DNA of 64,000 nt, from positions 102,111 through 166,110 of the forward strand of contig JBFMHM010000002.1 in NCBI GenBank assembly GCA_040753015.1. The letters run 5' to 3'. The translations under genes and the position numbers were made by a program. The notes under the pieces are model-generated. The model was not told the DNA's origin. It made no database searches and saw nothing but the letters and a program-made list of their open reading frames with translations. How positions within the stretch are numbered: position 1 is the first letter of the stretch; every line of letters starts with the position of its first letter. The stretch is from Candidatus Omnitrophota bacterium (GTDB taxonomy: Bacteria > Omnitrophota > Gorgyraeia > Gygaellales > JBFMHM01). This document shows, piece after piece, positions 1 to 64,000 of this stretch.

Positions 1-87
1 AAAATTATAACGTTCAAACTTACGCCGCTCTAAGCCACGCCAAACTTTTTTATCTAAGCTAACTTTTGCGATTTGTTTGGAATCCAT
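1..87 (-). CDS. 5' end of a gene that extends beyond the window start (N-terminus MDSKQIAKVSLDKKVWRGLERRKFERYNF); function unknown
   Basis: An ATG at 85-87 on the minus strand lies 4 nt downstream of the stop of the PP2C gene, and the frame stays open to position 1. It is the same orientation and tightly packed with the gene above, so it is probably the next operon member. Confidence 0.3.
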   Translation of the reverse strand, partial: MDSKQIAKVSLDKKVWRGLERRKFERYNF

Positions 88-91
88 ACTC

Positions 92-1993
92 TTATATACA
101 TTTAATAACAATTATTGTTAAATCATCGTGCTGAGTTGCACCATATGAAAACTTTGCAATCCCATCATTTATCCTACTAACCAATTCACTGGCTTTTAAA
201 TGCTTCGATTCAATAACATCATTAATAAGTTTTTGCTTACCAAAATCTTCTGTTTTAATTGATTTTGCCTCTATTACTCCATCAGTATATAAAACAATAA
301 TGTCATCTTTTTCTAACGGAAATTCTACTTGGGAAAATTGAGCCTCTTCTAATATACCCAGCGGAGGCCCAAAATCAAAATTTAATTCTATTGATTTTCC
401 TGCCCTTATTACGATAGGTGAAAAATGGCCTGCATTTGCAGCAATTATCTTCTTGTTTGCTATATCCAAAACTAAATAATTCATTGTAACAAAAATACTT
501 TCCCTTGACTCAATAGAAAGTTTATTATTAAGTTTTAATAATACGTCTTTGGGTAGATCGTTGGATTTTGCAAAATATCGGAAATCCGAAATGGTCTTAG
601 CCATAAAAAGCGCGGCCGGAACACCCTTTCCGGAAACATCTGCTATCATTACACCGATATTTTGATTACCAAGCTGAACAAAATCGTATAAATCCCCTCC
701 AATTTTTCTAGCAGGAACCATCAAACCGGCAATCTCAAAACACTCTGACCGAGGAAATCCTTTTGGTAAAAAACTCTCTTGAATCTTCTTAGCAACTATC
801 AGCTCTTTTTCAACAAGCTCATTTTTCCTTTTTTCATTTAAATATTTGAATAAATTAATTGATAAATAAATAATAAATAAAATTAAAATCGGATAGAATA
901 AATCAATCCATATTCCAAAATAATAAAAAGACACACAGCTTAATATAAATAAAATTACAATAATAAAAATAGTTAGGATTGAACCGTCTAAAAATTTAAA
1001 CTTTCTGTTTACAAAAATTGTCAGCAACGAAAAAAATAATAATAAAATAATATTTACAAAATGTGATGCGCGCATAATTGGACTACCCTGAACAATCATG
1101 TTAAAAATACTCGCATTAGATCCAACCATAGGATATGTGTTCTCAATAGGAATCGGATTTAAATCACATGTGGCAGTTGCTGTTAAACCAATAAAACAAA
1201 CTTTACCATTTAAATCATCTAAATTAATACGCGGAGTTTCTCCAAAAAGCGCTTGTTTATAACTCACTAAAATATCGTAATATGAATAATGCTTAAAAAC
1301 CTTATGCCATTTTCCAGGATAATTAATTAAACAACGAGCCTTATTATCTAAGGGTATCTTAGTAAAACTACCAATTTTAATAAATCTATCCGGAATAAAT
1401 TGTATGTTTCTTTGGTCTATCTTTAAATAATCAACAGCTGCTATCAAACTAATATGCGAAAATAAATTACTGCCATATTTAATAAATAAAGGTGCCCAAC
1501 GGTATTTGCCGTCTATATCCGGCATAGTACTTATAAAGCCTTGTGCCTTGCTTGCATCCTTTATTTTTTCTGCTATCTCAAGATCGGCTTTTTTTGCATC
1601 AAGAATATGTTTTGATTTACTATCAATACTAAGTACAAATGGCAAATAAACATTCCCTGATTCCTTAATTGCAAGGGCTAAATCATCATCTTGGTTAGTA
1701 GGATCGGAAAAAACAATATCAAAAATAATTTGTCTTACACCATATTCTTTTAGTATCCGGATTAATGTAGCATGGAAATCGCGCGGAATTGGCCAAGAAC
1801 CTAGTTCTTTCAGTGTATCATCAGAAACTTCTATTATTACAATATCCTTATTCCAATTTTGGGTAGGCCTTAATTTATAACGAAAATCAAAAGTAGGAAG
1901 CTCGAGAATATCAAAAACTCTTAAATAAGAAAATAAAATAAGTATAAAAAGTATCAAACAAGCTAAAAATAATTTTCTTATTTTAGAATTCAT
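92..1993 (-). CDS. CHASE2 sensor domain / multi-TM / PP2C (SpoIIE-RsbU type) serine phosphatase
   Basis: An N-terminal signal/TM segment is followed by a periplasmic domain of about 300 aa (CHASE2-like) and then a cluster of 4-5 hydrophobic helices. The C-terminal ~230 aa carry PP2C/SpoIIE hallmarks (MIADVSGKGVPAALFM ... LYTDGVIEA ... ATQHDDLTIIVIKCI). Confidence 0.8.
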   Translation of the reverse strand: MNSKIRKLFLACLILFILILFSYLRVFDILELPTFDFRYKLRPTQNWNKDIVIIEVSDDTLKELGSWPIPRDFHATLIRILKEYGVRQIIFDIVFSDPTNQDDDLALAIKESGNVYLPFVLSIDSKSKHILDAKKADLEIAEKIKDASKAQGFISTMPDIDGKYRWAPLFIKYGSNLFSHISLIAAVDYLKIDQRNIQFIPDRFIKIGSFTKIPLDNKARCLINYPGKWHKVFKHYSYYDILVSYKQALFGETPRINLDDLNGKVCFIGLTATATCDLNPIPIENTYPMVGSNASIFNMIVQGSPIMRASHFVNIILLLFFSLLTIFVNRKFKFLDGSILTIFIIVILFILSCVSFYYFGIWIDLFYPILILFIIYLSINLFKYLNEKRKNELVEKELIVAKKIQESFLPKGFPRSECFEIAGLMVPARKIGGDLYDFVQLGNQNIGVMIADVSGKGVPAALFMAKTISDFRYFAKSNDLPKDVLLKLNNKLSIESRESIFVTMNYLVLDIANKKIIAANAGHFSPIVIRAGKSIELNFDFGPPLGILEEAQFSQVEFPLEKDDIIVLYTDGVIEAKSIKTEDFGKQKLINDVIESKHLKASELVSRINDGIAKFSYGATQHDDLTIIVIKCI

Positions 1994-1999
1994 GTTGAA

Positions 2000-3016
2000 T
2001 TAGAATGTATAATTCAAACCGACCGTCGTTAAGCTACCTGAGTATTTTTGGCTGGGAACATTTGACACATTTTCTCTATAAGAATAGTCTAATATAGAAG
2101 ATAAGTATTTTGTAAAGTTATAGCTCAAGGATGCGTTAAAGGTATACGTGTATTCTTTTTCCGGAGAAGGATTACCGTCAAGCCATCTGCGGTCTTTATA
2201 CTGGCGTTTTTGAAAGCCAAAACTTGTATATCCCAGCAGTTTTTCAGTAAAGTTATACCCTAAACTAAGAACACCTCTATTTGAATAAAAATCATAGTAA
2301 TCTAAATAAAGCTCATTAGATTTATTTACGTAGAATTGATAACTAACCTTCGCATATAATTTCTTGAAAAAAATCCCGATTTCGTAAGCTGGCTGACTGC
2401 GATAATCAAATCTCTTTTTATCTGAAAAATTATAGTCTGCGAGCCTTCTGTTACGTGCTGTATAGTTCTTTGTGAGAAACGTAAATTTAAACGCGTGATA
2501 TAAACCTTTATAAATGTCGTGCCTTAAGCTAAAACCTAAATCATTTTCAACATAAGAGCTGTTGTCATCTTTAGGAAAAGCCAAGTATTCTATCTGATAA
2601 AATTTCTGGAATGTAAAAATTTTAAATAACTTTCTTGTCCAATCCAGTTTTAGAATATTATCAAGGAGCGTATTTTTAGTATATTTATCGTAATTTATAA
2701 CAGTAAAATTATATAATGCACCAGCGCTTGTTTTTTTACTAAAACTATAACGATAGTCGGCATTTATAATCGCCTCTTGAAATAAATCACCTTTTCTCGA
2801 CGAATCTAAGTTAGCGTTATTATCAAACCCTTGCATGGCCGTAACAAAAGCCCGAAACTTACCCTTTACGTCCTTGATTTTTTCTGGCCGGCCTGCTGTT
2901 GGATATTGAATATATTTCTCCTCTTCTGCTCTTTGAGCAAAAGAAAAATCACCTATAAAAAAGATGCTTATTAAAACAAATATTAATAATTTTATTTTCA
3001 CTATATTTTCCTCCAA
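2000..3016 (-). CDS. putative outer-membrane beta-barrel protein (signal peptide, alternating amphipathic strands, C-terminal ...GLNYTF)
   Basis: The N-terminal signal peptide is MEENIVKIKLLIFVLISIFFIGDFSFAQ. The sequence is rich in Tyr/Asn/Thr in alternating patterns and ends in an aromatic residue, typical of OM barrels. It sits inside the Mla operon. Confidence 0.4.
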   Translation of the reverse strand: MEENIVKIKLLIFVLISIFFIGDFSFAQRAEEEKYIQYPTAGRPEKIKDVKGKFRAFVTAMQGFDNNANLDSSRKGDLFQEAIINADYRYSFSKKTSAGALYNFTVINYDKYTKNTLLDNILKLDWTRKLFKIFTFQKFYQIEYLAFPKDDNSSYVENDLGFSLRHDIYKGLYHAFKFTFLTKNYTARNRRLADYNFSDKKRFDYRSQPAYEIGIFFKKLYAKVSYQFYVNKSNELYLDYYDFYSNRGVLSLGYNFTEKLLGYTSFGFQKRQYKDRRWLDGNPSPEKEYTYTFNASLSYNFTKYLSSILDYSYRENVSNVPSQKYSGSLTTVGLNYTF

Positions 3017-3024
3017 ATTCTCAT

Positions 3025-3849
3025 TTACCAGCCTCTTCTTGCATCATTCTCATTGTCATTATCCATTCTTGATTCGGATCTTTGCTCTACAGCTTCAGAC
3101 CGCGATTCATGTATTGCTTCAAAACGGGCTTCGCGGCCATCCTCCATTATTTGGAATCTTTCTTCCGCATCTTCAAAATCTTCTTCTCCGCCGGATTGCT
3201 CATTTGGATTTAGAAATGTTCTTTTATGTTTCTCGATACCAGACTTTATTTTATTCCATTTATTTATTTGACCTTTACTTAATTTCTCAAGTGCCGATGG
3301 TGGGTTAAATTCATCTACGCTCGATTTAAAGCCAGCAGGAATATCGATTTGGCCTAAAATACTGCCATCTTTAGCTAAACCCGCGGCATATATCGTATGC
3401 TCATAACCTTCAATATCAGTTTTGCCGCCTTCTATAGCCATTGACCATCCTGTGCCACGAGCTCCTGCTACTGCTTGAGGCGTGCGCACTTCAAAAGTAG
3501 AGCCCTTATCTAAATTATCAATTATAGAAAACACTCTCCCCTTAACAATGCTCACCTTAACCGGATTAAAACTTTGAATGCTAAATATTGAATATTCATC
3601 TATTTTTACAATATTACCAATTTTCTCATCAAACGCGATTTCAACTGTACTCTTTTTATTTGTTTTTAATATATCTCCTGCATGAATTGAATCGCCAACT
3701 TTTCCTTTTCTGGAATCACCTGTATCCTTTGTCTGAATAATAACATCACCTTTTACATAAATTAATTTTGCGGAATCTATAGCAGCGAATAAAGGCATAG
3801 CAATAGAAAAAAGAAAAAAAATAGTTAAAACAATAGCTGTTTTTTTCAC
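3025..3849 (-). CDS. secreted FecR-domain protein with acidic C-terminal tail
   Basis: It has a signal peptide and a FecR-like core (GKVGDSIHAGDILKTNKKSTVEIAFDE ... FEVRTPQAVAGARGTGWSM). The C-terminal ~60 aa are Glu/Asp/Arg-rich and low in complexity. Confidence 0.45.
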   Translation of the reverse strand: MKKTAIVLTIFFLFSIAMPLFAAIDSAKLIYVKGDVIIQTKDTGDSRKGKVGDSIHAGDILKTNKKSTVEIAFDEKIGNIVKIDEYSIFSIQSFNPVKVSIVKGRVFSIIDNLDKGSTFEVRTPQAVAGARGTGWSMAIEGGKTDIEGYEHTIYAAGLAKDGSILGQIDIPAGFKSSVDEFNPPSALEKLSKGQINKWNKIKSGIEKHKRTFLNPNEQSGGEEDFEDAEERFQIMEDGREARFEAIHESRSEAVEQRSESRMDNDNENDARRGW

Positions 3850-3850
3850 G

Positions 3851-4474
3851 TTAATCCTCCTCTTTATTTTTTTTAGTATCTTTTGGTTTTTCTTTTGTTT
3901 TGTATAAAAGTTTCCACGGGTATGTTTTTATATCTTCGCTGAACTCTTTCATATTTTCACTTACAATTTTTAAATTCGCTATAGATGCATTTAAATCTTT
4001 TTTGTTTAAAACTAAAATATCATCTAAACTCTTAGAAATAGAATCTGCTCTTTTCATGAGCATATCCATATCAATAGGATTTTCGCTTAAAATAAAAGAT
4101 TTTTTATCAAGGAACGCGGCGCCATCTGATCCGCGGGAAATTTCAATATATTTTTCTCCCATAAGCCCCAAAATAGCAAGACGTGCAGTTGAATCAACTC
4201 TAGGTCTTGCCTGGCTATTCAACCATAAGGTAAGACGAATTTGTGTCCTATTATCATCGTATATTAAATTAATATCCCTCACCTCACCAACTTCAAAACC
4301 AGAAAGCCGGACTGGTGCATGCTTCATCAGGCCATCAACAGAATTAAAATATACATAAAATTCATTACCATCTTTTGCAAAACGATAAGCCCCTACCTTA
4401 ATTGTCAAAACGAATAAAACAATCAGAGTAATTATAATAAGCGCCCCTACCTTAATTGCATTCTTTATTTTCAT
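3851..4474 (-). CDS. mlaD: MlaD (Mce-domain periplasmic component of phospholipid ABC transporter)
   Basis: A single N-terminal TM anchor is followed by an Mce domain (YVYFNSVDGLMKHAPVRLSGFEVGEV). It is immediately downstream of mlaF/mlaE. Confidence 0.8.
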   Translation of the reverse strand: MKIKNAIKVGALIIITLIVLFVLTIKVGAYRFAKDGNEFYVYFNSVDGLMKHAPVRLSGFEVGEVRDINLIYDDNRTQIRLTLWLNSQARPRVDSTARLAILGLMGEKYIEISRGSDGAAFLDKKSFILSENPIDMDMLMKRADSISKSLDDILVLNKKDLNASIANLKIVSENMKEFSEDIKTYPWKLLYKTKEKPKDTKKNKEED

Positions 4475-4483
4475 AATAATCTC

Positions 4484-5287
4484 CTATACCAATAAATCTT
4501 TTAAATAATCATCGGAATTTTGAACAAAAGAAACCGGCCCTTCCGGTTCTCCTTTTATAAATTGCTGCACAAGCCCATCCTTAGAATTTCTTATTTCATC
4601 TGGCGAACCGTTAGCAATAACTTTTCCTTTATGCAGCATAATAATCCTATCGGCAATACTAAACACACTTCTCATATCATGAGTAACAACAACTGATGTT
4701 ATAACTAATTTTTCTGTTAAATCTCGGATTAATTTATCGATTACGGCTGACATTATCGGGTCTAACCCAGCTGTCGGCTCGTCATAAAAAACAACTTCGG
4801 GATCCATAGCAATTGCCCGCGCAAGCCCAACGCGTTTTTTCATACCGCCTGAAAGCTGAGAAGGCATAAGATTTTGGAATCCACTCAATCCCACAAGCTG
4901 TAATTTCATTTTTATTATAAGATCGATTATATGTGGGTCTAGCTTAGTATGCTCGAGTAGAGGAAGTGAAACATTACCTTTTACATCTAAAGAATCAAGA
5001 AGTGCTCCTGACTGAAAAAGAATTCCAAACCTCTTTCGTATCCCATCAAGCCCGTCTTCATCTAATTCATTTATATCTTTACCAAAAAAATTTACTTTCC
5101 CCTGATCTGGCTTCATTGCGCCAACTAAATGACGTAGTAAAGTCGACTTACCGCACCCAGAACCACCCATTACTACTAAAAGCTCTCCTCTATATACTTC
5201 TAAATCTACGCCGTTAAGAACAGCTCTTTTGCCAAAATATTTAACTAAATTTTCGGTTTTTATAATTATTTCTCTAACATTATTCAT
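4484..5287 (-). CDS. mlaF: MlaF, ABC transporter ATP-binding protein
   Basis: Walker A is GGSGCGKST, the ABC signature is LSGGMKKRVGLARA, and Walker B is VVFYDEPTAGLD. Confidence 0.85.
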   Translation of the reverse strand: MNNVREIIIKTENLVKYFGKRAVLNGVDLEVYRGELLVVMGGSGCGKSTLLRHLVGAMKPDQGKVNFFGKDINELDEDGLDGIRKRFGILFQSGALLDSLDVKGNVSLPLLEHTKLDPHIIDLIIKMKLQLVGLSGFQNLMPSQLSGGMKKRVGLARAIAMDPEVVFYDEPTAGLDPIMSAVIDKLIRDLTEKLVITSVVVTHDMRSVFSIADRIIMLHKGKVIANGSPDEIRNSKDGLVQQFIKGEPEGPVSFVQNSDDYLKDLLV

Positions 5288-5290
5288 AAA

Positions 5291-6088
5291 TTATATTTTT
5301 GCAAAATAAAAAATTCCTGTCAAGATACAATCTGCAAGAATTATTAAAATAAAGCTCGTAACAACACTAACCGTTGTTGCGCGGCCTACACCCTCTGCGC
5401 CACCTTCAGTAGTCAAGCCTTTATAGCATGCAACCAGAACAATCAATATAGAAAAAATAAATGATTTAAATATACCTGTATAGATATCTTTAAGTGTTAA
5501 AAATTTAATTGTTATATCAATATACAAATAAGGGTTAATATTCAAGTTTGTTATTCCTATCAAGAACCCGCCTATCATACCTATAATGTTGCCTAGCAAT
5601 GTAAGACAGGGAAGCATAATTATTAACGATAAAAAACGCGGAACAACTAAAAATCTTACTGGATTTATTGCCATAACTGACAATGCCTCTATTTGTTCAT
5701 TTACTTTCATCGATCCTATCTCAGCAGTAATAGCTGCGCCAATCCGCCCAGCGATAACAAGAGCGGTCAACACTGGCCCTAGCTCTCTAACAATAGAAAC
5801 ACCGACAAACGAAGAAATATACATTACCGCACCAAATTTAGCTAGCTGTGGCGCCCCCTGCATAGCCAAAACAATACCCGTAAAAAGCATAACAAAAAAT
5901 ACAATAATCAAAGATTGTATCCCCATAAAAACCATCTGATATAACACAGAATCCACAGGAATATTTTTTTTCTTAAACGGACCAATAAAAATCCAATATA
6001 ACGTCTGGCCAAATAATAATAATATCTGCCATAATTCAGAAATAATATTTAACGTGTAAATTCCTATATTTTCATAAAATTTATTCAT
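5291..6088 (-). CDS. mlaE: MlaE, ABC transporter permease
   Basis: It is a polytopic membrane protein with the conserved MlaE core (ALVIAGRIGAAITAEIGSMKVNEQIEAL). Confidence 0.85.
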   Translation of the reverse strand: MNKFYENIGIYTLNIISELWQILLLFGQTLYWIFIGPFKKKNIPVDSVLYQMVFMGIQSLIIVFFVMLFTGIVLAMQGAPQLAKFGAVMYISSFVGVSIVRELGPVLTALVIAGRIGAAITAEIGSMKVNEQIEALSVMAINPVRFLVVPRFLSLIIMLPCLTLLGNIIGMIGGFLIGITNLNINPYLYIDITIKFLTLKDIYTGIFKSFIFSILIVLVACYKGLTTEGGAEGVGRATTVSVVTSFILIILADCILTGIFYFAKI

Positions 6089-6091
6089 TAG

Positions 6092-6430
6092 TTAAAAATT
6101 TTGAAGCGCTTCTTCTTCACTAGAAAAAATATTAAATAACTTATCAAGCTTAGTAATCTCAAATAATGAGCTTACTTTTTCTGATAAATTAGATAACCGC
6201 ATTAATCCATTATTGCGCTTTACCCGCTGCAATATTTCGATTAAAGTTGCTAACCCAGAACTATCTATATACGAAACATTATTCAAATTCAGTAAAATTT
6301 TTTTACTATCTTCTCTTACTAGCTTCTCAAACTCTTTTCGCATATTAGGAGATGTATTAATATTAATCTCTCCTTTGACCGAACAAACAATCACATCGTT
6401 AGATTGTTTCTCTTTTATTTCAAGATTCAC
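6092..6430 (-). CDS. STAS-domain anti-sigma-factor antagonist (SpoIIAA/RsbV type), positioned where MlaB would be
   Basis: It is 112 aa with the canonical phosphorylatable motif (SYIDSSGLATLIEIL). Its start overlaps the stop of the kinase gene by 4 nt. Confidence 0.8.
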   Translation of the reverse strand: MNLEIKEKQSNDVIVCSVKGEININTSPNMRKEFEKLVREDSKKILLNLNNVSYIDSSGLATLIEILQRVKRNNGLMRLSNLSEKVSSLFEITKLDKLFNIFSSEEEALQNF

Positions 6431-6873
6431 TTAGGCCTCCTATTTAAAATGGCGTTGCTTTTAGACGGCTTTACGCCGATGAATTTCTCCATCGTAATCA
6501 TATTGCCTTTTTTGTTAAAACTCACTCGATCCATTAATTTTTTTATTAAAAAAACTCCTCTACCACTGGTCCTTTGTAAATTTTTGCCTAAAATTGGATT
6601 TGCAATTTTATTATAATTATAACCTTGCCCCTCATCCTTAATGCTTAAAATTATTAAATTATTATTTATTATTAAATTGCATTCAACTGTTAATTTTTTA
6701 TCAAATTTATTGCCATGTTTTATAGCATTAATTATGGCCTCTTCTAATGATAGCCTTATATCCTCTAAGGAATCCTTTGACAAATTTAATTCTTTTAACT
6801 GGCCTAATATTTCTCTGCTAACACAATTTATCTTTGATAAATCTGAAGATATTTTAAATATCATTGTTTCCAA
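6427..6873 (-). CDS. anti-sigma regulatory factor / GHKL serine-protein kinase (RsbW/SpoIIAB type)
   Basis: The HATPase_c N-box (EAIINAIKHGN) and G-boxes (IKDEGQGY ... SGRGVFLIKKLMD) are present. The protein is about 148 aa. Confidence 0.75.
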   Translation of the reverse strand: METMIFKISSDLSKINCVSREILGQLKELNLSKDSLEDIRLSLEEAIINAIKHGNKFDKKLTVECNLIINNNLIILSIKDEGQGYNYNKIANPILGKNLQRTSGRGVFLIKKLMDRVSFNKKGNMITMEKFIGVKPSKSNAILNRRPK

Positions 6874-7373
6874 AGACCCCTATTATTCTCGCGGGCTTGC
6901 TTTTGTAAATTCAAAAATAATTCTTGGTGTTTAACATTTGGCGGAATAGTCATTGTCTGCGCATAACCTTCTTCAATAATTTTTGCATTTATAAATGTAT
7001 TGTCCTCTAAATAAACATATGCCAAAAGTCTTCCGTATTTATCATAATGCTCAATATCAAATTCAATGCTCACCGCCTTACCTTCAACTAGACTTTTAGT
7101 AAATTGATAGGCAAGCCGGCCCTGGGCTTGAATTACCTTTATATCTTTTTTAGTCCGCTTTGCATCGCGATAAAGTTTATCACTTTCATGCATCTCTGGT
7201 GTATCAAGGCCAATTAGACGCACCTTCTGGCCATTATTAAGCAGTAAAGTATCTCCGTCTATAACCCTTTTAACTATAAATATTTTATGGATATGATTTT
7301 GACTACCTCTAGGACATTCTTGCGCAAAACAAATAACCGGAATTAATAAAAACAATATAAAAAGTTTTTTCAC
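6861..7373 (-). CDS. secreted thermonuclease (staphylococcal/micrococcal nuclease, SNase family); GTG start
   Basis: It has a signal peptide and the SNase catalytic motifs (VIDGDTLLL ... VRLIGLDTPE ... YGRLLAYVY). The start is a GTG inside the sequence AAGTGAAA, overlapping the TGA stop of the upstream small ORF. Confidence 0.8.
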   Translation of the reverse strand: MKKLFILFLLIPVICFAQECPRGSQNHIHKIFIVKRVIDGDTLLLNNGQKVRLIGLDTPEMHESDKLYRDAKRTKKDIKVIQAQGRLAYQFTKSLVEGKAVSIEFDIEHYDKYGRLLAYVYLEDNTFINAKIIEEGYAQTMTIPPNVKHQELFLNLQKQARENNRGLWKQ

Positions 7374-7537
7374 TTTGACTGCCCTGTATTATTAATACCT
7401 GCATCTTTGACTGGCTCTTCTTGTTTTTGCTCATCTTCACCGCTTCTCCAGCGCCCACCAGCCCATTGTTTTATTGAAGCGCAGCCATTTAAAAAAAATA
7501 TAAAAATAAATCCTATAAATAATATATTTTTAATCAT
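7370..7537 (-). CDS. small lipoprotein (56 aa; MIKNILFIGFIFIFFLNGC-ASIKQWAGGRWRSGEDEQKQEEPVKDAGINNTGQSK), not in the supplied ORF track
   Basis: I translated this by hand from the minus strand. It has a hydrophobic h-region ending in a lipobox (L-N-G-C). There is GGGGG about 6 nt upstream of the ATG. Its stop overlaps the GTG start of the nuclease gene (GTGA). Confidence 0.45.
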   Translation of the reverse strand: MIKNILFIGFIFIFFLNGCASIKQWAGGRWRSGEDEQKQEEPVKDAGINNTGQSK

Positions 7538-7596
7538 TTTAACCCCCGATATAAATATAATTTTACCAAAAAGATAAATAAATTTAAAGAATTATA

Positions 7597-8229
7597 TTAA
7601 CTATCCAGCATCCTCAAATCTTTTGTAAGTTCCGTCTCTAAAAATAAGTATCTTTTGGTAACCGGATGAACAAATTCTATAGACTTAGCGTGTAAAGCGA
7701 CACGCCTAAATTTAAGACTATAATCTTTCGCAAAAGCAAATTTTCGCTCACCAACCAAAGGATGCCCTATTTGTTTAAAATGTATCCTAATCTGATTAGT
7801 GCGCCCTGTAATAGGCCTAACTAAAACTTTAACATAATTAGAATAGTCTTTTAAAACTTGATATTTGGTAATCGCGCTCTTTAAAATATCGTGTTCGGGA
7901 ATTTTATTATCAATCAAACCTGACATTTTTTTTAATCTACCATGAACAAAGGCAATATAAGTTTTTTTTATTTTTCTTTCTAGAAATAACCGCATAATCG
8001 CTGCCTGAGTTGCCTTATCTTTTGCATAAATGATTATTCCAGAAGTATCTCTATCTAACCTATGAACAGGATAGGCATGCATATTAGGATTATTTTTCTC
8101 TAGATAAGTATTAACAATTGCTGTAAGCGTGTGTTTTTCTTTTTTTGGCGTGGGTACAACTAAAATCCCAGGAGGCTTATCAACTGCGATGAGCCAATCA
8201 TCTTCAAAGATTACTTTTGGCTCTATCAT
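7597..8229 (-). CDS. RluA-family RNA pseudouridine synthase
   Basis: The catalytic motif is HRLDRDTSGIIIYAK. Confidence 0.8.
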   Translation of the reverse strand: MIEPKVIFEDDWLIAVDKPPGILVVPTPKKEKHTLTAIVNTYLEKNNPNMHAYPVHRLDRDTSGIIIYAKDKATQAAIMRLFLERKIKKTYIAFVHGRLKKMSGLIDNKIPEHDILKSAITKYQVLKDYSNYVKVLVRPITGRTNQIRIHFKQIGHPLVGERKFAFAKDYSLKFRRVALHAKSIEFVHPVTKRYLFLETELTKDLRMLDS

Positions 8230-8233
8230 TATT

Positions 8234-9427
8234 TCAAACTTTTAATTTAATTTTTATAAATTTTTTCTTACCAATTTTAAAAAGATATTCTCTTGCATAT
8301 GATATTTTATAATCCAAACTCGTTACTGTTTCACTATTAATAGATACCGCACCCTGTGACAGAAGACGCCTAAATTCATTCTTTGAGGCAATGCCTAATG
8401 TTGAAATTAAATTTAATTCTAAAAGCTCATTTAAACTAAATTCTTTTTCAGATTCTACTTTAATTATTTTTTCTTCCATATTTTGAGGCAGTTCCTTTTT
8501 TTGAAAGATTTTTTCAAAACATTCTCTTGCTCTAATAGCTTCGGCCTCAAGATAATATTCAGAAACAATAAATTCCGCTAATTTCTTTTTTGCATCAAGC
8601 GGATGCATTTTTTTAACTTCATTGATATCAAAATTAGTAAGTGTTTCATAAAACTTAATCATGAGCTCATCGGATATCGACATAAGTTTTCCGAATATTT
8701 CCTGCGGCGGCTCATTTATTGAAACATAGTTACCTAGGGACTTACTCATTTTATTTACACCATCAAGGCCAACAAGAAGAGGAGTCATAATTACGACTTG
8801 CGGTTCTTGGCCAAAATCTTTTTGAAGTTCTCTGGCTAAGAGTAAATTAAATTTTTGATCTATCCCCCCAAGTTCAATATCTGCCCTAAGCTCTACCGAA
8901 TCATATGCCTGCAAAAGAGGATAGAAGAATTCTAAGAGAGAAATATCCCGCCCATTTTTATATCTATCACTAAAATCTGCCCGCGCAAGAAGTTGAGCTA
9001 TCGTGATATGTGAAGCCAAATCTAGAATCTTTTCGGATGGAAGATTAATCAACCATTTACTATTAAAAACGACTCTAGTTTTTTTTGGATTAAGAATTTT
9101 AAAGACTTGTTTTTTATAGGTTTGGGCGTTGGATAAAACCTCTTTCGCTGAAAGTCTTGGCCTCTGTTTGTCTTTACCTGAAGGATCTCCAATCCTAGCC
9201 GTAAAGTCCCCAATTAAAAAGTATACAATATGGCCAAGATCCTGAAAAAGACGAAGTTTCCTTAAAATAACTGAGTGACCCAAATGAATATCGGCAGCAG
9301 TAGGATCAAATCCAGCTTTAATTACAAGTGGACGATTTTTTTTTAATTTATTCTTAAGATCGTCATCCGAAATTATTTCGGATGTGCCGCGTCTTATTAA
9401 TTTTAGCTGTTCTTCAATTGACAGCAT
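8234..9427 (-). CDS. tyrS: tyrosyl-tRNA synthetase
   Basis: It has the class I HIGH-type motif (ADIHLGH), KMSKS and a C-terminal S4-like domain. Confidence 0.9.
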   Translation of the reverse strand: MLSIEEQLKLIRRGTSEIISDDDLKNKLKKNRPLVIKAGFDPTAADIHLGHSVILRKLRLFQDLGHIVYFLIGDFTARIGDPSGKDKQRPRLSAKEVLSNAQTYKKQVFKILNPKKTRVVFNSKWLINLPSEKILDLASHITIAQLLARADFSDRYKNGRDISLLEFFYPLLQAYDSVELRADIELGGIDQKFNLLLARELQKDFGQEPQVVIMTPLLVGLDGVNKMSKSLGNYVSINEPPQEIFGKLMSISDELMIKFYETLTNFDINEVKKMHPLDAKKKLAEFIVSEYYLEAEAIRARECFEKIFQKKELPQNMEEKIIKVESEKEFSLNELLELNLISTLGIASKNEFRRLLSQGAVSINSETVTSLDYKISYAREYLFKIGKKKFIKIKLKV

Positions 9428-9434
9428 TTTTTAA

Positions 9435-10973
9435 TTATATTTTTGCCGATAAACCAATTTTAGCTTCTTCAATATCGACTTTTATTATCTTCGCCTCTAA
9501 CTTATCGCCAACCTTAAGGTTCTGTAGCGCTTCTTTATCGATTTCGTTTGAATAAATTAACCCTTCAATATCTTCCTCTAGCTTAGCAAAAACACCAAAT
9601 TCAGTAATACTTACAACGGTAACTTCTATAATTTTACCTACAGGATAAGCCTCAGATATTTGCGGCCATGGATTAGCAAGTAGCTGTTTTAACCCTAAAG
9701 AAATCTTCCTATTTTTCCCATCAACAGAAATAACCATTGCTTCAATCTTTTGCCCTTTTTTAAGAATATCTTGTGGCCGGGCGATTCTCTTTGTCCAAGA
9801 AAGATCACTAACATGAATCATGCCTTCAAGATTACCTTCAAGCTCTATAAAAGCTCCGTAATCTGTAAAACCTCTCACCACTCCCGTTACTCTTGAGTTA
9901 ACTGGAAATCTTTCTTCTGCTTCAAGCCAGGGATTTACCTCAAGCTGCTTTATACTTAATGATATACGGCGGCTATCGCGGTCAATATTTAAAACTTGCA
10001 CTTCAATAATGTCGCCGATTGCAAAAGTATCGCTAAGATTAGTAATTTTTTTTGACCAAGAAATTTCAGAAATATGCACTAAACCCTCGATTCCTTTTTC
10101 AAGCTCAACAAATATTCCATAAGGCAGTATATTAACTACCTTGCCTTTTGTTTTTGAACCAGAAGGATATTTATTTTCGATATTTTCCCAGGGATCAGGC
10201 AACCTCTGTTTTAACCCTAAAGAAACTTTTTCATTATCTTTATCGATTGATAGTATAGTTAACTCTATTTGATCATCTATCGCAACCACTTCGGATGGAT
10301 GATTAACTTTAGACCATGACATATCAGTTATATGCAAAAGCCCATCAACACCACCTAGGTCGATAAATGCACCAAAATCAGTAATTGCTTTAACCTTACC
10401 TTTCACTACCTGCCCTGCTTCAAGCTTAGACCAAAGCTCTCCCTTTGCAGCCTTTACTTCGCGTGCTTGAGCTTCCTTTCGCGACAAAATAAGGCTTTTT
10501 CTAAGATTATTCATTTTAGTAATCTTGAATTTAAAAACCTTATTAATAGTCTCGCGATCAGACATATTCTTAAAGGTTGATAATGATGCCGGTAAAAATC
10601 CAACCACCCCCCAAACATCAACCATATATCCACCCTTAACTTTTCTTATTACCTTACCATCAACCATTTCGTCATTTTTTTGACAATCTACAATAGTTTG
10701 CCAGCCTTTTAATTTCTTTGCCTTCTCATAGGAAAGAACTATCATCCCCTCTTCATTTTCTGTAGCCTCAACCAAAACTTCGATTTCACGGTCTATCTCA
10801 AGCTCTTCCTTGGAAAACTCGATAATCGGAATTATGCCTTCTGACTTATATCCAACATCAATAAATACCTCATTTTTACCTATAGAAACGATTTTACCTT
10901 TAACAATCTGCCCTTCCTTAACTTCTTTAAAACTCATCGAATATAGATCTTTTAACTCTTGTGATGTTTCCAT
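9435..10973 (-). CDS. rpsA: 30S ribosomal protein S1
   Basis: It contains repeated S1 RNA-binding domains (..GKV..I..FGAFIDLGG.DGLLHI..). Confidence 0.9.
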   Translation of the reverse strand: METSQELKDLYSMSFKEVKEGQIVKGKIVSIGKNEVFIDVGYKSEGIIPIIEFSKEELEIDREIEVLVEATENEEGMIVLSYEKAKKLKGWQTIVDCQKNDEMVDGKVIRKVKGGYMVDVWGVVGFLPASLSTFKNMSDRETINKVFKFKITKMNNLRKSLILSRKEAQAREVKAAKGELWSKLEAGQVVKGKVKAITDFGAFIDLGGVDGLLHITDMSWSKVNHPSEVVAIDDQIELTILSIDKDNEKVSLGLKQRLPDPWENIENKYPSGSKTKGKVVNILPYGIFVELEKGIEGLVHISEISWSKKITNLSDTFAIGDIIEVQVLNIDRDSRRISLSIKQLEVNPWLEAEERFPVNSRVTGVVRGFTDYGAFIELEGNLEGMIHVSDLSWTKRIARPQDILKKGQKIEAMVISVDGKNRKISLGLKQLLANPWPQISEAYPVGKIIEVTVVSITEFGVFAKLEEDIEGLIYSNEIDKEALQNLKVGDKLEAKIIKVDIEEAKIGLSAKI

Positions 10974-10995
10974 TATATAACCACCCTTATTTTTA

Positions 10996-11865
10996 TTATT
11001 TACTTTTTAAATAGTTTAACAATTCACTAACTAAAAAACTCGGTGTAGATGCACCGGTTGCAATTCCTGCAGTCTTAATTCTGCTTATTACATTGCCTTT
11101 ATTTCTTAATTCGCTAATTTTTTCAATATGAAAAGTTTTTACTCTCGTCTGTTGGCATAACTCATTCAGGCGCTTTGTATTAGCACTATTTTTCCCGCCG
11201 ATAATAAACATAGCATCAACCTCCTTTGATAACTCGATAACTTCTTTTTGCCTGGAGATTGCGTCAGCACAAATAGTATTAAATACTCTCACCTCCTTAA
11301 TAAACGAATTCTCCCAAAGAAAATGATAAATAAAACTAAAGTATTTATCTTTTGCCTGTGTAGTTTGGGAAATTATGCCAAAAACTAGTTTATTATTATC
11401 CTTTAATTTAATAAATTTGTCAAGTAAAAGATGCGTTGAAGGACTAACGATAAATGCCTGAGGTATACGGCTCTTAATTGCTCTTATTTCCGGATGCTTT
11501 TTATCACCATAAATTATTATTTGATAATTTTGTTTTTTTAATGATTCGGCTATTCTATAAACTTTACTAACATAAGGACAAGTTGTATCAACTATTTTTA
11601 TTTTTTTTCTTGCTAATTCCTTAATTATATTTTCCGGGACCCCGTGAGAAGGTAAAATTAATATAGCATTGTCTTTAATTTTGCTTATATCATTAATTAC
11701 TATAAGACCCAAACCCATTAATTCTTCAATAACACCCTTATTATGGATAATTTGGCCAAGCGAATAAACCGGTGATTTTGACTTAGCTAAAACATTCTTA
11801 GTTAAATCGAGTGCACGTCTTACACCTTGACAAAACCCGATAGTTTTTGCAATTTTAACTCTCAT
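10996..11865 (-). CDS. ispH: 4-hydroxy-3-methylbut-2-enyl diphosphate reductase
   Basis: The N-terminus is MRVKIAKTIGFCQGVRRA, with conserved Cys residues and the HG/SQTT motifs. It shows the classical linkage with rpsA. Confidence 0.9.
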   Translation of the reverse strand: MRVKIAKTIGFCQGVRRALDLTKNVLAKSKSPVYSLGQIIHNKGVIEELMGLGLIVINDISKIKDNAILILPSHGVPENIIKELARKKIKIVDTTCPYVSKVYRIAESLKKQNYQIIIYGDKKHPEIRAIKSRIPQAFIVSPSTHLLLDKFIKLKDNNKLVFGIISQTTQAKDKYFSFIYHFLWENSFIKEVRVFNTICADAISRQKEVIELSKEVDAMFIIGGKNSANTKRLNELCQQTRVKTFHIEKISELRNKGNVISRIKTAGIATGASTPSFLVSELLNYLKSK

Positions 11866-12443
11866 CCTTTTAAATTATTAATAGATTCCATAATTTTATT
11901 TAATACATATTCTCGCGATAATTCATTTTGATAATATATCGGCCTGCCAAACTTTACAGAAACATCACAAAAATTAATCCTACTAGCATGCTTAGGCCAG
12001 GCATAAGAAGCCCCACTAACATACGCAGGAACAACTGGCACGTTGGCGCTTTCAGCAAGTAATGCAACCCCTGCCTTTATACCTCTTACTTCTTCACTGT
12101 CGCGGCTACCCTGAGGAAACATTACCATAGCATGCCCATTTTTCAAAAATTTAATTGCTTTTTTTATTGCAGAAAAATCGTTAAATCCGCGCTTAATTGG
12201 AAAAACCCCTAGTTGTTTTAGAAATAAAGCAAACAAAGGATTTATAAAAAGCGTATCCCTCGCCATAAACTTCAATTTTATCGGAACGCTTACCCCAAGG
12301 ATTATTGGATCTAAGAAACTCGTATGATTGCTTGCAACAATGTAACCTGTTTTTCGAGGAAGGTTTTCTTGGCCTGATGTTTTTAAATTAAAAAATAATC
12401 TGAGCAATACGAATGAAATAAACCTGCTAATAGTATAAATCAT
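11862..12443 (-). CDS. plsC: 1-acyl-sn-glycerol-3-phosphate acyltransferase
   Basis: The HX4D motif is present (SNHTSFLDP), with a short N-terminal TM segment. Confidence 0.75.
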   Translation of the reverse strand: MIYTISRFISFVLLRLFFNLKTSGQENLPRKTGYIVASNHTSFLDPIILGVSVPIKLKFMARDTLFINPLFALFLKQLGVFPIKRGFNDFSAIKKAIKFLKNGHAMVMFPQGSRDSEEVRGIKAGVALLAESANVPVVPAYVSGASYAWPKHASRINFCDVSVKFGRPIYYQNELSREYVLNKIMESINNLKG

Positions 12444-12448
12444 ATGCC

Positions 12449-13837
12449 TTACTTACTAAATACTAGCTCTCTGCCAAAATTGAGTAATTCCTTTGCTCTT
12501 TTTTGCGTGGTCGCTTCGGAGTAAATTCTCATTATCGGTTCAGTCCCTGATGCGCGCATCATAAGCCAGCTTTGATCAGAACATGTAAGTCGAACCCCAT
12601 CTGAATCCTTAACATCGATAACATCTTTACCAAGTAAATTTTTATAATTTTTGAAATCGTTTATATTAAACTTAACGCCATCAATATTAAAATGATCTTT
12701 TAGATAATAAAATCTACCGTATTTCTGTTCCATGTCATTAATTAATCGCTTGAGCGTCTTGTTTCTAAACGCCATCATCTCAAGTAAGAGTAAAATTGCA
12801 AGACTACCGTCGCGCTCTGGAATATAATTTTTAAAACCCATGCCGCCCGCCTCTTCGCCTCCAACAACAACGTCTTCTCTCTCCATTAAATCAGAAATAT
12901 ATTTAAAACCAACTGGTGTTTCATATAATTTAACATTAAACCCTTTTGCAATATTATCCATCATTGTAGTACCAACAATGGTTTTTACAATTCCCCCGGA
13001 TAATTTACGATCTTCATTTAAGTGCAAAGCAAGTAAACCCAAAATCTTTTGAGGACTAATAAATTCGCCATCTTCAGTTACCGCCGCAAGCCTATCTGCA
13101 TCACCATCTAAAACAAAACCAGCACTAAACTTATCTTTCTTAACTCTCTTTAATAACTCCTGCACATATTCAGCAACAGGTTCGGGCCTCATGCCGCCAA
13201 AGGACGGATTAATATCATCATGCATAAAATCAATTTCTATATGACTATTTTTTAACACATCCTTTAAAAATGTATTCCCGCTCCCATGCATAACATCTAC
13301 AAGAATCCTAAATTTTGCTCTTTTTATAATTTTCAAATTAATATATAAAGATAGTGCCTTGATGTAATCTTTAGTAATATTTTTTATAACAATGTCTTTT
13401 TTATCCATTAATATAATATCTTTTTGATTTATTGTCGGAATAATTTTTTCAACTTCTTGAGTAATGCTAGCTCCAGCGGCTCCGCCGGTTGAGGTTTTGA
13501 TTTTTATTCCATTAAACTCAGCTGGGTTATGGCTTGCTGTGATCATAACCCCTAGATTGCATTTATTATCTTTAACCGCCAAACTTAAAGCTGGCGTTGG
13601 AACTGATTGATCCGACAGAAACACTAATATATCATTAGCTGCGATAACCTGTGCTGTTATAGAAGCAAACTTATCCGATAAGAAACGATTATCAAAACCT
13701 ACTGCCATCTTAATATTTTTGCCGAATGTTCTTTTTGCATAAATTGCAATGGCTTGAGCCACTAACTTCACATTTTCAAATGTAAATTCATCAGCAATCA
13801 CTGCACGCCATCCGTCTGTACCAAATTTAATCATCAA
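12449..13837 (-). CDS. phosphomannomutase/phosphoglucomutase (alpha-D-phosphohexomutase family)
   Basis: It begins with FGTDGWRA, has the active-site Ser loop (GVMITASHNP) and a metal loop (DGDADR). Confidence 0.8.
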   Translation of the reverse strand: MMIKFGTDGWRAVIADEFTFENVKLVAQAIAIYAKRTFGKNIKMAVGFDNRFLSDKFASITAQVIAANDILVFLSDQSVPTPALSLAVKDNKCNLGVMITASHNPAEFNGIKIKTSTGGAAGASITQEVEKIIPTINQKDIILMDKKDIVIKNITKDYIKALSLYINLKIIKRAKFRILVDVMHGSGNTFLKDVLKNSHIEIDFMHDDINPSFGGMRPEPVAEYVQELLKRVKKDKFSAGFVLDGDADRLAAVTEDGEFISPQKILGLLALHLNEDRKLSGGIVKTIVGTTMMDNIAKGFNVKLYETPVGFKYISDLMEREDVVVGGEEAGGMGFKNYIPERDGSLAILLLLEMMAFRNKTLKRLINDMEQKYGRFYYLKDHFNIDGVKFNINDFKNYKNLLGKDVIDVKDSDGVRLTCSDQSWLMMRASGTEPIMRIYSEATTQKRAKELLNFGRELVFSK

Positions 13838-14484
13838 ATTGTCCTCCTTAAAACTTCAATAGCCGCCTTTGGATCTTTTGATCTAAAAATATAACTGCCG
13901 GACGCAAGAATATTCGCACCAGCATCTACCGCCATAGGCGCTGTTTTATCATCTATACCTCCATCAACAACTATATTACCTTTATAAATTTTACGTAAGT
14001 CCTTAATTTTCTCTAAACATCCGTCTATAAATTTCTGCCCGCCAAAACCAGGATTAACAGTCATAATCAAAACATAGTCGCACAAGCATAAAACAGGAAT
14101 AATTTTAATTAAAGGCGTGGGCGGATTAAGCGAAATACCAACAAGAATTCCTTGCTTCTTAAGATTAACTGCTGTTTTCTTAAAATCTAATGGCGTGATT
14201 GTTTCAATATGCAATGTAATCATTGAACATCCACTCTTAATAAATTCATCGATAAACTTTAACGGATTTTCAATCATCAAATGTGCTTCTAATGGTAATT
14301 TTGTAATCTTACGAATATCACGCACAATAGGCATACCATAAGTAATGTTCGGAACAAAATGCCCATCCATAATATCAAGGTGTAAAAAATCTACTCCCAG
14401 AGCTTCAACCATTTTTATCTCGGCACCTAAATTACAAAAATCTACTGCTAATATTGACGGTGCAATTTTAATTCTCTTTTGCAT
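13834..14484 (-). CDS. rpe: ribulose-phosphate 3-epimerase
   Basis: Conserved motifs are PSILAVDF, HLDIMDGHFVPN and MTVNPGFGGQKF. Confidence 0.9.
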   Translation of the reverse strand: MQKRIKIAPSILAVDFCNLGAEIKMVEALGVDFLHLDIMDGHFVPNITYGMPIVRDIRKITKLPLEAHLMIENPLKFIDEFIKSGCSMITLHIETITPLDFKKTAVNLKKQGILVGISLNPPTPLIKIIPVLCLCDYVLIMTVNPGFGGQKFIDGCLEKIKDLRKIYKGNIVVDGGIDDKTAPMAVDAGANILASGSYIFRSKDPKAAIEVLRRTI

Positions 14485-15043
14485 AGAGCCTTTTTTTTAT
14501 TATAAAATTTCTGACTTTATCTGGGACTAAATACCTTATCGAAAGATTGCTCTTTAAACGCTCCCTAATCTCAAAAGCTGATATATCTAGACCATTAATA
14601 TATACCTGGATTATACGTTTATCAATATCTTTAAAATCATATCCTGGGCGCGCCGCCATCACGAATTTTGCTATTTTATAAATTTCATCGATATCTCTCC
14701 AATCATTCAAATATGCAACGGCGTCGGATCCGACTATAAAAAATAATTCGTCCTGCTGATATTTTTGCCTAAAATATTTTACTGTATCAATAGAATAAGA
14801 AATGCCGCCTCTTTTTATCTCTAAATCACTAACTAAAAAACTATTATTCCCGGAAATTGCCCATTTTACCATTTTAAACCGCATGCTCGAAGGTAAAAAA
14901 TTTTTATCTTGTTTATGCGGCGTAATATTTGCCGGAATAAATATTACTCGATCTAAAGAAAGCTTGCCTTTTATTTCCTCGGCAAGTATTAAATGACCTA
15001 AGTGGATAGGATCAAACGATCCGCCTAATAAACCTATTTTCAT
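14468..15043 (-). CDS. nadD: nicotinate-nucleotide adenylyltransferase
   Basis: The N-terminus is GLLGGSFDPIHLGHL. Confidence 0.85.
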   Translation of the reverse strand: MKIGLLGGSFDPIHLGHLILAEEIKGKLSLDRVIFIPANITPHKQDKNFLPSSMRFKMVKWAISGNNSFLVSDLEIKRGGISYSIDTVKYFRQKYQQDELFFIVGSDAVAYLNDWRDIDEIYKIAKFVMAARPGYDFKDIDKRIIQVYINGLDISAFEIRERLKSNLSIRYLVPDKVRNFIIKKRLYAKEN

Positions 15044-16299
15044 TCCCTAATTTGCCCTCTGCCAAGAATTTCATATTTATAGGTCGTAAGCTCCTCTAGC
15101 GCCATCGGCCCTCTAGCATGAATTTTGTCAGTAGAAATACCGATCTCTCCGCCCATTCCAAACTGGAAACCATCAGTAAATCTTGTTGAAGCATTTTGAT
15201 ATACACAGGCTGAATCTACTAATTTTAAAAACCTTAAAGCATTGCTCTTTTTTTCTGTAATTATACTGTCCGAATGACGTGAACCATAATAATTGATGTG
15301 AGTAATTGCATCCTCTAAAGAATTCACAACTTTTATCGCTAGAATTAAATCCAAATATTCTTCATACCAATCTGCTTCCCTAGCATTATTAATATCTTTT
15401 ACGATTCTTTTTGTAATAGGGCACCCTCTAACTTCAACATTAAAACTTTTTAACTCTTTTATTAATTTAGGCAGAAAATTCTTGGCAATATCACGATGTA
15501 CTAATACTTTTTCTACCGCATTACAAACTCCCGGCCTCTGCACTTTAGCATTAATTATAATTTTTAAAGCCATTTCTAAATTCGCCATATTATCAACAAA
15601 AATGTGGCATACACCTTTGTAATGCTTAATCACGGGAATTTTAGATTTTTCAGTCACAAGCCTAATTAAACTCTCCCCGCCCCTAGGCATCACTAAATCA
15701 ATGTAATTATCCAATTTTAATAATACATTTATCACATTCCTTTCGACAAAAGGAACTAAATTAATACAATCAGGGTTAATTTTATTTTTAATTAAAACCT
15801 CTCTTAAAATTTTATAAATTGCCCTATTAGAATTTATTGCCTCGCTACCACCGCGTAAAATTACAGCATTAGAACTTTTAAAACATAAACCTATACAATC
15901 AGAGGTTACATTTGGACGAGATTCATAAATTACCACGATAACACCAATTGGTACACGTACTTTATTAATAATCAGCCCATTCGGCCGCCGAGTTTTTGAT
16001 ATTATTTTACCAATAGGATCCGGCAACATTGAAATGGCAATAAGAGATGCCGCCATTTCTTTAATACGTTTATCACTTAAAGTTAATCTATCTATTAAAG
16101 CTCCCGGAAAATTTTTATTTTTTGCGAAATCTATATCTTTATGGTTTTCTTTCAAAATGAAATCTCTATTTTTTAAAAGAGACTCTGCCATTTCTCTCAA
16201 AACTTTATTTTTTATCTTAGTATCAATATCTAATAAACTAAAGCAAGCTGCTTTTGTTCTTTTAGCAATATCTATAATTTGTTTCTTTAAATTCACCAT
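15040..16299 (-). CDS. proA: gamma-glutamyl phosphate reductase
   Basis: It has the aldehyde-dehydrogenase fold, the ProA catalytic Cys region (SACVYQNASTRFTDG) and proB-proA linkage. Confidence 0.9.
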   Translation of the reverse strand: MVNLKKQIIDIAKRTKAACFSLLDIDTKIKNKVLREMAESLLKNRDFILKENHKDIDFAKNKNFPGALIDRLTLSDKRIKEMAASLIAISMLPDPIGKIISKTRRPNGLIINKVRVPIGVIVVIYESRPNVTSDCIGLCFKSSNAVILRGGSEAINSNRAIYKILREVLIKNKINPDCINLVPFVERNVINVLLKLDNYIDLVMPRGGESLIRLVTEKSKIPVIKHYKGVCHIFVDNMANLEMALKIIINAKVQRPGVCNAVEKVLVHRDIAKNFLPKLIKELKSFNVEVRGCPITKRIVKDINNAREADWYEEYLDLILAIKVVNSLEDAITHINYYGSRHSDSIITEKKSNALRFLKLVDSACVYQNASTRFTDGFQFGMGGEIGISTDKIHARGPMALEELTTYKYEILGRGQIRE

Positions 16300-16302
16300 A
16301 TT

Positions 16303-17127
16303 TTAGAAATGTTTTGCTTTGATCTGCGTTAATAATTCGCTATCAATAGTTACACGCGTATTCTTAGGTATAAAAATTGTACCGACAGCATAATGATTAA
16401 TTATTTTTGACAAAACATTTTTTGTTTTGCCGTTTGCAATTACTAGAGGAATACCGCTTGCGCCGGCAATCTTTGCCGCGGTAATCTTTGAAGACATACC
16501 ACCTACACAATGCTCTTTATCTGTACCACAAGCGAATCGCTCGATATCAGGCGTGATTTTTTTAACTATTCTTAGGCATTTTTTACCTTTATATAACCCA
16601 TCTACGTCTGATAAAATTATTAAAAGATCTGCATCTACTAAACCACTTACAAGACTAGATAATTTATCATTATCGCCAAATTTAATTTCTTCAACAGAAA
16701 CGGCATCATTTTCATTAACAACTGGAATTACTTTTAATCTTAAAGAATCCAATAATGTATTTCTTGCATTAATAAAACGTTTTTTTTGGCTAAAATCATC
16801 CCATGTAAGAAGTATTTGAGAACAAGCTATTCCTCTTGGTTTTAAAAATTTGTTAAAAGCATCCATTAGGTGCACCTGGCCGATTGATGCTGCAGTCTGT
16901 AAAACAGATAGTTTTTTAGGGCGGGTTTTGAGTTTTAGAACATTCATACCGAAGGCAATTGCACCGGATGAAACAATAACAATCTCTTTGCCTTGGCTAA
17001 TCAAATCTAAAATATCATCTAAGATAGCCGATAAATAAGAGTAGTTTATTTTCCCTGAAGATAAAGAAAATATGCTTGAGCCAAGTTTAACTACTATACG
17101 ACTATATTTTCTTTTTAATTGTTTCAA
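16303..17127 (-). CDS. proB: glutamate 5-kinase (no PUA domain)
   Basis: The N-terminus is RIVVKLGSS and the amino-acid-kinase fold is present. At 274 aa it lacks the C-terminal PUA domain. Confidence 0.9.
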   Translation of the reverse strand: MKQLKRKYSRIVVKLGSSIFSLSSGKINYSYLSAILDDILDLISQGKEIVIVSSGAIAFGMNVLKLKTRPKKLSVLQTAASIGQVHLMDAFNKFLKPRGIACSQILLTWDDFSQKKRFINARNTLLDSLRLKVIPVVNENDAVSVEEIKFGDNDKLSSLVSGLVDADLLIILSDVDGLYKGKKCLRIVKKITPDIERFACGTDKEHCVGGMSSKITAAKIAGASGIPLVIANGKTKNVLSKIINHYAVGTIFIPKNTRVTIDSELLTQIKAKHF

Positions 17128-18055
17128 CCAACTCCTCCAGACCTATGCCCTTTAAAGCTGAAATAACACAAACCTCTTTAATTTTTAGACTGTTAAATTT
17201 TTTTAGATTTTCCTGCGCGCCTTCTACATCTATTTTATTTAAAACAACAATCTGTTTTTTTCTAGAAAGCAATTGGCTATAATTACTTAATTCGGTATTT
17301 AAATCTCTGTAATCAGAAACTGGATCACGGCCATTCAAAGGGTCTAAATCAATCAAATGAATTAATATTGAAGTTCTCTCAATATGCCTTAAAAACCTGT
17401 CTCCTAACCCCTTACCTAAATGAGACCCTTTGATTAAACCAGGAATATCTGCAACGATTATTCTTAAGTCATCGTTATTAATAACACCCAGTATTGGCTC
17501 TTTAGTTGTAAAAGGATAATTACCTATTCTTGATTTTGCATTAGTTAGTTTATTAATAAGGGTAGATTTACCGGCGTTAGGAAAACCTATAATGCCCACT
17601 TGGGCAATCAATTTTAATTCTAGCAGCAAGTTCTTTTCTTCTCCTGCTAAACCATTAGTTGCTTCATGCTTATGCTGATTTCCCCTCCCCCCTTGTCCGC
17701 CTTTAGCAATAACAATCTCAATACCGTATTCATTAAGATCTCTTATAATGCAATCTGAATCTAAATCCCGCACAATAGTTCCTAGCGGAACTTTAATAAC
17801 TAAATTTGGAGCGTCTTTGCCTTTTTTATTTTTTCCTGACCCATGCTTGCCAGATTCTGCCTTAAAATATTTATTAAACTTAAAATCATAAAGGGTAAGA
17901 ATATTAGGATCTGTCTTTAAAATTATATCGCCGCCGTTGCCACCATCACCTCCGTCTGGCTTAGAATAACGTGTATATTTATCGCTATAGAAACTATTAA
18001 CACCGTTACCGCCTAAGCCGGCTCTTACAAAGATCTTGGCTTCATCAATAAACAC
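17102..18055 (-). CDS. obg: GTPase Obg
   Basis: It has the Gly-rich Obg fold (GGDGGNGGD) and the G-domain motifs (GFPNAGKST, DIPGLI). Confidence 0.9.
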   Translation of the reverse strand: MFIDEAKIFVRAGLGGNGVNSFYSDKYTRYSKPDGGDGGNGGDIILKTDPNILTLYDFKFNKYFKAESGKHGSGKNKKGKDAPNLVIKVPLGTIVRDLDSDCIIRDLNEYGIEIVIAKGGQGGRGNQHKHEATNGLAGEEKNLLLELKLIAQVGIIGFPNAGKSTLINKLTNAKSRIGNYPFTTKEPILGVINNDDLRIIVADIPGLIKGSHLGKGLGDRFLRHIERTSILIHLIDLDPLNGRDPVSDYRDLNTELSNYSQLLSRKKQIVVLNKIDVEGAQENLKKFNSLKIKEVCVISALKGIGLEELVETIKKKI

Positions 18056-18069
18056 AAAGCACCTTATAA

Positions 18070-18384
18070 CTATTTATTGATTATTTCTTTAATCAAAAGG
18101 CGTGTTAAATTCTGCCGATGGCCGCGTTTCGTAGATGAACTTTTCCGACGCCTAAATTTAAAAGCAATTACTTTTTTAGCTCTAAAGTCTCCCTTTACTT
18201 CTGCCTTTATTTTAGCATCCTTTATATAAGGCTTGCCAATCTTTATATCATCCTTATCGGCGATTAAAAGAACTTTATTTAGTTCTACAGATTTTGCTTT
18301 TCCCTGCCCAATAAGCTCAACATTGATAATATCGCCTTCTTTTATAGTATATTGCTTTGCCCCAACTTCAACTATTGCATACAT
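18070..18384 (-). CDS. rplU: 50S ribosomal protein L21
   Basis: The N-terminus is MYAIVEVGAKQY. GGAGG lies 7 nt upstream of the ATG. No rpmA follows in this window. Confidence 0.9.
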   Translation of the reverse strand: MYAIVEVGAKQYTIKEGDIINVELIGQGKAKSVELNKVLLIADKDDIKIGKPYIKDAKIKAEVKGDFRAKKVIAFKFRRRKSSSTKRGHRQNLTRLLIKEIINK

Positions 18385-18460
18385 TTATAACCTCCAAAGT
18401 TAATGAATTATTATGCTAGCTGTCAATAAAAAATTATAATATCATGAGTGAGTTAAACCG

Positions 18461-19909
18461 TCAAGTTATCTTTACTTGATCAAGCGAGAGACTAATATCT
18501 GAGGATATGAATATTTTTTTGCGGTATTTTCTTTCAATATTCGCCAAATAGGCTCTATTTTCTTTAAAGAATACCTCTGATACTTGAGGATTTAAACTAA
18601 TAAAAACATCTCTTTTGGCAATATCTTTTATCTGTTTCTTTAAAGACTGAATTGCACTTACGCAAATACTAACTATTGATTTTATCTTGCCGCTGCCTTG
18701 ACAATGTGGACAATCTTGAAAAAATAGGCTTTCGGGCGTTCTGTGAACGCGCTCCCTCGTCATTTGCACTAATCCAAACTTCGATATCTCTAGAATATCG
18801 GTTTTTGCCCTATCTTCCCTAAATACTTGTTTTAATTTTTTTAATATATCCTGCCTATGAAAAAATTTTTCCATATCAATAAAATCAATTACTATAATAC
18901 CGCCTAGATCCCTTAATTTTATCTGCCTTACGATCTCTGGCACCGCTTCGAGATTAACAGAATAAGCCATATTCTCCTGATTAAGCTTCTTCTTAAATTT
19001 ACCACTATTAACATCTATAACTGCAAGCCCCTCTGTCTGTTCAATAACTAAATATGCGCCACTTTTAAGATATACTTTTTTTTCATAAATTTTCGGGATT
19101 TCGCATTCTAAGTTTTTATAATTAAATAACGGCAAATCCTTATTATAAAATTCGATTCTTCTGATTGCTTCTCTAAAAAAAGATTTCATAAAATTAACAA
19201 CTCTTTTAAACTCTTCCCTAGAATCAATAAGAAGCCTCGTTACATCATCAGAAAAACAATCTCTTATTATACGTAAAATTAAATCATATTCTTCATAGAT
19301 AAGCATCGGCGCTCGAGATCGTTTTGCAAGCCGCTCAATCCTTGACCATAATTTGATTAAGAAACGGAAATCTCTGATTAAATCTTTTTTAGTTGCGCCA
19401 TATGCAGCTGTTCTAATTATAAAACCTTTATCCTTCGGTAAATGCAGCTCATGCAATAAACCAAGCAAGCGCTTTCTCTCGATGGAATCGTCGATCCTTC
19501 TTGAAATTCCTGAGGTAGTGTCTTGCGGCATGATAACTAAATTCCTTGCAGCAATACTAATATTAGTAGTTAAACGGGGCCCTTTTGTACCATAGGGTTC
19601 TTTGGTAACTTGAACTAATATTTCCTGTCCAACCTTAAATTCTAGGGGCTTTCTTTCCTTAACCGGCTCAAGTGATTCTAAATCTAAAGGCGCTTCTGAT
19701 AAATATAAAAAACCATTTTTAATAAGACCTATATTTACAAAGGCAGCGCCTATTTCTGGATGCACAGACTCAACCTTACCCTTATATATATTTCCTACTA
19801 TTGTTTTATATTGGGGCTGCTCAAGATAAAACTCTTCAAATCTACCGTCTTTGGTCACGGCGACTTGAACTTGCTGTGGTTCAACATTAATTAAAATTTC
19901 TTTAGGCAT
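18461..19909 (-). CDS. rng: ribonuclease G/E-family endoribonuclease
   Basis: An N-terminal S1 domain (IYKGKVESVHPEIGAAFVNIG) is followed by the RNase E/G catalytic core. Confidence 0.85.
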   Translation of the reverse strand: MPKEILINVEPQQVQVAVTKDGRFEEFYLEQPQYKTIVGNIYKGKVESVHPEIGAAFVNIGLIKNGFLYLSEAPLDLESLEPVKERKPLEFKVGQEILVQVTKEPYGTKGPRLTTNISIAARNLVIMPQDTTSGISRRIDDSIERKRLLGLLHELHLPKDKGFIIRTAAYGATKKDLIRDFRFLIKLWSRIERLAKRSRAPMLIYEEYDLILRIIRDCFSDDVTRLLIDSREEFKRVVNFMKSFFREAIRRIEFYNKDLPLFNYKNLECEIPKIYEKKVYLKSGAYLVIEQTEGLAVIDVNSGKFKKKLNQENMAYSVNLEAVPEIVRQIKLRDLGGIIVIDFIDMEKFFHRQDILKKLKQVFREDRAKTDILEISKFGLVQMTRERVHRTPESLFFQDCPHCQGSGKIKSIVSICVSAIQSLKKQIKDIAKRDVFISLNPQVSEVFFKENRAYLANIERKYRKKIFISSDISLSLDQVKIT

Positions 19910-20162
19910 ATTCTAATTTATTTATTTCAATCCCTTCGGGTAACTGCGTTAAGATAGCACGATTAACATGATCAATAGCTATTGAATCTTTTAATTCAAA
20001 GCTCGCTTCTTCATTGAAAAACTCCACACCAAGTTTAAACGCTCTTTTTATGCTGAATTTAGGATGAGGATTGAAACCTTCGCTAAATTTCAAAGGCAGG
20101 CCACTTCTCCTTAAAACACGCAAAAATAAACGCATTAAATCTAAATGCGAAATATATTTCAA
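19902..20162 (-). CDS. DUF2344/TIGR03936-like mini-protein (86 aa)
   Basis: It carries the SHLDLMRLF..RR.GLP...SEGFNPHPK motif. The gene overlaps the rng start by 8 nt. Confidence 0.5.
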   Translation of the reverse strand: MKYISHLDLMRLFLRVLRRSGLPLKFSEGFNPHPKFSIKRAFKLGVEFFNEEASFELKDSIAIDHVNRAILTQLPEGIEINKLEYA

Positions 20163-20193
20163 ATTGTTAAATTTTGAAAAAAATAATCTAATT

Positions 20194-21873
20194 TTAATAA
20201 AGTTTCTCTTCTATTATACGTTTGTTATTATCTCGTTTTTTATTCTTTTTTACTACTTTATTGCTGAGAAGTGGAACTTTTGGCGGAATCTGATGCTCCC
20301 GCTGTTTCTCTAATTGTTTAATATGTTCTATTCTAAAATCATCGTCTTCTAATACATGGGTTGTAATAAAAATTAACAGGTCGACTTTTTCGGTATCGCT
20401 TGTTGTACGCCTAAAAACATTACCTACTAAAGGTAAATCTTTCAATAAAGGCACGCCTATAACTTCTTCGGTCTTAACATCTTTAAGCAAGCCCCCCATT
20501 ACAACGGTTTGGCCGTTTTCAATGAGCACCTGAGTTTGTGCCTCTCTAACATTGATAATCGGATATGTGTCAGAGCTAGTTATTGCCGTTGCTCCGGTAC
20601 CAATAACTGAAGTTGCGGTTACATTTGCTGTAGATGATGTAACACTTGGATGAATAATTAAATTCACAGATTTTCCATCTTCTGAAACTTGAGGAACTAC
20701 ATTAAGCCTTATACCAATTTCTTGATAATAATCTAGGGTCTTACTAAGCATTGGCCCGGTAGTTGTTGAACCTGCGGTCATTTCACTTTTTATAATCGGC
20801 CTATGCAACCCTACTAAAATTCCTGCCTCCTGATTATCTAATGTTAAAATGCTCGGGCTTGATAAGGTATTTGTATCTGCGTCTTCTTCTAAAGCATGAA
20901 GTATAACCTCAAGTTGAGCCCCTGTAAGTTTCTTTAGTATAAACTGTAAACCAGCATTATATGGATATGTGCCAAGTAATCCCGTTGACAATGGATTAAA
21001 TGCAGAAGGCGTAATCTGAGAAATCAATGACCTTCCTGACCCTTGCATATCATCCCTAAAACCTGCCCCTTTATTTATAGGAGTGAATTCAGGAGTTGTA
21101 TAGCTCTGGGCACCGGTTGATCCTGTTGAAAAATCAACGCCGATATCTTTTAAGGTATCCCTGTTAACCTCCATTATCCTAGCTTGAATTAAAACTTGTT
21201 TTGGTTTTTTATCGATTTCTGGCAAAATAACATTCCTAATTTTATCCAAAACAATCGCAGTATCTGTTATAATTAAAGTCTTTGATTTTATATCGCCGCC
21301 TTCTTTGCCTCCCGGCCCCTCAACCCTCTCCGGGGCTTCGGTTGATCCTTCTTTGCCTATTTTAAAAGTCCCAAATTTCCATCCTTTTTGACCCCTTACA
21401 TCAAGAACTGTTACATTCCCACGCGCTGAAAGCTGCGGCCTTATTGCATTTGCTGCATCGTGAGCATCAAGATACCTAAGATCAAATACTTCTGTTCTTA
21501 GCGGCTCCGACTCTTGCATTTTTAAAACATCCTCTAGCTTCATTACCATAATTACATTTTCCTGCTCAACATAACCATAATTATAAGTCTTTAAAATAAT
21601 ATCTAAAGCATTTTTCCATGGAGTATCTTCAATGCTAACAGAAATTTGCCCCATCACATCAGGCTTTGGTACAATATTTACACCAGCTTTTTCTGAAATT
21701 ATCTTAAGAACACTTCTAATATCTGCGTCTTTAAAATTTAAAGAAACATTGCCTGCTTTAGAAATAACATGTTCAGAACTCAAATCTTGAACCGGCACTT
21801 CTACGTCTTGTGCATAAACAAGGCTATTTGAAAAGAAAAAATAAATACACAATAATAGTTTCAAACCTTTCAT
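20194..21873 (-). CDS. pilQ: type IV pilus secretin PilQ
   Basis: It has a signal peptide, N0/secretin_N domains and a C-terminal secretin domain. It follows pilMNOP. Confidence 0.85.
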   Translation of the reverse strand: MKGLKLLLCIYFFFSNSLVYAQDVEVPVQDLSSEHVISKAGNVSLNFKDADIRSVLKIISEKAGVNIVPKPDVMGQISVSIEDTPWKNALDIILKTYNYGYVEQENVIMVMKLEDVLKMQESEPLRTEVFDLRYLDAHDAANAIRPQLSARGNVTVLDVRGQKGWKFGTFKIGKEGSTEAPERVEGPGGKEGGDIKSKTLIITDTAIVLDKIRNVILPEIDKKPKQVLIQARIMEVNRDTLKDIGVDFSTGSTGAQSYTTPEFTPINKGAGFRDDMQGSGRSLISQITPSAFNPLSTGLLGTYPYNAGLQFILKKLTGAQLEVILHALEEDADTNTLSSPSILTLDNQEAGILVGLHRPIIKSEMTAGSTTTGPMLSKTLDYYQEIGIRLNVVPQVSEDGKSVNLIIHPSVTSSTANVTATSVIGTGATAITSSDTYPIINVREAQTQVLIENGQTVVMGGLLKDVKTEEVIGVPLLKDLPLVGNVFRRTTSDTEKVDLLIFITTHVLEDDDFRIEHIKQLEKQREHQIPPKVPLLSNKVVKKNKKRDNNKRIIEEKLY

Positions 21874-22220
21874 TTATTAAGCTCCTTTTCTAACTGTAGC
21901 GTAATCTTTTCACTGCCTCTTATTAGAATAACCTCATTTTTCTTTATGTCAAATACTAAATAATCGTTAAAGGCTTGTCCCTTCTTCAAAACAATACCGT
22001 TGATAACCGCTAACGACTCGCCGCTCTTATCAAATACAATCCCTTCTAAATTCAGCACACTTGTTTCTTTCGGTTCAAGATCTATTATTTGTCCGGTTTC
22101 GGTAACAAGCGGCAAAAAAGGGTCTCTTTTATTTTTTGATTCATAAACAAATTTATTTTGTTCAGCAAATAAATTTAAAAAAATAAAAACAAATAATAAA
22201 TTTAATAAAAATATTTTCAT
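21870..22220 (-). CDS. pilP: PilP-like pilus assembly protein
   Basis: It is a small protein with a signal peptide, an RDPF motif, and sits between pilO and pilQ. Confidence 0.6.
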   Translation of the reverse strand: MKIFLLNLLFVFIFLNLFAEQNKFVYESKNKRDPFLPLVTETGQIIDLEPKETSVLNLEGIVFDKSGESLAVINGIVLKKGQAFNDYLVFDIKKNEVILIRGSEKITLQLEKELNK

Positions 22221-22786
22221 TATTTTACTATAAAAGCCCCTAGTGTTAAATGCACAACTTGGGTAGTATAAAGCTGCTTATCAAATTTTATATCAATAAA
22301 TAAAACCTTTAAGAATTGATCTAGGTTTTCTAGTTTATTTATAAACCTGCCCAATTGATGATAACCGCTATGTATATATATATTTATCATCACTGGATAA
22401 ATATCTCCCTTTGAATAGCCGCTGATCTTTTTTGCCTTTGGATCTTCTATAGGAGATATCTGGATTATTTTAACATCCTCCTCTCTACCAATCTTAGAAA
22501 TTTTTTCTACAAGAGTAAGCAGCTCATCTTCTTGTATAATTCTTTTGTCTAGACCGATTGATTTTTTATTTAAAATCTCAAAGCTTGCTTTTAATTGGTT
22601 TAAATTCTTTTTATCTTCCTCGAAAGCTTTTAAATCAGCCGATAATTTATTAATTTCTGGTGAAATTTTTTTTATTGTTAAGATTTGCGGTTTAATAATA
22701 AATAATATATCTATTGCCAAAACAGTAATTATAATTAATAAATAAATTATGATTTTTTTTTGTTTTAAAAAATCAAGCTTCATCAT
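22220..22786 (-). CDS. pilO: PilO-like pilus assembly protein
   Basis: It is bitopic with a coiled-coil region, and sits between pilN and pilP. Confidence 0.65.
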   Translation of the reverse strand: MMKLDFLKQKKIIIYLLIIITVLAIDILFIIKPQILTIKKISPEINKLSADLKAFEEDKKNLNQLKASFEILNKKSIGLDKRIIQEDELLTLVEKISKIGREEDVKIIQISPIEDPKAKKISGYSKGDIYPVMINIYIHSGYHQLGRFINKLENLDQFLKVLFIDIKFDKQLYTTQVVHLTLGAFIVK

Positions 22787-23343
22787 TTTATTTTAACCCT
22801 TAATATAAAATCAATTATATCGATACCTTGAAAATTTCTTTTTTTTGCATCTGCCAGCTCAAGCTTATCAGATACCTTAATATTTTTTTCATTCTTTAGA
22901 CTGGTTAAAAATTTATTGAGAAGCGACATCTCATCTTCTTTTAAGGAAACAACGCTTCCTTCAAGCTCAAATTCTGTTTCGTCTAATTTTAAGTGCCTAA
23001 ACCATATCCCGTTGGATAAATCCATGCTTAATCTATTTAACGCAAATGCTACTTCCATTCTATCTTTAGTAATATCTAAAATTTTACTGGTATCTGCCTG
23101 CAAGAGCTTAACTCTATTCTTGAGATCGCTGATTTCTTTTAGATCTTGTTCTATCTTAGGAACTATGGATTTAAGATTCCTAAATTTAATTTTTTTAAAA
23201 ATAAAAGTGCTCCCTATTAAAAGATGAATAAAGGCCAAAATAATTACTAAAGCAATAATAACATTATAATAAAAATCTTTATTAAATTCTGCATTAATGT
23301 TTTTTTTCTTTAGCTTTTCTGGCAATAAATTAATATCGATCAT
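22783..23343 (-). CDS. pilN: PilN-like pilus assembly protein
   Basis: It starts MIDINLLP, is bitopic, and follows pilM. Confidence 0.7.
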   Translation of the reverse strand: MIDINLLPEKLKKKNINAEFNKDFYYNVIIALVIILAFIHLLIGSTFIFKKIKFRNLKSIVPKIEQDLKEISDLKNRVKLLQADTSKILDITKDRMEVAFALNRLSMDLSNGIWFRHLKLDETEFELEGSVVSLKEDEMSLLNKFLTSLKNEKNIKVSDKLELADAKKRNFQGIDIIDFILRVKIK

Positions 23344-24336
23344 CTATAAACCTCTTAAAGCAAGCCCAAGCGATATTAATAGAGAATTCTTATTGGAATT
23401 AAACTTTTCGCGATCAACGCCTTCTTTTAATTCTATATTATCTATATTTGGCCAAAATAATACCTGTATACCAAGATAATTCTGTAAAATACCTTCAATT
23501 CCCTTAAGATTCGCTCCTCCGCCTGAAATAAAAATCTTCTTTATCGAAAAGTGAGCCTGGCTTTCATAATAATCAAACGAAGCCCGTATCTCAGAACAAA
23601 AATTTTGCATAGTTTGTTCGATTGCCGGATTAACTTTTTCCATGCCCTCTTTAGTACTGCATTTTAATTCCTCTGCTTGCTCAATAGATAAATTTAATTT
23701 ATCAGAAATAGCCTGCGTAAAAATATTACCTCCGAATAACAAATCCCTAGTAAATTCCGGATTACCATTATCAATAATTACCAAGTTGCTAACCTGGGAG
23801 CCAATATTTAAAAGAGCGAATGGCTCTTTATTGATCTCTCTATTAAAAAAATTGAATGCGTTAATTAAACATACGGAATCCACATCAATAACCCCTAAGT
23901 TTAAACCAAGCTCCTGAATAAGCTTAATCTTTTCATCAATTAAAGCTTTTTTAGCAGCAACAACTAAAACGAGCATCTTCTTATCAGCAAGGTCTTTTAA
24001 AATAAAACTATCTAAATAAACTTCGCTAATAGGAAATGGAATATGTTTTTCTGCCTCGAAATAAAGTGAATTTTTAAGCTCGGTATTAGTTAACTTCGGA
24101 AAAGTCAGATAGCGGATTAAAACATTCGGCCCGCCAACAGAGAGATTCACTGATTCTTTAGTAATATTAAAATTTTTAATCTGCGCCTTCAATGATTCAA
24201 AATTATTTGACTTGTTCTTTTCAATTATAAAACTATTGAGCGATATATTGCCAGAAATTCTCTCTAATGAAGTTAGTTTTATTGTATGATTACCAATATC
24301 CAATCCAAAAGTCTTTTTTGTTTTTTTAAATAACAT
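23344..24336 (-). CDS. pilM: type IV pilus assembly ATPase-fold protein PilM
   Basis: It has an actin-like fold (FGLDIGNHTIKL) and heads the pilMNOPQ block. Confidence 0.85.
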   Translation of the reverse strand: MLFKKTKKTFGLDIGNHTIKLTSLERISGNISLNSFIIEKNKSNNFESLKAQIKNFNITKESVNLSVGGPNVLIRYLTFPKLTNTELKNSLYFEAEKHIPFPISEVYLDSFILKDLADKKMLVLVVAAKKALIDEKIKLIQELGLNLGVIDVDSVCLINAFNFFNREINKEPFALLNIGSQVSNLVIIDNGNPEFTRDLLFGGNIFTQAISDKLNLSIEQAEELKCSTKEGMEKVNPAIEQTMQNFCSEIRASFDYYESQAHFSIKKIFISGGGANLKGIEGILQNYLGIQVLFWPNIDNIELKEGVDREKFNSNKNSLLISLGLALRGL

Positions 24337-24341
24337 ATAAA

Positions 24342-24566
24342 TTAAATAATAAGTGGCTCTTCTTGTTGTTCATCTGTACCTTTATCTTCTTTTTCTATAT
24401 TCTCTATATTAAATATTGGCTGTGCTGGCTGTTCGTCAACCTTAATACTTTCTTGTATTTGCTCGGGAATTTTTTTAGCTTCATTATTAATGTGATTTAT
24501 CCAAAATATAAAAACTAAAATAATTATAAAAAAGATAATAAATATATATAATAATTTCGACTTCAT
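24342..24566 (-). CDS. small single-pass membrane protein (start likely the internal MKSKLLYIFIIFF...)
   Basis: The hydrophobic helix is followed by an acidic tail. If the internal Met is the start, the gene begins right after the stop of the upstream gene. Confidence 0.35.
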   Translation of the reverse strand: MKSKLLYIFIIFFIIILVFIFWINHINNEAKKIPEQIQESIKVDEQPAQPIFNIENIEKEDKGTDEQQEEPLII

Positions 24567-26251
24567 TCTAAAACTCCTTCCTTCCAGGTAAGCAAGGCAC
24601 TTGGCCAAGTAGGTGTTGAAATATAATTACTTAAAGTAGGAAAATATGGCGGCGCATAACCCTCGAGCATTCTTTGATCATATATGAATTTTCTTCCATA
24701 GCCTGAGCGCAGATCACTTCCGCTAAAAGTTCCAAAAGCGCCATAAAAATCTGTGATTGCTCCACCTAGCAATGTAACATTGCCTGACGGCGACCTTGAA
24801 TCATAATTATCAACTGTAAATACGCCATGAACTGACATTATAACAGCATGTATATCTAAATTACTCGGGGCATCTGCCCCAATTCTAACATCACCGCCCC
24901 ATGATAAAAGACCTAAAAGATTTTCGTAACCAGTTGCATTAACTGGCGGGCCTGCATTATATTGTTCATAGCGTATATGATTATTAATCACTATATCTCT
25001 CTCGCTAGAGATTGTAACTTGGGAACAATTCTGGACCATACCGCTCACACCTCTGATATTTCCTTTTCCGTAAATTATTACACCTGCATCACCTACGCCA
25101 TCAGGAATACCTTGATAAGTATTTGAGTTCTCTCCTTCTCTTACAGTTGTTTGGTTATTTGCATAATCAACAATTATCTCCTTTGTCGTTGAACCTTGAG
25201 TAATCGCATATCTTGCATTACCACCAACGACAGACATTATTAAACTATCTGCATCGCCTCTTATATAAACACCGCCTGTCACATTAGCGCCATCGTTAGG
25301 CACATAAATTCCATCTTGCCCCGGCTCATTCATATCGCCAAGAGCCTGTACTCTTAAATCATTAGAAGTTACCACTGATTCTAAATTTATCAACGGCACA
25401 TCTCTTAAAAAATTAACGCCTTGCCCAAATTGAGGCACATCACGAGGAGGATTACTGCTAGCATCTAAAAAAATAGATCTGCCATTATTATAATAACGAG
25501 TTGTTTTCATTTTTTGAGATACTTCTATACCAGTATCAGACAACTTATCAAACCGGCCGCTTGGATTACCTGCAAAACTAAAACGCTCATTTGTGTGAAC
25601 TGGGCCATAAAATTGAGTTTTATCTGTAAACCAAACAGTAGTTCCGTTCTCCATCATATGATGAAAAGTAAAAAGTGCATACCTTGCAAAATTTCCACGC
25701 TGCACCCTAACAGAAAATTCACCATTTAAAAAAGAAACCTGCCTCGTAATATTAGGAGTAACAGCATTAATTAAACCTGTGCCTGTAATTCTAAATTTAT
25801 AAGGGAAGTTGTATACTTCTCCCTGTTTTGTAGGGATGCCGTTTGGACTGATAAAAATTGTCCCTGAATAAGTACCCCTAACATCGCTCCCCAAGCCAAT
25901 CGCTGTTAAACTAACTTGAGCCTCATTATTAATAATACTAAATTGCGGCTGGCCATCTTCATAAGCATAATCTGCCAAAAATCCTAAAGAATTATTAAGA
26001 TATTCATCAAAAGCATTATTTCTTGAAACTTTATTAAGCTGAATATTTAAATCTGAATTAATCCTTTTTCGCAGCTCTGATAAACCATGGTTAATTCCTG
26101 CTTCGGCTAGGTAAAGAGATTGATTAGCATATTTTGATGTATCGCTTGCTCTTTTTTCTGAAACAGTACTTGAGAAAAAAACTGCCGTTAAAATTAATAA
26201 TACCGATAAAACAAGCGCTGTTGCAACAAGTATAATCCCGCGTTTTTGCAT
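24563..26251 (-). CDS. large PilX_N-domain pilus-associated protein (candidate tip/adhesin component)
   Basis: The N-terminus (MQKRGIILVATALVLSVLLILTAVFFSS) resembles the PilX N-terminal domain. The remaining ~500 aa are a Gly/Asn/Thr-rich, predicted beta-rich ectodomain. Confidence 0.55.
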   Translation of the reverse strand: MQKRGIILVATALVLSVLLILTAVFFSSTVSEKRASDTSKYANQSLYLAEAGINHGLSELRKRINSDLNIQLNKVSRNNAFDEYLNNSLGFLADYAYEDGQPQFSIINNEAQVSLTAIGLGSDVRGTYSGTIFISPNGIPTKQGEVYNFPYKFRITGTGLINAVTPNITRQVSFLNGEFSVRVQRGNFARYALFTFHHMMENGTTVWFTDKTQFYGPVHTNERFSFAGNPSGRFDKLSDTGIEVSQKMKTTRYYNNGRSIFLDASSNPPRDVPQFGQGVNFLRDVPLINLESVVTSNDLRVQALGDMNEPGQDGIYVPNDGANVTGGVYIRGDADSLIMSVVGGNARYAITQGSTTKEIIVDYANNQTTVREGENSNTYQGIPDGVGDAGVIIYGKGNIRGVSGMVQNCSQVTISSERDIVINNHIRYEQYNAGPPVNATGYENLLGLLSWGGDVRIGADAPSNLDIHAVIMSVHGVFTVDNYDSRSPSGNVTLLGGAITDFYGAFGTFSGSDLRSGYGRKFIYDQRMLEGYAPPYFPTLSNYISTPTWPSALLTWKEGVLE

Positions 26252-26841
26252 TAGAATTCCCCCTCTTCACCAGCAATCTCTTCTACTGGCACATCATTAA
26301 TAACTACTGAATTATTGCGTAAAGATATTTGTGAACTCAAAACAAAAGTATCCTGATTTATTATAACCGGTATTCTAACCAATATTTCTGAACGCGATCC
26401 ATTTAAAAATTGGAAAAATGGTTTTTCAGATGCAACATTATTTATCACAGCGTCAGTTAGCGGAATTTGGCCACCGGCGCCTGCAATTCTGAATAATTGT
26501 TTGCCATCCTGTCCTGCACAGTAAATTCTCTCTTCCTGAAGACCTATGATCTCACCAGAAATATCAAAAATAGGCACATAAAATCTTATTGCATCTCCTG
26601 CTGCATTAATTTCTATCTCGTAATTAACACCATCAACTTGCCACATTGGCGCTGATTCACGCAGCTGCAAAGCAATAAAATCCATTGCCTTTCTTGCCTC
26701 TTGCTGAGTCTCTAATTTAAGCCTACCAATCCGCCAAGATTGATTTGAATAATATATAATACTTAATGTTAAACCGAAAATAAAAGAAAAAACAGCAACT
26801 ACAACTAAAATTTCGACTAATGTATACGCCCTGTTTTTCAT
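26251..26841 (-). CDS. minor pilin/pseudopilin (PilW/GspJ-like, prepilin N-terminal domain)
   Basis: The prepilin-type N-terminal helix is AYTLVEILVVVAVFS. Confidence 0.6.
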   Translation of the reverse strand: MKNRAYTLVEILVVVAVFSFIFGLTLSIIYYSNQSWRIGRLKLETQQEARKAMDFIALQLRESAPMWQVDGVNYEIEINAAGDAIRFYVPIFDISGEIIGLQEERIYCAGQDGKQLFRIAGAGGQIPLTDAVINNVASEKPFFQFLNGSRSEILVRIPVIINQDTFVLSSQISLRNNSVVINDVPVEEIAGEEGEF

Positions 26842-27300
26842 TTATCTCGACACCAAAGAAACAACTTCTATGGGAGAATCAAGACGGTTATTTGCATTTA
26901 AATCTTCGCCTGCGTCAAATAACCCATTTAGATTAATATCTTCGCCAATAAGCCTGTTTTGAGACTGCCTAAAAGAAACTATTATTCTTATTTCACGAAG
27001 ATCTGTATAGCCAGCTATATCCGTAACTTCAACCCTCCCTTTTGCCCTGCCCAAGGTAAAACCCGTCACATCAAAAACTTCGCCATTATGATTTAATAAA
27101 TTATCAAATGTTTCCTGTTTTAATTCTTCCATTTTTGTCCTAGCGCCGCTTAAAGCAATTGTTGTGTTTCTAGATGTTTCATTTAATATAAAACAACCAA
27201 TATATGTAACAAGTAAACCACATAAACAAAAAACTAATATTCCTGCGGCTACTAAAACTTCAATTAAAGTAAAACCAGAATTAATTTTTTTAATTTTCAT
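26842..27300 (-). CDS. minor pilin (PilV-like, prepilin N-terminal methylation domain)
   Basis: The N-terminus is SGFTLIEVLVAAGIL. Confidence 0.65.
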   Translation of the reverse strand: MKIKKINSGFTLIEVLVAAGILVFCLCGLLVTYIGCFILNETSRNTTIALSGARTKMEELKQETFDNLLNHNGEVFDVTGFTLGRAKGRVEVTDIAGYTDLREIRIIVSFRQSQNRLIGEDINLNGLFDAGEDLNANNRLDSPIEVVSLVSR

Positions 27301-27302
27301 AA

Positions 27303-27737
27303 CTATGAAAATATTGGGTCTGCCGCACTTGCAGGCCCACCTTCTTTAAACCGGACAATACCGCTTTGATCCATAAAAAAATAACGCGGATTACCAACAT
27401 TATTAATAGGATTCGCATTAATTATAAAACCACTATCTGTTTGAGAATAAAAAAAATTATAATTTTGCCTTCTTCCGGAAGCTAATTCAGTATCAATATA
27501 AGGCGGGGTTGAATTAGGAGGAATTAAATCTGCTAGGCCGCCGGGATATGCTTGATTATTGTTTAAAAATAATTGGCAGGCATTGTTAATTGCGCGCAAT
27601 CCGCTAACAGCCATTCCTTCGCTAGCTGTTGTGCGAGAACGCAATAGATTCGGAATCCCTATAGAAAGAATGACAAGAAGTATAGCAACAACAACCATCA
27701 TTTCAACTAAAGTAAACCCGAATCTTTGTTTATTCAT
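27303..27737 (-). CDS. type IV pilin / GspG-like pseudopilin
   Basis: The N-terminus is QRFGFTLVEMMVVVAILLVILSIGIPNLLRSR. Confidence 0.7.
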   Translation of the reverse strand: MNKQRFGFTLVEMMVVVAILLVILSIGIPNLLRSRTTASEGMAVSGLRAINNACQLFLNNNQAYPGGLADLIPPNSTPPYIDTELASGRRQNYNFFYSQTDSGFIINANPINNVGNPRYFFMDQSGIVRFKEGGPASAADPIFS

Positions 27738-27781
27738 TTAAATTTTTTATAATTTATAATAACAAATTTAATCTTAAATTA

Positions 27782-27809
27782 ATTTTACTATTTAGGTTAT
27801 AAAAGTCAA
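27782..27809 (-). promoter_or_regulatory. candidate sigma70 promoter for the downstream pilin/minor-pilin genes (TTGACT, 16-nt spacer, TAAAAT)
   Basis: The minus strand reads cTTGACTtttataacctaaatagTAAAATt. It lies between the terminator hairpin and the ATG at 27737. Confidence 0.35.
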
Positions 27810-27820
27810 GTAAAAGATAC

Positions 27821-27857
27821 TAAAAAATACCCCGATACAAAAATTGTATCGGGGTAT
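27821..27857 (-). terminator. intrinsic terminator after the major pilin gene
   Basis: A perfect 12-bp stem (ataccccgatac / gtatcggggtat) with a 5-6-nt loop is followed on the minus strand by a T-run (TATTTTTTAG). Confidence 0.55.
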
Positions 27858-27879
27858 TTGTGTGTGCTAGAACTATAAA

Positions 27880-28287
27880 TTATGCGCAAGCTGCTGAGGT
27901 TAACACGCCGCCAGTAGTAATAGTATAAGTATTATTTCCTGTGGTACCGCAAGTTACCGGAGTTGCTGTCACTGTATAACCTGCTGCTGCTGTATTAACA
28001 GCAAAATTATAGCCTTGAAGGGCTATACCATTATAACCTCTGTTTAGATACGGAGGATTTGCACCAGTCAAAGCAGCCTCGTTTGCAGGATAGTTACCAT
28101 TATTTGCTGCTGCAAATGTCTCACATGCAGTTGAAATTGTACGCAAGGTTGCTTGTGCATTTGATTCATTAGCTGTTAATCTCGCACGAAGTAAGTTTGG
28201 AATTGCAATTGCTGCCAAAAGCGCAATAATAGCAACTACTATCATAATTTCGACGAGAGTGAAACCTTTTCTATTCTTTATAAACAT
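27880..28287 (-). CDS. pilA: major type IV pilin (PilA-like); real start is the internal MFIKNRKGFTLVEIM
   Basis: AGGAGG lies 9 nt upstream of the ATG at 28285-28287. The class III signal peptide is KGFTLVEIMIVVAIIALLAAIAIPNLLRAR, and the C-terminal Cys pair would form the disulfide loop. Confidence 0.75.
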   Translation of the reverse strand: MFIKNRKGFTLVEIMIVVAIIALLAAIAIPNLLRARLTANESNAQATLRTISTACETFAAANNGNYPANEAALTGANPPYLNRGYNGIALQGYNFAVNTAAAGYTVTATPVTCGTTGNNTYTITTGGVLTSAACA

Positions 28288-28382
28288 ATAGATAACGCCT
28301 CCTTTCTTAGGTATAATTAATCCCAAGCTTCTTTAAAAAATAAAATGAAACCAATAAAAAAGCCCTGATTACCTAATGTCTT

Positions 28383-28411
28383 AATTATATTTTAAATTAT
28401 TAAAAAAGTCA
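28383..28411 (-). promoter_or_regulatory. near-consensus sigma70 promoter for pilA (TTGACT, 17-nt spacer, TATAAT)
   Basis: The minus strand reads cattgacttttttaataatttaaaatataatta. Both hexamers match the consensus, with a 17-nt spacer. Confidence 0.55.
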
Positions 28412-28420
28412 ATGTTTTAT

Positions 28421-29617
28421 TTAAGCGCTTATTAAAGAAGTTATTTTAAAAATCGGTAAAAATAAAGCAACAACTATCCCTCCAATTACAGTTCCTAAAA
28501 AAACAATTACAAGCGGCTCAATCATATTTGATAGATTGGCCAACGTAATATCGACTTGTTCTTCGTAAAAATCTGCGATCTTGCCAAGCATTTTTTCGAG
28601 TTCGCCTGTCTGTTCTCCTACAGAGATCATCCTTGTAACCATCGGCGGAAAAATACGGCTTTCCATAAGAGGTTTTGCAATCGGTTCCCCCTCTTTAATA
28701 GATACCCTACTTTTTTCTATCGCCTCTTCAACAATTTTATTGCCTGAAGTTTTTGAAACTATTTCAAGGGCTGTTAAAATTGGAACGCCGCTTTTTACTA
28801 AAGTAGAAAATGTACGGCTGAATTTTGCAACAGCCATATTACGAAATAACGGACCAAAGATGGGAGCTTTTAAAATAATCTTATGAAAATTATATTTACC
28901 TTTTTCAGTATTAACATACTTTTTAAATAAAAAAGCGCTAATTATCAAAATGATCACTGTTAATAAAAAATTATACCTTAGTAAATCACTCGCGGCAATT
29001 AAAATTTTTGTTGGCATAGGCAATGTTCCTCCTAGCATCTCAAAAATCCCTTTAAATGTCGGAACAACCTTAATTAAAAGAAAAGAAGTAATACCAATAG
29101 CTATAATTATAACTAAAACTGGATAAACTAAGGCAGACTTCACTTTTCTGATGAATGAAGCGGTTTTTTCTAAATAAGTTGCGAGCCTTTCTAAAACAGC
29201 ATTCAGCATACCTGATGCCTCGCCCGCTTTTGCCATATTAACAAAAAGTTCGCTAAAGATTGCGGGATGTTTTTTTAATGCATCACAAAAATTTATTCCT
29301 TGTTCAATATCCTGTTTTATTTTTAAAATTATACTGGCAAGATATTTATTATCTGTTTGTTCGGATAGAATAAGAAGAGCCTGGACTAATGGTATTCCGC
29401 TATCGACTAAAGTTGCAAGCTGCCTTGCAAAACCAGCTAGCTGATCAAGTTTAATTGTTTTCTTTGCAACTAATTTAGATTTTTCTTCAATTAAAGAAAT
29501 TATCGTGAGGTCTTTTTTGTGAAGAATCGCTTGGGCTTCCTTTGTATCTAAAGCTTCTAATGCCCCCTTAAGAGTATCGCCATTAATATTTTTTACGGTG
29601 TATTTGAAATTCGCCAT
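28421..29617 (-). CDS. pilC: type IV pilus inner-membrane platform protein PilC (GspF family)
   Basis: The fold is a duplicated GspF/PilC domain with three TM helices. Confidence 0.9.
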   Translation of the reverse strand: MANFKYTVKNINGDTLKGALEALDTKEAQAILHKKDLTIISLIEEKSKLVAKKTIKLDQLAGFARQLATLVDSGIPLVQALLILSEQTDNKYLASIILKIKQDIEQGINFCDALKKHPAIFSELFVNMAKAGEASGMLNAVLERLATYLEKTASFIRKVKSALVYPVLVIIIAIGITSFLLIKVVPTFKGIFEMLGGTLPMPTKILIAASDLLRYNFLLTVIILIISAFLFKKYVNTEKGKYNFHKIILKAPIFGPLFRNMAVAKFSRTFSTLVKSGVPILTALEIVSKTSGNKIVEEAIEKSRVSIKEGEPIAKPLMESRIFPPMVTRMISVGEQTGELEKMLGKIADFYEEQVDITLANLSNMIEPLVIVFLGTVIGGIVVALFLPIFKITSLISA

Positions 29618-29618
29618 A

Positions 29619-30686
29619 TTATACCTTGTCTAATACCTTTAAAAAAACTTCAACAATTTTAGGATCAAATTGGCTCCCGGAATTCCTCTTGATTTCTTCT
29701 ATTGCCTCTTGTTTAGATAAAGGCGTCTTCCTATAAGATCTAGCAGAAGTCATTGCATCATAGCTATCAGCAACACAAATTATTCTAGCTCCTAAAGGAA
29801 TCTGTTCTCCTTTTAGCCCATCTGGATAGCCCTTACCATCAAAACGCTCATGATGATGTTTTATCAACCCGATTGTATTATCTAAAAAGGTTAATGGTTC
29901 TAAAATTTGAACTGCTTTAATTGTATGCAATTCTACCTCGCGCCTTTCTTCTTTGGTTAATTTACCAGGCTTACTTAAAATATAGTCTGATATGCCTATT
30001 TTACCCAAATCATGAAGTTGGCAAGCTTCTTTGATTATCTCAATTTCTTTCGCCGGTAGATTCAATTCTTCTGCAATTAATAATGCATACTTAGACACCT
30101 TCTCAGAATGGCTTGAAGTAAAATGATCCCTTGCTTCAATAGCCTGCGCAAAAGCATTAACAGTACGTAGGTATGTCTGCCTTAAATCATCATATAACCG
30201 GCTTAGATTTTTTGTCGAATCTTCGATCCTTTTCGCAAGCAGTATATTTTGTTTTTGCAAAGACATATTTTGTTCAGATAAAGCCCTGTCAGCCTTATGC
30301 GAATGCACAGTTATATTCCTTGCTTCAATTGCTTTTTTAATAATAAAAACTAAATGGTTAAAATCAACAGGGAGATTTAAATAATCATAAATTTCTGCTC
30401 TATAAATTTCCGAAAAGACATCCGGGCTTAAATTTTCAACCAAAGCAATAATAATACTATCTGGATCTACTTCTTTTATCGCTCTAACCATATCAATGCC
30501 GGTAAGTTCTTCCGTGCTCCATTGAATAATAATGACATCAAAAGAAATTTTACGTATTAGATTAATTCCTGACCAAAAATGATTTTCGCTTTTAATTTGG
30601 CAATTCAAAATCATTAAAGCTTGTTTTATTGTCTTTACGATTGTTTCATCTTTATTAATAATCAAAATGTTAATATTTTCGTTCAC
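29619..30686 (-). CDS. pseudo-receiver / HD-GYP c-di-GMP phosphodiesterase
   Basis: The C-terminus has HD ... HHERFDGKGYPDGL. The N-terminal REC-like domain lacks the acidic pocket (NKDE replaces DDE) and lacks the phospho-acceptor Asp (IIIQWS). Confidence 0.8.
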   Translation of the reverse strand: MNENINILIINKDETIVKTIKQALMILNCQIKSENHFWSGINLIRKISFDVIIIQWSTEELTGIDMVRAIKEVDPDSIIIALVENLSPDVFSEIYRAEIYDYLNLPVDFNHLVFIIKKAIEARNITVHSHKADRALSEQNMSLQKQNILLAKRIEDSTKNLSRLYDDLRQTYLRTVNAFAQAIEARDHFTSSHSEKVSKYALLIAEELNLPAKEIEIIKEACQLHDLGKIGISDYILSKPGKLTKEERREVELHTIKAVQILEPLTFLDNTIGLIKHHHERFDGKGYPDGLKGEQIPLGARIICVADSYDAMTSARSYRKTPLSKQEAIEEIKRNSGSQFDPKIVEVFLKVLDKV

Positions 30687-30699
30687 AATGTTATCCTTT

Positions 30700-32397
30700 T
30701 TATTCTTCGGTGGTTGCTTCTACTGCTTCTTCTAAAGAAATAACCCCTTGCTGAACTTTTAATAAAGCGTCATCTCTTAAAGTTCTCATCTTTAGTTCTT
30801 TAATAGCATACTCGTTAATCTGAGAAGAATCAACTTTTTTCACAATCATCTCACGAATTTTATCATTAATAATAAGCGCCTCTAATATTGCAACCCTGCC
30901 TAAATAACCTGTATTATTACAGTATTGACATCCCTTGCCTCTAAAAAAAGTTATTTTATCTTTAATTCTTAATTTTTCAATTAAATCTTTTGGAACGCTT
31001 TCTTCTTCTTTGCAATGCGTGCATATTTTTCTACATAATCTTTGAGCGCAAGCAAAAATTAAACTTGAAGCAATAAGAAATGGTTCAACTCCCATATCAA
31101 TCAATCTAGTTATGCTGGAAGCCGCGTCATTTGTATGCAAAGTCGAAAGTATTAATTGTCCTGTAAGCGATGCTTTAACGGCAATATCTGCGGTTTCACC
31201 ATCGCGAATTTCTCCAATCATTATAACATCCGGGCTCTGCCTAAGTAAAGACCTGAGCCCTTGTGCAAAATCTAAGCCAATTTCCGGCTTAACCTGCACC
31301 TGAGTAATACCTTCGATCTGATATTCTACAGGATCTTCAATAGTAATAATATTTTTTTGTGGAGTATTTAGCTGTGTAACAATTGAATATAACGTTGTTG
31401 ATTTTCCTGATCCTGTTGGGCCAGTGACTAAAATCATGCCAAAAGGTTTTTTTATTGCTTCTTGGAAAAGCCTTAAAGGTTCTTCCGAAAAACCTAGCTT
31501 CTCAAGGCCGAAAGAAAGATTGCCCTTATCTAATGCTCTTAAAACGAACTTCTGGCCAAAATTAATCGGCAGGCATGAAACACGAAAATCAATTTCTCTA
31601 CCTTCTAATCTAACTTTAAAACGCCCGTCCTGTGGAATACGTGATTCTGTAATATCCATGCCAGAAACTATTTTTAGCCTTGCCGTTACTGCATTTTGCT
31701 TTGACCTAGGAATATTAAACACTTCGTGTAAAATTCCGTCAATTCGATATCTGATACGAACCATTCCTTCCTCGGGCTCAATATGGATGTCCGAAGCCCT
31801 TCTTTTAAGTGCTTCTATTATTAATAAATCTACGAGTTTTACAATTGGTGCTTTTGAGCTTTCTTCAATTAACTCACCTAAATTCATAGAAGATTCTTCT
31901 TTTACCACCTCAACATCTTCACCTAAACTTTGCGCCTCTAAAACAAGCTTAGATAAATCTTCACCTTTTTTATAATAACTATCTATAGCTAAAACTATAT
32001 CTTGTTCTGATGTCAGAACTAAATCAATCTTAAAACCGGTTAGAACCTTTAAATCGTCTAAAGCAAAAATATTAAGAGGATCCACGATAGCAACAGTAAG
32101 AGTTTTTCCAATGACTGAAATTGGAATTAATTGATATTGACGGCAAATTTTTTCTGGAACTAATCCAATTACAGACGGCTCTATTTTATATTTAGATAAT
32201 TTAATATGGGGTATTAATAATTCTCGAGATAATAAAGCAATAAGATCATCTTCGGAAATAACTTTTTCTTTTAATAAAATATCGCGGAATGATTCTTTTG
32301 TCTGCTTATGTGATTTAAGCAACGACTCTATCTGTTCCTTAGTCGCTTTTTTATCTTTCGTCAAAACTTCTATAAGTGTATCTTTAAGGCTTATCAT
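30700..32397 (-). CDS. pilB: type IV pilus assembly ATPase PilB (GspE family), paralog 1
   Basis: It has an N-terminal GSPII_E_N domain, Walker A (GPTGSGKSTTLYS), Asp/His boxes and the tetracysteine motif (CTHC ... CQYC). Confidence 0.85.
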   Translation of the reverse strand: MISLKDTLIEVLTKDKKATKEQIESLLKSHKQTKESFRDILLKEKVISEDDLIALLSRELLIPHIKLSKYKIEPSVIGLVPEKICRQYQLIPISVIGKTLTVAIVDPLNIFALDDLKVLTGFKIDLVLTSEQDIVLAIDSYYKKGEDLSKLVLEAQSLGEDVEVVKEESSMNLGELIEESSKAPIVKLVDLLIIEALKRRASDIHIEPEEGMVRIRYRIDGILHEVFNIPRSKQNAVTARLKIVSGMDITESRIPQDGRFKVRLEGREIDFRVSCLPINFGQKFVLRALDKGNLSFGLEKLGFSEEPLRLFQEAIKKPFGMILVTGPTGSGKSTTLYSIVTQLNTPQKNIITIEDPVEYQIEGITQVQVKPEIGLDFAQGLRSLLRQSPDVIMIGEIRDGETADIAVKASLTGQLILSTLHTNDAASSITRLIDMGVEPFLIASSLIFACAQRLCRKICTHCKEEESVPKDLIEKLRIKDKITFFRGKGCQYCNNTGYLGRVAILEALIINDKIREMIVKKVDSSQINEYAIKELKMRTLRDDALLKVQQGVISLEEAVEATTEE

Positions 32398-32399
32398 TG

Positions 32400-34109
32400 C
32401 TATTCATCCGGGGCTGTTATTCTTACTACCTCTTCTAAAGTTGTAATGCCTTCGCTTGCTTTCTCCATACCTTCCTCTCTCAACGTAAGCATACCTTCAT
32501 CCCTGCTTATTTTTTTAATCATGTATTCCTGGGCGCCTTCCAAAACAAGATCTCTAATTTTAGGCGTCAAAATTAGCACTTCAGCAATAGCAACTCTTCC
32601 TTTATAGCCGGTATTAAAACATTGCGCGCAACCTTTTGCTCTATAGAATTTTCTTGTTGGAATTTTTTTTAAATTCAGAGACTGCATTATATCATCGGAT
32701 AAAACATATTCTTCTCGGCAACTTACACAAACTTTTCTAAGAAGCCGTTGAGCAATAATCGCAATAACAGATGAAGTAATTAAAAAGGGCTCTATGCCAA
32801 TATTGGCTAAACGCATAACAGCTGCAGGAGCTGTTGTGGTATGAACAGTAGTTAATACTAGATGCCCTGTTAACGCTGCCTTAATTGATATATCAGCTGT
32901 TTCATGATCCCTAATCTCACCTACCATAATAACATCGGGATCCTGTCTTAATATTGAACGTAGGCAGCTTGCAAAAGTTAAATCAACCTCTGGCCTTATG
33001 TTAACTTGATTTATACCTGCCAACTGAAATTCAATTGGATCTTCAACCGTTATAATATTCTCTCTTGGGGTATCAATAAACTCTAATATAGAATATAACG
33101 TTGTAGTCTTTCCTGACCCAGTAGGGCCGCAAACAATAATCATGCCATGTGGTTTTTGTGAAGACCTCTTAATTCTATCTAATGCAGTTTGGGAAAAACC
33201 TAATTTTTCAATATCAAGCTGAGCTTGCGATTTATCTAATACGCGAAGAGCAACCTTTTCCCCAAACGAAGAGGCAATAACAGAAACACGAAAATCCACT
33301 TCCCGCGTACCTATTTTTATTTTAAAACGACCGTCTTGAGGAAGCCTATGCTCGGCAACATTAAGATTAGAAATAACCTTTATCCTGGAAACAATAGGCG
33401 CAAGCATAGATTTTGGCGGAGACTCCTGCTCTTGTAAAACACCGTCTATTCTATATCGAACACGCATCCTATTTTCTAATGGTTCAATTAAAATATCTGA
33501 TGCATACATATTAACTGCTTTTTCTAAAATCATGTTTGCTACTTTTATAACCGGGGCCTCATTTATAATTTGATTTATTGTAGCCAAAGAAAAAACTTCT
33601 TCTTTCTCGGCTCTAATTAACTCAATACTCCCGTCCTTAAAACCTTCGACCAGCTCTTCTATAGCTTCTTTTGCGCTTTCTTCATAATATTGATTTATAG
33701 TAGCATTAAGTTCTGAAGGAGAAACGATAACAGGAGTTATTTGATAGCCTGTAAGACTCTTAACATCATCGATTGCGAATACATCTAAAGGATCGCTCAT
33801 TGCAAGTGTTAGAGTCTTTCCAATCAAGGATACTGGGATAATTTGATATCGATGCGCTAAATCTTTACTGATGATTTTTATAACTGACCTTTCGATTTTA
33901 ATCCGCTTCAGGTCAATAATCGGGAATCCGAGGCCTTCGCTCAAAACTGGAAATAACTCTTTTTCTTTGATCAGATTATCTTCTATTAATATATCAACAA
34001 GCCTCTTCCTTCTCTTCTTGGCTAAATCAATAGCTTCTTTTAATTTGATTTCGGAGATTAAATTATTTTTTATTAAAATCTCATAAACTCTCTGAGCAAT
34101 TGATATCAT
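32400..34109 (-). CDS. GspE/PilB-family assembly ATPase, paralog 2
   Basis: The architecture matches paralog 1 (GPTGSGKTTTLYS; CVSC ... CAQC). It is about 45% identical to paralog 1 by eye. Confidence 0.8.
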   Translation of the reverse strand: MISIAQRVYEILIKNNLISEIKLKEAIDLAKKRRKRLVDILIEDNLIKEKELFPVLSEGLGFPIIDLKRIKIERSVIKIISKDLAHRYQIIPVSLIGKTLTLAMSDPLDVFAIDDVKSLTGYQITPVIVSPSELNATINQYYEESAKEAIEELVEGFKDGSIELIRAEKEEVFSLATINQIINEAPVIKVANMILEKAVNMYASDILIEPLENRMRVRYRIDGVLQEQESPPKSMLAPIVSRIKVISNLNVAEHRLPQDGRFKIKIGTREVDFRVSVIASSFGEKVALRVLDKSQAQLDIEKLGFSQTALDRIKRSSQKPHGMIIVCGPTGSGKTTTLYSILEFIDTPRENIITVEDPIEFQLAGINQVNIRPEVDLTFASCLRSILRQDPDVIMVGEIRDHETADISIKAALTGHLVLTTVHTTTAPAAVMRLANIGIEPFLITSSVIAIIAQRLLRKVCVSCREEYVLSDDIMQSLNLKKIPTRKFYRAKGCAQCFNTGYKGRVAIAEVLILTPKIRDLVLEGAQEYMIKKISRDEGMLTLREEGMEKASEGITTLEEVVRITAPDE

Positions 34110-34553
34110 TTATTTTTTATAAAATTTGTCAATTGCATTTTTTATATCGCTAAATGTACTTACAAAAATCTGCACGCTTAATTTTGTAAGAGTTTCAATA
34201 TCTTCTACTGCCTGTAGATTTAAAGGATTTGACATTGACACAGTTAGGGTATTGCCAATCTTGTCAATTGGCATCAGGCAATACTGGCGACAAACTCTCT
34301 CTGGAATAATACTGATTATTTCAGAGCCAATTTCATAATTAGAGAGCGGTAAATAGGGATAGCCGTATTGAGTAGTTATCGCCTGAGCAATATCAATTTC
34401 TTTAGCATAACCCATATCAACTAAAACTTCACCAATTAAACCACCCTTTTGTTTTTGCAATAAAAGGGCCTCGTTTAGTTGATCCTGAGTGATAATTTTT
34501 CTTTCAATTAGAAGCTCGCCTAACTGCTTAGTAATTATTTTTCGTGATGGCAT
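34110..34553 (-). CDS. standalone MshEN-like + GSPII_E N-terminal domain protein (candidate c-di-GMP receptor)
   Basis: Two 24-aa motifs separated by 5 aa (LGELLIERKIITQDQLNEALLLQ - KQKGG - LIGEVLVDMGYAKEIDIAQAITTQ) fit the MshEN c-di-GMP-binding consensus. They are followed by a T2SS-E N-terminal domain. Confidence 0.65.
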   Translation of the reverse strand: MPSRKIITKQLGELLIERKIITQDQLNEALLLQKQKGGLIGEVLVDMGYAKEIDIAQAITTQYGYPYLPLSNYEIGSEIISIIPERVCRQYCLMPIDKIGNTLTVSMSNPLNLQAVEDIETLTKLSVQIFVSTFSDIKNAIDKFYKK

Positions 34554-34554
34554 C

Positions 34555-35982
34555 TTAAGCTAAAATTACTCCTTTCGATTCTTTGCTACCAGAAAGCAGC
34601 TCTCTTGCCTTTGTTATTAATTCATTAGCGTTTACTCCATCAAGAGGATTTTCAGAAACCGCAATATTTAATATAATAGGTAACATAATTTCTTTATCAT
34701 TAGATAATAAAGAATCAATCAATCTTTTTAGTTTTATTGCTTTTTCTTTTGCTTGTTTTTTATTTTTTTCAGGAATCACGATAGCGAAACTATTCGAGTT
34801 AAAACGCCCGGCTTTTTCTACAGGGCTTAATTCATCTTTTATTATTAAAGCAATTTTCTTTAGTGCTTTTTCAGCTGTGATATCTCCAAACTGCTGTCTG
34901 TAATCTCTAAAATTTATTATCTCCAGGTCTAAAAATGAACACGGCCTTTGAAACATAATCGCTCTTTTGATTTCATCTTCAAGATAATTAATAATAAAAT
35001 TTTCATTATAAAGCCCTGTTAAAGCATCCCTGGTTTCGAGCTGCTTTACCCTATGAATTAAAGCATCGTTTTCAATAGCTATAGAAATTTGTTTTGAAAA
35101 AATATTTAAAAAATCCATAGACTCTTGGACAAAGAAGAAATCCTCTATATTGTTGCCTATAATCAACATGCCTACAACTTCTTGCTTTGTTACAATCGGA
35201 ATCAATATAATATTCCTTAAACTTAACTCATCAATCAACGCCTGCTCATCCTTTGTAATTTTTTTCCTAGAAACATCTAAAACCAAAACTTTTTTCTCTT
35301 CTATAATTTTTAGAAATAATTTTCCAATATCTCCTTTATCTAAAAATATCTGCTTATTGAATAAAGATTTGGCAAGCTTTCCAGATGCACACACTACTTT
35401 ATAATTTAAACGCTCCTGTTCACTTTTACTAAATAGGACTGCTGCCTCACAACCAGGTATTGCCTGCATCTTTTCAACTGTTGATGATAAAATTTCATCC
35501 AAGGAAAGACCCTGAGTAATAAGATTGCTAACCTGTAGAATACCTGAGAGAACCAATATCCTATTTTGTATCTGAATATTTGTCCTTTGTGCCTCTTGGC
35601 CAAAGACATTTAATTGCTGCATATTATCTTTAACTTTCGAAGTAATTTCATTTAGTGCAGCGCCTAAATCTCCCAGCTCATCTTCTCTGTCTATCTTAAT
35701 CCTTCTTGTATAATCACCATTTGCAATTAATTTTGCATCATTGCTCATTCTAATAAGCGGCTCGATAATCTGTTTAATAAGCAAAAACCCTCCGTATGCA
35801 ACACAAATACTAACTAAAACTATAAATGTAAAATTGATTTTTTTTGAAGCTAGAAGGCTGATATAATCAGAAAAAACATATAATATAACAAGAATAGGAA
35901 TGACAAACGTAAGCGCAAAGGAAATTTTTAGGACATATCGCAGGCTCTTAGTAGTAAGAGAAATTTTTTTTGCTTTCAGCAT
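34555..35982 (-). CDS. membrane HAMP / GGDEF-domain protein with degenerate active site
   Basis: Two TM helices are followed by HAMP and a GGDEF-fold region (RDALTGLYNENF...). The signature reads AGRFNSNSF where GG(D/E)EF is expected. Confidence 0.65.
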   Translation of the reverse strand: MLKAKKISLTTKSLRYVLKISFALTFVIPILVILYVFSDYISLLASKKINFTFIVLVSICVAYGGFLLIKQIIEPLIRMSNDAKLIANGDYTRRIKIDREDELGDLGAALNEITSKVKDNMQQLNVFGQEAQRTNIQIQNRILVLSGILQVSNLITQGLSLDEILSSTVEKMQAIPGCEAAVLFSKSEQERLNYKVVCASGKLAKSLFNKQIFLDKGDIGKLFLKIIEEKKVLVLDVSRKKITKDEQALIDELSLRNIILIPIVTKQEVVGMLIIGNNIEDFFFVQESMDFLNIFSKQISIAIENDALIHRVKQLETRDALTGLYNENFIINYLEDEIKRAIMFQRPCSFLDLEIINFRDYRQQFGDITAEKALKKIALIIKDELSPVEKAGRFNSNSFAIVIPEKNKKQAKEKAIKLKRLIDSLLSNDKEIMLPIILNIAVSENPLDGVNANELITKARELLSGSKESKGVILA

Positions 35983-36054
35983 TTTAAACTCCTTTTATTT
36001 TCTGCCCGCTAAAAATAAATTATCAGATTATTATTATAGATAACTTTTGATTAC

Positions 36055-36083
36055 AATATACTCTAGTGATAAATTAATGTCAA
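36055..36083 (-). promoter_or_regulatory. candidate sigma70 promoter for the GGDEF-pilB-pilC operon (TTGACA, 17-nt spacer, TATATT)
   Basis: The minus strand reads TTGACAttaatttatcactagagTATATT, about 70 nt upstream of an AAAAGGAG RBS and the ATG at 35982. Confidence 0.4.
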
Positions 36084-37763
36084 TTACAAAAACATTTTTT
36101 TATAATTATTAATTAAAAATTGTTTATTTAATCCTGTATCTATATAGTCCCAAGGCAGAGTATCGCGAATGTCTCTTTGCTTTAAATAACTATCTAGGTT
36201 AATATTCTCTTCTCTAAAAGAATCTTGCCATAAATAAAAATTGAAATGATCCTGCCAGCCGTCAAATTTTGCGCCCTTTTGCCATACTCTATAAATAATC
36301 CTACCTAACGCCCTATCGCCTCTAGATAGCACTGCCTCTATAATGCTAGTTTCCAAATTATGAAAGCTTATCTTCAAGCTGCTAGATATCTTTTTTAAAT
36401 TTACCCTAAGATATTCCTCTTTGCGCTTCAAGTTTATGGCATTATCAAACGCCAGCCATTGCAATGCTGTATGCGGCTTCGGAATAAGATTTGAAATGCT
36501 TAAATTTAAAAATATCTTTTTGTTGCTCACCCTCTTACCGACATCAAAAATCTCTCTTGATAAATTAATTATCTGCTCTAACTCCTCCTCTGTTTCCGTA
36601 GGTATGCCAATCATAAAATATAATTTAATATGAAGATACCCTGCCTTAAATAACTCCTGGCTAGTTTTTTTTAGTTCTTCAATATTAAGATTTTTATTTA
36701 AAACACATCTTAGCCTTAAACTTGCTGTTTCGGGTGCAAAAGTAATTGTAGTTTTTTTAACTTTACTTAATAAACCTCCCAGCCTTGTGACTAAAGAATT
36801 TGCCCTAATCGAAGGAAAAGACAAGGCAATTTTCCGTTCATTACAAAAATCATAAACTTCCCCTATAAAATTATCTAAATTCAAATAGTCAGAAGCTGAA
36901 AGGCCCATAAGAGAAACTTCTTCATACCCTGTATTATTATAAAGATCTATTAATTGTTTTTTTAATACATCAACTTTTCTCTCTCGATATGGCCAATAAT
37001 AAACTCTTGCCTGGCAGAAATAACAATTATTCGGGCAACCGCGCGCTATCTCTAAAGATAATCGGTCATGAACTATCTCGATATACGGTACAATCCAATT
37101 TTTAGGAAAATAGGCGGTATTTAAATCTTTAACAACCCTTTTTTTTATTGTTTTTTTATTCTCGAAGCTAGGCACATGCACGCCTTCTATATTCGAAAAT
37201 TCAAGCAATAATTCCCGCCTATCCAGTTTTCTATTATTTCTATAAACTTCTAATATTTCTAAAATTGCCTCTTCCGCGTCACCAACTAAAAATAAATCAA
37301 AAAAATCCGCAACAGGCTCTGGATTTAATGTACAGTTTCCTCCGCCGATAACCAAAGGATGCAAAATAGTCCTATCTTTTGATAACAAAGGTAGCCCAGA
37401 CAGATCAAGCATATTTAAAACATTAGTATAATTTAATTCATAGGTTAAGCTAAATCCTATAATATCAAATTCTTTCAAAGGAACTCTATTCTCTAAAGAG
37501 AAAAGCGGTATTTTATTATCACGCAAAATTTTTTCAAAATCATCTGCGGGCGCAAATACTCTCTCGCAGCAAATATCTTTTTGTTCATTTAATAAACCAT
37601 ACAGAATACGCAATCCTAAATAACTCATACCTAATTCATAAATATCAGGAAAACATAAGGCAAATTTAATGTCACAAGTTTTGGGATCTTTTTTAATAGT
37701 GTTCCATTCACCGCCAATATACCTAGCGGGTTTTCTAACTTGCAATAAATAATCTTCGATCAT
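36084..37763 (-). CDS. radical SAM protein (B12-binding-like N-terminal domain; TIGR03960-like)
   Basis: The CX3CX2C motif is present (GCPNNCYFCQA). It lies upstream of rodA-mrdA-mreDCB. Confidence 0.8.
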   Translation of the reverse strand: MIEDYLLQVRKPARYIGGEWNTIKKDPKTCDIKFALCFPDIYELGMSYLGLRILYGLLNEQKDICCERVFAPADDFEKILRDNKIPLFSLENRVPLKEFDIIGFSLTYELNYTNVLNMLDLSGLPLLSKDRTILHPLVIGGGNCTLNPEPVADFFDLFLVGDAEEAILEILEVYRNNRKLDRRELLLEFSNIEGVHVPSFENKKTIKKRVVKDLNTAYFPKNWIVPYIEIVHDRLSLEIARGCPNNCYFCQARVYYWPYRERKVDVLKKQLIDLYNNTGYEEVSLMGLSASDYLNLDNFIGEVYDFCNERKIALSFPSIRANSLVTRLGGLLSKVKKTTITFAPETASLRLRCVLNKNLNIEELKKTSQELFKAGYLHIKLYFMIGIPTETEEELEQIINLSREIFDVGKRVSNKKIFLNLSISNLIPKPHTALQWLAFDNAINLKRKEEYLRVNLKKISSSLKISFHNLETSIIEAVLSRGDRALGRIIYRVWQKGAKFDGWQDHFNFYLWQDSFREENINLDSYLKQRDIRDTLPWDYIDTGLNKQFLINNYKKMFL

Positions 37764-37765
37764 AT

Positions 37766-38863
37766 TTAAAATACTATCTTCGTCCTGCTGATATTTAATA
37801 AAATTCCTAAACTTAAAAAAGTTATAACAAGCGATGACCCGCCATAACTCATAATTGGAAGAGGCAAACCAACAATAGGTAAGAGACCAAGATTCATAGA
37901 AATATTAATGAAAATTTGCATGCCTAAACTTAAAACAATTCCGTAAGACAAAAGTTTTCCAAACATATCCTTTGTCTTTTCTGCAATATTCAATGTTTGA
38001 TAAATTAGCAAATAATACAAACTAAACAGTATCAATACGCCTATAAAACCCCATTTCTCACAAAATGATGCAAATATAAAATCGGTATGCGCTTCTGGTA
38101 AAAACCTTAATCTACTCTGTGTTGCATCAACTAACCCCTTCCCAAATATTCTTCCAGAACCAACCGCAATTTTAGACTGAATAATTGTATACCCTGCGCC
38201 TAAAGGATCAAGGTTAGGGTTAATAAAAACAAGGATTCTGTCTTTTTGATAAGGTTTTAATGAATTCCAAAAAAATGGCGCAAGTAATAAGCTCGCTAAA
38301 ATAAAAAATATAATGAATTTTTTATTTATTCCAACAATAAAAAGCATTGAAATAAAAATAAAAATTAAAACTAATGCCGTGCCCAAATCTGGTTGTTTTA
38401 AAATAAACCCTACTGGAATTAAAATTAAAATGAATGGCAAGATTAAAGCTTTAAAGATTCCAAACTGATTCGCATTTTGTTTCACATAAAAAATATTTTT
38501 TTTACTAAAATAATGAGCGAGTAATAAAACAACCGAAACCTTGGCAAGCTCTGAAGGTTGAAAATTTAACCACCAAAGTTTAATCCAACGTTGAGCTCCA
38601 AGACGTGTCGCTCCAAAAACACTAACAAAAATTAATAAAATACAAACAAAAATAAAAAGAGGCACTGTAAATAATTTTAATTTTCGATAAGGAAATTTTG
38701 ATGCCCCAAACATACAAATAAAAGATATAATCATCCATAGGGCTTGTCGAAAAAATACCTGCTTTATATACTGTATCTGAGAAATTTTCGAAATAGTATA
38801 TAAGTTTATCAGGCTTAATAAAACTAAACCGAATACTGCTAAAATAAAGAATTTATTTCTCAT
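37766..38863 (-). CDS. rodA: rod shape-determining SEDS protein RodA
   Basis: It has the FtsW/RodA/SpoVE family motifs (PEAHTDFIF) and 10 TM helices. Confidence 0.85.
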   Translation of the reverse strand: MRNKFFILAVFGLVLLSLINLYTISKISQIQYIKQVFFRQALWMIISFICMFGASKFPYRKLKLFTVPLFIFVCILLIFVSVFGATRLGAQRWIKLWWLNFQPSELAKVSVVLLLAHYFSKKNIFYVKQNANQFGIFKALILPFILILIPVGFILKQPDLGTALVLIFIFISMLFIVGINKKFIIFFILASLLLAPFFWNSLKPYQKDRILVFINPNLDPLGAGYTIIQSKIAVGSGRIFGKGLVDATQSRLRFLPEAHTDFIFASFCEKWGFIGVLILFSLYYLLIYQTLNIAEKTKDMFGKLLSYGIVLSLGMQIFINISMNLGLLPIVGLPLPIMSYGGSSLVITFLSLGILLNISRTKIVF

Positions 38864-40575
38864 TAGATTAAACTTTCTTTCTGTAAATCTTCGATGATTT
38901 TTTTGGTCAAATATGAGCTAGCTGCTCCGCTGCCACCATTCTCTAAAAACACGCAAATTGAAATTTTCGGATTATCTGCCGGTAAATAACCTACAAACCA
39001 ACCATGTGATTCTTTACCTGCCACCTGCGCAGTTCCTGTTTTACCCGCTATGCTTAAATCCTGCATATAAAGATTGTGCGCTGTGCCATCGGACCTATCA
39101 ACTACACCAAAAAGCCCTTCTTTTACAATCTGTAAATTATTATTATTTTTAAAAGTTAATTTTTTAATAACCGGTGATTTCTTTACATCTCCTATTTGCT
39201 TAACAATATACGGCTTTACCAATAAACCGTTGGTTGCAAAAACATTAATCATTACAGCCATCTGAATTGGAGTAGTCAATAAATCGCCCTGGCCGATCGA
39301 AAAATTAGCCGTATCTCCATCAAACCAGCCGCGGAATTTCTTAACACGTTTCCAAAATGGGCTAGGAACTAACCCCTTATTTTCATTAGGCAAATCTATA
39401 CCTGTATGTTCGCCTAAATTGAATTTTTGTGCGTACTCAGCAATTAAGTTTGGGCCTAATATTAGTCCTAAATTATAAAAATAAACATCGCAAGAATGCT
39501 CAATCGCCTCAATCATATTTTGTAAACCGTGTATACTCCAACAGCCAAAATTTCTTGCACCCACCTTCATAAACCCTTTACAATCAAACTTCTTAGTTAA
39601 ATTAATTTTTTTTGTCTCAAGGCCTGCCATACTAACCACAGGCTTAAAAATCGACCCAGGAGGAAAAACCCCAGAAATAGCCCTATTTAAAAGAGGCGAC
39701 GACTTGCTTTTTAACAGCATTTTTATTCTATCCCTATCATCCTTATTTTGTGAAATAAACCAACCTGGATTAAAATTCGGGCTTGAGGCAAGGGCAAGTA
39801 TTTCACCTGTTTTGGATGACATAATAACAACTGCTCCCTTTTTACCGATAAGTGAATTTTCTACTATTCTTTGAATAGCCGCATCTATAGTTAAATATAA
39901 CGAAGCACCATCCTTCGGTTTTCGCACACCTAAAATACTTACAAGCCTCCCTCTATGATCAACTTCAATTTGCATACCACCCTTAGCTTCTCTTAAAAAA
40001 TAATCATATTTTTCTTCAATCCCAGAAAAACCAACTAAATCCGTAGGATTATATCCATACGGCTTTAACAACTGCAGCCTTGTTTTATCAATCTTGGAAA
40101 GATAACCTAAGACATGAGAACACAGGCTGCTGAAAGGATAATAACGGGTATAATTTTTTTCTATGATTACTCCGGGTAAATCAAGTTTATTCTCCTCAAT
40201 TTTTATAATTTCATTTCTGGAAATATGTTTTTTTATAACTGCTGGAATAAAAGGAGCGGCATAATTTTTTTTGAATTCTTTTTCTAAAATATCCTTATCT
40301 TCGCCTAATATCTTTGAAACTTGATTTAGAGCTTTATCTTTATCTGTTTCTTGCAAAACAATACTTAAATCAAAAGATGACTTATTTTCTACTATAATTT
40401 TTCCATTCCTATCAAAGATTTCACCTCTCATTGAATCCAAGGGAATAATACGAATGCAATTTTTTTTACTTAAGGAATTGAAAAAATTGCCTTTGATAAT
40501 TTGGAAAAAGAATAAAGTAAAAATTAAAATAATAAATCCGCCGGCAAAAATTATTTTAACTAATCGATTGGACAT
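38863..40575 (-). CDS. mrdA: penicillin-binding protein 2 (elongasome transpeptidase)
   Basis: Motifs SxxK (GSIFKP), SxN and KTG (AGKTGTAQ) are present, with an N-terminal TM anchor. Confidence 0.9.
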   Translation of the reverse strand: MSNRLVKIIFAGGFIILIFTLFFFQIIKGNFFNSLSKKNCIRIIPLDSMRGEIFDRNGKIIVENKSSFDLSIVLQETDKDKALNQVSKILGEDKDILEKEFKKNYAAPFIPAVIKKHISRNEIIKIEENKLDLPGVIIEKNYTRYYPFSSLCSHVLGYLSKIDKTRLQLLKPYGYNPTDLVGFSGIEEKYDYFLREAKGGMQIEVDHRGRLVSILGVRKPKDGASLYLTIDAAIQRIVENSLIGKKGAVVIMSSKTGEILALASSPNFNPGWFISQNKDDRDRIKMLLKSKSSPLLNRAISGVFPPGSIFKPVVSMAGLETKKINLTKKFDCKGFMKVGARNFGCWSIHGLQNMIEAIEHSCDVYFYNLGLILGPNLIAEYAQKFNLGEHTGIDLPNENKGLVPSPFWKRVKKFRGWFDGDTANFSIGQGDLLTTPIQMAVMINVFATNGLLVKPYIVKQIGDVKKSPVIKKLTFKNNNNLQIVKEGLFGVVDRSDGTAHNLYMQDLSIAGKTGTAQVAGKESHGWFVGYLPADNPKISICVFLENGGSGAASSYLTKKIIEDLQKESLI

Positions 40576-40585
40576 ATTATTTAAA

Positions 40586-41056
40586 TTAACGATATGAAAT
40601 TTTAATTTTAAAATAATTAAATAATTTTTTTAATAAATAAATTATTGCCAAGCTTAGCAAAAAAGTATAAAAAGCAGCAATAATAATTAATCTTATCGAG
40701 AAATTGTGCGAGAAGACCGCGAGAATCAAAAAATTGATAATAACCCCTATAAAAATAATCAGGCCTTGAGTAAATATCTGCTCCCTATAAACCTTAAATT
40801 TAATCCTTTTTAAAAATATATTCCATAGAGTATAAGTAATAATATTTAAACCAAAAAGGCCCGAAGAAAAGATATCTAATAATAAACCATTAAAAGCTGA
40901 AAGCATAAAAGATAAAGGATCCTTCAAAAGAAGGCTAAAAAAGACACATAGAATGAATAAAAATTGAGGTGTTATATTTGTATTAAAATAATAATTCCAA
41001 TTCAGTTGAATAAAAGCTGTAATTAGGCAAATAAAAAATAAAACAATAGCTCTCAT
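40586..41056 (-). CDS. mreD: MreD
   Basis: It is a small polytopic membrane protein directly after mreC. Confidence 0.6.
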   Translation of the reverse strand: MRAIVLFFICLITAFIQLNWNYYFNTNITPQFLFILCVFFSLLLKDPLSFMLSAFNGLLLDIFSSGLFGLNIITYTLWNIFLKRIKFKVYREQIFTQGLIIFIGVIINFLILAVFSHNFSIRLIIIAAFYTFLLSLAIIYLLKKLFNYFKIKISYR

Positions 41057-41803
41057 CTAACTAATTACAACCAGTACTGTTTCTAATTTTTCCAGCTCAA
41101 CAGATGGTTTCACAATTACAACTAAATCTTTATTAAAAATGTCTTTTTCAACTCTAACTACTTCCCCAATCAACACGCCTTTAGGATAAACTGTACTTAA
41201 ATTTGATGTTATAATCTTATCGCCACTTGTTACATCGTCATCTTCTACATATTTCATTATTAAATACCCACCGATACCTCCACAAATTATCCCTTGGCTG
41301 CGTGTACGGGAAATTATAGCGCTTATACTTAGACTCGAATCAGTGATTAATAGTACTTGAGAACAATCATCTCCGGAATCAATAACTCTACCAACTAAAC
41401 CACCTTCATTTATAACTACCATACCTTTTCTAATACCTGCCTTAAGGCCCTTATCAATAATTATTGTTGTGGAAAAACCGGATAGGTCACCGCCGATTAC
41501 ATTAGCCCCTCTTAATTTCAATGCAGAAGATTGCTTAAAATCAAATAATTTTTTTAATTGTAAATTTTCTCTTTTAAGATTGTCAATAATAATTTGATTA
41601 TTCGCAAGACTCATATTTTCACTTTTTAATTTTTTATTTTCAGCTAAAAGCTGATTATAGGTGGCAATGCTTATCTTAATTGATGAAAAAAAACTAAGAG
41701 GATTTCTGAAAAGGTCAATTAGATTTAATCTAAAAGGTATAATAAAATGGATTACAACAATTACAATTAATATAACTGGAAGGATGAAGGACTTTACCTT
41801 CAT
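41057..41803 (-). CDS. mreC: MreC
   Basis: It has an N-terminal TM segment, a coiled coil, and a beta-rich C-terminal domain. Confidence 0.8.
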   Translation of the reverse strand: MKVKSFILPVILIVIVVIHFIIPFRLNLIDLFRNPLSFFSSIKISIATYNQLLAENKKLKSENMSLANNQIIIDNLKRENLQLKKLFDFKQSSALKLRGANVIGGDLSGFSTTIIIDKGLKAGIRKGMVVINEGGLVGRVIDSGDDCSQVLLITDSSLSISAIISRTRSQGIICGGIGGYLIMKYVEDDDVTSGDKIITSNLSTVYPKGVLIGEVVRVEKDIFNKDLVVIVKPSVELEKLETVLVVIS

Positions 41804-41807
41804 TAGA

Positions 41808-42878
41808 TTATACTTCTGACTTTGTAGAAACGGTTACACGTCTTAAATAATGAATCTCGTTTAAAACTGCGCCTGTGCCAAGAGCAACTGCTCTTGTTGG
41901 ATCATCAGCAACATGCACAGGAAGCCCTGTTTCTTCGCTGATTAACTTATCAAGGCCGCGCAAAAGCGAACCCCCTCCTGCCATAACAATTCCATGCTCA
42001 ATTAAATCTGCAGCAAGCTCGGGAGGCGTTCTCTCAAGAACAATTTTTGCAGCATCAACAATCGCTTTAACCGGTTCACTCAAAGCCTCGCGTATCTCAT
42101 CAGATGTAATTGTAATAGTTTTTGGAAGGCCAGCAATTAAATCTCTGCCTTTAACTTCTAGAGTAAGGCGCTCTTCTAAAGGATAGGCTGAACCTATTTT
42201 CATTTTTATATCTTCAGCTGTACGCTCGCCAACCATAAGGTTATATGCTTTTTTCAAATACTCAATTATCGCTACATCCATTTCATCTCCAGCGATACGG
42301 ATTGACTTTGAGAAGACAATACCTGCTAATGATATAACTGCAATCTCTGTTGTACCACCTCCAATATCAATAATCATATTGCCTATTGGTTCTTGAATAG
42401 GCAGACCTACGCCAATCGCCGCTGCAACCGGTTCTTCGACTAGAAATATCTCTCGAACCCCTGCGCGTTCTGCCGAATCTTCAACAGCTCTTTTCTCAAC
42501 TTCCGTAATTCCAGAAGGAATCGCAATAACCATGCGCGGACGAACTAAAACTTTACGATTATGGACTTTTTTTATGAAGTGGCGAAGCATTGCCTCGGTA
42601 ATTTCAAAATCAGCAATAACGCCATCTTTCATCGGGCGAATTGCTACTATATCACCAGGTGTCCTACCAAGCATTCGTTTTGCCTCAGCGCCAACTGCTA
42701 AAACTTGCGATGTCCCCTTTTTAATCGCAACAACGGAAGGCTCGCATAAAACAACCCCTTGTCCTTTTACATAAACAAGAGTTGTAGCAGTGCCAAGGTC
42801 TATCCCCATATCATTGGAAAATAAACCACCGACATAATTTATGACAGTATTAAATATATTATTAAATTTTGTTTTCAT
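41808..42878 (-). CDS. mreB: MreB (start at internal [23 protein letters not shown])
   Basis: It aligns by eye with the E. coli MreB N-terminus ([25 protein letters not shown]) and has the actin fold. Confidence 0.9.
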
Positions 42879-42925
42879 ATAAATTATAAGGCTTATGCAG
42901 AATATATCAAATGAATGCGCTAGTG

Positions 42926-43561
42926 TCAAGAAAAAATGTGCCGGATTATTTCATCACTTAATGCCTGCCTCGTAACAACCATTTTAATATTCTTAGTACG
43001 ATCTATTATATAAGCAATATGTTTTCTTTTTTTAATCTGTTTTAAATCGTTAGCAACAACTAAATCTGAATTATTTTTTAGTAGATCTTTATAAGAAGAA
43101 TTAATCAGCTCATCTTTATCTTTATTAACTTCTAATTTAAACTGGACTAGAAAAATTTTTGGATCATATTTTTTAATCAACCTGATAATTTTAGGTGTTG
43201 GAATGAGTTTTAAACAAAGATTATTTTTACCAGATTCTATTTTTTGTGCAGAAATTTTTTCAACCCTATAATCGCTTACTGCAGCTAGATGAATTACAGC
43301 ATCATATTTTTTTGTTTTGAGTTCTTGCTCTATTAAAGTAAACAGCTCGTCAAAATATTTAAAACGTTTAATTATAAGATTTGGATTTTTAAGGGTAAAG
43401 CTTTCAGTGACTGGGCCAAGCAATAACGTAACTTTTGCGCCTTGTTTTAGCGCAGTTTTCGTAATAGCAATACCAGTTGCGCCGCTTGAAATATTTGAAA
43501 TTACACGGACTTTGTCAATTGCAACCCATGTTGGGCCGCAAGTTATCAAAATTTTAGGCAT
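42926..43561 (-). CDS. coaB: phosphopantothenate-cysteine ligase (CoaB) as a separate gene
   Basis: It has the CoaB fold ([24 protein letters not shown]). It overlaps the coaC stop by 8 nt. Confidence 0.75.
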
Positions 43562-44129
43562 GCTTAATAATAGTGGATAAAATCAAATCGGCATCTGCCA
43601 TTGCCCCTTTACCAACAGTGCCGCAGGCAAGGCGTGAAATGCGTGGTTCAATAAAAATATATTTTCCGCCTGCTTGCCGGACAGGCAGGGGTATCTTTTT
43701 TAGCGATGCGATATTTTTTTGCATAATCTCGTTTTCCCACATATTTGTATTCATAGCAGGAGCGATTAAAACTTTAGTTTTTTTTGGCAAGGATAAAACT
43801 AATGCCGCTAATAAATTATCGGCAAAACCATAAGAAATTTTTGAGATTATATCTGCTGTGGCTGGGGCAATCACAACTAAATCTGCCCAGTTAGAAAGTT
43901 CAATATGCTGGCAATTAAATTCTGATATGGGTTTAAACATATCAGTGTAAACCGGATTTTGCGTAAGCGACTGAATTGTTAACGGAGTGATAAAATTACA
44001 CGCGTCAGGCGTAAGCACTCCCTTGACATTATAATTTTTGTGCTTTAAAACACTGATTAAATCACACGCCTTATAAGCAGCAATGCTTGCAGTTATTCCA
44101 ATAATGATGTTTTTATTACTAGTAGGCAT
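43554..44129 (-). CDS. coaC: phosphopantothenoylcysteine decarboxylase flavoprotein (CoaC)
   Basis: The flavoprotein N-terminus is IIIGITASIAAYKA. Confidence 0.8.
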   Translation of the reverse strand: MPTSNKNIIIGITASIAAYKACDLISVLKHKNYNVKGVLTPDACNFITPLTIQSLTQNPVYTDMFKPISEFNCQHIELSNWADLVVIAPATADIISKISYGFADNLLAALVLSLPKKTKVLIAPAMNTNMWENEIMQKNIASLKKIPLPVRQAGGKYIFIEPRISRLACGTVGKGAMADADLILSTIIKHA

Positions 44130-44133
44130 ATGT

Positions 44134-44382
44134 TTAAGATGGCTGGGCTATTCTATGTAAAAGCTCAGAAATAAAAGTTTGATACCTTATACCGAGCCGA
44201 TAAGCTTTATGTTTAATGTTTTCTAGGTCTTGCTTATTTACGCGAATATTTAAAACCGCATCTTTCTTCCTTGCAGATATAACACTAATAATTTGTTCGT
44301 ATTCCCGCTTATCCACAGGAACAAAATGCTCAAGATTATCTTCTATCGCCCGCTCTTCTTTTGTTAATTTAATCTTTCTCAT
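44134..44382 (-). CDS. BrnA-like antitoxin (RHH/CopG-like, DUF4415-type)
   Basis: The C-terminal GIRYQTFISELLHRIA resembles the BrnA G.GYQT.IN.ILR.Y motif. It overlaps the upstream toxin by 14 nt. Confidence 0.55.
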   Translation of the reverse strand: MRKIKLTKEERAIEDNLEHFVPVDKREYEQIISVISARKKDAVLNIRVNKQDLENIKHKAYRLGIRYQTFISELLHRIAQPS

Positions 44383-44659
44383 GGTTTCTCCTGTTTTTGT
44401 AAAATTTCGTTAACTTTCTGCTTGGATATATCGTCTTCAAAAATATTATTTCGCCATCTATTACATACGGCACAGCCCACAGATAACCTTTATACTGATA
44501 AATAAGAATTTTCTGATTTTCTCTATTTGGATGCCTACGTATGTCTATTAGCTTTGAAGCAATGATTTCTTCAAACGAAACGCCGCGCGTTTGCTTAAGA
44601 CGCTCGCTCTTTAATTGGCTCCATCTAATATCTTTCATACATTTATTTTGTATATACAA
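44369..44659 (-). CDS. BrnT-like toxin (DUF497, RelE-fold ribonuclease)
   Basis: Conserved elements are W....NE.NQ.KHGVSFEE and RIISAR-like IFLKTIYPSRKLTKFY. The toxin-before-antitoxin order matches BrnTA. Confidence 0.55.
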   Translation of the reverse strand: MYIQNKCMKDIRWSQLKSERLKQTRGVSFEEIIASKLIDIRRHPNRENQKILIYQYKGYLWAVPYVIDGEIIFLKTIYPSRKLTKFYKNRRNHEKD

Positions 44660-44695
44660 TTGTATTATACAAAATAAATAAGTTGTGTCAAGATA

Positions 44696-47600
44696 TTAAT
44701 GATTTAACGCTTCGATTTGGATGAGGCTTAGATCAATGCCGCCAAGGTTAACGGCGCCTTGCGATGGCTGACTTAATGCCTCGGCTGGGCTTTCGCCAGT
44801 GTAAACTCTTGCTCTCTCCTCTAGCGACAATATCGTGCCTGCACGATCGGTTATTTCATCGGAGGAAGCGCCGGCGCGCTGCAATAGCGCCTCGACTGCT
44901 TGATTCCAGTCGGATTGCCTCTTGACTTCTTGTTTTGCCATTATTGAAATAATAACATCTGAAATAAACAATACTATATTACTTATGCCAATAAATCCTA
45001 AAACAATTGGCATCGCAGAAAAAGAAAAACCTAAAGCTATCCCGCCCACCGTTAAATTAGCAAACGGCCCAGCTAATAAAGTAGCTACTTTTTTCCAAGT
45101 TGAAGCTCCCTCATAATTAATATCTGCGCTAGACCAAAGGTTGATCGAATTCACTTTTAATCCAAATAACTTCGCAGTTAAAATATGAGCTGCCTCGTGT
45201 AAAGGCAAAGCAACTACAAAAGCGCTAAACCGTAATAAATTACCCCGCCCGCCCCCCTCTCTTAATAACGCTGCTGTAATTGAACGCGTAGGCTCTCTTC
45301 TATCTACAAAAATAACACCCTTTTTCTTAAAAAAATCATAAAGCTTCTGCTCAGTATCGTAAATCACGCCTAACCTTTCATTATTACTATTTCTATCTTT
45401 ACGAATCGTAGCATTTCTAATTTTATTACCGTTTAAATCGCCATGAAACATTTTTGCGGAAAAGAGATCTGCGTCGGAGAGATCTGCAAAGGAAAGATCT
45501 ACACCACGAAGGTCTGCCTCGGAGAGATTTGCCTTAAAAAGGCTTGCGGTCGAAAGGTCTGCATTGTAAAGGATTGCGCGGGTAAGTCTTGTATTAAAAA
45601 AGCGTGAATTACTAAGGTTTGCTCCGGTAAGGTTTGCATTAAAAAGGTTTGTACGGGAAAGATCTGCGGAGGAAAGATCTGCACCGATAAGATTTACGTA
45701 GCTAAGAATTGCGTTAGTAAGAATTGCACGGGAAAGCTTTGCACCAGAAAGATCTGCGTAGCGAAGCTTTACGCCGGAAAGATCCTTACCAGAAAAATCA
45801 AATTTTGAAAGATCAAGCCTATAAAAAACAGCATTTTTAAAATAAGAAGCTTCGGATAAACTCTTCAAAGCCCTCACAAATTCATCATTAACTACAACTG
45901 TTTGGCCATCTTGAAGAGGCGAGCTTCTAAGATAATCTTGCTTGGCTTGATTAAATTCATCTATTTTTTGTTCTAAAGTTTTACTTGAATCGTTTAAAAT
46001 TTCTGTGAGCTGTTGTAATGTTTCCGCCCAGCCTTCTGGCGAAACGGCTGTAGGCCCGGCAGCTGACGGATCTGCTGGCGGAGTTACATCCGGAGGTGCT
46101 GGTGGCTGTTCATCCTGAGCCTGTCGAAGGACTGGCGCGTCAGCGGCTGGTGCTACAGGCGCAGGAGTTCCAACTTCAGACTCAATTACCTTGCCATCTT
46201 TATCTACTCTTTGCCCTTGCTCGTTAACAAAAATAATACCACGTTCTTGAGTTAAATATCTATATAATCTATCCATATCAAGAGTAACTTCTTTTAAACT
46301 TTTATAGCTTCCTGAATCCAATATCATCGCGTCTTGAATCTTATCTTTATCTAAGTCAGAAAATAACATCCTTGCTCCGGAAAGGTTTGCGTTGGCAAGG
46401 CTTGCGCCGGTAAGGGTTGTACCGCAAAGGTCTGCATTGGAAAGGTTTGCATTAGTAAGGTCTGCGCCAGTAAAATCTGCACCGCGAAAGTCTGCGTAGG
46501 AAAGAACTGCGCCGCGAAGGTCTGCGCCGGAAAGGTCTGCGTTGCGAAGGTCTGCGTAGGGAAGAATTGCGCCGCAAAGGTCTGCGTAGGGAAGAATTGC
46601 GCCGCGAAGGTCTGCGCCGCGAAGGCCTGCGTAGGAAAGAACTGCACCGGAAAGGTTTACGCCGGAAATGTCTGCGTTGCGAAGGTTTGCGTTGCAAAGG
46701 TATGCGTTGCGAAGGTTTAACCTTGAAAGATCTAACCTATAAATAGTACTACCTCTATTATAAAAACATTGTTCTAAACCTTTTATAGCGGTTATAAATT
46801 CAAAATTAACTGCAAGCACCTCACCTTCACTAAGAGGCGAACTTGCAAGAAAATCTTGCTTAGCTTGGTTAAACTCATTTATTTTTTGTTTTAGGGTTTT
46901 ACTAGTATCGCTTAAAATTGCTGTAAGTTGTGTAAGCACACCATCCCAACCTTCTGGCGATACGGCTGTTGCGTCATCTGCAGCTGGCGGATTAGCTGGA
47001 TCCGCTGGCGGAGCTGACGCAGGTGGCTCACCTCGTGGAACCGCAGATGCATCAGCGGTAGGCGCAGCTGCAGCTGAAACAGCACCGTCAATCACATTAC
47101 CATCTTTATCCACAGCTTGCCCTTGCTCGTTAACAAAGATAACACCCCGACTGGTCAGATAATCATACCGCTCTTGTTTAGTTGAATAAACATCATCCAA
47201 TCTTCTCCAAGTCCTAGCATCAATAAATAGTAAAATACCATTAATTTTATCAGTGTCTAAATCACTATAAAACATAACTGTTTGAGAAAGGTCTGGCCCC
47301 ATCTCTTTTTTTCTAGAAATGTATTGCGCGTAAGAAAATATTGCTCCTGATCCCCGACGTGCTATTATTTCAGCATTGCGTCTTAAATACACGTCCTCGG
47401 AAAGATCAAATGGTGCGAAAAGTCTTACACCAGAAATATCCTTTCCAGAAAAATCTAACCTAGAAAGGTCGAGTTGAATACAAATGGCGCTAGCTTGTCT
47501 ATTAAAATACCATGTCCGCTCTAATCTTCTTAAGCCATCCGCAAACGCATCATTAACTTTAAATGTTTGGCTAGATTGAAAAGGAGAGCTTCTAAGATAA

Positions 47601-50600
47601 TCTTGCTTGGCTTGATTAAATTCATCTATTTTTTGTTCTAAAGTTTTACTTGAATCGTTTAAAATTCCTGTGAGCTGTTGTAATGTTTCCGCCCAGCCTT
47701 CTGACGAAACGGCTGTAGCCTCTGCCGCAGGCCTCGCCGTTTCCTGGCGGGCTGGTGACGATGGATCTGCGGGCGGCTCGGCTGGTGGCGGTGCAGGCGC
47801 GTCAGAGGCTGGCGTAGCTAATTTTTCTCTTAAACTAGCAATTAATTGTTCATTATTCGCGCTTTCGCCAGATTCTTTCAGTAAACGAATAAGCTCATTA
47901 ATTACTGCTTGCTGTTGTAATTGCTCTAGAGTAAAACCATTATTAAGAAGCATTAAAATAATTTTAGCAGCCTTATCATCTGTTAGATTCGTTTCGTCTG
48001 CAATAGTCTCTAAAAAATTACCCATTTGTCTATTTACGCTATCCAATAATGCCATATCTATACCTTTTTCTTTTAATAATTGTGCCTGGTTTTGGACAAT
48101 AGCAGTATAGGCGTTGACTTTAAGTAAAGGTTCACTATCAGGAGTTCTTATTGCCATAGCAATAGCATTTGCAAATTCACCTGTTTCTGCACAAACTTGG
48201 ATAATTAAGTCAGAAGCTAAGAGTCTTTTGTAATCGTTACTACTGTCATTGGGAATTTCTTCTGCCGCAGCGCGTGCATTTTTAAGGTTTCTTTCTATTT
48301 TTCGTTTTGGTATTTTTGCTTTTATCTGAACTCTAGCAACAAGAGAATAGGCATTGGTTTTATAAAAAGGCTGGTCCTGATTATCGGGAATTTTTTTTAT
48401 CAAATTAATAATCAATCGCAAAATATCTTCTACTTCATTCATCGGCCTACCTATTTTTGCCTGGGTTTCGGCAATTATAAGAAGAAGGAGCGCTTTCCAA
48501 TATTCACCAGGTGCGAAAGTTCTTTCCGTTAACGTAGAAGCCAATCGCAAAGTATCTTCTACTTCATTCATTGGCCTACCTATTTTTGCCTGGGTTTCGG
48601 CAATAAATGTATAAGCTCTAATTTGGTCATCATAAGTTGCATCTGCATATCTTGTTGGAAGTTTTTCTGCTATATCAAGAGCTTTATTAATGTTTTCGAT
48701 TATTTCTTCTGTTGGCCTACCTGCTTGTGCTTGAGCTTGAGCAATAGAGGTATAGGCTTTAATTTGTGCCCAAGGGTCATAAATGCTTATTTCTTCTACC
48801 ATAATAATAGCCTTGTTAAGACTAGTAGATATTTCATCTTCCGGGCTACCTATTTCGATTTTAACTTGGGCGATAAATGCTTGGACGGCAGCTTGCGATG
48901 CACGATTAAGCGCAGTTGCAGCGATATCGGCTTTATTAATGTTTTCGATTATTTCTTCTGTTGGCCTACCTGCTTGAGCTTGGGCAATGAGTGCATAGGT
49001 CATAGCCTTATCAGGATCATCATCCTCCATCCTTATTACCAGGTTGAGAGCATCATTAAATCTGTTTAACGTTATAAAAGTTTCGATAACAGTGATGGTG
49101 GCTTTTTCTTTTTGGGAAGAATCATCAAATCTTTCTGCTGCTGCGATAGAGGCTAAACGTAAAGCTAAATCTTGCGTATGAATAGTTTTCAAAATTTCTG
49201 GAGTTAATACTACTGGTTCTCTTGCAGGCATTCCTGGATCTGCCGGCGGTTCGTCTAAAGGCGCTTGCGTAGCGGCTGATGCAACTAGCCCAGGAGGAGC
49301 TGGCGCGTCAGGGGCTGGTACTACAGGCGGTGTCGTCGGTTCGTTGCCAAACAAAATTGGAATTCGCGTGGATCTTGGAAAAGTTGGGCTGTCGCCTGTA
49401 CTAGGCGTAAGCCCGCAACTTACTTCAATCGCAGTTTTTGAAACACCTAATTCTCTCATTAAAAAATTAGCCAAAATGCCTTGTAACTGAGAGTGGCCTT
49501 GCAATGCTTTAAGCTGTTCTGTTGCAGCTTGAATAAATGCGGTTTTAATTGATGCGTCTGATTGTTGCGGCTCTGCCGCCTGCCCAGCACTTTGAAGCCT
49601 TGCGTGTTGTTCAGAAAAAAGCGTATGCGCCCGGCCAATAACATAATTAGAAACTCTTACGCCTGCTAACGACCCAGCCAAAACACCAGCCAAACGTTGC
49701 GCCACAAGAGGAACAGCGCTTCCAGCTCCGCCGTTTGGCGCAGTTGGTGAAGCAACACTTACAAAACGTAAAATTGCATCAGGCAGCGCACTTAATGCTT
49801 CTCTTTTTGCTTTTTCTATTTCAAGCATTGTTGCTCCAACTGGCACGCCGATAACTAAAGTTGCAGCCGGCGCAGTATCTGGCGTTTCTACTTCTCCGAT
49901 ATCAACATCCGCAGCAAGTTCAACACCATCTGTCGGTTCAAACCTCACAGCTACTTGAACCTCGGGAATTTCGTCAGTTGCTGGAACTGTGACAGTTTTT
50001 GCATCACGATTTGCTAACTCCACTCTAACTGCTCGCGCTCGTTCTGGAGTTAACTGCTCGAACGTTCTAGGAGCCTGTGGAGTAACGCTAGTTCCACCGG
50101 GTGCCATGCCTACCGGCAGGCAGGCACTAGGATCAGGCTCTGGCCTTGGCCCAGAGTCAACCCATTTTACTTTTTGCCGCATATCAGGGTCAGCTAAAAC
50201 AGTATCTGTTGCATTGGGTGAAACCAAAAACCATTTGCGGCCGCTAATCTCTCCGTCGCAAGCCACAGCGCCTGCTTCAATATCTCTTGCTAAGGCGCAA
50301 TGCCCCAACATCACAACTAAATTATTTTTTTCGCCGGAAAAAAATAAATCTTTAGCTTGTCTGCCAGCATATCTCTGGCAAACTAACGAACCATTATTTT
50401 GATAAATCAACTGGCTATCGCCTGAAACTCTGTCAATTAACTCAAAACTAAAATTTGCATCAGACGGTTTATACAAGCGAATAATCAGCTCTGAATTATC
50501 TTTCTTTAAATATACCTCTATTTTACCGTGTTCATCCTCTAAAGTTTTTCTAATATAAATAGCATTTGGCTCTTCTCTATCCCTAACTTCATCCTGCCTC

Positions 50601-53600
50601 CACTCTAAAGCCTTAAAAATTGCTTCAACTTTCTTTTCTTCAACTTCTTGATAACCGTCAATAGGAATATCGACAAAAAGCTTAGTTGTATTTTGCTCTG
50701 TCTGGTTTGCAAAACTAAATGTTGCGCCTAATTTGCGCAATTCATTTCTAACCCTAAAGTAAGGCTCTAATGCGTGATATTCTTTTCCTTGCATACATAA
50801 ATTACCTAAGTCGCCTTCGCCTGCCTCGAATAAAGCAGTTTTTAACCACTTACGAAGTGGTGCAGAAAAACTTATTTCTAAACGCAAATGATTGCCAAAG
50901 CTAAGCCAACTAACAGTAATTCCGCTATCTGCCAACTCACTTTGCCAACGCTCTATATCATTATTGTCAATTTGTCCAGCCTCTGGTGGTTGGACAAATT
51001 GATCCTGAGCACCGTCGAAGGATCTTAATCTTACGCCAAGCTGAGGCTGGCGATAAACTTCAGCCAATAAGCGGCCTTCTTGATTAAATGCGTGGCGCAT
51101 TGCGGTTTCTTTTTTGGCAAGCGTCAACCACTGGCTAACTAATTGCATTGCAAATCTAATTTGTTGTTTATTTTTATCTGGCTTAGGCACGCTAGTTTTT
51201 AATCTTTGCTTTTCTGCATTCCATTCTCTATCAGGCCTGCAAAAATTAATATCACTAGTTAAGAATGTCTCTGTCCCAGCCATAGCCAAAGCTTCACCTC
51301 TTGTTTCTTCAATAGCCATCCAAGTAATTTCAAGCGCCTCGGTTACAGCTTCTTGGGTAATCTCACTAATTGGCCTTTGGTACAGCTCTTCTAAATTCCT
51401 CATCTGCATTGCTTCAACTTCTGTCATCTCTTGGCCAACAACCCGAGCAACTGCGGGGATAAATTTAAACCTTAAATCTCCGTCCACAACAAAAACCTCA
51501 ATAGCATCACCATCATTCCAAGCATCTCGTTCATATAATCCACTGGCAAATTTAGTTAAATTTTCCTTAAACTTATCCAACACATTAGCAAGCGGCCGCG
51601 CTCCTTGGCCTGCCTCAAACCCAAGCTTGTAAAAATAATCTAGCACTGCCGTCTTATGTTCCGGGCTAACTCTAACCTCAATTGGATAAAACTTATTTCT
51701 TGCATCTTTATAAACCCAATTTTTATAGGGCTTTAGTTTTGCTTCTGCCATTGCCTTAAACATTGCCTCATCCATAAATTTAAACGGAACTATTTTATCA
51801 AGCCGCGCTAAAAATTCCGGACGGTATTTATATTTATGATAAGCTGATATTTGTGCATCTAATTCGTCGTAAAAACGCGTAAGCGCTTCTGAGTCTGTTT
51901 GTGCTGCATCAAGTGCCTTTTTGTATTGCTGGTAAGCGTCTGGCCCACCTGTTTGAGGTGTTAAAAAACGGCCTGTTGCCGCGTCATAAGTTTCTTCAAC
52001 GCCGCCGTTTGAGGTAAAGATAATAATACACTGGCTAAAAGAAACTGTGTTGCCTTTTGAGTCAGTTAAACGCCCATCGTCGGTAAGAGACAATAAAAGC
52101 ATCAATATTTCTTCTTTGTCAACGCGATGCAATTCATCAAATACGATTACACTTTTTGGGTTGCGTTTTACTTGACTGGTCAACCAATTTTCTGAATCAT
52201 CATGCCCAACATATCCGGGCGGTGCACCGATTAATCTCGTGCTAGAATCCATATCAGCCATAGGCACATGAATATAATTATACCCTAACTCGCTAGCTAC
52301 CACCCTTGCTAATTCTGTTTTACCCACACCTGTTGGCCCAGAAAATAAAAAGCTGCCTACAGGTTTATTCGGTCGCTTTAAACCGGATTCAGCACGATAA
52401 ATTGCACTAACCACTAAATCGACCGCCTCATCTTGGCCAACTAAACGGGCTTTAATACGCCCTTTTAAACTTAACAAATCACTAGTCTTTCTCTGGCTAA
52501 CAAGCAAAGAATCAACGCCGCGTTTAATTAAAAATGAGCGCACATCTTCTATTGTCGGGGTAAGCTTTACATCCTGCCTGTCAACACTGCGCCAACGCCT
52601 AATTTCGGCAAGTGATTCTGCTTGTTTTACTGGCTGGCTTCTTCGTTTTGCTGCCTTTATTTTTTCAGCTAAGACACGAGCAATATTACGTTTTTCTTTT
52701 ACCGGTTGTTTTTGTAAACCTATCTCTTTTGCTTTTGCACTATAATGCTGATCGAGAAATTCAGCCAATAACATCTTATGGTCTTCGTCAGCTAAGGCTA
52801 TAGCAAATAACGACAAAGCCTGCTCCATTAATTCAAAAGGCATTAAATCAGTTGTTTCTGGCAAAGCCCCAGTTATCGGCGATATATGCTTTGCATAATA
52901 CGCCCTTCGTAACACAAGCCACATATCTTCAACTTGCCCAGCCTCTGGCGCTTGGGCAAGTTGATCTCGAGTCCCTGCGAGAGATCTTTCTAATAAATCA
53001 ACACGGCTAAACCATTGTTCATAAAGCGGGTCTCTTAACACAGCCTCTGAACTAGTTGATAGAATTAATCTCCCCTTCTGCTCATCTTTAAACGCGCTTA
53101 AGAATTGCCCTAAGTGGAACTCCGCGCCAGTTGGTAAACCATCTCTGCCTTGAGCGCTAATACTAGCTTTTTGAAAACTATCTAAGTCCAAATAAACAAC
53201 CGTGCGTATTCCTTTTTTCTTATCATCGTCGGCAATTGCATCTAAAAGCCTGAGCACAGTTGCCTCAAACTTTCCTGCCAAACTAAATGTAGTTGCAAAA
53301 CTAGAAAACTTTAAACTAAGAACTCTGACATTTTCTTGGCCATTCAATTTTCCCTCACAAGCTAAGCGGCTATATTGCTGGACTAATTGCTCGGTTGCTT
53401 TTTGGTTTTTTGCCCAAAGAAGAGGAAAATTTCTGCGTGCTTGAGCTTGAATTGATAAAACGCTTACCATTGTCTCTGGGTTAATACTTTCTTCGGGAAT
53501 TCTTCCTTGGCTAGAAAACGCCGTCAGATTTACCACCATTTCATTTAATTCTTTTTCTTGCTGTTTTATCTTATCAACTGAAGCTTCATCGGCATCTTCT

Positions 53601-56600
53601 GGAATGGGTAGGGAAATTTTAAGTTTATCATTATTCCAAGCAGCATTAGGCGGAACCTGTGCAACAGGTGTTGGCAAAAGCGCTTGCTTTGCTTCTAAAT
53701 TAGAAGCAGCTAAAATTGCTCTTGTTGTTGGATGAAGCGCCTCTTGCGCTTGTTGCCTAACTACTTCACCTACCGGCTCAGTTAATTTAAAAGTAATTTT
53801 TCCTTCACTATCAGCACTAACTGAAATTTGAGTTCCCTTGGGATATTTTTTTGCAACTAAAATTTCTGCTAATTGCGAACCAATTAAATTATCAATAGCA
53901 CGAGCCATAGGACGCGCGCCATTAACCGCGTCATAGCCTGCCTTAAGAATTACCTCTTTTGCCGCATCATCAAAATTAAGAACATAACCTTGGTTAGCCA
54001 GTTTTTCTTTTAACATATCGAGGATAAAATCGCGGATTTTTTCAATTTCTTTTTTGCGCAAACGCTTAAACACCAAAATTTCACCGATACGGCCTTGCAT
54101 CGAATTTATAAAATAACGATTAATTCTTTTCCTTATTTCATCTTGTATGCTTTCTTCCATAACATCAAGTAACTGACTACGGCTTGCACTACTTAAATCT
54201 TTACCAGCTTCCTCGCTATGCCTATTTACTTGGCTAATTAAGCGGCAAACACCCAGCCTTTCTTCCCTTGCCTTAGACGTCATTACCTTTAATTTTTGAA
54301 TATAATCCCATAGGCCGCCAAACGCCTCTTCGCATTGCCTGCGTTCTTGCGGCAGCAATCCAAATTCATCAAGCCTAGCAAATCTTCCAGCTTCACCTTG
54401 TTTGGGAAATCGATCTGGCACACAATCAGGTTTTTGCGCCCGCAAATATGCCTTTAATGCCGAATCTCTATTTGCAACAAGCGGGCTAATCCAAAATTCC
54501 TCAATATTATCCAAAACATCTTCTAACGTCAGGCGTTCAGGAAGAAAATCTAATTGGACGCTGTTTAATGCCCTGCTAAATACACCGCCCGGTTTAAGCG
54601 TTTCCTCAATAAGTTCAGCCACTTCATTAAACACATCTTTATTATATGCACGAAGCTGAATAGCTGCCTGCTGCAACCTTTGGCGCTTAGCAGCTGCAAC
54701 ACGTCTTCCCATTTCAGGATCCATTGCTTGCAACTCTTTCTGTGGTTCATCTTCAATAGCTACTTCTTTACCAGCTTTTTTGTATTCATCAATTTGCTTT
54801 TCTTTTTCTGTAATTTGACTCTGCAATCTAGTCCTTTCAGCATCGACACTGGCCCTGTAAAAAGCAATCTTAAGCTCATATAATTCGATATATTCACCAA
54901 ACACATCAATAAGTTGCTTAGTGTGTTTAATATGTTCTAAATTTAGCTTAACATTTTGTTCAAGAGAATTCTTGTATTCAGCTTGCTGGCGCTTTAAAAG
55001 CACGAGCAACTGCTCGGCTTTTCTATGCTCGTCGGTAATTTCAACCCTAAACCATGAATAATCACTTGCCGCAAGCTCTGTCTCGTCTTGCGCCTGAGTA
55101 AACTCCTCATCACTCATTAAATCTATTGCATCCATTGCCCGATATGCGTCGTAAATTTCCGGAGTCATGCCTAAATTTGAAGTCATTGCAATTAAGTGAT
55201 TAGTTGCCGATAAAGTTTCTCCTGTTGAACTTTGTGTTGTGCCTGTATCAAATAAATCATATAAATTTTCTAATACATCCGGATGCGCCTTTTCAAGTTC
55301 ATCCAATAAAAGAACACCAATAGGCGAGGCTCGTAAAATTTGCACTAATCGCCCGCCATTTTTATCATAACCAACATAACCTTGCGGTGCGCCCATAAGT
55401 TTTGTTTTAGCAAATTCATCTTGCAGCTCTGCCATATCAATGCGGCCCATTTTGCCGTCAAAAATAAGCTCAGCAATTGCTTTTACAAGCTCGGTTTTTC
55501 TACGCCCGTTGGGCCTGCCAACATAAAAACACCAATTGGTTTATTTGGCTCTTTTTGTCCGTTAACAAATAAACGAATTTTTGCTAAAATGGCATCGACT
55601 ACATGTTCGTGGCCAACATAACGCTTTGCTAAATTTTCTTTAAATCTATCAACGCGCGCTCTAATATCACCGGTTAATAAGCTAACTGTAGTTTGCGCCT
55701 CTTTTGCCAGCGCAGTTAAAACTTCTTCTTCGCTAATTCTTACGGATGGGCCTAAAGTTGTATCTACATCGCTTGCGCCCGCCATTACCATTACCCAATA
55801 ATCCAGGCGGCCAGTTAAAAATTCAACAAGCTCTGGTGTGTTAGCCTGCTCTAACTCGCCAATTAAAGCCAAGGCTCGGCTTCCGGCATAAGCTCTATCT
55901 AAATTACTCCTGTATTCTTGTTTTTTATTTTTATCAACTAAAAGTTTCTGAATTAAATCTATTGCAATTTCCCTTTCTGAAGCTTTAGGCAAGAATTTTT
56001 TAGTATAACCCATAATCCGCTTTAAAAATTCAAACGCATCATCGCTTTCAATTTTTAAATTTAAAAGCTCGTTATGCACGGTTTTAAACCACGGTAACCC
56101 CTCTTCTAAAAGCCGCAAAATTTCATCTGCCTCTTTTTCGAATTCAGGAGAGCTAGATAGCTCGTAACGTTGAGGATACTCCATAATTTGAGATATTTCT
56201 TTCCATTTGTTTCTAGGAAATACCGCCTGAATTGTTTTAGGCTCACCGCCAATAATTACAGGAATTGGGCTTTTAAGAAGCTCATCTAATAACCACTCTA
56301 AGCGCGAGCCAAGCTTAAACTTCAAACTCAAAATTCCCGCGTATTCTTCAGCATCAATATAAAAAGCTAAATTACGGCGCGTGCCTTTTTTTTCTGCATC
56401 GTGATACACCTTGCGCATATTGCTGACAAAAGCGCGAACAACCTTTTCAAAACCATCTGCCTGCAAAAACACTCCGCCGGCTAATAATTTTTTAATATCT
56501 AATTTTAAAATTTCTAACTTTTGTAAAGAAACTGGCAATGGGCTGTCATCAAGGCTTGCTTGATAAGCCAAAGAACGTATTGTCTGCTCTACTTCTCTCG

Positions 56601-59421
56601 GATGGCCGATTAAAATAATATTATTATTACTTGTATTTTTAATTTCATCTAATCTATCTACAAAACCTTGATCTGGCCTTTGGTGTAAACTTAAACTTTG
56701 CGAAGAGCCTTCGAATGTTTCTATCTTGGAAAGATAAGCCATCAAGTTTTCTTCAGTTTCTCCTTCTCTGCCATCGTCTGGATATATAGGAGAATAAAAA
56801 TTACCGCCTACTAGAGGCGCGCCAATCATTGCTGCCATAGCAGCAAAAACATCATCGCCAGAAGAGGCATCACCAAAAAACTTAAAATAAAACCAGCGAA
56901 ATAAATATGCGGCCGGAATTAATAATAAAGGTAACAATAAAGATTTTAATATTGTGGTTTTTGCAGGGCCACTGCCTGGCCTTGGCGATTTTGGACCTTG
57001 ATCATCAGTCTCTGTTTCTGCTGCTTTTTTACGCAATGCGTCCCGTTGTTCTCTAGCGTCTGCGCTATAATCATGATGATGATCAGCATGAACAGTTCCA
57101 TCAGCGTGGCGATGCTGGCCTTCAGGAACACCGTGATGATGTGGATGTCTTGCGCCACTAACGTTACCATCGTGATCGCGGTGAATATGCTTTACAAGCA
57201 TCCTGTTATGTATTCTACCTATCCTAGCCTCTACTTCATTTCTCTTGCCAGCCTTAATTCTAGGCACTCTCGTGCTATAGCCATAACGGGTTTTTTCTAT
57301 TAAGCCTTTTTTAGAAAGTGCACGTTTAATAATTTCCTTTGCTTTATCTTTATCGTTCTCGTCTAACTTTCCTTCACCAATTGCCTGCTCTGCAATTTCA
57401 TCAGCCAACCTCTCAATTACTTCCGGATTATTTGTTCCGTTCTTTCGTAATTTACCATCATTTAAAATATTTAAAAGTCCTCTTGTAATCCAAGTGCGGA
57501 AATTATGCTCCATCGTAAGATCGCTGATATCACTATCTTTATCAGCTTCTTCAACTGACGTATTAATTTCATCTAAGATTTCATTTAACAGTTCCTCATC
57601 GCCTTTATCATCATCTTCATCTTTATCATCTTCATCTTCATAATCATCGCTATTTTTACGGCTATCTTCTATTTGTGCCAACCGCCACATCGGACCACAA
57701 CTCGCTCCTATTGAACCCTCGCTAACATCTACATCTGTATCTTCAGCGATTTTGTTGCCCCTTTTTTGCTCCTCTACTACTCTATTATGCGCTTGTATCC
57801 AATTTAAACCTTGTTTGCGATAATATATTTCGCGTTGTTCGTGCAACAAAACATCAGTATCTAAGGTACTTTGAAAACCAACTATACGCCAAACATTATC
57901 TGTACCTTTAAAATTAATTGCCTGTACGCCATCATCTAAGTTAATTGCCCATCTTTTGAGCACATCAATAATTCTTTGCGCGTCTTGATCCCTAACATTA
58001 TCATTAATCGCAATAATTCGGTTTCCCACATCATCTGTATTAGTTTTAACTGCCCCCAGCTTATCAAGCTGTGTAATACAATATTCAACAATCTCTCGAT
58101 TACTAGCGTTTTGTGATAATTCAGGAACTTTCTTACTTCTTGCCAAAACTCTTAGAATTCTTAAAAGATTTTTTAGATTCTTTACATCAGATACTTCTGC
58201 GCCAATATCTTCTGGTTGCCCAATGCTTACCGTAATTGTAACTGGCACCCTGCCTGCCTCTCCCGCTGTTGCTAGCTGTGTAGGAATTTCTCCTGTTGGC
58301 GCAAAAAGTACACCGCCTGAGGCATAGGTGCGGCGGATTTTATGATTTATCGTAGGGGCGAAACCATGTTTTCGCCCATTAATTATAGGGCGATTACGCG
58401 GAATCGCCCCTACAACATCAACCAATTTGTATTCGCCTTTTGTTGAGTTTAGATAAGATTTGTAGATTTGTTCTGGTTTAAACTTAAGGTTGTTGGTTTT
58501 TTGGTAGGTTTTTATGAATTGCTCTAACTTTTCGCTTTTCGCTTTACTCTTTACGCTTTTTTTGTACCATTGTGCAAAAATGAGTGCTTGATATATTTGT
58601 CTAAGTGGTTCATAGGCTTTGTCTTGGTTTACTCGTTGAGTTAGTTCTGGGAGTATTAGTTGTTTTAGATGAGATTCACAATATTCCTGTAGTTCCTCAG
58701 TTCGTCTGTTCTTCAGTTCGTCAGTTCGTTTGTCATTGGAAATTGGGATTTGGGATTTCTCAAGGTATTCGCTTTCTAGAAGCACCTTGAGCGTTGCTTT
58801 AACTATTGTTATTGAGCTATCTGTCTCATAGACCCTTGCCTCATCTGGCACTATCCAGACACGAAAGGTAGTTGGTACTTTGTAGTTAGTAGTTTGGTTT
58901 TGTTGTTTTGGTCCTAATTTTAAATTTTGAGTTATAGTTTTACCTTTTTCGTTTTGAGTTTTTACTTCCAAAGTTTTGGCTTTAGTAAATACTTTATCCC
59001 AATAGGTTTTAGCATTTTTACCATAACCGGGTAATAATTCAAAGGCTGTGTCTTTCTTAAGCTTTAAATCTAATACTAAGAGCGCTTTACCTAAATCAGT
59101 ATCAGCTATTGTATTGCCGATGATTCTACTTGGGTCATTAGGGTTTAGATTAACCCAAAGATCTTTGTAGTCTATAGATAGGCTAGTAAAGAAATAATCT
59201 AGAAGTTCTTTGGTTTTAAGCTTCTTTTGTTGTTCTGAGAGGTTGCGAGGAAGAAAGTTGAAATTAAAATTAAAACCTGAATTTAGACTAAGCGAAACAA
59301 ACGAGGCGTTTGGGTCATGCACTTTTAGGCTAACAACTTGGCCAAAGCTAATACTCTGGCAAAGAAAGGTAAATGCCAAAAATAGACAAAAAATCCTCTT
59401 TATATGGTTTACTTTAATCAT
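44696..59421 (-). CDS. giant multidomain protein, about 4,900 aa as a single reading frame interrupted by one frameshift near 55.49-55.50 kb
   Basis: ORF 55483..59421 ends ...FMLAGPTGVEKPSL* and ORF 44696..55450 starts MGRIDMAE.. LMGAPQGYVGYD. Restoring one G (GTAGGAAAAACC) gives the contiguous ClpB-D2 sequence [30 protein letters not shown]. The domain content is listed in the findings. Confidence 0.7.
45923..46052. repeat. intragenic direct repeat of ~130 bp, near-identical (3 mismatches) to 47591..47720, with a diverged third copy at ~46845..46975
   Basis: I aligned the two copies by eye (agcttctaagataatcttgcttggcttgattaaattcatctattttttgttctaaagttttacttgaatcgtttaaaat...ccgcccagccttctg.cgaaacggctgtag). 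Each encodes SPEGWAETLQQLT.ILNDSSKTLEQKIDEFNQAKQDYLRSSP. Confidence 0.8.
46340..46760 (-). repeat. pentapeptide-repeat coding block (15-nt periodic tandem units, A(D/N)LxG-type)
   Basis: The protein reads NLRNADISGVNLSGAVLSYAGLRGADLRGAILPYADLCGAILPYADLRNADLSGADLRGAVLSYADFRGADFTGADLTNANLSNADLCG. Two further blocks lie at ~45430..45860 and ~47270..47520. Confidence 0.8.
55493..55503 (-). other. single-nucleotide frameshift site inside the Walker A codons (observed GTAGAAAAACC; GTAGGAAAAACC needed for GPTGVGKT)
   Basis: The downstream frame is open through the site and encodes ...[29 protein letters not shown]. The upstream frame terminates 3 codons later. Confidence 0.7.
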
Positions 59422-59494
59422 TCTAAATTTTTGAAAAAGTGGACAAAAAAATTTTCTTGTTTCTTTGCATTGGGTTTTTCTTAAATCTTAACTC

Positions 59495-59514
59495 CCTGCC
59501 TGCCGGCAGGCAGG
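59495..59514. promoter_or_regulatory. perfect 20-bp GC-rich palindrome (CCTGCCTGCC|GGCAGGCAGG) in the AT-rich hflX-to-giant-gene intergenic region
   Basis: I read it directly in the sequence. It is not followed by a T-run on the minus strand, so it is not an obvious hflX terminator. It lies about 75 nt upstream of the giant gene ATG. Confidence 0.3.
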
Positions 59515-59591
59515 TTATCTCTGCTTTTTAGGGGGGATATTTTAACAGAATAAATATACCATATAAAGTGTAAAAAAGCCAGTTTTTTTGA

Positions 59592-60863
59592 TTATTTTTT
59601 TTCTGTATCAATAACCCTTACCTGTGAAGATATTTTATCAAATAATACAACTGGCAAAACTAAATTAATAATTATTTCTTTATCGGTATATAGAATATTT
59701 TTTATATTAGCTTTTTCATGCAATAAATTAACAATATTCATTTTATCTAACCCTAAAGCAAGCGTTAATGCAAGTGTCTTTGATAAAAGAAATCCTTCGA
59801 TTGTTGCAAATAATTTATCAAAATTCAACTTGCTAAGTGCAGAAATTTCAATTGAATTTGGAAACGAATTTTTTAAAGTTTTAAGCCAAGCTAAATCATC
59901 TACTCGATCTATTTTATTTAAAACAGTAATAATTGGTTTTTCGTTAGCGCCAAGTTCTTTTAAAACAATTTCGACTGATTTTGCCCGTTCGTTAAAAGTT
60001 TCAGAGCTAATGTCTAGAACATGTAATAATAAATCTGCTTGCCGAACTTCTTCAAGCGTAGCCTTAAATGCTTCTACTAAATGATGCGGCAGACGATGTA
60101 AAAAACCAACTGTATCAAACAAAACTACTTCTTGATGATTTGGCAAAATCAATGTACGCGATACTGAATCAAGTGTAGTAAATAGGCTATTGCGAGAAAG
60201 TTCTTCTGACCCGGTTAAGGCATTCAAAAGCGTGGTTTTACCAGCATTCGTATAACCTACTAAACCAATTAACGGTACACCAGTTTGTTTTCGTTTTTCA
60301 CGAAGCCGTGCTCGATGCATCGAAACATCATCTAAATCTTTTTTTAATTTCGCTATTCGCTCGCTAATTCTTCTGCGGTCAATCTCAAGCTTCTGTTCGC
60401 CCGGGCCTCGCGTACCGATGCCACCGCCTAAACGCGATAATTCTATGCCCTTACCAGAAAGCCGCGGCAATAAATATTGTTTCTGTGCAAGCTCAACTTG
60501 TAATTTTCCTTCAAGCGTTTTAGCATGCTTTGCAAAAATATCTAAAATTAATTGCGTGTGGTCAATAATTCTTTTATTAATTATTTCCTCAAGGTTTCTT
60601 TGATGCGTGGGCGATAAATCATGATTAAAAATAACTGTATCAATATTTTTTTCTTGGCAAATTAAACGAATCTCTTCTGCCTTACCTTTACCAATATAAC
60701 AGTTTGGTGCTGGCTCATCGCGCTTAACTAAAATTTCATCAACAACCTCTGCACCAGCAGTTTTTGTCAAATCTCTTAACTCTTGGCTAATATCTTCTAT
60801 TGACCAAAAATCTTTTTGGTGCTCATGTGCAAATTTTACAGTTACAAGTAAGACGCGCTCCAC
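59592..60863 (-). CDS. hflX: GTPase HflX
   Basis: It has the HflX N-terminal domain and the G domain (GYTNAGKTTLLN, DTVGF, NKID). Confidence 0.9.
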   Translation of the reverse strand: MERVLLVTVKFAHEHQKDFWSIEDISQELRDLTKTAGAEVVDEILVKRDEPAPNCYIGKGKAEEIRLICQEKNIDTVIFNHDLSPTHQRNLEEIINKRIIDHTQLILDIFAKHAKTLEGKLQVELAQKQYLLPRLSGKGIELSRLGGGIGTRGPGEQKLEIDRRRISERIAKLKKDLDDVSMHRARLREKRKQTGVPLIGLVGYTNAGKTTLLNALTGSEELSRNSLFTTLDSVSRTLILPNHQEVVLFDTVGFLHRLPHHLVEAFKATLEEVRQADLLLHVLDISSETFNERAKSVEIVLKELGANEKPIITVLNKIDRVDDLAWLKTLKNSFPNSIEISALSKLNFDKLFATIEGFLLSKTLALTLALGLDKMNIVNLLHEKANIKNILYTDKEIIINLVLPVVLFDKISSQVRVIDTEKK

Positions 60864-61711
60864 TCAATCCTCTTATCTTTATTAAACCAGGTCATTTGAC
60901 GCTTGGCATAACGACGGGTATTTTTAGCCATTTCTTCTTTTGCCTGTTCTAAAGTAATTTTTCCGTCTAAATAATCCTTTATTTCTCTAATACCTATTGC
61001 AAACTGTGCGGTTTTGCTGAGTTTTAATTTCAAAAGTTTTTTAACTTCTTTGACTAACCCTTGCTTAATCATTTTATTTACTCTTTTGTTAATTTTATTA
61101 TAAAGCTCTTCCCTGTTTAAATTTAATCCAAAAATCTTGATATCATATTTACCCCAAATCCCGGAACGCTTTTCTTTGAGCTCTGAAAATTTTTTATCTT
61201 GCGAAAGACAGACTTCAAGGGCACGCACAATACGCCTTAGATCATTAGGATGTATTTTTTCTGCTGCTTCCGGATCCAATTTCGCAAGCTTATCATAAAG
61301 TTTTTGACTGCCAAACTTTTCTGCTTCTTTGTATAGCCTTGCCCTAATCTCTGGGTTTTCTTTTACGCCTTCAAATATTCCATCAAGCATGATAGTCATA
61401 TAAAGCCCTGTGCCGCCAACGAATATAGGCGTTTTATTCTTTTTAAGAATTTTCTCAATTAATGCAAGGGCTTTCTTGCGGTATTCGGCAACACTAAATT
61501 CTTTTGTTGGACTTATTTGGCCAATCAAATGATGTTTAACTTTTTTTAAATATTCTTTTTTGGGATATGCTGCAACAATATTCATTCCTTTATAAATCTG
61601 CATTGAGTCAAGTGAAATAATTTCTCCAGATATTTTTTTTGCAAGTTTATAGGCAAGTTCTGATTTGCCGCTTGCAGTCGGACCAACAAGAAAAATAATA
61701 TCTGATTTCAT
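60842..61711 (-). CDS. miaA: tRNA dimethylallyltransferase
   Basis: The P-loop is GPTASGKSELA. It overlaps hflX by 22 nt with no hfq between them. Confidence 0.9.
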   Translation of the reverse strand: MKSDIIFLVGPTASGKSELAYKLAKKISGEIISLDSMQIYKGMNIVAAYPKKEYLKKVKHHLIGQISPTKEFSVAEYRKKALALIEKILKKNKTPIFVGGTGLYMTIMLDGIFEGVKENPEIRARLYKEAEKFGSQKLYDKLAKLDPEAAEKIHPNDLRRIVRALEVCLSQDKKFSELKEKRSGIWGKYDIKIFGLNLNREELYNKINKRVNKMIKQGLVKEVKKLLKLKLSKTAQFAIGIREIKDYLDGKITLEQAKEEMAKNTRRYAKRQMTWFNKDKRIEWSASYL

Positions 61712-63546
61712 TTTCTTAGCAATTCTAACTCTTTTTTAATAATCTCTTGTTTTAGGCGATCAGAAGCATTAAGTTTAGTCAATCCAATCGTGAATACATT
61801 TTTTGCTTCTTCTTTTTTATCAAGCCCTTTATAAGCAAGGCCTAATTGATAATATGCTAACTTATTTTCTGGATCAAGCGATAATGTTTTTTGAAACATA
61901 ACCACAGCATCCTTAAATCTAAACTGCTCGTTATAAATAAAACCTAAACTATAATATGCCTCGGAAGCTAAAGGATTTATTTCTATTAATCTTAACCAAT
62001 ATTTATTAGCTTCCTTGAGATTACGTAAATAAAAACTTAGCTCGCCCGCAAGAAATAATGCCCTTTGATTATCTGGCCTTATCATTAAGGCCTTCCTTAA
62101 TTCTATAAAAGCATTATAATATTGTCCATCATTATAAAGCCGGGAAGCTATAAACATATATGATTCGAAATCGTCTGATTGAATTAATGATTTTTTATAC
62201 CAAGAACTATCACAGAATAATAACCCATAAGCTAACAACAATAAACAAGTAAAAACAATAAAATATTTTTTCTTTTTTATAACATAAATCCAATTAGTTA
62301 GCCCATAAGATGCAAATATAATAAATATAGGGGTAATAATAATACGGTATCTGGAAGTTATGAAAAAAATAGTTATACTTATAGCAATGCTGACTAAAAA
62401 TATATACAACAAAGCTAATTTTTTAAAATTTTTTATACCAAACAATACTCCCGTTATTATGAATGGGAAAATAAAAATAAGATTACTTGGCAAATACTTT
62501 AATATATCCACATTTTCTCTAAGTATATAAAATTCAACTTCATTGGTATATTCATATGGGCTAAAAACTAAACCCAGTTTTTTTATTATAAGTAATAAAT
62601 GCCTAAATGGCTCTCTGCATATAGAAACGATTCCCCGTTTAAACCAATAAAATGAGACCTCTGATGTTTTAAGCTGCCTGCCAACGTTATACGATGCAAT
62701 AATCCTGGCATTTCTAAAAATACCCTCTTGACTAGCACTAAATTCATCGGGACAATAGAATATTCCATTAGCATTATGATTATTACCTATATAAAAATTA
62801 ATTCCGGCGTTACCCTGTATTAGGACGAAGTCTTTTTCAACTAAATAATTATGTATGACTGTTAAACTAATAATAAATAAAGCACCAATTATAAAAGATA
62901 TAAATCTAAAAATTATGATATGTAATTTATTTTTATTAATAATTAATAACCACAAACAAGCACAACTAGCAAAAATAATAATATTTCCCTGTAAAATAGT
63001 AGCTATCCCAGAAAGAACTCCTATCCAAAATAATTTTAATCCATTTAAATCATCTTTTGTCTTTATAAAAATAAATAAAATTATAAGGTTTAATAAAATT
63101 GATATGGTCGTGTAAACGGCTAGGCTTTCAAAGAAAATGAATAAACCATAAGTGGCAGTTAATAAACCAGCAAGAAAAGAGGCTTCTTTATTAAAAAACT
63201 CTTTTGAGATAAAATAAACTAAAACACTACTTAACACCCCAATAATAAACTGTAAATAATATACCACAGATAGTTTTATACCAGATATTTTAAATATACC
63301 TGCTAAAATATACGGGTATAAAGGCCACTTCATAAATGCCTTATGGTTCAAAAAATCACCATAAACAATATCTTTTGCCCAGCGAAAAAATTCCTGGCTA
63401 TCCGAATTCAAGGCAAATGGAAAAATAGATGTAGTTAAGTAATCTTGCATATAAAGAAGCCTTATAATTATCGCTGTTAATATAATAATTGAGAGGTATA
63501 TCAAATCTTTATATTTATTATAAAAGGCGGGCTTTGATGTGATCAT
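61708..63546 (-). CDS. ArnT/PMT-family (GT-C) membrane glycosyltransferase with C-terminal TPR repeats
   Basis: About 11 TM helices with a conserved early loop are followed by ~150 aa of TPR-like repeats (AYYSLGFIYNEQFRFKDAVVMFQKTLSLDPEN...). Confidence 0.55.
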   Translation of the reverse strand: MITSKPAFYNKYKDLIYLSIIILTAIIIRLLYMQDYLTTSIFPFALNSDSQEFFRWAKDIVYGDFLNHKAFMKWPLYPYILAGIFKISGIKLSVVYYLQFIIGVLSSVLVYFISKEFFNKEASFLAGLLTATYGLFIFFESLAVYTTISILLNLIILFIFIKTKDDLNGLKLFWIGVLSGIATILQGNIIIFASCACLWLLIINKNKLHIIIFRFISFIIGALFIISLTVIHNYLVEKDFVLIQGNAGINFYIGNNHNANGIFYCPDEFSASQEGIFRNARIIASYNVGRQLKTSEVSFYWFKRGIVSICREPFRHLLLIIKKLGLVFSPYEYTNEVEFYILRENVDILKYLPSNLIFIFPFIITGVLFGIKNFKKLALLYIFLVSIAISITIFFITSRYRIIITPIFIIFASYGLTNWIYVIKKKKYFIVFTCLLLLAYGLLFCDSSWYKKSLIQSDDFESYMFIASRLYNDGQYYNAFIELRKALMIRPDNQRALFLAGELSFYLRNLKEANKYWLRLIEINPLASEAYYSLGFIYNEQFRFKDAVVMFQKTLSLDPENKLAYYQLGLAYKGLDKKEEAKNVFTIGLTKLNASDRLKQEIIKKELELLRK

Positions 63547-63561
63547 AAAAATATAAATAAT

Positions 63562-64000
63562 TTATTTTTTCTTAGAAATTTCTCTTTGAAGATCCAAAAT
63601 CAACCCATGACGGCGTTCTTTTTCTTGCTTTGGCACATCATCAACAAAATTCAATGCTTTTGTGTGTGGGCGTGGTGAATATTTAAAAATATAGGCCTTA
63701 TTAAACTTGACTTTTTTTACTAAATCATAAGTTTCTTTGAAATCTTCTTCTGTTTCTCCGGGAAAACCAACAATTATATCTGTAGATATAACTCCGCCCT
63801 TAACAATATCGCGATATTTTTTAACTAAACCTAAATAATGCTCTTTTGTATAACCTCGATTCATTGATTTTAGAATCCTATTAGACCCTGATTGAACCGG
63901 TAAATGCAAATGCTTTATTAATTTATCACATTCAGCCATTGTTTTAAATAAAGCATAAATTGCATCCTTAGGGTGGCTAGTCATAAAATCAAACTGTTTT
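63562..64000 (-). CDS. miaB: C-terminal part of a MiaB-like tRNA methylthiotransferase (5' end outside the window)
   Basis: It carries LHLPVQSGSNRILKSMNRGYT and a TRAM-like C-terminus. It is adjacent to miaA. Confidence 0.7.
   Translation of the reverse strand, partial: KQFDFMTSHPKDAIYALFKTMAECDKLIKHLHLPVQSGSNRILKSMNRGYTKEHYLGLVKKYRDIVKGGVISTDIIVGFPGETEEDFKETYDLVKKVKFNKAYIFKYSPRPHTKALNFVDDVPKQEKERRHGLILDLQREISKKK

Follow-up and report, generated by a model that had tools for sequence, protein, structure and literature searches.

Ten genes around an Mla-type transporter

The operon described here comes from a Candidatus Omnitrophota metagenome-assembled genome, of which a stretch of 64 kb (the window) was analysed. 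Reading along the minus strand from position 7537 to position 92, ten genes follow one another in the order lipoprotein, secreted nuclease (SNase), RsbW-like kinase, STAS protein, MlaE, MlaF, MlaD, FecR-domain protein, outer-membrane barrel and CHASE2-PP2C phosphatase, as assigned by Pfam and NCBIfam profile searches (Table 1). All ten ORFs were found, and every junction between them overlaps or spans at most 9 nt, bearing out the order and tight spacing of the preliminary description. GTGA overlaps join lipoprotein to SNase and kinase to STAS, the latter with a GGAGG 5 nt upstream, and an ATGA overlap joins SNase to kinase, provided that the kinase starts at ATG 6864. The remaining gaps measure 3 nt (STAS/mlaE and mlaE/mlaF), 9 nt (mlaF/mlaD), 1 nt (mlaD/fecR), 8 nt (fecR/barrel) and 6 nt (barrel/PP2C), and the genes of the operon are translationally coupled. 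In the window, an ORF containing an RRxxxR motif begins 14 nt past the PP2C stop.

Table 1. Positions and profile matches of the operon genes and of two motifs within them
Feature	Position (strand)	Length (aa)	Profile match	Other features
Putative lipoprotein	7370..7537 (-)	55	no family match	lipobox L-N-G-C
Secreted staphylococcal-type nuclease (SNase)	6861..7373 (-)		PF00565, 84 bits	signal peptide
GHKL serine kinase, RsbW/SpoIIAB-type	6427..6864 (-)	145	HATPase_c_2, 81 bits	mechanical ORF begins at TTG 6873
STAS protein, single-domain, RsbV/SpoIIAA-type	6092..6430 (-)	112	TIGR00377, 95 bits	
Predicted phospho-acceptor codon, S57 of STAS	6262-6260 (-)			
MlaE-family ABC permease	5291..6088 (-)	265	PF02405, 257 bits	
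MlaF-like ABC ATPase	4484..5287 (-)	267	PRK11831, 248 bits	
MlaF C-terminal handshake motif	about 4490-4507			Y261-x-x-D-L265-L266
MlaD-like protein, single MCE domain	3851..4474 (-)	207	PF02470, 65 bits	N-terminal TM helix
FecR-domain protein, secreted	3025..3849 (-)	274	PF04773, 33 bits	acidic C-terminal tail
Outer-membrane beta-barrel	2000..3016 (-)	338	BBP2_2, 29.5 bits (cutoff 23.7)	signal peptide; ends ...NYTF
CHASE2-SpoIIE/PP2C Ser/Thr phosphatase	92..1993 (-)	633	CHASE2, 151 bits; SpoIIE/PP2C, 156 bits	

The first two genes stand apart from the rest. No related locus has the SNase gene upstream of its kinase; accA fills that slot in 12 of them, and the 55-aa lipoprotein ORF was not seen among these loci. 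The nuclease is hence co-transcribed here yet lies outside the conserved module, as does the lipoprotein, and neither belongs to the conserved unit, even though both had been listed as members of the operon.

Kinase, STAS protein and transporter

The ATG 6864 start of the kinase agrees with the alignment of 14 orthologues, in which the N-box (E42/N46/G51/N52), the G1 box (D77xG79xG81) and the G2 box (G101-R102-G103) are invariant. Its best NCBIfam matches are RsbW (59 bits) and SpoIIAB (50 bits), both under the equivalog cutoffs, and its sequence matches in the PDB are likewise SpoIIAB and RsbW. In two related loci (L030 and L083) kinase and STAS are fused as a single ORF.

The phosphoserine motif attributed to the STAS protein is present as D56-S57-S58-G59-L60 and is invariant in 51 orthologues, together with Y54, A61 and T62; a DSSG[LI] motif is likewise invariant in STAS. 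The same protein had been called MlaB-like, a label that does not hold. It passes the TIGR00377 anti-sigma antagonist model (cutoff 53 bits) and fails the MlaB model NF033618 (29.6 bits against a cutoff of 90), and its best sequence matches in the PDB are TM1442, RsbV and SpoIIAA, with MlaB reached only at an E value of about 0.01. The AlphaFold2 (AF2) model (pLDDT 90) has the topology b1-b2-a1-b3-a2-b4-a3-b5-a4, in which S57 is placed at the N-terminus of a2 and the fifth strand and fourth helix are elements that MlaB does not have. In Foldseek comparisons the model reaches a query TM-score of 0.89 to SpoIIAA (1THN_B) versus 0.61 to MlaB (6XGY_B). Both in sequence and in predicted fold, the protein is of the RsbV/SpoIIAA type and does not belong to the MlaB family.

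S57 nevertheless aligns with T52 of MlaB, a residue in the middle of the contact surface between MlaB and MlaF, and the phosphomimetic substitution T52E lowers MlaB binding to MlaF (PMC7367683). Phosphoregulation of MlaB has been proposed in two E. coli papers, in which the kinase is not known (PMC7367683, PMC5016091). Because the STAS protein is of the RsbV/SpoIIAA type and not of the MlaB type, an MlaB-like docking on MlaF can be proposed by analogy only.

Among the transporter subunits, MlaE passes TIGR00056 (251 bits, cutoff 212), MlaD scores 78 bits against TIGR04430, under the cutoff of 135, and MlaF finds its best NCBIfam family in PRK11831, covering model positions 6-266 of 270 and not reaching the equivalog cutoff of 441. 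The alignment of MlaF with its P. aeruginosa counterpart (7CH8, 243 bits) spans the full length of the protein, the terminal ...DYxxDLL included, and its C-terminal extension thus carries the handshake motif of Table 1. In E. coli, a C-terminal MlaF motif of this kind clamps MlaB. A terminal Y[LVI]xx[LF] motif occurs in 18 of the 21 complete MlaF sequences from operons that begin with kinase and STAS, versus 0/46 from STAS-free operons, and is found in none of five members of a module-bearing subclade with the orders PP2C-STAS-MlaEFD-kinase-STAS or MlaEFD-kinase-STAS. Judged by sequence, the putative MlaB-clamping motif is retained only in operons starting with kinase-STAS. In a crude neighbour-joining tree these operons form a basal grade, and the counts are not independent events, because the association of the motif follows phylogeny. 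About 44 Omnitrophota MlaEFD operons have no STAS gene within 10 kb, and a STAS protein is therefore not obligatory for this transporter family.

Conservation of the linkage and of the sensor genes

About 30 further Omnitrophota loci share the core of the operon (kinase, STAS, MlaEFD and CHASE2-PP2C), arranged in three or more gene orders: kinase-STAS-MlaEFD-[FecR-barrel]-PP2C, PP2C-STAS-MlaEFD-kinase-STAS (L032, L041, L042) and MlaEFD-kinase-STAS (L023). Sampled STAS orthologues with 51-71% identity all lie in a kinase-STAS-MlaE-MlaF-MlaD arrangement (6/6), with CHASE2-PP2C downstream in five of the six loci. A metagenome scan that started from the kinase, and was not biased towards Mla, found kinase-STAS-MlaE in 16 of the 18 informative contigs that carry the closest kinases. 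The linkage to Mla holds for kinases that share 36-50% identity and STAS proteins that share 51-80%, and the genes flanking the module differ from locus to locus. Recurrence in about 30 independent contigs puts the arrangement far outside what chance would produce, and kinase, STAS and CHASE2-PP2C stay with mlaEFD in divergent Omnitrophota and in several gene orders. Two related loci have the kinase-STAS module but no Mla genes: L092 (kinase-STAS-PP2C) and L106 (ABC-2 transporter-kinase-STAS-HD_5-FecR-barrel). The placement of the STAS gene in the MlaB position stands insofar as the gene lies inside an mla operon, but the phrase is only loosely true, because the mlaFEDCB operon of E. coli ends with mlaB, whereas here STAS precedes mlaE.

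The phosphatase combines a CHASE2 extracytoplasmic sensor (residues 16-324) with a cytoplasmic SpoIIE domain (residues 444-631), in which the PP2C motifs GGDLYDF, ADVSGKG, YTDG and HDDLT are intact. CHASE2-PP2C is present in 13 of 14 related kinase-STAS-first loci outside the window with enough downstream sequence, and in L032, L041 and L042 it lies directly upstream of STAS. The FecR-domain protein, a relative of Leptospira Lsa33 and LipL45, is encoded between mlaD and PP2C in 10 of the 16 kinase-STAS-first loci showing this interval (window included), and its gene also follows kinase-STAS-HD in the Mla-less L106. A barrel gene accompanies the FecR gene every time in related loci, and both products are assigned to the sensor module. 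In other systems, CHASE2 receptors are documented to co-occur with an outer-membrane protein bearing a FecR domain, and CHASE2 cyclases to receive signals from the outer-membrane barrel NsrA (PMC9239204, PMC13001267).

The reported absence of a nearby sigma factor was confirmed: sequence queries matched no sigma-70-family ORF, neither in the 64-kb window nor at any locus that bears the module. As a positive control, the same queries matched seven sigma ORFs at other loci. About 20 module-bearing loci have flanks of 7-10 kb, and these contain no sigma gene; nor do the Pfam-annotated flanks of six module loci. SigF-like and ECF-like sigma genes are present in other Omnitrophota loci (L026, L028, L047, L053). 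The missing sigma gene carries little weight as evidence: in the same scan, more distantly related STAS-kinase pairs are also commonly found with no sigma gene beside them.

Control of the transporter and known systems

The operon is Omnitrophota-specific and comprises a lipid ABC transporter of the Mla (MCE) type with a full partner-switching trio around it. Kinase, STAS protein and sensor phosphatase share an operon with Mla, and the switch therefore probably controls the transporter and not a sigma factor. The reading that we favour, with a probability of about 0.5, is that a phospho-switch on a STAS subunit gates the transporter, which would itself be the output. For this scheme we infer the STAS-MlaF binding, the sign of the regulation, the nature of the signal and the lipid substrate. 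Unphosphorylated STAS would dock on the helical subdomain of MlaF through its helical face, with S57 at the a2 N-terminus, and would be clamped by the Y261/L265/L266 handshake of the neighbouring MlaF, as MlaB is in E. coli, thereby stabilising or activating MlaFE. Phosphorylation of S57 by the RsbW-like kinase would release STAS and switch the transporter off, and removal of the phosphate by the membrane-bound CHASE2-PP2C, upon an envelope or periplasmic cue, would switch it on again; in many genomes the cue would probably be passed on by the secreted FecR-domain protein and the outer-membrane barrel. Phospho-gating of the transporter set by CHASE2, as originally suggested, is thus partly supported, by the conserved linkage, the motifs and the lack of a nearby sigma gene, but its MlaB-like STAS protein is not upheld. 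The literature searched yielded no published description of such an operon and no paper naming MlaB together with RsbW; for MlaB together with SpoIIAB, the only relevant papers found were two E. coli MlaB papers.

In a classical partner switch, the kinase would act as anti-sigma factor on a sigma factor whose gene lies elsewhere in the genome, and mla would be merely co-transcribed or a regulon member of an envelope-stress circuit. Such a role would suit the kinship of kinase and STAS with RsbW/SpoIIAB and RsbV/SpoIIAA in sequence and fold, the sigma genes of L026, L028, L047 and L053, the frequency of orphan STAS-kinase pairs, which weakens the argument from absence, and L092, where the trio is able to stand alone. 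It is unlikely, however, given the lack of sigma genes within 64 kb here and 7-10 kb in about 20 module loci, and the three gene orders in which mlaEFD lies between STAS and PP2C or has module genes on both sides. Moreover, the kinase precedes STAS, opposite to rsbV-rsbW and spoIIAA-spoIIAB; only the Mla-linked orthogroup has this order, and the MlaF C-terminal motif tracks kinase-STAS-first operons. It is quite unlikely that the kinase is the effector, binding and inhibiting MlaF, MlaE or another operon product, much as an anti-sigma factor holds sigma, until dephosphorylated STAS pulls it away; we know of no precedent in which a GHKL kinase of the anti-sigma type binds an ABC ATPase. Canonical partner-switching logic and the same conserved linkage would fit this arrangement, and the fusions in L030 and L083 show that the pair acts as a unit, but the documented STAS-ABC contact is that of MlaB with MlaF (PMC7367683), and the STAS-clamping motif of MlaF is kept.

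In a further, very unlikely reading the direction of control is reversed: STAS would integrate the CHASE2 signal with the state of MlaFED (lipid flux), and the output would lie elsewhere, for instance in c-di-GMP metabolism. Hints in this direction come from L106, where the place of mlaEFD between STAS and FecR-barrel is taken by an HD_5 (HD-GYP-like) gene, from PilZ genes that turn up close to the operon in L002, L068, L069, L073 and L081, and from the RRxxxR-containing ORF downstream of PP2C in the window. Most loci, however, have no conserved additional output gene, and the PilZ genes are several genes distant from the operon. That cassette and mlaEFD have no direct functional link, and are neighbours by descent in one lineage, is highly improbable: every locus does come from one phylum and most related MlaEFD operons have no module, but the linkage survives the kinase and STAS divergence given above, the flanks vary, and at least three rearrangements keep all parts adjacent.

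Several known systems share features with the operon. With MlaFEDB of E. coli and P. aeruginosa the operon shares a STAS gene in an mla operon, homologous MlaE, MlaF and MlaD, a Ser/Thr at the equivalent a2 N-terminal position and the MlaF C-terminal extension. It differs in a STAS protein with the full SpoIIAA-type fold (b5 and a4), in the order STAS-E-F-D versus F-E-D-C-B, in the absence of MlaC and MlaA from the operon, and in the kinase and phosphatase dedicated to STAS, which to our knowledge no described Mla system has. The Bacillus switches RsbU-RsbV-RsbW-SigB and SpoIIE-SpoIIAA-SpoIIAB-SigF use the same families of PP2C, phospho-Ser STAS and GHKL Ser kinase, whose catalytic motifs are all intact here; unlike them, the present module has no linked sigma gene, places the kinase before STAS, bears an extracytoplasmic CHASE2 sensor on its phosphatase and encodes an ABC transporter between its genes. 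In the S. meliloti NsrA-CyaD1/CyaD2/CyaK system and in Campylobacterota CHASE2 cyclase clusters, a CHASE2 receptor also adjoins a FecR-domain protein and a barrel, which suggests a trans-envelope signal relay, but the output here is a PP2C phosphatase instead of a cyclase, and FecR and barrel are separate small proteins, missing in 6/16 mlaD-PP2C intervals. Partner switches whose output is not a sigma factor include V. fischeri SypE/SypA, P. aeruginosa HsbR/HsbA and SiaABCD, and Bordetella BtrUVW. The HenR/All4160 switch of Anabaena acts on an EPS biosynthetic enzyme (bioRxiv 10.64898/2026.04.08.717354). As in such switches, the phosphorylation state of a STAS-type protein would directly set a non-transcriptional target, with the unphosphorylated form proposed to be active, but the putative target here is the ATPase of an ABC transporter.

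A partner-switching module within an mla operon

The gene order and domains given in the preliminary description, ten ORFs on the minus strand, were all recovered, as was their tight packing, with junctions formed by overlaps (GTGA, ATGA, GTGA) or by gaps of 1–9 nt. The operon opens with a 55-aa ORF carrying a lipobox (LNGC) and an SNase-type nuclease with a signal peptide, and continues with the kinase, the STAS protein, MlaE, MlaF, MlaD, a FecR-domain protein, a barrel and a CHASE2-PP2C phosphatase. In an alignment with 13 orthologues the kinase begins at ATG 6864, a start that overlaps the nuclease stop; a GTGA overlap at the STAS start forms the kinase/STAS junction, and mlaE starts 3 nt downstream of STAS. 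STAS, mlaE and mlaF share one reading frame, each parted from the next by one stop and one sense codon. The window is AT-rich (GC ~31–36%), and a promoter and terminator consensus scan of positions 1–8400 returned counts at shuffle expectation, which are uninformative on transcription units. Across the 64 kb, every one of the 56 non-overlapping ORFs with 70 aa or more is encoded on the minus strand, an extreme co-orientation, and GC skew is negative over the whole of positions 1–64000. A further minus-strand ORF begins 14 nt past the PP2C stop and exits the window; its first 25 codons (MDSKQIAKVSLDKKVWRGLERRKFERYNF) contain an RRxxxR motif resembling the N-terminus of PilZ domains.

The kinase matches HATPase_c_2 (PF13581, 81 bits), with RsbW and SpoIIAB as its best NCBIfam matches, and 14 orthologues show no variation in its N, G1 and G2 boxes. 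Its top PDB sequence match is 9QIH_A, ‘SenB’ (304 aa, E 9e-10), ranking above SpoIIAB and RsbW. The STAS protein scores 95 bits on TIGR00377 (anti-sigma antagonist; cutoff 53), shows a D56-S57-S58-G-L motif that is invariant in 51 orthologues and contains the predicted phospho-acceptor S57, and is by sequence of the RsbV/SpoIIAA type. It had been described as an MlaB-like protein in an mla operon; its place with mlaEFD stands, but the MlaB assignment does not, since it scores 29.6 bits on the MlaB model NF033618 (cutoff 90) and departs from the MlaB fold. Its best PDB matches are TM1442 (E 7e-16), RsbV and SpoIIAA, with MlaB chains at E ~0.01, and its AlphaFold2 model (pLDDT 90) has the topology β1-β2-α1-β3-α2-β4-α3-β5-α4, in which α2 begins at S57 and β5 and α4 span residues 100–102 and 105–109. 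MlaB is a minimal STAS domain without β5 and α4 (PMC7367683), and the Foldseek TMq of the model is 0.89 to SpoIIAA and 0.61 to MlaB (6XGY_B). The sub-cutoff score, the SpoIIAA-like PDB matches and the predicted full fold with β5 and α4 hence place the protein outside the MlaB family, although it may still function as MlaB does. Kinase, STAS protein and PP2C phosphatase all show the family features of a partner switch of the RsbU/V/W and SpoIIE/IIAA/IIAB kind. In two related loci, L030 and L083, kinase and STAS form single ORFs (246 and 252 aa) with no intervening stop, reflecting either a natural fusion or an assembly error occurring twice.

On the transporter side, MlaE exceeds its family cutoff (TIGR00056, 251 bits; cutoff 212). 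The MlaF-like ATPase matches the MlaF family PRK11831 best, over its full length, at 248 bits, below the equivalog cutoff of 441, and its best PDB matches are all MlaF; MlaD carries an MCE domain (PF02470, 65 bits; cutoff 25) and scores 78 bits on TIGR04430, under the equivalog cutoff of 135. The operon contains no MlaC or MlaA gene, and MlaEFD alone is regarded as the ancestral core of the system (PMC10665443).

The CHASE2-PP2C protein comprises an N-terminal transmembrane helix, a CHASE2 domain (residues 16–324, 151 bits), additional hydrophobic stretches and, in the cytoplasm, a PP2C domain that matches positions 3–190 of the 192 in PF07228 (156 bits) and retains in translation the metal-binding Asp motifs GGD, DVSG, TDG and DDxT. 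Adjacent to it are the genes for the FecR domain (33 bits) and for an outer-membrane barrel of the BBP2_2 type (29.5 bits; terminal residues ...NYTF). The same trio occurs in the related loci L002, L022, L068, L073, L076, L077, L081 and L084, and FecR and barrel lie between mlaD and PP2C in 10 of the 16 loci, window included, that show this interval in operons opening with kinase and STAS ahead of mlaEFD (hereafter kinase-STAS-first operons). Because they also follow kinase and STAS in L106, a locus without Mla, both were assigned to the sensor and not to the transporter. CHASE2 receptors cluster with a FecR-domain outer-membrane protein in the Campylobacterota (PMC9239204), and in Sinorhizobium meliloti a plant signal reaches CHASE2 cyclases by way of NsrA, an outer-membrane barrel (PMC13001267, citing Garnerone 2018). 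A role for FecR and barrel as a periplasmic and outer-membrane leg of Mla was considered and dropped, given the 6 of 16 mlaD–PP2C intervals without them, their retention in L106 and the CHASE2–FecR association documented elsewhere.

Judged by eye from their N-termini, the other genes of the window appear to be housekeeping genes, along with mreBCD/rodA, a cluster for type IV pili and a pair of giant ORFs. The pilus-like cluster shows, also by eye, a secretin-like protein, pilMNOP-like genes, pseudopilins and two GspE/PilB-like ATPases, and its receiver-HD_5, MshEN and HAMP-GAF-GGDEF genes link it to c-di-GMP. The larger giant ORF (3584 aa) appears to open with a Clp-like AAA lid sequence, and the adjoining one (1312 aa) has a signal peptide and no Pfam match; giant genes are a reported trait of the Omnitrophota. 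Next to them, an 82-aa protein with sub-threshold CopG-antitoxin/NikA-like matches overlaps a 96-aa ORF without a family match, and the two look like a toxin-antitoxin pair beside the giant gene.

Coordinates of features in the window and in related loci (L numbers)
Feature	Sequence	Positions	Strand	Basis
ORF leaving the window	window	1-76	-	
Ten-gene operon	window	7537 to 92	-	
mlaF	window	4484-5287	-	
STAS, mlaE and mlaF in one frame	window	4484-6430	-	
mlaE	window	5291-6088	-	
STAS	window	6092-6430	-	
Kinase	window	6427-6864	-	
Type IV pilus-like cluster	window	20194-35982	-	by eye
Receiver-HD_5 protein, within pilus cluster	window	29619-30686	-	Pfam
MshEN-domain protein, within pilus cluster	window	34110-34553	-	Pfam
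HAMP-GAF-GGDEF protein, within pilus cluster	window	34555-35982	-	Pfam
Candidate toxin-antitoxin pair	window	44134-44659	-	
3584-aa ORF	window	44696-55450	-	
1312-aa ORF	window	55483-59421	-	
Kinase-STAS single ORF	L030	9249-9989		
Kinase-STAS single ORF	L083	88-846		
Rearranged module	L032, L041, L042	~7700-13100 each		
Module without Mla	L092	331-3059		
Kinase and STAS with ABC-2 transporter	L106	162-4802		
Kinase near MlaEFD	L062	12807-17554	-	

Conservation of the linkage in the Omnitrophota

The linkage was followed in three samples with differing biases, centred on STAS, kinase and MlaE, and the resulting locus counts are samples from pattern-seeded scans and not a census. The STAS-centred sample consisted of six orthologues picked solely for their long contigs (P0013, P0075, P0073, P0113, P0109 and P0004). 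The preliminary description had proposed checking whether related Mla operons also carry kinase and PP2C, and the outcome was favourable: the order kinase-STAS-MlaE-ABC-MlaD is present in 6/6 of these loci and CHASE2-PP2C lies downstream in 5/6, with upstream and downstream flanks that are unrelated between the six. In the kinase-centred sample, a metagenome scan with a 14-kinase alignment that is blind to Mla, STAS continues into MlaE for the closest kinases in 16 of the 18 contigs with sequence past STAS, L092 and L106 being the exceptions; more distant kinases show the classical STAS-then-kinase order without Mla. In L092, kinase and STAS run straight into CHASE2-PP2C, and in L106 an ABC-2 transporter (ATPase and permease) is followed by kinase and STAS, then by an HD_5 (HD-GYP-like) protein and finally by FecR and barrel.

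The MlaE-centred scan of GTDB species representatives yielded 54 Omnitrophota MlaEFD loci. Kinase and STAS lie upstream of MlaEFD in five of them, three have the arrangement CHASE2-PP2C-STAS-MlaEFD-kinase-STAS with two STAS paralogues, both DSSGI, and MlaEFD-kinase-STAS and MlaEFD-STAS are each found once. The remaining 44 show no STAS, 30 of these with at least 1.5 kb on each side, and an HMM of 120 orthologues, used permissively (E up to 10), detected no distant STAS within 10 kb of STAS-free MlaEFD; these operons therefore truly stand without a neighbouring STAS. In L032, L041 and L042, the genes run CHASE2-PP2C, STAS, MlaE, MlaF, MlaD, kinase, STAS, with a CysA/TOBE-type ABC ATPase just upstream of the rearranged module. 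On the gene content of all three samples, the conserved unit is kinase, STAS, MlaEFD and CHASE2-PP2C, and the operon linkage of STAS and mlaE is kept in ~30 loci.

The nuclease and lipoprotein are specific to the window genome and not part of the conserved unit: the slot upstream of the kinase that they occupy holds accA in 12 relatives (L022, L034, L068, L069, L071, L073, L076, L077, L081, L082, L084 and L085). The order accA-kinase-STAS-mlaEFD is thus a recurrent link to fatty-acid synthesis. In L002, L068, L069, L073 and L081, PilZ genes precede the kinase by a few genes. The window STAS protein has a 100% identical counterpart in a Candidatus Omnitrophota MAG, on a contig of 260 kb, and a 2026 preprint (10.64898/2026.06.07.730766) reports 176 complete genomes for the phylum. 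Among the 120 best STAS homologues listed (51–80% identity), the named organisms are all Omnitrophota/Omnitrophica; some TPA MAGs are titled ‘uncultured Planctomycetales’, and their MlaE identity of ~60–66% fits the Omnitrophota set. A kinase near MlaEFD in Mucilaginibacter sp. OK268 (locus L062) was set aside as a probable coincidence, the operon being convergent and devoid of a STAS match; this RsbW-like protein (149 aa) lies between ORFs of 1109 and 141 aa that converge on MlaEFD.

MlaF and the candidate output of the switch

In E. coli, MlaB contacts the helical subdomain of MlaF via helices α1–α3, with T52 at the centre of the interface and the phosphomimetic T52E weakening binding (PMC7367683). 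The window S57 aligns with this T52, and the window MlaF aligns to the extreme end of P. aeruginosa MlaF, with Y261, L265 and L266, the C-terminal residues that clamp MlaB in E. coli, at identical residue numbers. The corresponding terminal motif, Y[LVI]xx[LF], is present in 18/21 complete MlaF of kinase-STAS-first operons, in 0/46 of STAS-free operons and in 0/5 of the PP2C-STAS-MlaEFD-kinase-STAS subclade. The MlaF of L032, L041 and L042 is without the C-terminal Y..LL motif; both STAS proteins of these loci keep DSSGI. In STAS-free operons MlaF terminates soon after EGPIQ, much as in Veillonella, where MlaF has a shorter C-terminal extension and no MlaB partner (PMC10665443). The association between motif and operon type is strong, but it tracks phylogeny, with the kinase-STAS-first operons forming a basal grade in a crude neighbour-joining tree of MlaE and MlaF, a distance tree without support values.

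These observations suggest a phospho-switch in which the unphosphorylated STAS protein would dock onto MlaF as MlaB does, enabling the transporter, the kinase would phosphorylate S57 and so release the STAS protein, and CHASE2-PP2C would reverse this phosphorylation upon an envelope cue. We give this scheme a probability of roughly 0.5. Its broader formulation, that of a first partner switch with an ABC transporter as output, in which barrel, periplasmic FecR-like protein and CHASE2-PP2C would sense an envelope signal across both membranes and set the phospho-state of an MlaF-docked STAS protein, gating the transport of a presumed lipid substrate, has in our estimation slightly less than even odds. 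On this reading, the arrangement may also represent the ancestor of the kinase-less MlaB subunit.

The target of a partner switch, be it a sigma factor or another protein sequestered by the kinase, is usually co-encoded. An approximate phmmer test, with SigB and SigF of B. subtilis and RpoE and FliA of E. coli as queries, matched seven sigma-70-family ORFs in other loci, which serve as a positive control. The 64-kb window and all module-bearing loci gave no match. The Pfam tables of six loci and of the ambiguous window ORFs likewise list no sigma factor, in agreement with the earlier remark that none is encoded nearby. This absence argues against a co-encoded sigma target but says little about one elsewhere in the genome, orphan STAS-kinase pairs being common in the same scan; that the kinase acts on such a remote sigma factor we regard as unlikely. 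That the kinase itself inhibits the transporter is a little less likely still. The roles could also be reversed, with the transporter as input and the output elsewhere, such as in c-di-GMP signalling, a possibility hinted at by the HD_5 gene of L106 and by the nearby PilZ genes, and one that appears improbable. A neighbourhood kept by descent only would be a very improbable explanation.

Relation to known systems

As a means of regulating Mla/MCE lipid transporters post-translationally, phosphorylation of MlaB at T52 has been proposed in two E. coli studies, in neither case with a kinase, and no kinase or phosphatase is known to have been found (Thong et al., 2016; Kolich et al., 2020; PMC5016091, PMC7367683). 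If the phospho-switch operates as outlined, the Omnitrophota operons would embody in nature the phosphoregulation of MlaB that was hypothesised for E. coli in 2016 and 2020. Because STAS, kinase, sensor phosphatase and transporter are encoded together and conserved, six or seven recombinant proteins are enough for a direct test of this hypothesis. The same outcome would extend partner switching, best known for the control of sigma factors, to the direct control of a membrane transporter, and would tie a CHASE2 sensor, from a class with few known ligands, to the lipid homeostasis of the envelope in a phylum that is uncultured and largely host-associated.

Our literature searches found no paper naming MlaB with RsbW; among relevant papers, only the two on E. 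coli MlaB name it with SpoIIAB, and no partner-switching term appeared in the 15 best-ranked of 256 matches for partner switching and Mla. Partner switches with non-sigma outputs are already known, as is MlaB phosphoregulation in the form of a hypothesis. In Anabaena, HenR/All4160 is a partner switch acting on an EPS enzyme (2026 preprint, bioRxiv 10.64898/2026.04.08.717354). Set beside these systems, the one described here is conserved within a single candidate phylum, and its main value lies in making MlaB phosphoregulation testable.

Follow-up and report, generated by a model that had tools for sequence, protein, structure and literature searches.

In V. cholerae, MshE is the extension ATPase of the MSHA pilus, and c-di-GMP binds to its own N-terminal MshEN domain (PDB entry 5HTL). 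[quoted passage not shown] The FimX-PilZ-PilB system of Xanthomonas consists of a degenerate GGDEF protein whose EAL domain binds c-di-GMP, a small adaptor (PilZ) and the N-domain of PilB, which together control the assembly of the pilus. In A. baylyi, two extension motors, PilB and TfpB, serve one pilus (PMC11656802). Type IVa pilus (T4aP) genes occur in nearly all Omnitrophota, for which a role in host attachment has been argued (Seymour et al. 2023, PMC10066038). The cluster analyzed here is one of the T4aP clusters reported across this phylum, and neither that paper nor the other searchable Omnitrophota papers mention PilT, c-di-GMP, GGDEF, twin PilBs or a stand-alone MshEN gene.

The window, i.e. 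the whole stretch of 64 kb that was analyzed, originated from a Candidatus Omnitrophota MAG, and a 100% identical protein was found in an Omnitrophota MAG. All listed pilus genes are located on the minus strand, have strong profile support (Pfam, NCBIfam) and agree in their ORF boundaries with a preliminary description made from the sequence alone. Every gene named there was present, and the locus is, as had been proposed, a type IV pilus operon into which c-di-GMP-type parts are built. It is of type IVa and belongs to an uncultured Omnitrophota bacterium. In the order of transcription, the features are:

36055..36083, minus strand: predicted sigma-70-like promoter (TTGACA-17-TATATT) ahead of the GGDEF gene; overlaps the radical SAM gene at its end
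34555..35982, minus strand: HAMP-GAF-GGDEF protein, 475 aa, two TM segments, membrane-anchored, predicted non-catalytic
34110..34553, minus strand: stand-alone MshEN protein, 147 aa; Pfam MshEN (PF05157), E-value 1.2e-19, 70.5 bits
32400..34109, minus strand: PilB-a (PilB paralog 2 of the preliminary description), 569 aa; MshEN and T2SSE domains, tetracysteine zinc motif
30700..32397, minus strand: PilB-b (PilB paralog 1), 565 aa; MshEN and T2SSE domains, tetracysteine motif
29619..30686, minus strand: pseudo-receiver (REC) fused to an HD-GYP phosphodiesterase domain
28421..29617, minus strand: PilC platform protein, 398 aa, two T2SSF repeats
28384..28412, minus strand: predicted sigma-70-like promoter (TTGACT-17-TATAAT) before the major pilin gene
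27880..28287, minus strand: major pilin candidate, 135 aa; leader MFIKNRKG followed by FTLVE
27825..27859, minus strand: terminator-like hairpin, 16-bp stem and T run, after the major pilin gene
27303..27737, minus strand: second pilin, 144 aa, N_methyl motif
26842..27300, minus strand: minor pilin, 152 aa, N_methyl
26251..26841, minus strand: minor pilin, 196 aa, N_methyl
24563..26251, minus strand: DUF4900 protein, 562 aa, PilX_N-like hydrophobic N-terminus
23344..24336, minus strand: PilM, by profile
22783..23343, minus strand: PilN-like, by position only; one N-terminal TM segment, no profile match
22220..22786, minus strand: PilO, by profile
21870..22220, minus strand: PilP-like, by position only; signal peptide, no profile match
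20194..21873, minus strand: PilQ secretin, by profile

The pilus cluster is inserted within a conserved array of housekeeping genes (mreBCD-pbp2-rodA-radical SAM ... rng-rplU-obg). Both predicted promoters match at 11/12 positions; they are the joint best sigma-70-like matches in 18 kb and fall where promoters had been placed. Likewise, the strongest terminator-like hairpin (27859-27825) lies just past the pilin gene, as described before. The ORF of the major pilin was called at 27880-28326, and the gene itself probably begins with the ATG at 28287, which follows an AAGGAGG. The supposed giant PilX_N protein turned out to be the DUF4900 protein of 562 aa, which is not giant and for which Pfam PilX_N was not reported. 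From the PilMNOPQ set, PilM, PilO and PilQ stood up to the profile searches, whereas PilN and PilP are assigned from their positions. PilD is absent from the window, which therefore does not hold every pilus gene.

The motor module, in the order degenerate GGDEF, stand-alone MshEN, PilB-a, PilB-b and PilC, is kept throughout the phylum, the same order being found at 12 loci from genomes or contigs and at 80 from metagenomes. As this order of genes was met at about 90 independent Omnitrophota loci, the arrangement is far beyond chance. The next gene was PilB-a after MshEN (77/77 loci) and PilB-b after PilB-a (55/55). The median identity to the window copy was 68% for the stand-alone MshEN, compared with 58-61% for PilB-a, PilB-b and PilC; for the GGDEF protein it was 39%. 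Judged by sequence identity, no other gene of the module is as well conserved as the stand-alone MshEN. The HD-GYP gene is confined to the clade of the window and is missing from the PilT-carrying loci, and is thus not a core part of the module. In many relatives, an rRNA operon and not pilins follows the module, so that the number of pilins beside it is not conserved. The lack of a retraction ATPase, which had been noted before, holds for the window: the profile search revealed no PilT-like gene among its ORFs of at least 100 aa, and tblastn with an Omnitrophota PilT matched only the two PilBs. It does not hold for more divergent lineages, which carry pilT in the operon. Seven related loci spanning the module have a bona fide pilT (470 bits, cut-off 319) between the GGDEF and MshEN genes, and so do two of the divergent contigs, L112 and L116; the 354-aa gene of locus L011 scores 470.5 bits on the PilT model.

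We consider it probable that in this phylum-wide module the role of the sensor has moved to the stand-alone MshEN protein, with c-di-GMP acting in trans and both PilBs being extension motors. The stand-alone protein possesses the full tandem 24-5-24 c-di-GMP motif (Q10-L-G...Q33 and L39-I-G...Q62) with exact spacing and passes NF053729, the model of the c-di-GMP motif, with 60.8 bits (cut-off 38). Such a motif comprises two stretches of 24 residues and a spacer of 5, with Gly third and Gln last in each stretch, and clusters of Leu. Copies from divergent lineages at 40% identity were also well above this cut-off (52.8-62.4 bits). The residues L11, G12, L26, L30, Q33, G41 and Q62 were invariant in 112/112 stand-alone sequences, and both glycines and both glutamines of the motif (G12, Q33, G41, and Q62) are among them. 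All 92 complete stand-alone ORFs encode 145-179 aa. A loosened tandem motif was found in 107/120 stand-alone proteins, as well as in PilB controls from Geobacteraceae, and in 0/24 Omnitrophota PilBs. The best match of the AF2 model (pLDDT 87.8) was the c-di-GMP-bound N-domain of MshE (5HTL, TM 0.80-0.84), and the model also matched the N-domain of X. citri PilB from the FimX-PilZ-PilB complex (7LKM/7LKO); as modelled, the protein has the MshE fold with two subdomains. It thus shares with MshE the domain family, the fold and the tandem motif, which in both cases is associated with an extension ATPase of a type IV pilus, whereas the motif-bearing domain is a separate protein and not the N-terminus of the ATPase. 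The top PDB match of the stand-alone protein was Thermus PilF, whose repeated GSPII domains together gave 153 bits. As in PilF, several MshEN-like domains occur per motor, but in Omnitrophota the extra MshEN has a gene of its own and the ATPase comes as two paralogues. In the window, the TAA stop of the stand-alone gene abuts the ATG of PilB-a, and the gap was 10 nt or less in 34/84 loci; the two genes are often translationally coupled. Moreover, the divergent lineage L114 has no complete MshEN other than the stand-alone protein: there, PilB-a (430 aa) is devoid of the N1 domain and the helical subdomain is missing from PilB-b.

The signalling parts could instead be vestigial, in that the stand-alone MshEN would be structural only and would not bind c-di-GMP, the GGDEF protein would be a scaffold, and the HD-GYP protein would act on another nucleotide or be unrelated to the pilus. 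We regard this as unlikely, although several features point in its direction. The arginines of the MshEN motif are gone from the stand-alone protein, with Q10 and L39 where Arg or K/P/N would be expected, and K19 occupies the [GAS] position of motif I in place of the motif Gly; the protein of the window therefore departs from the published relaxed motif at this position and at the first residue of both motifs. However, the first-position Arg is not strictly required, because the arginine-free GSPII-B domain of Thermus PilF (K167/L196) still binds c-di-GMP at 6 nM and is the tightest known binder (PMC11731258). In addition, a structural role alone would not predict the invariant residues and the exact spacing, and the high profile scores, also at 40% identity, argue against loss of binding.

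The GGDEF protein (E-values of 2.5e-19 for GGDEF, 2.5e-10 for GAF and 2.9e-9 for HAMP) had been described as HAMP-GGDEF with a degenerate motif; the degeneracy was confirmed, whereas the GAF domain had been overlooked. Its signature reads NSNSF in place of GG[DE]EF and its I-site SPVE in place of RxxD. Among the orthologues, in which the signature drifts freely, the canonical signature was kept in 1/59 and RxxD in 4/59. The GGDEF domain is predicted to be catalytically dead, in line with the earlier view of it, and profile searches of the ORFs revealed no active diguanylate cyclase in the 64-kb window; both the drift and the missing cyclase would fit vestigial signalling. In the HD-GYP domain, the HD dyad and the HHERFDGKGYP motif are intact, and alignment to the active enzyme PmGH (4MCW) showed that the catalytic and metal ligands are all present, consistent with the proposed competence for degradation; the third-metal Glu of PmGH has no counterpart. 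The motif HHExxDGxGYP was found in 30/30 orthologues. The nearest solved relative by sequence is the cGAMP-specific V-cGAP3 (5Z7C), and for this reason the substrate of the HD-GYP protein is uncertain. This relative, and the absence of the HD-GYP gene from PilT-type loci, are further points for vestigial signalling. The pseudo-receiver character of the fused REC domain was corroborated: the positions D12/D13, D57, T87, and K109 of CheY read N/K, Q, L, and L, respectively, so that the acceptor Asp57 is replaced by Gln. In three copies aligned to CheY the acceptor site is Lys or Gln, and among 29 further orthologues Lys is commonest.

The preliminary description had also proposed gating by MshE-like logic. 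On this reading, c-di-GMP would bind in cis to the MshEN domains of one or both PilBs, and the stand-alone protein would be an accessory or buffer. Both ATPases indeed have a Pfam MshEN domain, but their motifs are degenerate, and gating of this kind, not supported as stated, appears very unlikely. In the PilB-a N-domain the motif reads Y9, V38, A30, and G59, and in that of PilB-b I9 and R38, so that Y9/V38 and I9/R38 replace the motif glycines; the scores on the NCBIfam c-di-GMP-motif model (33.9 and 22.1 bits, respectively) are below the cut-off of 38. Gly at both motif sites was found in 0/108 orthologues (62 PilB-a and 46 PilB-b). The PilB-b orthologues mostly have Ile and Arg at these sites. 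Those of PilB-a mostly have the small residues Thr/Ser and keep the Arg, Leu and Gln of motif I, which would be more favourable to binding in cis. In MshE, the exchanges G11I/L and G40I abolish c-di-GMP binding, and XpsE, which carries G11V/G40L, is known to have lost it (PMC5013675). By sequence, the ATPase-fused N-domains have thus lost the glycines without which MshE cannot bind c-di-GMP. In one relative (L003), the N-domains of PilB-a and PilB-b pass the cut-off with 59.7 and 43.3 bits, which speaks for binding in cis; the model therefore separates the two classes incompletely, and the predicted loss of binding rests on the glycine positions. Compared with MshE, the essential glycines are lacking in the ATPase-fused domains and the motif Arg is changed to Gln and Leu in the stand-alone protein.

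If c-di-GMP gates this pilus, it most likely does so in trans via the stand-alone MshEN and not in cis as in MshE. In this mechanism, the core motor module would be transcribed from a single promoter, and c-di-GMP would be read by the stand-alone MshEN, in effect a detached N1 domain, as in a split Thermus PilF. The protein would act on the PilB motors or on a docking site on PilM/PilC, and extension would be licensed, as is expected for c-di-GMP by likeness to MshE. The HD-GYP enzyme may locally lower the signal. The dead GGDEF protein may be a sensor or scaffold and not a cyclase, by analogy with FimX-PilZ-PilB, where a degenerate GGDEF protein and a small adaptor are likewise found together with the PilB N-domain; unlike that system, the Omnitrophota module lacks EAL and PilZ, and MshEN is its candidate receiver.

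Both PilBs possess a T2SSE core with Walker A, Asp box, atypical Walker B, His box and arginine fingers (E-values of 1e-133 for PilB-a and 2e-134 for PilB-b), and the CxxC...CxxC zinc motif noted before was found in the C-terminal domain of both (CVSC...CAQC and CTHC...CQYC). PilB-a has an intact set of Walker A/B, Asp box, His box (TGH...HT) and Arg fingers; in PilB-b, the catalytic set is intact and there are clade-specific changes, TGH to TGQ in the His box and RQDPD to RQSPD. Because every catalytic motif and the zinc finger are kept, both are probably working extension ATPases. In Geobacter PilB, H413, the first histidine of the His box, is part of the inter-subunit nucleotide sensor. This residue is Gln in 41/46 PilB-b sequences, including that of the window, and Glu in two more; RQSPD is likewise present in them. 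As seen in the three-part reading considered below, the changes around this sensor are complementary, namely HTND to HTTT in PilB-a and TGH to TGQ together with RQDPD to RQSPD in PilB-b.

The best model for both ATPases was TIGR02538 (PilB), with 636.0 and 626.5 bits under the equivalog cut-off of 675.65; by profile, both are PilB-like yet outside the curated equivalog. PilT/PilU proteins were taken as those of about 345-370 aa that lack an N1 domain and a zinc motif and reach at least 319.1 bits on TIGR01420, on which the two PilBs (569 and 565 aa) scored 183.9 and 187.0 bits. GspE was rejected (TIGR02533, 587.2 and 584.1 bits, cut-off 630.25; the context is PilC/PilMNOPQ and not T2SS), as was orthology to TfpB (NF053534, 456.3 and 466.3 bits, cut-off 850). 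The best solved relatives are the PilBs of Geobacter and Myxococcus, and in the tree both ATPases fall far from PilT, as expected from their description as assembly ATPases, so that the clustering with PilT which would have contradicted that description was not seen. The two PilBs stem from an old duplication within Omnitrophota; they show 19 fixed paralogue-specific positions and have been separate since before the sampled lineages split. As in A. baylyi, two assembly-type ATPases belong to one type IVa machine; however, the Omnitrophota genes are adjacent, arose within the phylum and always co-occur, and neither is a TfpB orthologue. Two adjacent full-length PilB genes upstream of PilC also occur in Planctomycetota (Brocadiaceae and relatives, L018-L027), where the N-domain of one copy resembles the stand-alone MshEN (QKQKGGLIG). 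That duplication is independent, the copies clustering together with 87% bootstrap, and unlike in Omnitrophota there is no stand-alone MshEN gene and the His box is the canonical TGH/HTND in each copy.

It had been suggested that the paralogues drive two filament types, a pilus and a pseudopilus, by way of a single PilC/PilQ; the second filament could equally be a secretion piston. The long separation of the ATPases would fit this, as would the separate predicted expression signals of the two pilin genes: pilin 1 is flanked by a predicted promoter and terminator of its own, and the minor-pilin operon begins with pilin 2. Nevertheless, two filaments are highly improbable, as the cluster contains one PilC and one PilMNOPQ set only, with no GspC/L/M in profile searches, both ATPases score higher on the PilB than on the GspE model, many relatives have the rRNA operon in place of pilins, and the only studied case with two extension motors serves one pilus. 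It is scarcely credible that PilB-b is a retraction or disassembly motor replacing PilT in the clade of the window: no pilT was found in the window, nor up to 10 kb away at 28 HD-GYP-type loci, and the His-box and RQSPD substitutions might suggest it, but the same substitutions occur in the pilT-carrying loci L007, L009, L010, and L011 and are thus not linked to PilT loss, the N1 domain and zinc finger typical of extension ATPases are kept, and pilT may lie elsewhere in the genome, as pilD must. In the trans-acting reading that we favour, the two PilBs would most likely act on one machine, as two motors or a mixed ring.

A bolder version, which we consider decidedly doubtful, is a three-part motor, in which PilB-a and PilB-b would form an obligate mixed ring or strictly paired motors with a free, exchangeable N1 subunit that reads c-di-GMP, and HD-GYP would have replaced the in-operon PilT. 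If this were true, extension in the clade of the window would be ended by removal of the signal and not by a dedicated retraction motor.

All genes in and around positions 27303-36083 lay on the minus strand, and profile searches returned the gene content and order of the preliminary description. The features are listed in the order of transcription; genes were assigned by profile search, except for the PilN and PilP genes, which were assigned by position.

36083-36055, minus strand: promoter-like site, 11/12 matches
34555-35982, minus strand: TM-HAMP-GAF-GGDEF protein, 475 aa, two N-terminal hydrophobic segments
34110-34553, minus strand: MshEN-only (stand-alone) protein, 147 aa
32400-34109, minus strand: PilB-a, MshEN and T2SSE ATPase, 569 aa
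30700-32397, minus strand: PilB-b, MshEN and T2SSE ATPase, 565 aa
29619-30686, minus strand: receiver and HD-GYP protein, 355 aa
28421-29617, minus strand: PilC
28412-28384, minus strand: promoter-like site, 11/12 matches
downstream of PilC, minus strand: two pilins and two more N-methyl minor pilins
27859-27825, minus strand: strongest terminator-like hairpin, after the first pilin gene
after the minor pilins, minus strand: DUF4900 protein, 562 aa, PilX_N-like N-terminus
down to 20194, minus strand: PilM, PilN-position gene, PilO, PilP-position gene, PilQ secretin

The intergenic gaps from the GGDEF gene to PilC measured 0-13 nt. The two promoter-like sites, the joint best in 18 kb, coincide with the two promoters proposed earlier, and the hairpin lies where a terminator had been placed behind the major pilin gene. 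The first pilin most likely starts, judging from the sequence, at the ATG at 28287, which is preceded by AAGGAGG. Two earlier assignments were amended: the HAMP-GGDEF protein was correctly recognized but also carries a GAF domain that had been overlooked, and the "PilX_N giant protein" does have a PilX_N-like N-terminus but is not giant. No c-di-GMP riboswitch or other RNA element was detected in the whole window with Rfam at gathering thresholds; a c-di-GMP riboswitch before the pilin gene was rejected on this ground and because the 5' leader of this gene leaves too little room for one. The 226-nt gap between the DUF4900 gene and pilM (24337-24608), which an 88-aa TTG-start ORF without Pfam match covers in part, may be a further transcription boundary. 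The pilins, a 196-aa minor pilin and the DUF4900 protein (24563-28326) gave weak NCBIfam matches, all far under the cut-offs, to the "Verru_Chthon cassette" proteins D, C, and A of Verrucomicrobia.

The 15.8-kb pilus cluster sits between a radical SAM gene and rng-rplU-obg-proB, within an array (16303-44129) of widely conserved cell-shape and ribosome housekeeping genes that starts with mreBCD-pbp2-rodA; the coaBC halves also precede the cluster. The rodA-radical SAM-GGDEF junction is kept in most related loci. Between coaBC and a giant ORF, two overlapping small ORFs (44134-44659) encode 82 aa (CopG/NikA-like ribbon-helix-helix) and 96 aa (no match), possibly a toxin-antitoxin pair. The giant ORF (44696-55450, minus strand, 3584 aa) contains two ClpB-like AAA+ modules with the ClpB D2-small domain and, besides long stretches of pentapeptide repeats, an M50-type peptidase region at its C-terminus; directly upstream lies a 1312-aa ORF without Pfam match (55483-59421, minus strand), and GC over both is 0.40-0.44 vs. 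about 0.33 elsewhere. At the other end of the window (92-7373), genes for an Mla-like ABC system (MlaD/F/E, 3851-6088), a FecR-domain protein and a beta-barrel porin are interspersed with a partner-switching set, which consists of a CHASE2-PP2C phosphatase (92-1993), a STAS protein (6092-6430) and an anti-sigma-type kinase (6427-6873).

MshE binds c-di-GMP by two 24-residue motifs with five residues between them, leucine clusters and the backbone amides of the position-3 glycine and the next residue holding the guanines; binding is abolished by G11I/L and G40I, and XpsE, which has G11V and G40L among other changes, does not bind (PMC5013675). The stand-alone protein possesses motif I (Q10-L-G-E-L-L-I...L26...L30..Q33) and, after the exact five-residue spacer, motif II (L39-I-G-E-V-L-V...I55...I59..Q62). 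Residues L11, G12, L26, L30, Q33, G41, and Q62 were unchanged in 112/112 members of its family. It scored 60.8 bits on the NCBIfam c-di-GMP-motif model (cut-off 38), and its AlphaFold model (pLDDT 87.8) matched c-di-GMP-bound MshE-N best (TM 0.80-0.84). Neither motif opens with an arginine (Q and L instead), and R, K, or P occupies this position in members of the family that are more divergent; PilF GSPII-B, with K and L at the motif starts and no arginines, binds c-di-GMP at 6 nM (PMC11731258).

At the glycine sites the N-terminal MshEN (N1) domains of the two ATPases carry Y9 and V38 (PilB-a) and I9 and R38 (PilB-b), and they scored 33.9 and 22.1 bits, respectively, both below 38. Glycine at both sites was found in 0/108 ATPase orthologues, the commonest residues there being Ile and Arg in PilB-b, and Thr and Ser in PilB-a. 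As the strict published motif expression missed even the Geobacteraceae PilB controls, a loosened tandem form was used, which recovered these controls and 107 of 120 stand-alone proteins and none of 24 Omnitrophota PilBs. The NCBIfam score separated the three proteins of the window but failed as a discriminator at the related locus L003, whose PilB N-domains scored 59.7 and 43.3 bits. Since the profile alone does not part binders from non-binders, the argument rests on the glycine positions, and the score was kept as supporting evidence. From these residues, a loss of binding appears less certain in the Thr/Ser PilB-a orthologues than in the ATPases of the window itself.

Gene neighborhoods were collected by contig look-ups, a scan of species-representative genomes and a metagenome scan, and annotated by BLAST with the window proteins as reference. 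A hypothetical protein encoded on a 260-kb contig of a Candidatus Omnitrophota MAG has 100% identity to the stand-alone protein, which also has thousands of relatives of 147-149 aa with 65-75% identity, all named ones being from Omnitrophota; representatives at 39-49% identity showed the same gene context, and the two named divergent ones (both about 40-43% identical) are also Omnitrophota. Its gene was followed by PilB-a in 77/77 loci with enough sequence, and PilB-a by PilB-b in 55/55; upstream of the stand-alone gene, rodA, the radical SAM gene and a GGDEF-type gene were found almost without exception. Median identity to the window copy was 68% for the stand-alone protein, 58-61% for PilB-a, PilB-b, and PilC, 49% for the HD-GYP protein and 39% for the GGDEF protein. 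A frameshift, an assembly artefact or a pseudogene remnant was rejected as the origin of the stand-alone gene, because all 92 complete ORFs are separate genes (145-179 aa) and no other gene of the module is as well conserved. In 17 related loci (L003 at 16570, L005 at 10949, L031, L036, L038, L041, L043, L044, L045, L053, L056, L065, L073, L083, L085, L095, and L104) a 16S rRNA gene with an exact 27F primer site starts a few hundred bases 3' of PilC, the distance in L003 being about 410 nt. In these loci the rRNA operon closely follows the motor module, and the genes for the pilins and PilMNOPQ must have another location, whereas in the window these are contiguous with the module and no rRNA is present.

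The stand-alone TAA directly abuts the PilB-a ATG in the window, and the gap between the two genes was at most 10 nt in 34/84 loci. In L114 (506-3871), a locus of a divergent lineage, the PilB-a orthologue (430 aa) begins at the equivalent of residue 189 and therefore has no N1 domain, and the PilB-b orthologue (533 aa) is without the helical MshEN_N subdomain; the sole complete MshEN domain of this locus is the stand-alone protein (53.3 bits). L006 has a second stand-alone MshEN gene (12249-12716, 60.3 bits on the c-di-GMP-motif model) in the HD-GYP position, and L111 (110-1037) has two tandem stand-alone copies upstream of PilB-a. This set resembles the string of GSPII domains of Thermus PilF, which however form one chain, whereas in Omnitrophota they are split into separate genes.

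The signature of the GGDEF domain in the window is NSNSF and its I-site SPVE, in agreement with the degenerate motif described before. The canonical GGDEF occurred in 1 of 59 orthologues, GDDEF (20) and GDNEF (11) being commonest, and RxxD in 4. At the divergent locus L112 (5922-6800, about 40% identity) the gene in this position encodes 292 aa that align with residues 3-302 of the window protein, its TM-HAMP-GAF part, and the GGDEF domain is absent. Alignment of the HD-GYP domain to active PmGH (4MCW) showed the HD dyad, HHERFDGKGYP and the other His/Asp ligands to be present, and HHExxDGxGYP was found in 30/30 copies (29 orthologues and that of the window); the domain is thus predicted to be degradation-competent, as had been proposed. 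The attached receiver has N/K, Q, L, and L at the positions of CheY D12/D13, D57, T87, and K109, a set that precludes the usual phosphorylation and bears out its designation as a pseudo-receiver. Among the copies, Lys is the commonest residue at the acceptor position, which is Asp in genuine receivers; the window has Gln.

Gene content, motif state, fold and conservation are direct observations, and the identity of the parts is nearly certain. On this basis we propose that the stand-alone MshEN protein may be the c-di-GMP receptor of the machine, acting in trans on the PilB motors or their docking site, and that the HD-GYP enzyme would remove the signal locally. The HAMP-GAF-GGDEF protein would serve as sensor or scaffold, not in synthesis, in loose analogy to FimX-PilZ-PilB, and both PilBs would serve the same PilC/PilMNOPQ machine. 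Taken as a whole, this mechanism is somewhat favored; the step of sensing in trans could equally well prove right or wrong. That the detached domain is purely structural and the signalling parts are vestigial is unlikely: although the GGDEF signature is degenerate, the ligand-contacting residues of the free domain are conserved. Less probable again is gating in cis as in MshE; the ATPases of the window do retain fused N1 domains, and these have lost both glycines.

Sensing in trans by the free domain would act on two motors that are both, by sequence, PilB-type ATPases outside the curated equivalog. PilB-a and PilB-b scored 636/626 bits for PilB, 587/584 for GspE, 456/466 for TfpB, and 184/187 for PilT in NCBIfam, neither attaining the PilB equivalog cut-off of 675.65 bits. 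The best solved relatives of both were the Geobacter and Myxococcus PilBs (about 550 and 520 bits; PilT about 120 bits), and in a neighbor-joining tree of the ATPase core both were far from the PilT outgroup. As scores, solved relatives and tree all set them apart from PilT, clustering with PilT, the finding that could overturn their earlier description as assembly ATPases, was not seen, and that description holds. The Omnitrophota PilB-a and PilB-b clades (bootstrap 53 and 83%) have matching internal branching, and the duplication must therefore have preceded the divergence of the lineages sampled. Support is poor for the deep nodes that relate PilB, GspE and the two paralogue clades to each other (bootstrap 1-30%), and the tree names neither paralogue canonical PilB. 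Brocadiaceae and related Planctomycetota have a tandem PilB pair from an independent duplication (87% bootstrap). In these anammox-related loci (L018-L027, PilB-PilB-PilC) the N-domain of the second copy has QKQKGGLIG, near-identical to the spacer and motif II of the stand-alone protein.

Both ATPases keep the tetracysteine motif, Walker A and B, Asp box and arginine fingers. Comparison of 62 PilB-a and 46 PilB-b sequences revealed 19 paralogue-specific fixed positions, all but one in the ATPase part. PilB-a has HTTT (about 97%; residues 425-426 in the window) vs. HTND in almost all relatives; PilB-b has RQSPD for RQDPD, and its first His-box histidine is replaced by Gln (41/46) or Glu (2/46), these changes lying at residues 388 and 414 in the window. 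The changes of both paralogues cluster round the inter-subunit nucleotide-sensing His box. The first His-box histidine is H413 in Geobacter PilB, where it and H420 sandwich T411; the interface between subunits at which they lie couples the ATP hydrolysis of neighboring chains (PMC5424180). The catalytic glutamate, Walker lysine, second histidine and arginine fingers are intact in both, which suggests that both PilBs are active but functionally differentiated. Two extension motors likewise drive one pilus in A. baylyi (PilB/TfpB; PMC11656802), but the Omnitrophota paralogues are not TfpB orthologues. The earlier suggestion that the pair powers two filament types, which such differentiation might accommodate, is doubtful, and marginally more so than gating in cis; a single PilC and a single PilMNOPQ set accompany the pair in the window.

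No pilT gene was found in the window by Pfam searches of all ORFs of at least 100 aa, and tblastn retrieved only the two PilBs. The 64-kb window also has no prepilin peptidase gene, which pilins need, and is therefore short of a full pilus gene set, so the absence of pilT from it says little about the genome. The reported absence of a retraction ATPase thus stands for the window and fails as a rule, since relatives have pilT in the operon. Among 37 loci with the full module (about 20 kb per HD-GYP-type locus), 28 (the window, L003, L005, and 25 more) lack pilT in the sequence covered, and their HD-GYP gene stands between PilB-b and PilC; 7 (L007, L009, L010, L011, L013, L090, and L098) have a true pilT (470 bits on pilT_fam, cut-off 319) that separates the GGDEF from the MshEN gene, the usual place of the HD-GYP gene being empty. 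Two have neither gene, and none has both at those positions, although L090 combines pilT with an HD-GYP-like gene further upstream. In-operon pilT was also found in L054, L091, L112, and L116; it and the HD-GYP gene each encode about 355 aa. The pattern is probably a clade-level swap and not a series of independent events. The pilT arrangement is probably ancestral, because it occurs in L013, the earliest-branching locus in the tree, and in two of four divergent contigs (L112 and L116, 40 and 48% identity). That PilB-b is itself the retraction motor, substituting for PilT, is highly improbable and was rejected, as its signature changes co-occur with true pilT.

Type IVa pili in Omnitrophota, the regulation of extension ATPases by c-di-GMP via MshEN, partners with a degenerate GGDEF domain and systems with two motors were all known before. 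In particular, type IVa pilus genes have been reported in nearly all Omnitrophota (Seymour et al., PMC10066038), and neither that paper nor other searchable Omnitrophota papers mention PilT, c-di-GMP, paired PilBs or an MshEN-only gene. A free, motif-keeping MshEN protein beside always-paired, motif-losing PilB paralogues, phylum-wide and including a lineage without the fused domain, is apparently undescribed. How N1/MshEN domains and c-di-GMP control PilB is unsettled even in model organisms: c-di-GMP binding leaves ATPase rates unchanged in vitro, and mutant phenotypes differ between species (PMC11656802). A sensor naturally cut from its motor offers a direct way to ask for the role of the N1 domain and of c-di-GMP, namely whether the docking partner of the free domain is the motor, PilM/PilC or both, and whether c-di-GMP alters this docking. 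The always-paired PilBs supply another natural case besides the one pilus with two extension motors that has been studied. Omnitrophota are ultra-small, uncultured and probably host-dependent, and their type IV pili are thought to mediate host attachment. As the module lies among cell-shape and ribosome genes and nearly all lineages sampled have it, the way it is regulated is probably central to the life of these bacteria.

Follow-up and report, generated by a model that had tools for sequence, protein, structure and literature searches.

[quoted passage not shown] In Vibrio cholerae MshE, binding is lost in the G11L variant and is 72-fold weaker in G40I (PMC5013675); mutation of R9 changes affinity less than 5-fold. 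Position 1 of the motif is given in published versions of the consensus as R (original), [RKPN] (relaxed), or R/K/L (extended). R, K, or L is tolerated at this position, and leucine predicts high affinity in the GSPII-B domain of Thermus PilF, whose own position-1 leucine, L196, is part of the extended consensus (PMC11731258). The GSPII-A domain of PilF still does not bind when a perfect consensus is restored (PMC12002112), and a good motif is therefore no guarantee of binding. A small Pseudomonas aeruginosa protein, PA3740, has been reported to bind c-di-GMP (Wang et al. 2016). Literature searches on MshEN, on free-standing domains, and on PA3740 turned up no report of an MshEN gene that stands alone within a pilus operon. 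Type IVa pili are near-universal in the Omnitrophota, where a role in host-cell attachment has been proposed; the paper that reports this mentions neither PilB nor c-di-GMP (PMC10066038).

RESULTS

A predicted free-standing MshEN domain in an Omnitrophota pilus operon. The DNA analyzed here is a 64-kb stretch of an Omnitrophota genome (the window). An earlier note on this DNA had pointed to an open reading frame at 34110..34553 and left out its strand. The frame is present on the minus strand, as are all genes described below; it starts with ATG and encodes a 147-aa protein, which we call M. The two 24-residue motifs and five-residue spacer that had been quoted are exact: motif I (aa 10 to 33, QLGELLIERKIITQDQLNEALLLQ; 34455..34526) aligns without gaps to MshE R9-Q32, the spacer KQKGG (aa 34 to 38; 34440..34454) has the length of the MshE spacer, and motif II (aa 39 to 62, LIGEVLVDMGYAKEIDIAQAITTQ; 34368..34439) aligns with MshE R38-Q61. 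The match to consensus claimed for these motifs stands at the position-3 glycines and the terminal glutamines. It is imperfect at position 1, where motif I has Q and motif II has L in place of the consensus R, and at position 10 of motif I, with K instead of G. A loosened tandem pattern, which asked for the hydrophobic register, a position-3 Gly, the terminal Gln, and a spacer of 5 aa, gave one match in the six-frame translation of the window, at the coordinates of the M motifs, and none in 100 shuffles of the sequence. The relaxed published pattern, [RKPN]hGxxhhxx[GAS]hhxxxxhxxxhxx[QNKRYWST], matched neither M nor the two downstream PilB homologs in four genomes; it fails because position 1 is Q or L and position 10 is K and, judged from these sequences, is too strict at noncritical positions to be informative about M. 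A protein 100% identical to M occurs in a "Candidatus Omnitrophota" metagenome-assembled genome (MAG), where it is annotated as a hypothetical protein.

Profile and structure comparisons both place M in the MshEN family. The region after the motifs (aa 63 to 146; 34116..34367) is a T2SSE_N1-type alpha/beta subdomain, MshEN_C, that matches Pfam PF05157 (MshEN / T2SSE_N) at 70.5 bits (cutoff, 23.1; E value, 1.2e-19), as expected from the GSPII_E_N fold suggested earlier. The earlier note had also staked its proposal on whether a profile alignment would superimpose the motifs and had called for alignment with Vibrio MshE. Residues 10 to 62 of M lie on positions 1 to 53 of the curated 53-position NCBIfam model NF053729 ("c-di-GMP_motif") at 60.8 bits (curated cutoff, 38), with ten M orthologs scoring 56 to 71 bits, and phmmer aligned M residues 2 to 144 with residues 2 to 144 of MshE (5HTL; E value, 2e-16), the motifs being ungapped. 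The alignments thus did not refute the proposal. In the same search of the Protein Data Bank (PDB), PilF (4e-44) and PilB (2e-27), matched like MshE over the full length, scored better still. M has no match to the T2SSE ATPase core (PF00437), and TIGR02538 aligns with it over profile positions 2 to 137 of 564 only (81 bits; cutoff, 676), so that the label "PilB" carried by some M homologs is a misnomer.

The AlphaFold2 (AF2) model of M (pLDDT, 90.5) has helices at residues 11 to 17, 23 to 36, 40 to 46, and 52 to 63, strands at 93 to 99, 102 to 107, and 126 to 131, and further helices, which together give the two-subdomain MshEN fold of a four-helix bundle and an alpha/beta part with a three-stranded sheet. 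Its first 10 residues are unstructured and helix alpha1 begins at residue 11, so no helix extension that would block the site is predicted. Foldseek returned the crystal structure of MshE with c-di-GMP (5HTL) as the top match (TM score, 0.80/0.84; root mean square deviation, 2.2 Å), with 9G1W, 6EJF, 8PDK, 7LKM, and 2D28 also among the top matches. By sequence profile and predicted structure, M is thus a free-standing and complete MshEN domain, comprising the four-helix bundle and the alpha/beta N1 subdomain.

The candidate ligand site is conserved in M and degenerate in PilBa and PilBb. We aligned 111 family members of 146 to 154 aa (64 to 93% identity), taken from the best 120 matches and drawn from many samples and assemblies. 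The motif position-3 glycines, G12 and G41 (MshE G11/G40), are invariant (111/111), the terminal glutamines nearly so (Q33 in 110/111, Q62 in 111/111), I55 is invariant, and L11, L26, and L30 are invariant or at least 99% conserved; 101 of the 111 proteins keep both glycines, the hydrophobic register, and both glutamines together. Both Gly and both Gln are likewise present in M of 12/12 genomes. In the MshEN_C subdomain, the segments 63 to 73 and 107 to 120 are invariant. Spacer residues G37 and G38 are nearly invariant, and Q10, at position 1 of motif I, is found in 108/111. [quoted passage not shown] At position 19 the family has G (88/111), K (10), or N (8). M itself has K, notwithstanding which AF2 still predicts the alpha1-alpha2 turn, and the turn glycine of motif II, G48 (MshE G47), is present. 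The hydrophobic triads of M would be L11/I55/I59 and L26/L30/I40, with three isoleucines where MshE has leucine; positions 40, 55, and 59 are also Ile in the nonbinding PilF GSPII-A.

As had been noted, two full-length PilB-type ATPases come immediately after M as the genes are transcribed: PilBa (569 aa; 32400..34109; Pfam T2SSE, 1e-133, plus MshEN) and PilBb (565 aa; 30700..32397; Pfam T2SSE, 2e-134, plus MshEN). Both have a degenerate MshEN_N region. In PilBa of this genome the motif I glycine is replaced by Y, the motif II glycine by V, and both terminal glutamines are gone; in PilBb the glycines are replaced by I and R, respectively. Across genomes, PilBa has the motif I Gly in 0/13, the motif II Gly in 1/13, and the motif II Gln in 0/13 sequences, and PilBb has them in 0/10, 5/11, and 2/11, respectively. 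Mean pairwise identity of the N-terminal bundle is 64.8% for M compared with 42.1% for PilBa and 38.6% for PilBb, the ATPase cores standing at 62 to 66%; the PilB bundles thus evolve much faster than that of M. NF053729 scores for PilBa (33.9 bits) and PilBb (22.1 bits) of this genome are below the cutoff of 38, but we dropped the model as a general discriminator, since 9/11 PilBa and 7/11 PilBb orthologs pass that cutoff. The case for decayed sites in the ATPases is consequently made at the level of single residues, among which the glycines weigh most. As the PilB N-domains match MshEN models without these Gly and Gln residues, their retention in M appears to serve something besides folding.

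Genomic context of M. The gene is tightly packed between its neighbors. On one side, the stop codon of a membrane HAMP-GAF-GGDEF protein (34555..35982; Pfam HAMP, GAF, and GGDEF) ends 1 nt ahead of the M start codon; by ortholog alignment, this protein has a degenerate active site (NSNSF) and its RxxD site is missing. On the other, the TAA of M is followed by the ATG of PilBa with a gap of 0 nt. Downstream of PilBb lie a REC-HD-GYP c-di-GMP phosphodiesterase (29619..30686; Pfam HD_5, HD, and Response_reg), the platform protein PilC (28421..29617; Pfam T2SSF, 3.7e-64), and the remainder of the type IVa pilus cluster (20194..28326), with major and minor pilins, PilM, PilN/O/P-like open reading frames, and the PilQ secretin (matches to N_methyl pilin, PilM_2, and Secretin; open reading frame list). 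The HD-GYP protein retains its catalytic motifs, HDLGK and HHERFDGKGYP, and its receiver is without a phospho-acceptor Asp, Q55 being aligned with CheY D57. No active diguanylate cyclase was found within the window.

PilBa, PilBb, and PilC follow M in all 16 related loci (L001-L014, L029-L031), and this synteny persists in members as low as 40 to 45% identical. Stop and start codons in these loci often abut or overlap, and locus L007 has a second M-like gene. Natural fusions join an M-like domain to PilB (P0131 and P0153, of the Rosetta-stone kind) and to PilZ (P0150 and P0151). The earlier suggestion that M acts in trans gains support from the synteny, the abutting or overlapping codons, the decayed PilB sites, and the MshEN-PilB fusions. 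Its description of the arrangement as unusual is apt relative to model organisms but does not hold within the Omnitrophota, where M-PilBa-PilBb is standard. A scan of a genome collection with M alone gave 23 loci, so few because the peptide patterns are very specific. Among these loci there was no free-standing M gene outside the Omnitrophota; the matches there are N termini of full-length PilB proteins in Geobacteraceae, Acidobacteriota, and Planctomycetota. On sequence grounds, M represents a strongly conserved Omnitrophota family and not a rarity.

DISCUSSION

Our preferred reading, to which we give a probability of about 60%, is that M is a detachable subunit that senses c-di-GMP in trans for the type IVa pilus motor of the Omnitrophota. 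What we observe is the identity and fold of the domain, its conserved residues, the synteny, and the decayed sites of the ATPases; that M binds the ligand, which partner it has, and which way the effect goes are inferred. M would be cotranslated with both PilB paralogs from one tightly packed operon and would bind a single c-di-GMP between its two 24-residue motifs. In this model, the Hoogsteen edges of the guanines would meet the backbone amides of G12-E13 and G41-E42, the bases would lie stacked against two hydrophobic clusters (L11/I55/I59 and L26/L30/I40), and ribose and phosphate would be contacted by Q33 and Q62. MshEN_C offers a highly conserved surface by which M might dock onto PilBa, PilBb, or both, or onto the platform partners PilM or PilC, and docking would couple the c-di-GMP level to pilus extension. 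M would in this way supply in trans the sensing that the PilB N-domains have lost, with the local c-di-GMP level set by the coencoded HD-GYP phosphodiesterase. By analogy with MshE and PilF, activation or assembly is the favored effect on the pilus.

M might instead be a structural subunit that works independently of the ligand. It would be an additional docking module of the N1 type, either bridging the contacts of the PilB hexamers with PilM, with PilC, or with each other or competing for them, and its motif residues would be kept for protein contacts or stability. We regard this as rather improbable, even though MshEN_C (mean pairwise identity among M orthologs, 65%) is as conserved as the N-terminal bundle, which suggests an important protein interface. 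The relevant precedents are that GspE N1 binds GspL and Xanthomonas PilB-N binds PilZ, and 2BH1, 4PHT, and 7LKM are among the structural matches of M; moreover, motif I has an off-consensus Q at position 1 and, in this copy of M, no turn Gly, and PilF GSPII-A is a natural nonbinding MshEN domain with a near-consensus motif I. Fold and docking nevertheless leave the invariance of the M residues unexplained, since PilB N-domains match MshEN models without the Gly and Gln. The conserved residues of M correspond one to one to the c-di-GMP contacts mapped in MshE and PilF-B, M passes the c-di-GMP-motif model along its whole length, and c-di-GMP turnover domains are encoded beside it.

A different possibility, which we consider quite unlikely, is that M is a c-di-GMP-controlled decoy or inhibitor, a mimic of PilB N1 that blocks docking at the platform or at PilB, with c-di-GMP toggling the block or picking the PilB paralog. 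This alternative has ligand binding in common with the sensor reading; the output is reversed or redirected. M is a complete copy of the PilB docking domain, two PilB paralogs are always downstream of it, locus L007 has its second M-like gene, and inhibitors of PilB are known, e.g., CpiA (reviewed in PMC11656802). A stoichiometric partner fits the abutting or overlapping codons and the covalent PilB fusions (P0131 and P0153) better, however, and in MshE, PilF, and Myxococcus PilB pilus function is promoted when c-di-GMP is bound. A further alternative, that M is a truncated PilB pseudogene, a frameshift-split PilB, or another annotation artifact, could appeal to its covering only the N-terminal quarter of PilB and to homologs named "type IV pilus assembly protein PilB." It is effectively refuted by conservation: of the best 120 matches, 111 are the short proteins of the family alignment, every M locus has its own ATG and stop codon, and M is as conserved as the ATPase core. 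That M is the split-off N-domain of PilBa is ruled out, as PilBa keeps a complete N-domain.

Returning to M as a sensor subunit, we can extend the idea speculatively, to a version that we think improbable as a whole. A diffusible, c-di-GMP-loaded M would be common to two PilBs with dead sites and would choose which ATPase, or whether a PilBa/PilBb hetero-hexamer, engages the PilC/PilM platform, while at the motor the pseudo-receiver HD-GYP and degenerate GGDEF proteins would constitute a local microcircuit for c-di-GMP. Such split sensing, if true, would be a distinct form of second-messenger control of the type IV pilus in a phylum whose members are ultra-small and possibly host attached. The route by which the signal passes from MshEN ligand binding to the motor is still unsettled (PMC11656802), and the M system bears on it: a separate, strongly conserved sensor candidate beside ATPases with decayed sites would be a clean test bed, since ligand binding, docking, and activation of the motor could each be assayed on their own. 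M also provides a definite point from which to approach regulation of the Omnitrophota type IVa pilus, and thousands of entries now called "hypothetical protein" or "PilB" could be renamed as free-standing MshEN c-di-GMP-receptor candidates.

Among known systems, V. cholerae MshE (5HTL) shares with M the two 24-residue motifs, the 5-residue spacer, MshEN_C, and an ungapped motif alignment, at an overall sequence identity of only 27%. Its contact residues G11, G40, L10, L25, L29, Q32, and Q61 are identical in M, while L39, L54, and L58 correspond to I40, I55, and I59, and R9, R38, and G18 are replaced by Q, L, and K. The MshE domain is covalently joined to its ATPase, whereas M is a separate polypeptide. 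Thermus thermophilus PilF (GSPII-A/B/C; 6F8L, 8PDK, and 9G1W) is the best PDB sequence match of M (4e-44), in four stretches. In PilF, a series of MshEN domains precedes a single ATPase; taken together, M and the N-domain of PilBa can be viewed as a two-domain version in which the outer domain, part of a single chain in PilF, is a separate gene. GSPII-B has a position-1 Leu in motif II as M does and has no Arg at all, yet it binds at 6 nM. The outermost PilF domain, GSPII-A, is nonbinding; here, the arrangement is the opposite, with an intact site in the outer, free M and a degenerate domain attached to the ATPase. The ideal N-cap motif by which GSPII-A is blocked (L4-T5-I6-G7-D8-K9) is absent from M (R4-K5-I6-I7-T8-K9).

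P. aeruginosa PA3740 (MshEN-xT2SSE_N1) and Cyanothece cce_1044 ((MshEN_N)2) (Wang et al. 2016) resemble M in being small and in having a c-di-GMP motif and no T2SSE ATPase. Neither is described as lying in a pilus operon between a GGDEF-family gene and two PilBs, and the C subdomain is highly diverged in PA3740 and missing from cce_1044, whereas MshEN_C of M is canonical and very conserved. The FimX-PilZ-PilB relay of Xanthomonas and Pseudomonas (7LKM/7LKO) is a functional analogy: it too has a degenerate GGDEF-family protein in the module, and the PilB-N/PilZ complex is among the structural matches of M. The sensors are not homologous, however. In the relay, sensing is performed by an EAL domain with PilZ as adaptor, while the sensor proposed here is a free copy of the PilB N-domain.

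M is a complete, free-standing MshEN domain

M, the free-standing 147-aa MshEN-domain protein, is encoded by an ORF at 34110-34553 on the minus strand (ATG start, 147 codons). The peptides quoted in the earlier note occur exactly in its translation: motif I, QLGELLIERKIITQDQLNEALLLQ (aa 10-33; 34455-34526, minus strand), the spacer KQKGG (aa 34-38, minus strand), and motif II, LIGEVLVDMGYAKEIDIAQAITTQ (aa 39-62; 34368-34439, minus strand). When the window was translated in all six frames and scanned with a loosened tandem pattern (a position-3 Gly, the hydrophobic register, Gln at the end of each motif, and a spacer of 5 residues), the single match fell at these motif coordinates; 100 shuffles gave none. 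The Pfam MshEN model PF05157, which spans the C subdomain only, matched aa 63-146 (E 1.2e-19), bearing out the claim that the remainder has a GSPII_E_N-type fold, and the curated 53-position NCBI model NF053729 (“cyclic di-GMP-binding domain, MshE-related”) aligned its positions 1-53 with aa 10-62 at 60.8 bits (cutoff 38).

Among PDB sequences, M had full-length matches to Thermus PilF (E 4e-44, repeated over four stretches), Geobacter PilB (E 2e-27), and Vibrio MshE (5HTL; E 2e-16, with query residues 2-144 on chain residues 2-144). The N-terminal 68 aa aligned with MshE gap-free through both motifs, equating Q10 with R9, L11 with L10, G12 with G11, K19 with G18, L26 with L25, L30 with L29, and Q33 with Q32 in motif I, and L39 with R38, I40 with L39, G41 with G40, G48 with G47, I55 with L54, I59 with L58, and Q62 with Q61 in motif II. 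The motifs thus superimpose in both the NF053729 and the MshE alignments, the profile check that the earlier note had proposed. An AlphaFold2 model from a 78-sequence alignment (mean pLDDT 90.5) begins with 10 nonhelical residues, followed by helices at 11-17, 23-36, 40-46, and 52-63, and then an alpha/beta subdomain. Foldseek ranked c-di-GMP-bound MshE first among PDB entries (TM 0.80/0.84, rmsd 2.2 A, 138 columns), followed by the PilF GSPII domains, Xanthomonas PilB-N, and XpsE-N.

Predicted c-di-GMP site

The decisive contacts in MshE are the backbone amides of the position-3 Gly and the following residue; G11L makes binding undetectable, G40I causes a 72-fold loss, single Leu-to-Ala changes in the two Leu triads weaken binding >10-fold, the terminal Gln pair contacts ribose and phosphate, and mutation of R9 changes affinity <5-fold (Wang et al. 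2016, PMC5013675). All Gly, hydrophobic, and Gln contact positions are filled in M, with Ile for Leu at three hydrophobic contacts. The match to the MshEN consensus claimed earlier stands for the position-3 Gly, the hydrophobic register, and the terminal Gln of both motifs; M deviates from it at position 1 (Q/L, not R) and at the motif I Gly of the alpha1-alpha2 turn, which is Lys. The Gln at motif I position 1 lies outside every published version of the consensus, and because of it the published relaxed pattern finds no match in M. The Leu at motif II position 1 fits the consensus as extended to (R/K/L)LG... by Neissner et al. (2024, PMC11731258), who reported 6 nM binding by PilF GSPII-B, whose position-1 residues are Lys and Leu; a hydrophobic first residue was proposed there as a predictor of high affinity.

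A near-consensus motif can nevertheless fail to bind, as PilF GSPII-A shows: its site is blocked by an N-cap-stabilized extension of helix alpha1 and by intersubdomain contacts, and restoring a perfect consensus does not bring binding back (PMC12002112). Whereas GSPII-A has an ideal N-cap (L4-T5-I6-G7-D8-K9), M (R4-K5-I6-I7-T8-K9) lacks both an S/T/D cap and an acidic N3 residue, and the helix extension is absent from its model; these differences argue weakly that the M site would not be blocked in this way.

Family and distribution

A Candidatus Omnitrophota MAG encodes a protein 100% identical to M, annotated as “hypothetical protein,” and a protein search with M gave 3564 matches at E <=1e-3. 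Among the best 120 of these, all those with a name are Omnitrophota, and 111 are 146- to 154-aa proteins with 64-93% identity to M. Residues L11, G12, L14, L15, L26, G38, G41, I55, T60, and Q62 are invariant in the 111; Q33 is kept in 110 and Q10 in 108, and at position 19 there are 88 members with G, 10 with K, and 8 with N. The two Gly, the two Gln, and the complete hydrophobic register are all retained in 101 of the 111. When 1.84 billion cluster representatives were searched exhaustively without a profile, 20055 matched, including many more free-standing 145- to 180-aa proteins at 40-60% identity, the named ones almost all from Omnitrophota. Position 1 in these distant relatives is usually R or K, which makes the Gln of the core clade a derived state. 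Among the genome loci compared, the hits outside Omnitrophota fell in the N-terminal part of full-length PilBs. Planctomycetota, too, have PilBs in tandem, and the second of the two has a strikingly M-like QKQKGG-LIGDILV segment that suggests where M may have originated.

A variant of 213-221 aa (L031 197-844; P0005-P0012) occupies the same operon slot and carries an extra N-terminal four-helix bundle, an additional MshEN_N, ahead of the complete domain; it may bind two c-di-GMP molecules. Locus L007 has a second, divergent MshEN-only gene (11212-11679; 155 aa, 40% identical, motif I beginning PRIGEIL) between PilBb and PilC, the slot of HD-GYP in other genomes.

Operon context and c-di-GMP turnover

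The genes around M are, all on the minus strand and in order of transcription, radical SAM (36084-37763), HAMP-GAF-GGDEF (34555-35982), M (34110-34553), PilBa (32400-34109), PilBb (30700-32397), REC-HD-GYP (29619-30686), PilC (28421-29617), and pilins, PilM, PilN/O/P-like proteins, and PilQ (20194-28326), separated by 101, 1, 0, 2, 13, 1, and 94 nt; mreBCD-PBP2-rodA lies upstream. All related loci examined (L001-L014, L029-L031) share the order M-PilBa-PilBb-PilC, including those with M homologs at just 40-45% identity, and the stop codon of one gene often abuts or overlaps the start codon of the next. Flanking regulators differ: REC-HD-GYP separates PilBb from PilC in one clade and is replaced in another by a PilT-like ATPase of 355 aa encoded just upstream of M, and the GGDEF-family gene is truncated or missing in some loci.

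The PilT-like gene directly upstream of the MshEN-only gene (L003, L008, L010-L012, L014, L030) and the HD-GYP gene downstream of PilBb (window, L001, L005, L006, L029) are mutually exclusive in the examined loci. Both PilBs of the tandem pair (30700-34109, minus strand) are full-length with Walker and tetracysteine motifs; the paralogs are kept across Omnitrophota, and a pair also occurs in Planctomycetota/Brocadiaceae loci L019, L020, L022, and L027. In related genomes, the radical-SAM gene consistently separates rodA from the pilus operon.

In the REC-HD-GYP phosphodiesterase of the operon, the catalytic motifs HD..GK and HHExxDGxGYP are intact; its receiver is a pseudo-receiver without the phospho-acceptor Asp, having Q55 (K in three orthologs) at the position aligned to CheY D57. 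The membrane HAMP-GAF-GGDEF protein has NSNSF at the GGDEF site and no RxxD I-site, and in this genome is most likely a noncatalytic sensor or scaffold. Its orthologs read GDDEF, GPDEF, GDNQF, ADNEF, SGDSF, GDNTF, SGDEF, RDDRF, GGDEF, or GGNEI, and only that in L001 keeps the I-site. We found no intact cyclase within the 64-kb window. Metagenomic close relatives of M, P0150 and P0151, fuse an M-like domain to PilZ, two c-di-GMP receptor types in one chain, and metagenomic P0165 fuses one to a DnaA-type AAA+ module.

The window (1-64000) holds 53 non-overlapping ORFs of 90 aa or more, every one of them on the minus strand. They include a 3584-aa ORF (44696-55450) with ClpB-like AAA_2 modules, long pentapeptide-repeat tracts, and a C-terminal M50-type peptidase; an adjoining 1312-aa ORF (55483-59421) with no Pfam match; and genes for a CHASE2-SpoIIE (PP2C) phosphatase (92-1993), a STAS anti-anti-sigma-like protein (6092-6430), and an HATPase_c_2 anti-sigma-like kinase (6427-6873), which jointly form a partner-switching module.

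M is conserved where the PilB N-domains drift

In an alignment of N-termini anchored on the MshE and PilF domains, the position-3 Gly of motif I is present in 12/12 M proteins versus 0/13 PilBa (T, I, K, Q, N, A, S, M, or Y) and 0/10 PilBb (A, I, V, or S), that of motif II in 12/12, 1/13, and 5/11, and the terminal Gln of motif II in 12/12, 0/13, and 2/11; M keeps the motif I Gln in 12/12 genomes. Mean pairwise identities across the same ten genomes for M, PilBa, and PilBb are 64.8%, 42.1%, and 38.6% in the four-helix bundle and 65%, 51%, and 51% in the C subdomain, and the ATPase core stands at 61.8% in PilBa and 65.6% in PilBb. The M bundle is about as tightly constrained as the catalytic core, while the PilBa and PilBb bundles are drifting and have lost the nucleotide-reading residues. 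NF053729 alone does not separate M (56-71 bits, 11/11 above cutoff) from PilBa (24-62 bits, 9/11) and PilBb (18-55 bits, 7/11) outside the window's genome, in which PilBa (33.9 bits) and PilBb (22.1 bits) both fall under the cutoff.

Interpretation

The best-supported reading, to which we give a probability of roughly 0.6, is that M is a trans-acting c-di-GMP sensor subunit of the type IVa pilus motor; we infer its ligand binding, its partner, and the sign of its regulation alike. Such a domain could instead serve as a ligand-independent docking module, which we consider unlikely: the drifting PilBa and PilBb N-domains still match MshEN models after losing these Gly and Gln residues, so their invariance in M is best explained by predicted ligand binding. 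Natural fusions join an M-like domain to a complete PilB that follows it (P0131, 765 aa; P0153, 783 aa), and the inner N-domain of P0131 again lacks the motif I Gly. With two PilBs encoded downstream, M might also act as a c-di-GMP-controlled decoy or inhibitor, or as a selector between them, which we judge less probable still. A gene fragment is scarcely credible for a protein conserved as tightly as the ATPase core.

Much is already established about the MshEN domain, its motif, and what it does in PilB-type ATPases. The many MshEN architectures listed by Wang et al. include the small non-ATPase proteins PA3740 and cce_1044; a complete MshEN standing alone ahead of pilus ATPases is absent from their table (PMC5013675). 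Literature searches on MshEN, free-standing domains, and PA3740 turned up no account of a pilus operon with a free-standing MshEN gene, and a search for pilus and c-di-GMP terms in an Omnitrophota study found no mention of PilB or of c-di-GMP (PMC10066038). The family is widespread and misannotated, and M would be well suited to experiments that tease sensing apart from motor function. It does not overturn the understanding of the pilus-ATPase c-di-GMP system; M and PilB together would resemble a PilF-like multi-MshEN ATPase whose ligand-competent outer domain has been split off as a separate, cotranslated protein.

Follow-up and report, generated by a model that had tools for sequence, protein, structure and literature searches.

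Genomic setting of the cassette

What do the two small, overlapping genes between a giant gene and coaC on this Candidatus Omnitrophota contig encode, and does their position beside so large a neighbor matter? Within the stretch of DNA that was analyzed (64,000 nt, here called the window), the original prediction had described these genes as a BrnT/BrnA-like type II toxin-antitoxin (TA) pair in toxin-first order with a 14-nt overlap. The arrangement was confirmed: the two open reading frames (ORFs) occupy 44369–44659 and 44134–44382, share 44369–44382, and are indeed wedged between the giant gene and coaC. Both run on the minus strand, a detail that the original prediction had left unstated. 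The features of the locus, listed in the direction of transcription, are as follows.

44686..44691, minus strand: -35 hexamer TTGACA, a sigma-70 match; DNA similarity among cassettes begins here, at TCTTGAC
44660..44672: second palindrome, TTGTATAATACAA, also perfect, adjoining the first palindrome and overlapping the -10 box
44664..44669, minus strand: -10 hexamer TATAAT, a sigma-70 match; most relatives have TACAAT here
44648..44659: first palindrome, TTGTATATACAA, 12 bp and perfect, just downstream of the -10 box and covering the expected transcription start; presumed operator of the ribbon-helix-helix (RHH) antitoxin
44369–44638, minus strand: toxin gene, 89 aa, with a predicted BrnT-type (RelE-superfamily) fold and without a Shine-Dalgarno sequence
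44388..44392, minus strand: Shine-Dalgarno sequence AGGAG of the antitoxin gene, inside the 3′ end of the toxin gene, with a 5-nt spacer to the ATG
44134–44382, minus strand: antitoxin gene, 82 aa, with a predicted C-terminal RHH (PF12441, 25.8 bits; NikA-like, 22.7 bits)

The upstream neighbor is a gene of 3584 codons with ClpB-like AAA_2 domains, pentapeptide repeats and an M50-like C-terminus, whose TAA stop (44698–44696) lies 4 nt from the -35 box. The downstream neighbor starts at ATG 44129, 4 nt past the antitoxin stop; its match to Pfam Flavoprotein fits coaC, and after it come genes for DFP/CoaB, MreB, MreC, a PBP2-type transpeptidase and RodA. Because the gap is only 4 nt and no terminator was seen between the antitoxin stop and the coaC ATG, transcripts from the cassette promoter must enter coaC. 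At the cassette ends a ∼15-kb block with a GC content of 0.38–0.46, which contains the 3584-aa gene and a 1312-aa ORF (no Pfam match) and is flanked by hflX-miaA and by coaC-coaB-mreBCD-PBP2-rodA. GC content was 0.332 for the cassette, 0.333 for the backbone and 0.415 for the giant gene. The 64-kb window contains no tRNA gene, and no integrase was found among the flanking genes scanned (a minority of the ORFs in the window). An Rfam search of 43000–46000 gave one chance-level match alone; the interval thus contains neither a known RNA antitoxin nor a known regulatory RNA. As to links with defense or phages, PADLOC returned no credible match, PHROGs matches were limited to families of unknown function, phage genomes gave no match, and BFVD yielded nothing at E ≤ 0.001.

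Toxin homology and predicted fold

NCBI already lists proteins identical to the two products, encoded on a 260-kb contig, under the names “MAG: toxin [Candidatus Omnitrophota bacterium]” (P0001) and “MAG: antitoxin” (P0121). Relatives of the toxin are numerous, with 1040 at E ≤ 0.001 in a 90%-clustered database and a clade of 1609 cluster representatives in a 50%-clustered library. The profile comparison proposed as a check in the original prediction (PF04365 for the toxin, PF14384 for the antitoxin) fell short for both proteins. Against PF04365 (BrnT_toxin), the toxin scored 15.7 bits where the cut-off is 34.5 (E = 0.018), and the 89-aa form gave nothing at E ≤ 0.01. NCBIfam contained no BrnT match for the toxin, and none of the best 120 of its 1040 relatives carried a precomputed Pfam domain. 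Searches of PDB sequences were similarly sparse, with nothing found by a profile of the close family and 7vd7 alone, at E = 0.35, by a profile of the wide family.

Intermediate sequences and predicted structure are more informative. Of 120 diverse clade representatives, 74 matched PF04365 at E ≤ 0.01 (best E = 1.4e-10) and 16 matched DUF4258. Alignment of the wider clade to canonical “BrnT family toxin” sequences with hhalign gave a probability of 92.3% (E = 5.6e-7), over the N-terminal 34 columns alone; the close family by itself reached 45.8% against canonical BrnT. The AlphaFold2 model of the toxin (pLDDT 90.6) has a β-strand at 3–5, helices at 8–18 and 22–26, strands at 29–35, 42–49, 52–61 and 64–67, and a helix at 74–87, and so displays the first strand, two short helices and four-stranded antiparallel sheet of the BrnT-type fold. 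Foldseek against the PDB returned Brucella BrnT (3u97) as the sole match at E ≤ 0.001, and 3u97 and 7vd7 (a BrnT-family toxin from Salmonella) were the two clear leaders among structural matches. Despite the sub-threshold scores of direct profile searches, the structural match and the intermediate sequences together place the toxin, as a divergent member, in the BrnT/DUF497 branch of the RelE superfamily.

Altered active site

The toxin had been credited with a DUF497-like core of the form WD..KNxxNxxKHGVSFEE. Taken literally, this pattern does not occur: the actual sequence, RWSQLKSERLKQTRGVSFEE, reads RW-SQL-K-SERLKQ-TR-GVSFEE, with no Asp after the Trp, Asn replaced by Leu and KH replaced by TR. 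An ungapped N-terminal alignment of Brucella BrnT with the toxin gives the following correspondences.

BrnT W5: toxin W6
BrnT D6: toxin S7 (variable)
BrnT E7: toxin Q8 (variable)
BrnT K9: toxin K10 (invariant)
BrnT K16: toxin T17
BrnT H17: toxin R18
BrnT G18: toxin G19
BrnT F21: toxin F22

Residues D6, E7, K9, R41 and E78 have been tied to the RNase activity of BrnT (PMC5086665); of the first three, K9 alone is kept (as K10). A Lys-His dyad is required for toxicity in RelS of Mycobacterium tuberculosis (PMC13284704) and is essential in Aave_1720 of A. citrulli (K17 and H18; PMC10714953), and the same requirement is described for K16/H17 of BrnT in PMC13284704. At position 18 of the window's toxin, where the dyad would place His, 34 of 35 close relatives have Arg; so do 117 of 120 clade representatives, with His in 2. 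Arg at this position is a clade-wide feature and not decay. Ten residues are each shared by at least 90% of the clade (K10, L14, R18, F22, Q42, P57, L67, K68, T69 and R74), and six of these (K10, R18, Q42, K68, T69 and R74) were nearly invariant across ∼1600 cluster representatives.

RNA cleavage that blocks translation is still the most likely function of the toxin, because RelE needs no His: the E. coli enzyme has no catalytic His and relies on Lys, Arg and Tyr when it acts on the ribosome. Precedent within the BrnT fold adds to this, since RelS cuts 16S rRNA and not free mRNA (PMC13284704). With Thr-Arg in place of the essential Lys-His, however, the catalytic chemistry or the target may differ from those of BrnT, for example through a RelE-like mechanism relying on basic residues alone.

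Antitoxin

The antitoxin is 82 aa long and ends, exactly as had been proposed, in a GxxYQTxIxxxLH motif (G64-IR-YQT-F-I-SEL-LH76). Its best profile was PF12441.14 (CopG_antitoxin, which corresponds to COG5304), whose score of 25.8 bits narrowly misses the cut-off of 28 (E = 1.9e-5), followed by a NikA-like RHH at 22.7 bits, and a precomputed PF12441.15 match is present on the identical NCBI protein (P0121) and on many relatives. PF14384 (BrnA_antitoxin) gave nothing at E ≤ 1, and the NCBIfam BrnA model NF047399 scored 14.8 bits against a threshold of 60 (E = 0.023). Relatives of the antitoxin number 444; they bear precomputed PF12441 or PF21983, and PF14384 was found in 0 of the best 120 of the 444. 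A profile of the antitoxin family found nothing relevant among PDB sequences.

The predicted secondary structure comprises helices at 8–16, 25–40, 50–63 and 67–79, with the VLNIRVN strand of the RHH lying within 42–49 and the last two helices completing the RHH unit. The monomer model from which it was read has low confidence (pLDDT 64), which is unsurprising for an RHH protein that is an obligate dimer and has an arm for binding the toxin, and fits an N-terminal neutralizing region followed by a C-terminal RHH; the two N-terminal helices would presumably bind the toxin. Conservation is concentrated in the RHH, where L44, R47, Y67, Q68 and E73 are invariant in 79 of 79 sequences and N45, N49 and T69 are present in 75, 77 and 68 of the 79, respectively. 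Strand-helix-helix order and the YQT motif, beside a toxin of the DUF497 type, are the marks of CopG_antitoxin, and all are found here. The profile and motif comparisons suggest that the antitoxin is of the PF12441/COG5304 type of RHH proteins, sister to BrnA (PF14384). The proposed BrnT/BrnA-like identity of the pair thus holds in part: the toxin is of the BrnT kind, as indicated by its structural matches (3u97 and 7vd7) and by hhalign, whereas the antitoxin appears to belong to PF12441/COG5304 and not to BrnA. Across the toxin clade, partners of both types occur, PF12441-like and PF14384-like. On a Calothrix plasmid, the gene after a toxin with 51% identity encodes a PF14384-like protein (21.8 bits), and the partner on Piscirickettsia salmonis plasmids is PF12441-like.

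Promoter, start codon and presumed operator

Upstream of the toxin gene lies a sigma-70 promoter that matches the consensus at 12 of 12 positions on the minus strand (TTGACA, a 16-nt spacer and TATAAT). In a DNA alignment of five cassettes, an insertion of 5 nt behind the -35 box of the window's copy brings the perfect TATAAT into register. Both palindromes are enclosed by a larger inverted repeat (44641–44679), of which the 14-nt arms (44641–44654 and 44666–44679) are 100% complementary.

The longest toxin ORF (44369–44659) starts at TTG 44659–44657 and would encode the 96 aa originally assigned to the toxin; translation from ATG 44638 gives 89 aa. That TTG is the first triplet of the TTGTATATACAA palindrome and is located downstream of the -10 box, and the ATG is the start used in the NCBI protein and in the great majority of homologues. 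The 96-aa start is thus almost certainly wrong on the comparative evidence, with the toxin beginning at ATG 44638. No Shine-Dalgarno sequence precedes this ATG; the antitoxin gene has one, with a GGAG block that is conserved in the alignment of five cassettes. Gene callers often place the toxin start at the operator TTG, which leaves spurious “LYIQ” N-termini in databases.

A 16-mer, TACAATTGTATATACA, found once in the window (44649–44664), is present upstream of the toxin gene in nearly every locus. It was exact in 29 of 79 loci and had at most two mismatches in 54, compared with 0 of 1580 control windows drawn from these loci at up to three mismatches; its 11-mer core, TTGTATATACA, was exact in 60 of 79 loci and within one mismatch in 75. 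In ∼40 loci TTGAC lies 22–23 nt upstream of the 16-mer, a spacing which implies that TACAAT, the first six bases of the 16-mer, is the usual -10 box, with the palindrome TTGTATATACAA just after it. The distance from TACAAT to the palindrome shifts by one base in some loci, and this fits separate roles for the two elements. The conservation of the core (exact in 60 of 79 loci) suggests that TTGTATATACAA is presumably the operator of the antitoxin. The 16-mer is kept on the plasmids of the gammaproteobacterium P. salmonis and is absent where the partner antitoxin is BrnA-like. Furthermore, four antitoxins with an N45H substitution all have the operator variant TACATTTGTATATACA, which hints at covariation between antitoxin and operator, though these loci may simply be related.

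Distribution, selection and mobility

With one genome scanned for each GTDB species, at least 539 loci were found. The best 80 of these were mostly from metagenome-assembled genomes (MAGs) of Omnitrophota, some of them labeled Planctomycetia, with a minority from Melainabacteria, Elusimicrobia, Nitrospirota and FCPU426. In 82 of 83 loci the antitoxin gene comes directly after the toxin gene and in the same orientation, with a gene overlap of 4 nt in 35 and of 14 nt in 17. The complete genome of Ca. Velamenicoccus archaeovorus carries the same pair (89 and 82 aa, 14-nt overlap) in a different and unrelated context. Homologues of the giant gene, coaC or coaB were found nearby in 0 of 80 other cassette loci, whose neighbors are unrelated, and a co-oriented ORF within 20 nt downstream was present in just 4 of 79. 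Small co-transcribed genes that stay together as a pair while their surroundings differ from locus to locus are characteristic of a type II TA system.

Similarity among the five aligned cassettes runs from TCTTGAC, at the -35 box, to the antitoxin stop, and the flanks are unrelated. Bounded in this way, the predicted mobile unit measures ∼560 bp (44693–44134). In P. salmonis, the plasmid-borne relatives adjoin an integrase and IS elements. The best relatives of coaC on metagenome contigs were at most 47% identical and had neither cassette nor giant gene, at a distance too great for reconstruction of the empty site.

Median dN/dS (Nei–Gojobori) was 0.18 for the toxin and 0.15 for the antitoxin, rough values given that dS is near saturation, and these point to purifying selection on both genes. 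At two loci (L034 and L042) a nonsense-mutated toxin lies beside an intact antitoxin; such independent nonsense mutations strike the toxin and never the antitoxin, the pattern of decay expected of a harmful toxin. An alternative genetic code as the source of the in-frame stops in L034 and L042 was rejected, since the neighboring ORFs are long when read with code 11 and the codon in question is CAG in a close relative.

Proposed function and alternative explanations

Taken together, these results make it very probable that the pair is a divergent, horizontally mobile and presumably autoregulated type II TA cassette of ∼560 bp, with a BrnT-fold toxin and an RHH antitoxin. In the mechanism that we infer, the strong sigma-70 promoter would have the toxin gene transcribed first and the antitoxin gene after it. 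Lack of a ribosome-binding site for the toxin, the good site (AGGAG) of the antitoxin and the 14-nt overlap of its gene with the toxin end would leave the antitoxin in excess. The 89-aa toxin would arrest growth, most likely by cutting RNA involved in translation, and the 82-aa antitoxin would probably cover it with its N-terminal helices. An RHH dimer of the antitoxin would probably bind TTGTATATACAA as well as the neighboring palindrome that overlaps the -10 box, thereby shutting off its own promoter.

It is improbable that the cassette is instead a canonical BrnT/BrnA system like that of Brucella abortus (a ribosome-independent RNase with a Lys-His active site, in a 2:2 complex with a BrnA-family antitoxin). 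Toxin-first order, BrnT as the best structural match, gapless alignment of the GVSFEE helix and W...K spacing with BrnT, a C-terminal RHH like that of BrnA and the weak NCBIfam BrnA match (E = 0.023) are all as such a system would have them, but PF04365 stays below threshold, PF14384 is absent at E ≤ 1, and the antitoxin's relatives (best 120) are PF12441 or NikA-like and never PF14384. Moreover, D6 and E7 are not retained, and K16/H17 have become T17/R18, with Arg in nearly all clade representatives. Loss of the essential His could also mean that the toxin is catalytically dead and that the pair serves as a small autoregulated transcription-factor complex, possibly controlling coaC-coaB-mreB, into which transcripts would run given an antitoxin stop 4 nt before the coaC ATG and no terminator. 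We regard this as very unlikely: near-invariance of Arg18, K10, Q42, K68, T69 and R74 speaks for an active site and not a relic, independent nonsense mutations have hit the toxin and never the antitoxin, and RelE works without a catalytic His. Control of coaC is further opposed by the different downstream neighbors of other loci, where a closely following co-oriented ORF is rare.

The position of the cassette had itself been read as a sign of a stabilizing role or of a hotspot junction. A tie to the giant gene, in which the cassette stabilizes the higher-GC block of the 3584-aa and 1312-aa genes or marks an integration hotspot, has little chance of being correct. The cassette does lie exactly at the edge of that block, between the housekeeping genes hflX-miaA and coaBC-mreBCD, and an RHH antitoxin is listed near giant genes of Omnitrophota (10.64898/2026.06.07.730766); that antitoxin, however, is a single one among the 560 flanking genes of the 2026 giant-protein preprint. 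Against the tie also stand the 80 other cassette loci, which are without homologues of the giant gene or coaBC, a cassette GC content equal to that of the backbone, the lack of a tRNA gene in the window, and the lack of an integrase among the flanking genes scanned.

Returning to the mobile TA cassette, it is conceivable, if rather doubtful, that it represents a large uncharacterized branch of the BrnT fold (at least 1600 clusters at 50% identity) in which x-Arg replaces Lys-His and the active site or target differs (for instance, ribosome-dependent cleavage or cleavage of rRNA), that the near-universal operator TTGTATATACAA permits cross-regulation between genomes and even phyla, and that the promoter also feeds coaC-coaB-mreB.

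Relation to known systems and significance

Neither the label nor the class is new. The proteins are named toxin and antitoxin in NCBI, and a TA class formed by an operon of COG2929/DUF497 with an RHH protein of COG5304 or COG3514 goes back to a 2009 prediction of Makarova, Wolf and Koonin, who described the COG2929(DUF497)–COG5304 operon as mobile and found on plasmids and phages (PMC2701414). That class was defined on canonical DUF497, whereas the clade represented in the window is an outlier mostly missed by current profiles. In common with BrnT/BrnA of B. abortus (3u97), the cassette has a toxin-first operon, a W-x3-K-x8-G-x2-F-E framework at the N-terminus of the toxin and a C-terminal RHH in the antitoxin. 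It differs in having Thr17-Arg18, Ser and Gln where BrnT has Lys16-His17, Asp6 and Glu7, a C-terminal helix (74–87) and FLKT-YPSRK where BrnT has IRIISARKA, a toxin that falls below both Pfam and NCBIfam thresholds, unlike BrnT, and an antitoxin of PF12441/COG5304 and not PF14384/COG3514. BrnA and the BrnTA complex repress their own promoter (PMC10714953); autoregulation is thus demonstrated for BrnTA and would apply to the window's cassette by analogy. The Salmonella Typhimurium system (7vd7) has the canonical FEWD...KHGV motif that is absent from the window's toxin, and its antitoxin has no detectable sequence similarity to that of the window. RelS–RelI (PMC13284704) and Aave_1720–1719 (PMC10714953) likewise have BrnT-fold toxins in toxin-first operons, but RelS and Aave_1720 retain the essential Lys-His dyad that the window's toxin is without, and RelI is an HTH protein whereas the antitoxin here is predicted to be an RHH protein. 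Together, RelS and Aave_1720 show that the BrnT fold tolerates different targets.

For the host genome little is at stake, as this is one more chromosomal TA cassette, and the value of the locus is modest, residing in the size of an under-annotated clade, an altered active site and an unusually conserved operator. A clade without the His found essential in three experimental studies offers a natural test of the flexibility of the BrnT/RelE active site. The 12-bp palindrome, conserved across phyla, provides with its antitoxin a ready, if predicted, protein–DNA pair for studies of RHH specificity. Lastly, there is an annotation gap, in that a very large BrnT-fold clade falls below Pfam and NCBIfam thresholds; RefSeq gives the copies carried by P. 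salmonis plasmids the name “hypothetical protein.”

Toxin start codon and upstream region

Many database entries for related toxins carry an N-terminal extension reading "LYIQ", "YIQ" or "IYNCIY" (proteins P0011, P0075, P0245, P0247, P0248 and P0272; the window equivalent lies at 44639-44659 on the minus strand). These extensions arise when the operator, a conserved palindrome near the -10 box upstream of the toxin gene (TTGTATATACAA / TACAATTGTATATAC), is read as protein with TTG as the start codon. The TTG-start extension is a recurrent gene-calling artefact, and is also the source of the 96-aa toxin in the original prediction (read from TTG at 44659; ATG at 44638 gives 89 aa).

Asn45 in the RHH strand of the antitoxin is replaced by His in only four proteins (cassette loci L023, L047, L064 and L065), all four of which have TACATTTGTATATACA upstream, with T instead of A at motif position 6. 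The pairing of His45 with TACATTTGTATATACA may represent protein–DNA covariation or just reflect shared ancestry.

A subgroup of cassettes possesses an additional conserved block ∼40 nt upstream of the -35 box (loci L012, L014, L016, L017, L020-L022, L030, L037, L038, L052, L057, L059, L061, L062, L068-L070 and L079), with the form GTAGAGRGGAGG-N6-8-ATGGA/ACGGA-AAAAAGA-CTTGACAA. In some copies the ATG gives an extended ORF running through the promoter; other copies have ACG, followed by a stop. At another locus, L005, an insertion of ∼60 nt (GACCCTTCGACGCACTTTGTTTGCTCAGGGTCATGG...) lies between the operator and the toxin start codon (L005:3895-4000). The cassette is 81% identical when the insertion is set aside, and the insertion may be a small repeat element.

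Toxin homologues with in-frame stops

Codon 43 is an in-frame stop in two toxin homologues (L034:4001-4261, TAA; L042:4001-4261, TAG), directly 3′ of the invariant Gln42. Both retain a conserved toxin sequence beyond the stop and an intact antitoxin beside it. The two loci are not each other's nearest relatives, as shown by L018, which is 86% identical to L042 and has CAG at codon 43. The stops are either independent nonsense mutations or cases of tolerated read-through.

Genomic context of the cassettes

Within the window, the region upstream of the cassette forms a block of higher GC (0.38–0.46, versus 0.33 for the backbone), flanked by hflX-miaA and coaC-coaB-mreBCD-PBP2-rodA, that looks like an inserted island:

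44696-59421: higher-GC block
within the block, minus strand: giant gene of 3584 aa, with ClpB-like domains (AAA_2 and D2-small), numerous pentapeptide repeats and a C terminus resembling M50
within the block, minus strand: ORF of 1312 aa without a Pfam match

The minus strand carries all real-looking ORFs of ≥120 aa in the window (1-64000), and almost all 1-kb windows have a negative GC skew; thus, gene orientation is strongly uniform over the entire 64 kb.

In another Omnitrophota MAG (L015:838-2685), mreB-mreC lies directly downstream of the cassette, whose -35 box begins 7 nt past the preceding ORF's stop codon. This placement resembles the tight wedging of the window cassette upstream of coaC-coaB-mreB. 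A related pair, ∼49% identical to that of the window, occurs on Piscirickettsia salmonis plasmids (L127, NZ_CP038879.1 2279-2822, and 34 others). It encodes proteins of 92 and 90 aa with an 8-nt overlap, both annotated as "hypothetical protein" in RefSeq, and is flanked by an integrase and IS30/IS6 transposases, with two copies of GTATATACA upstream.
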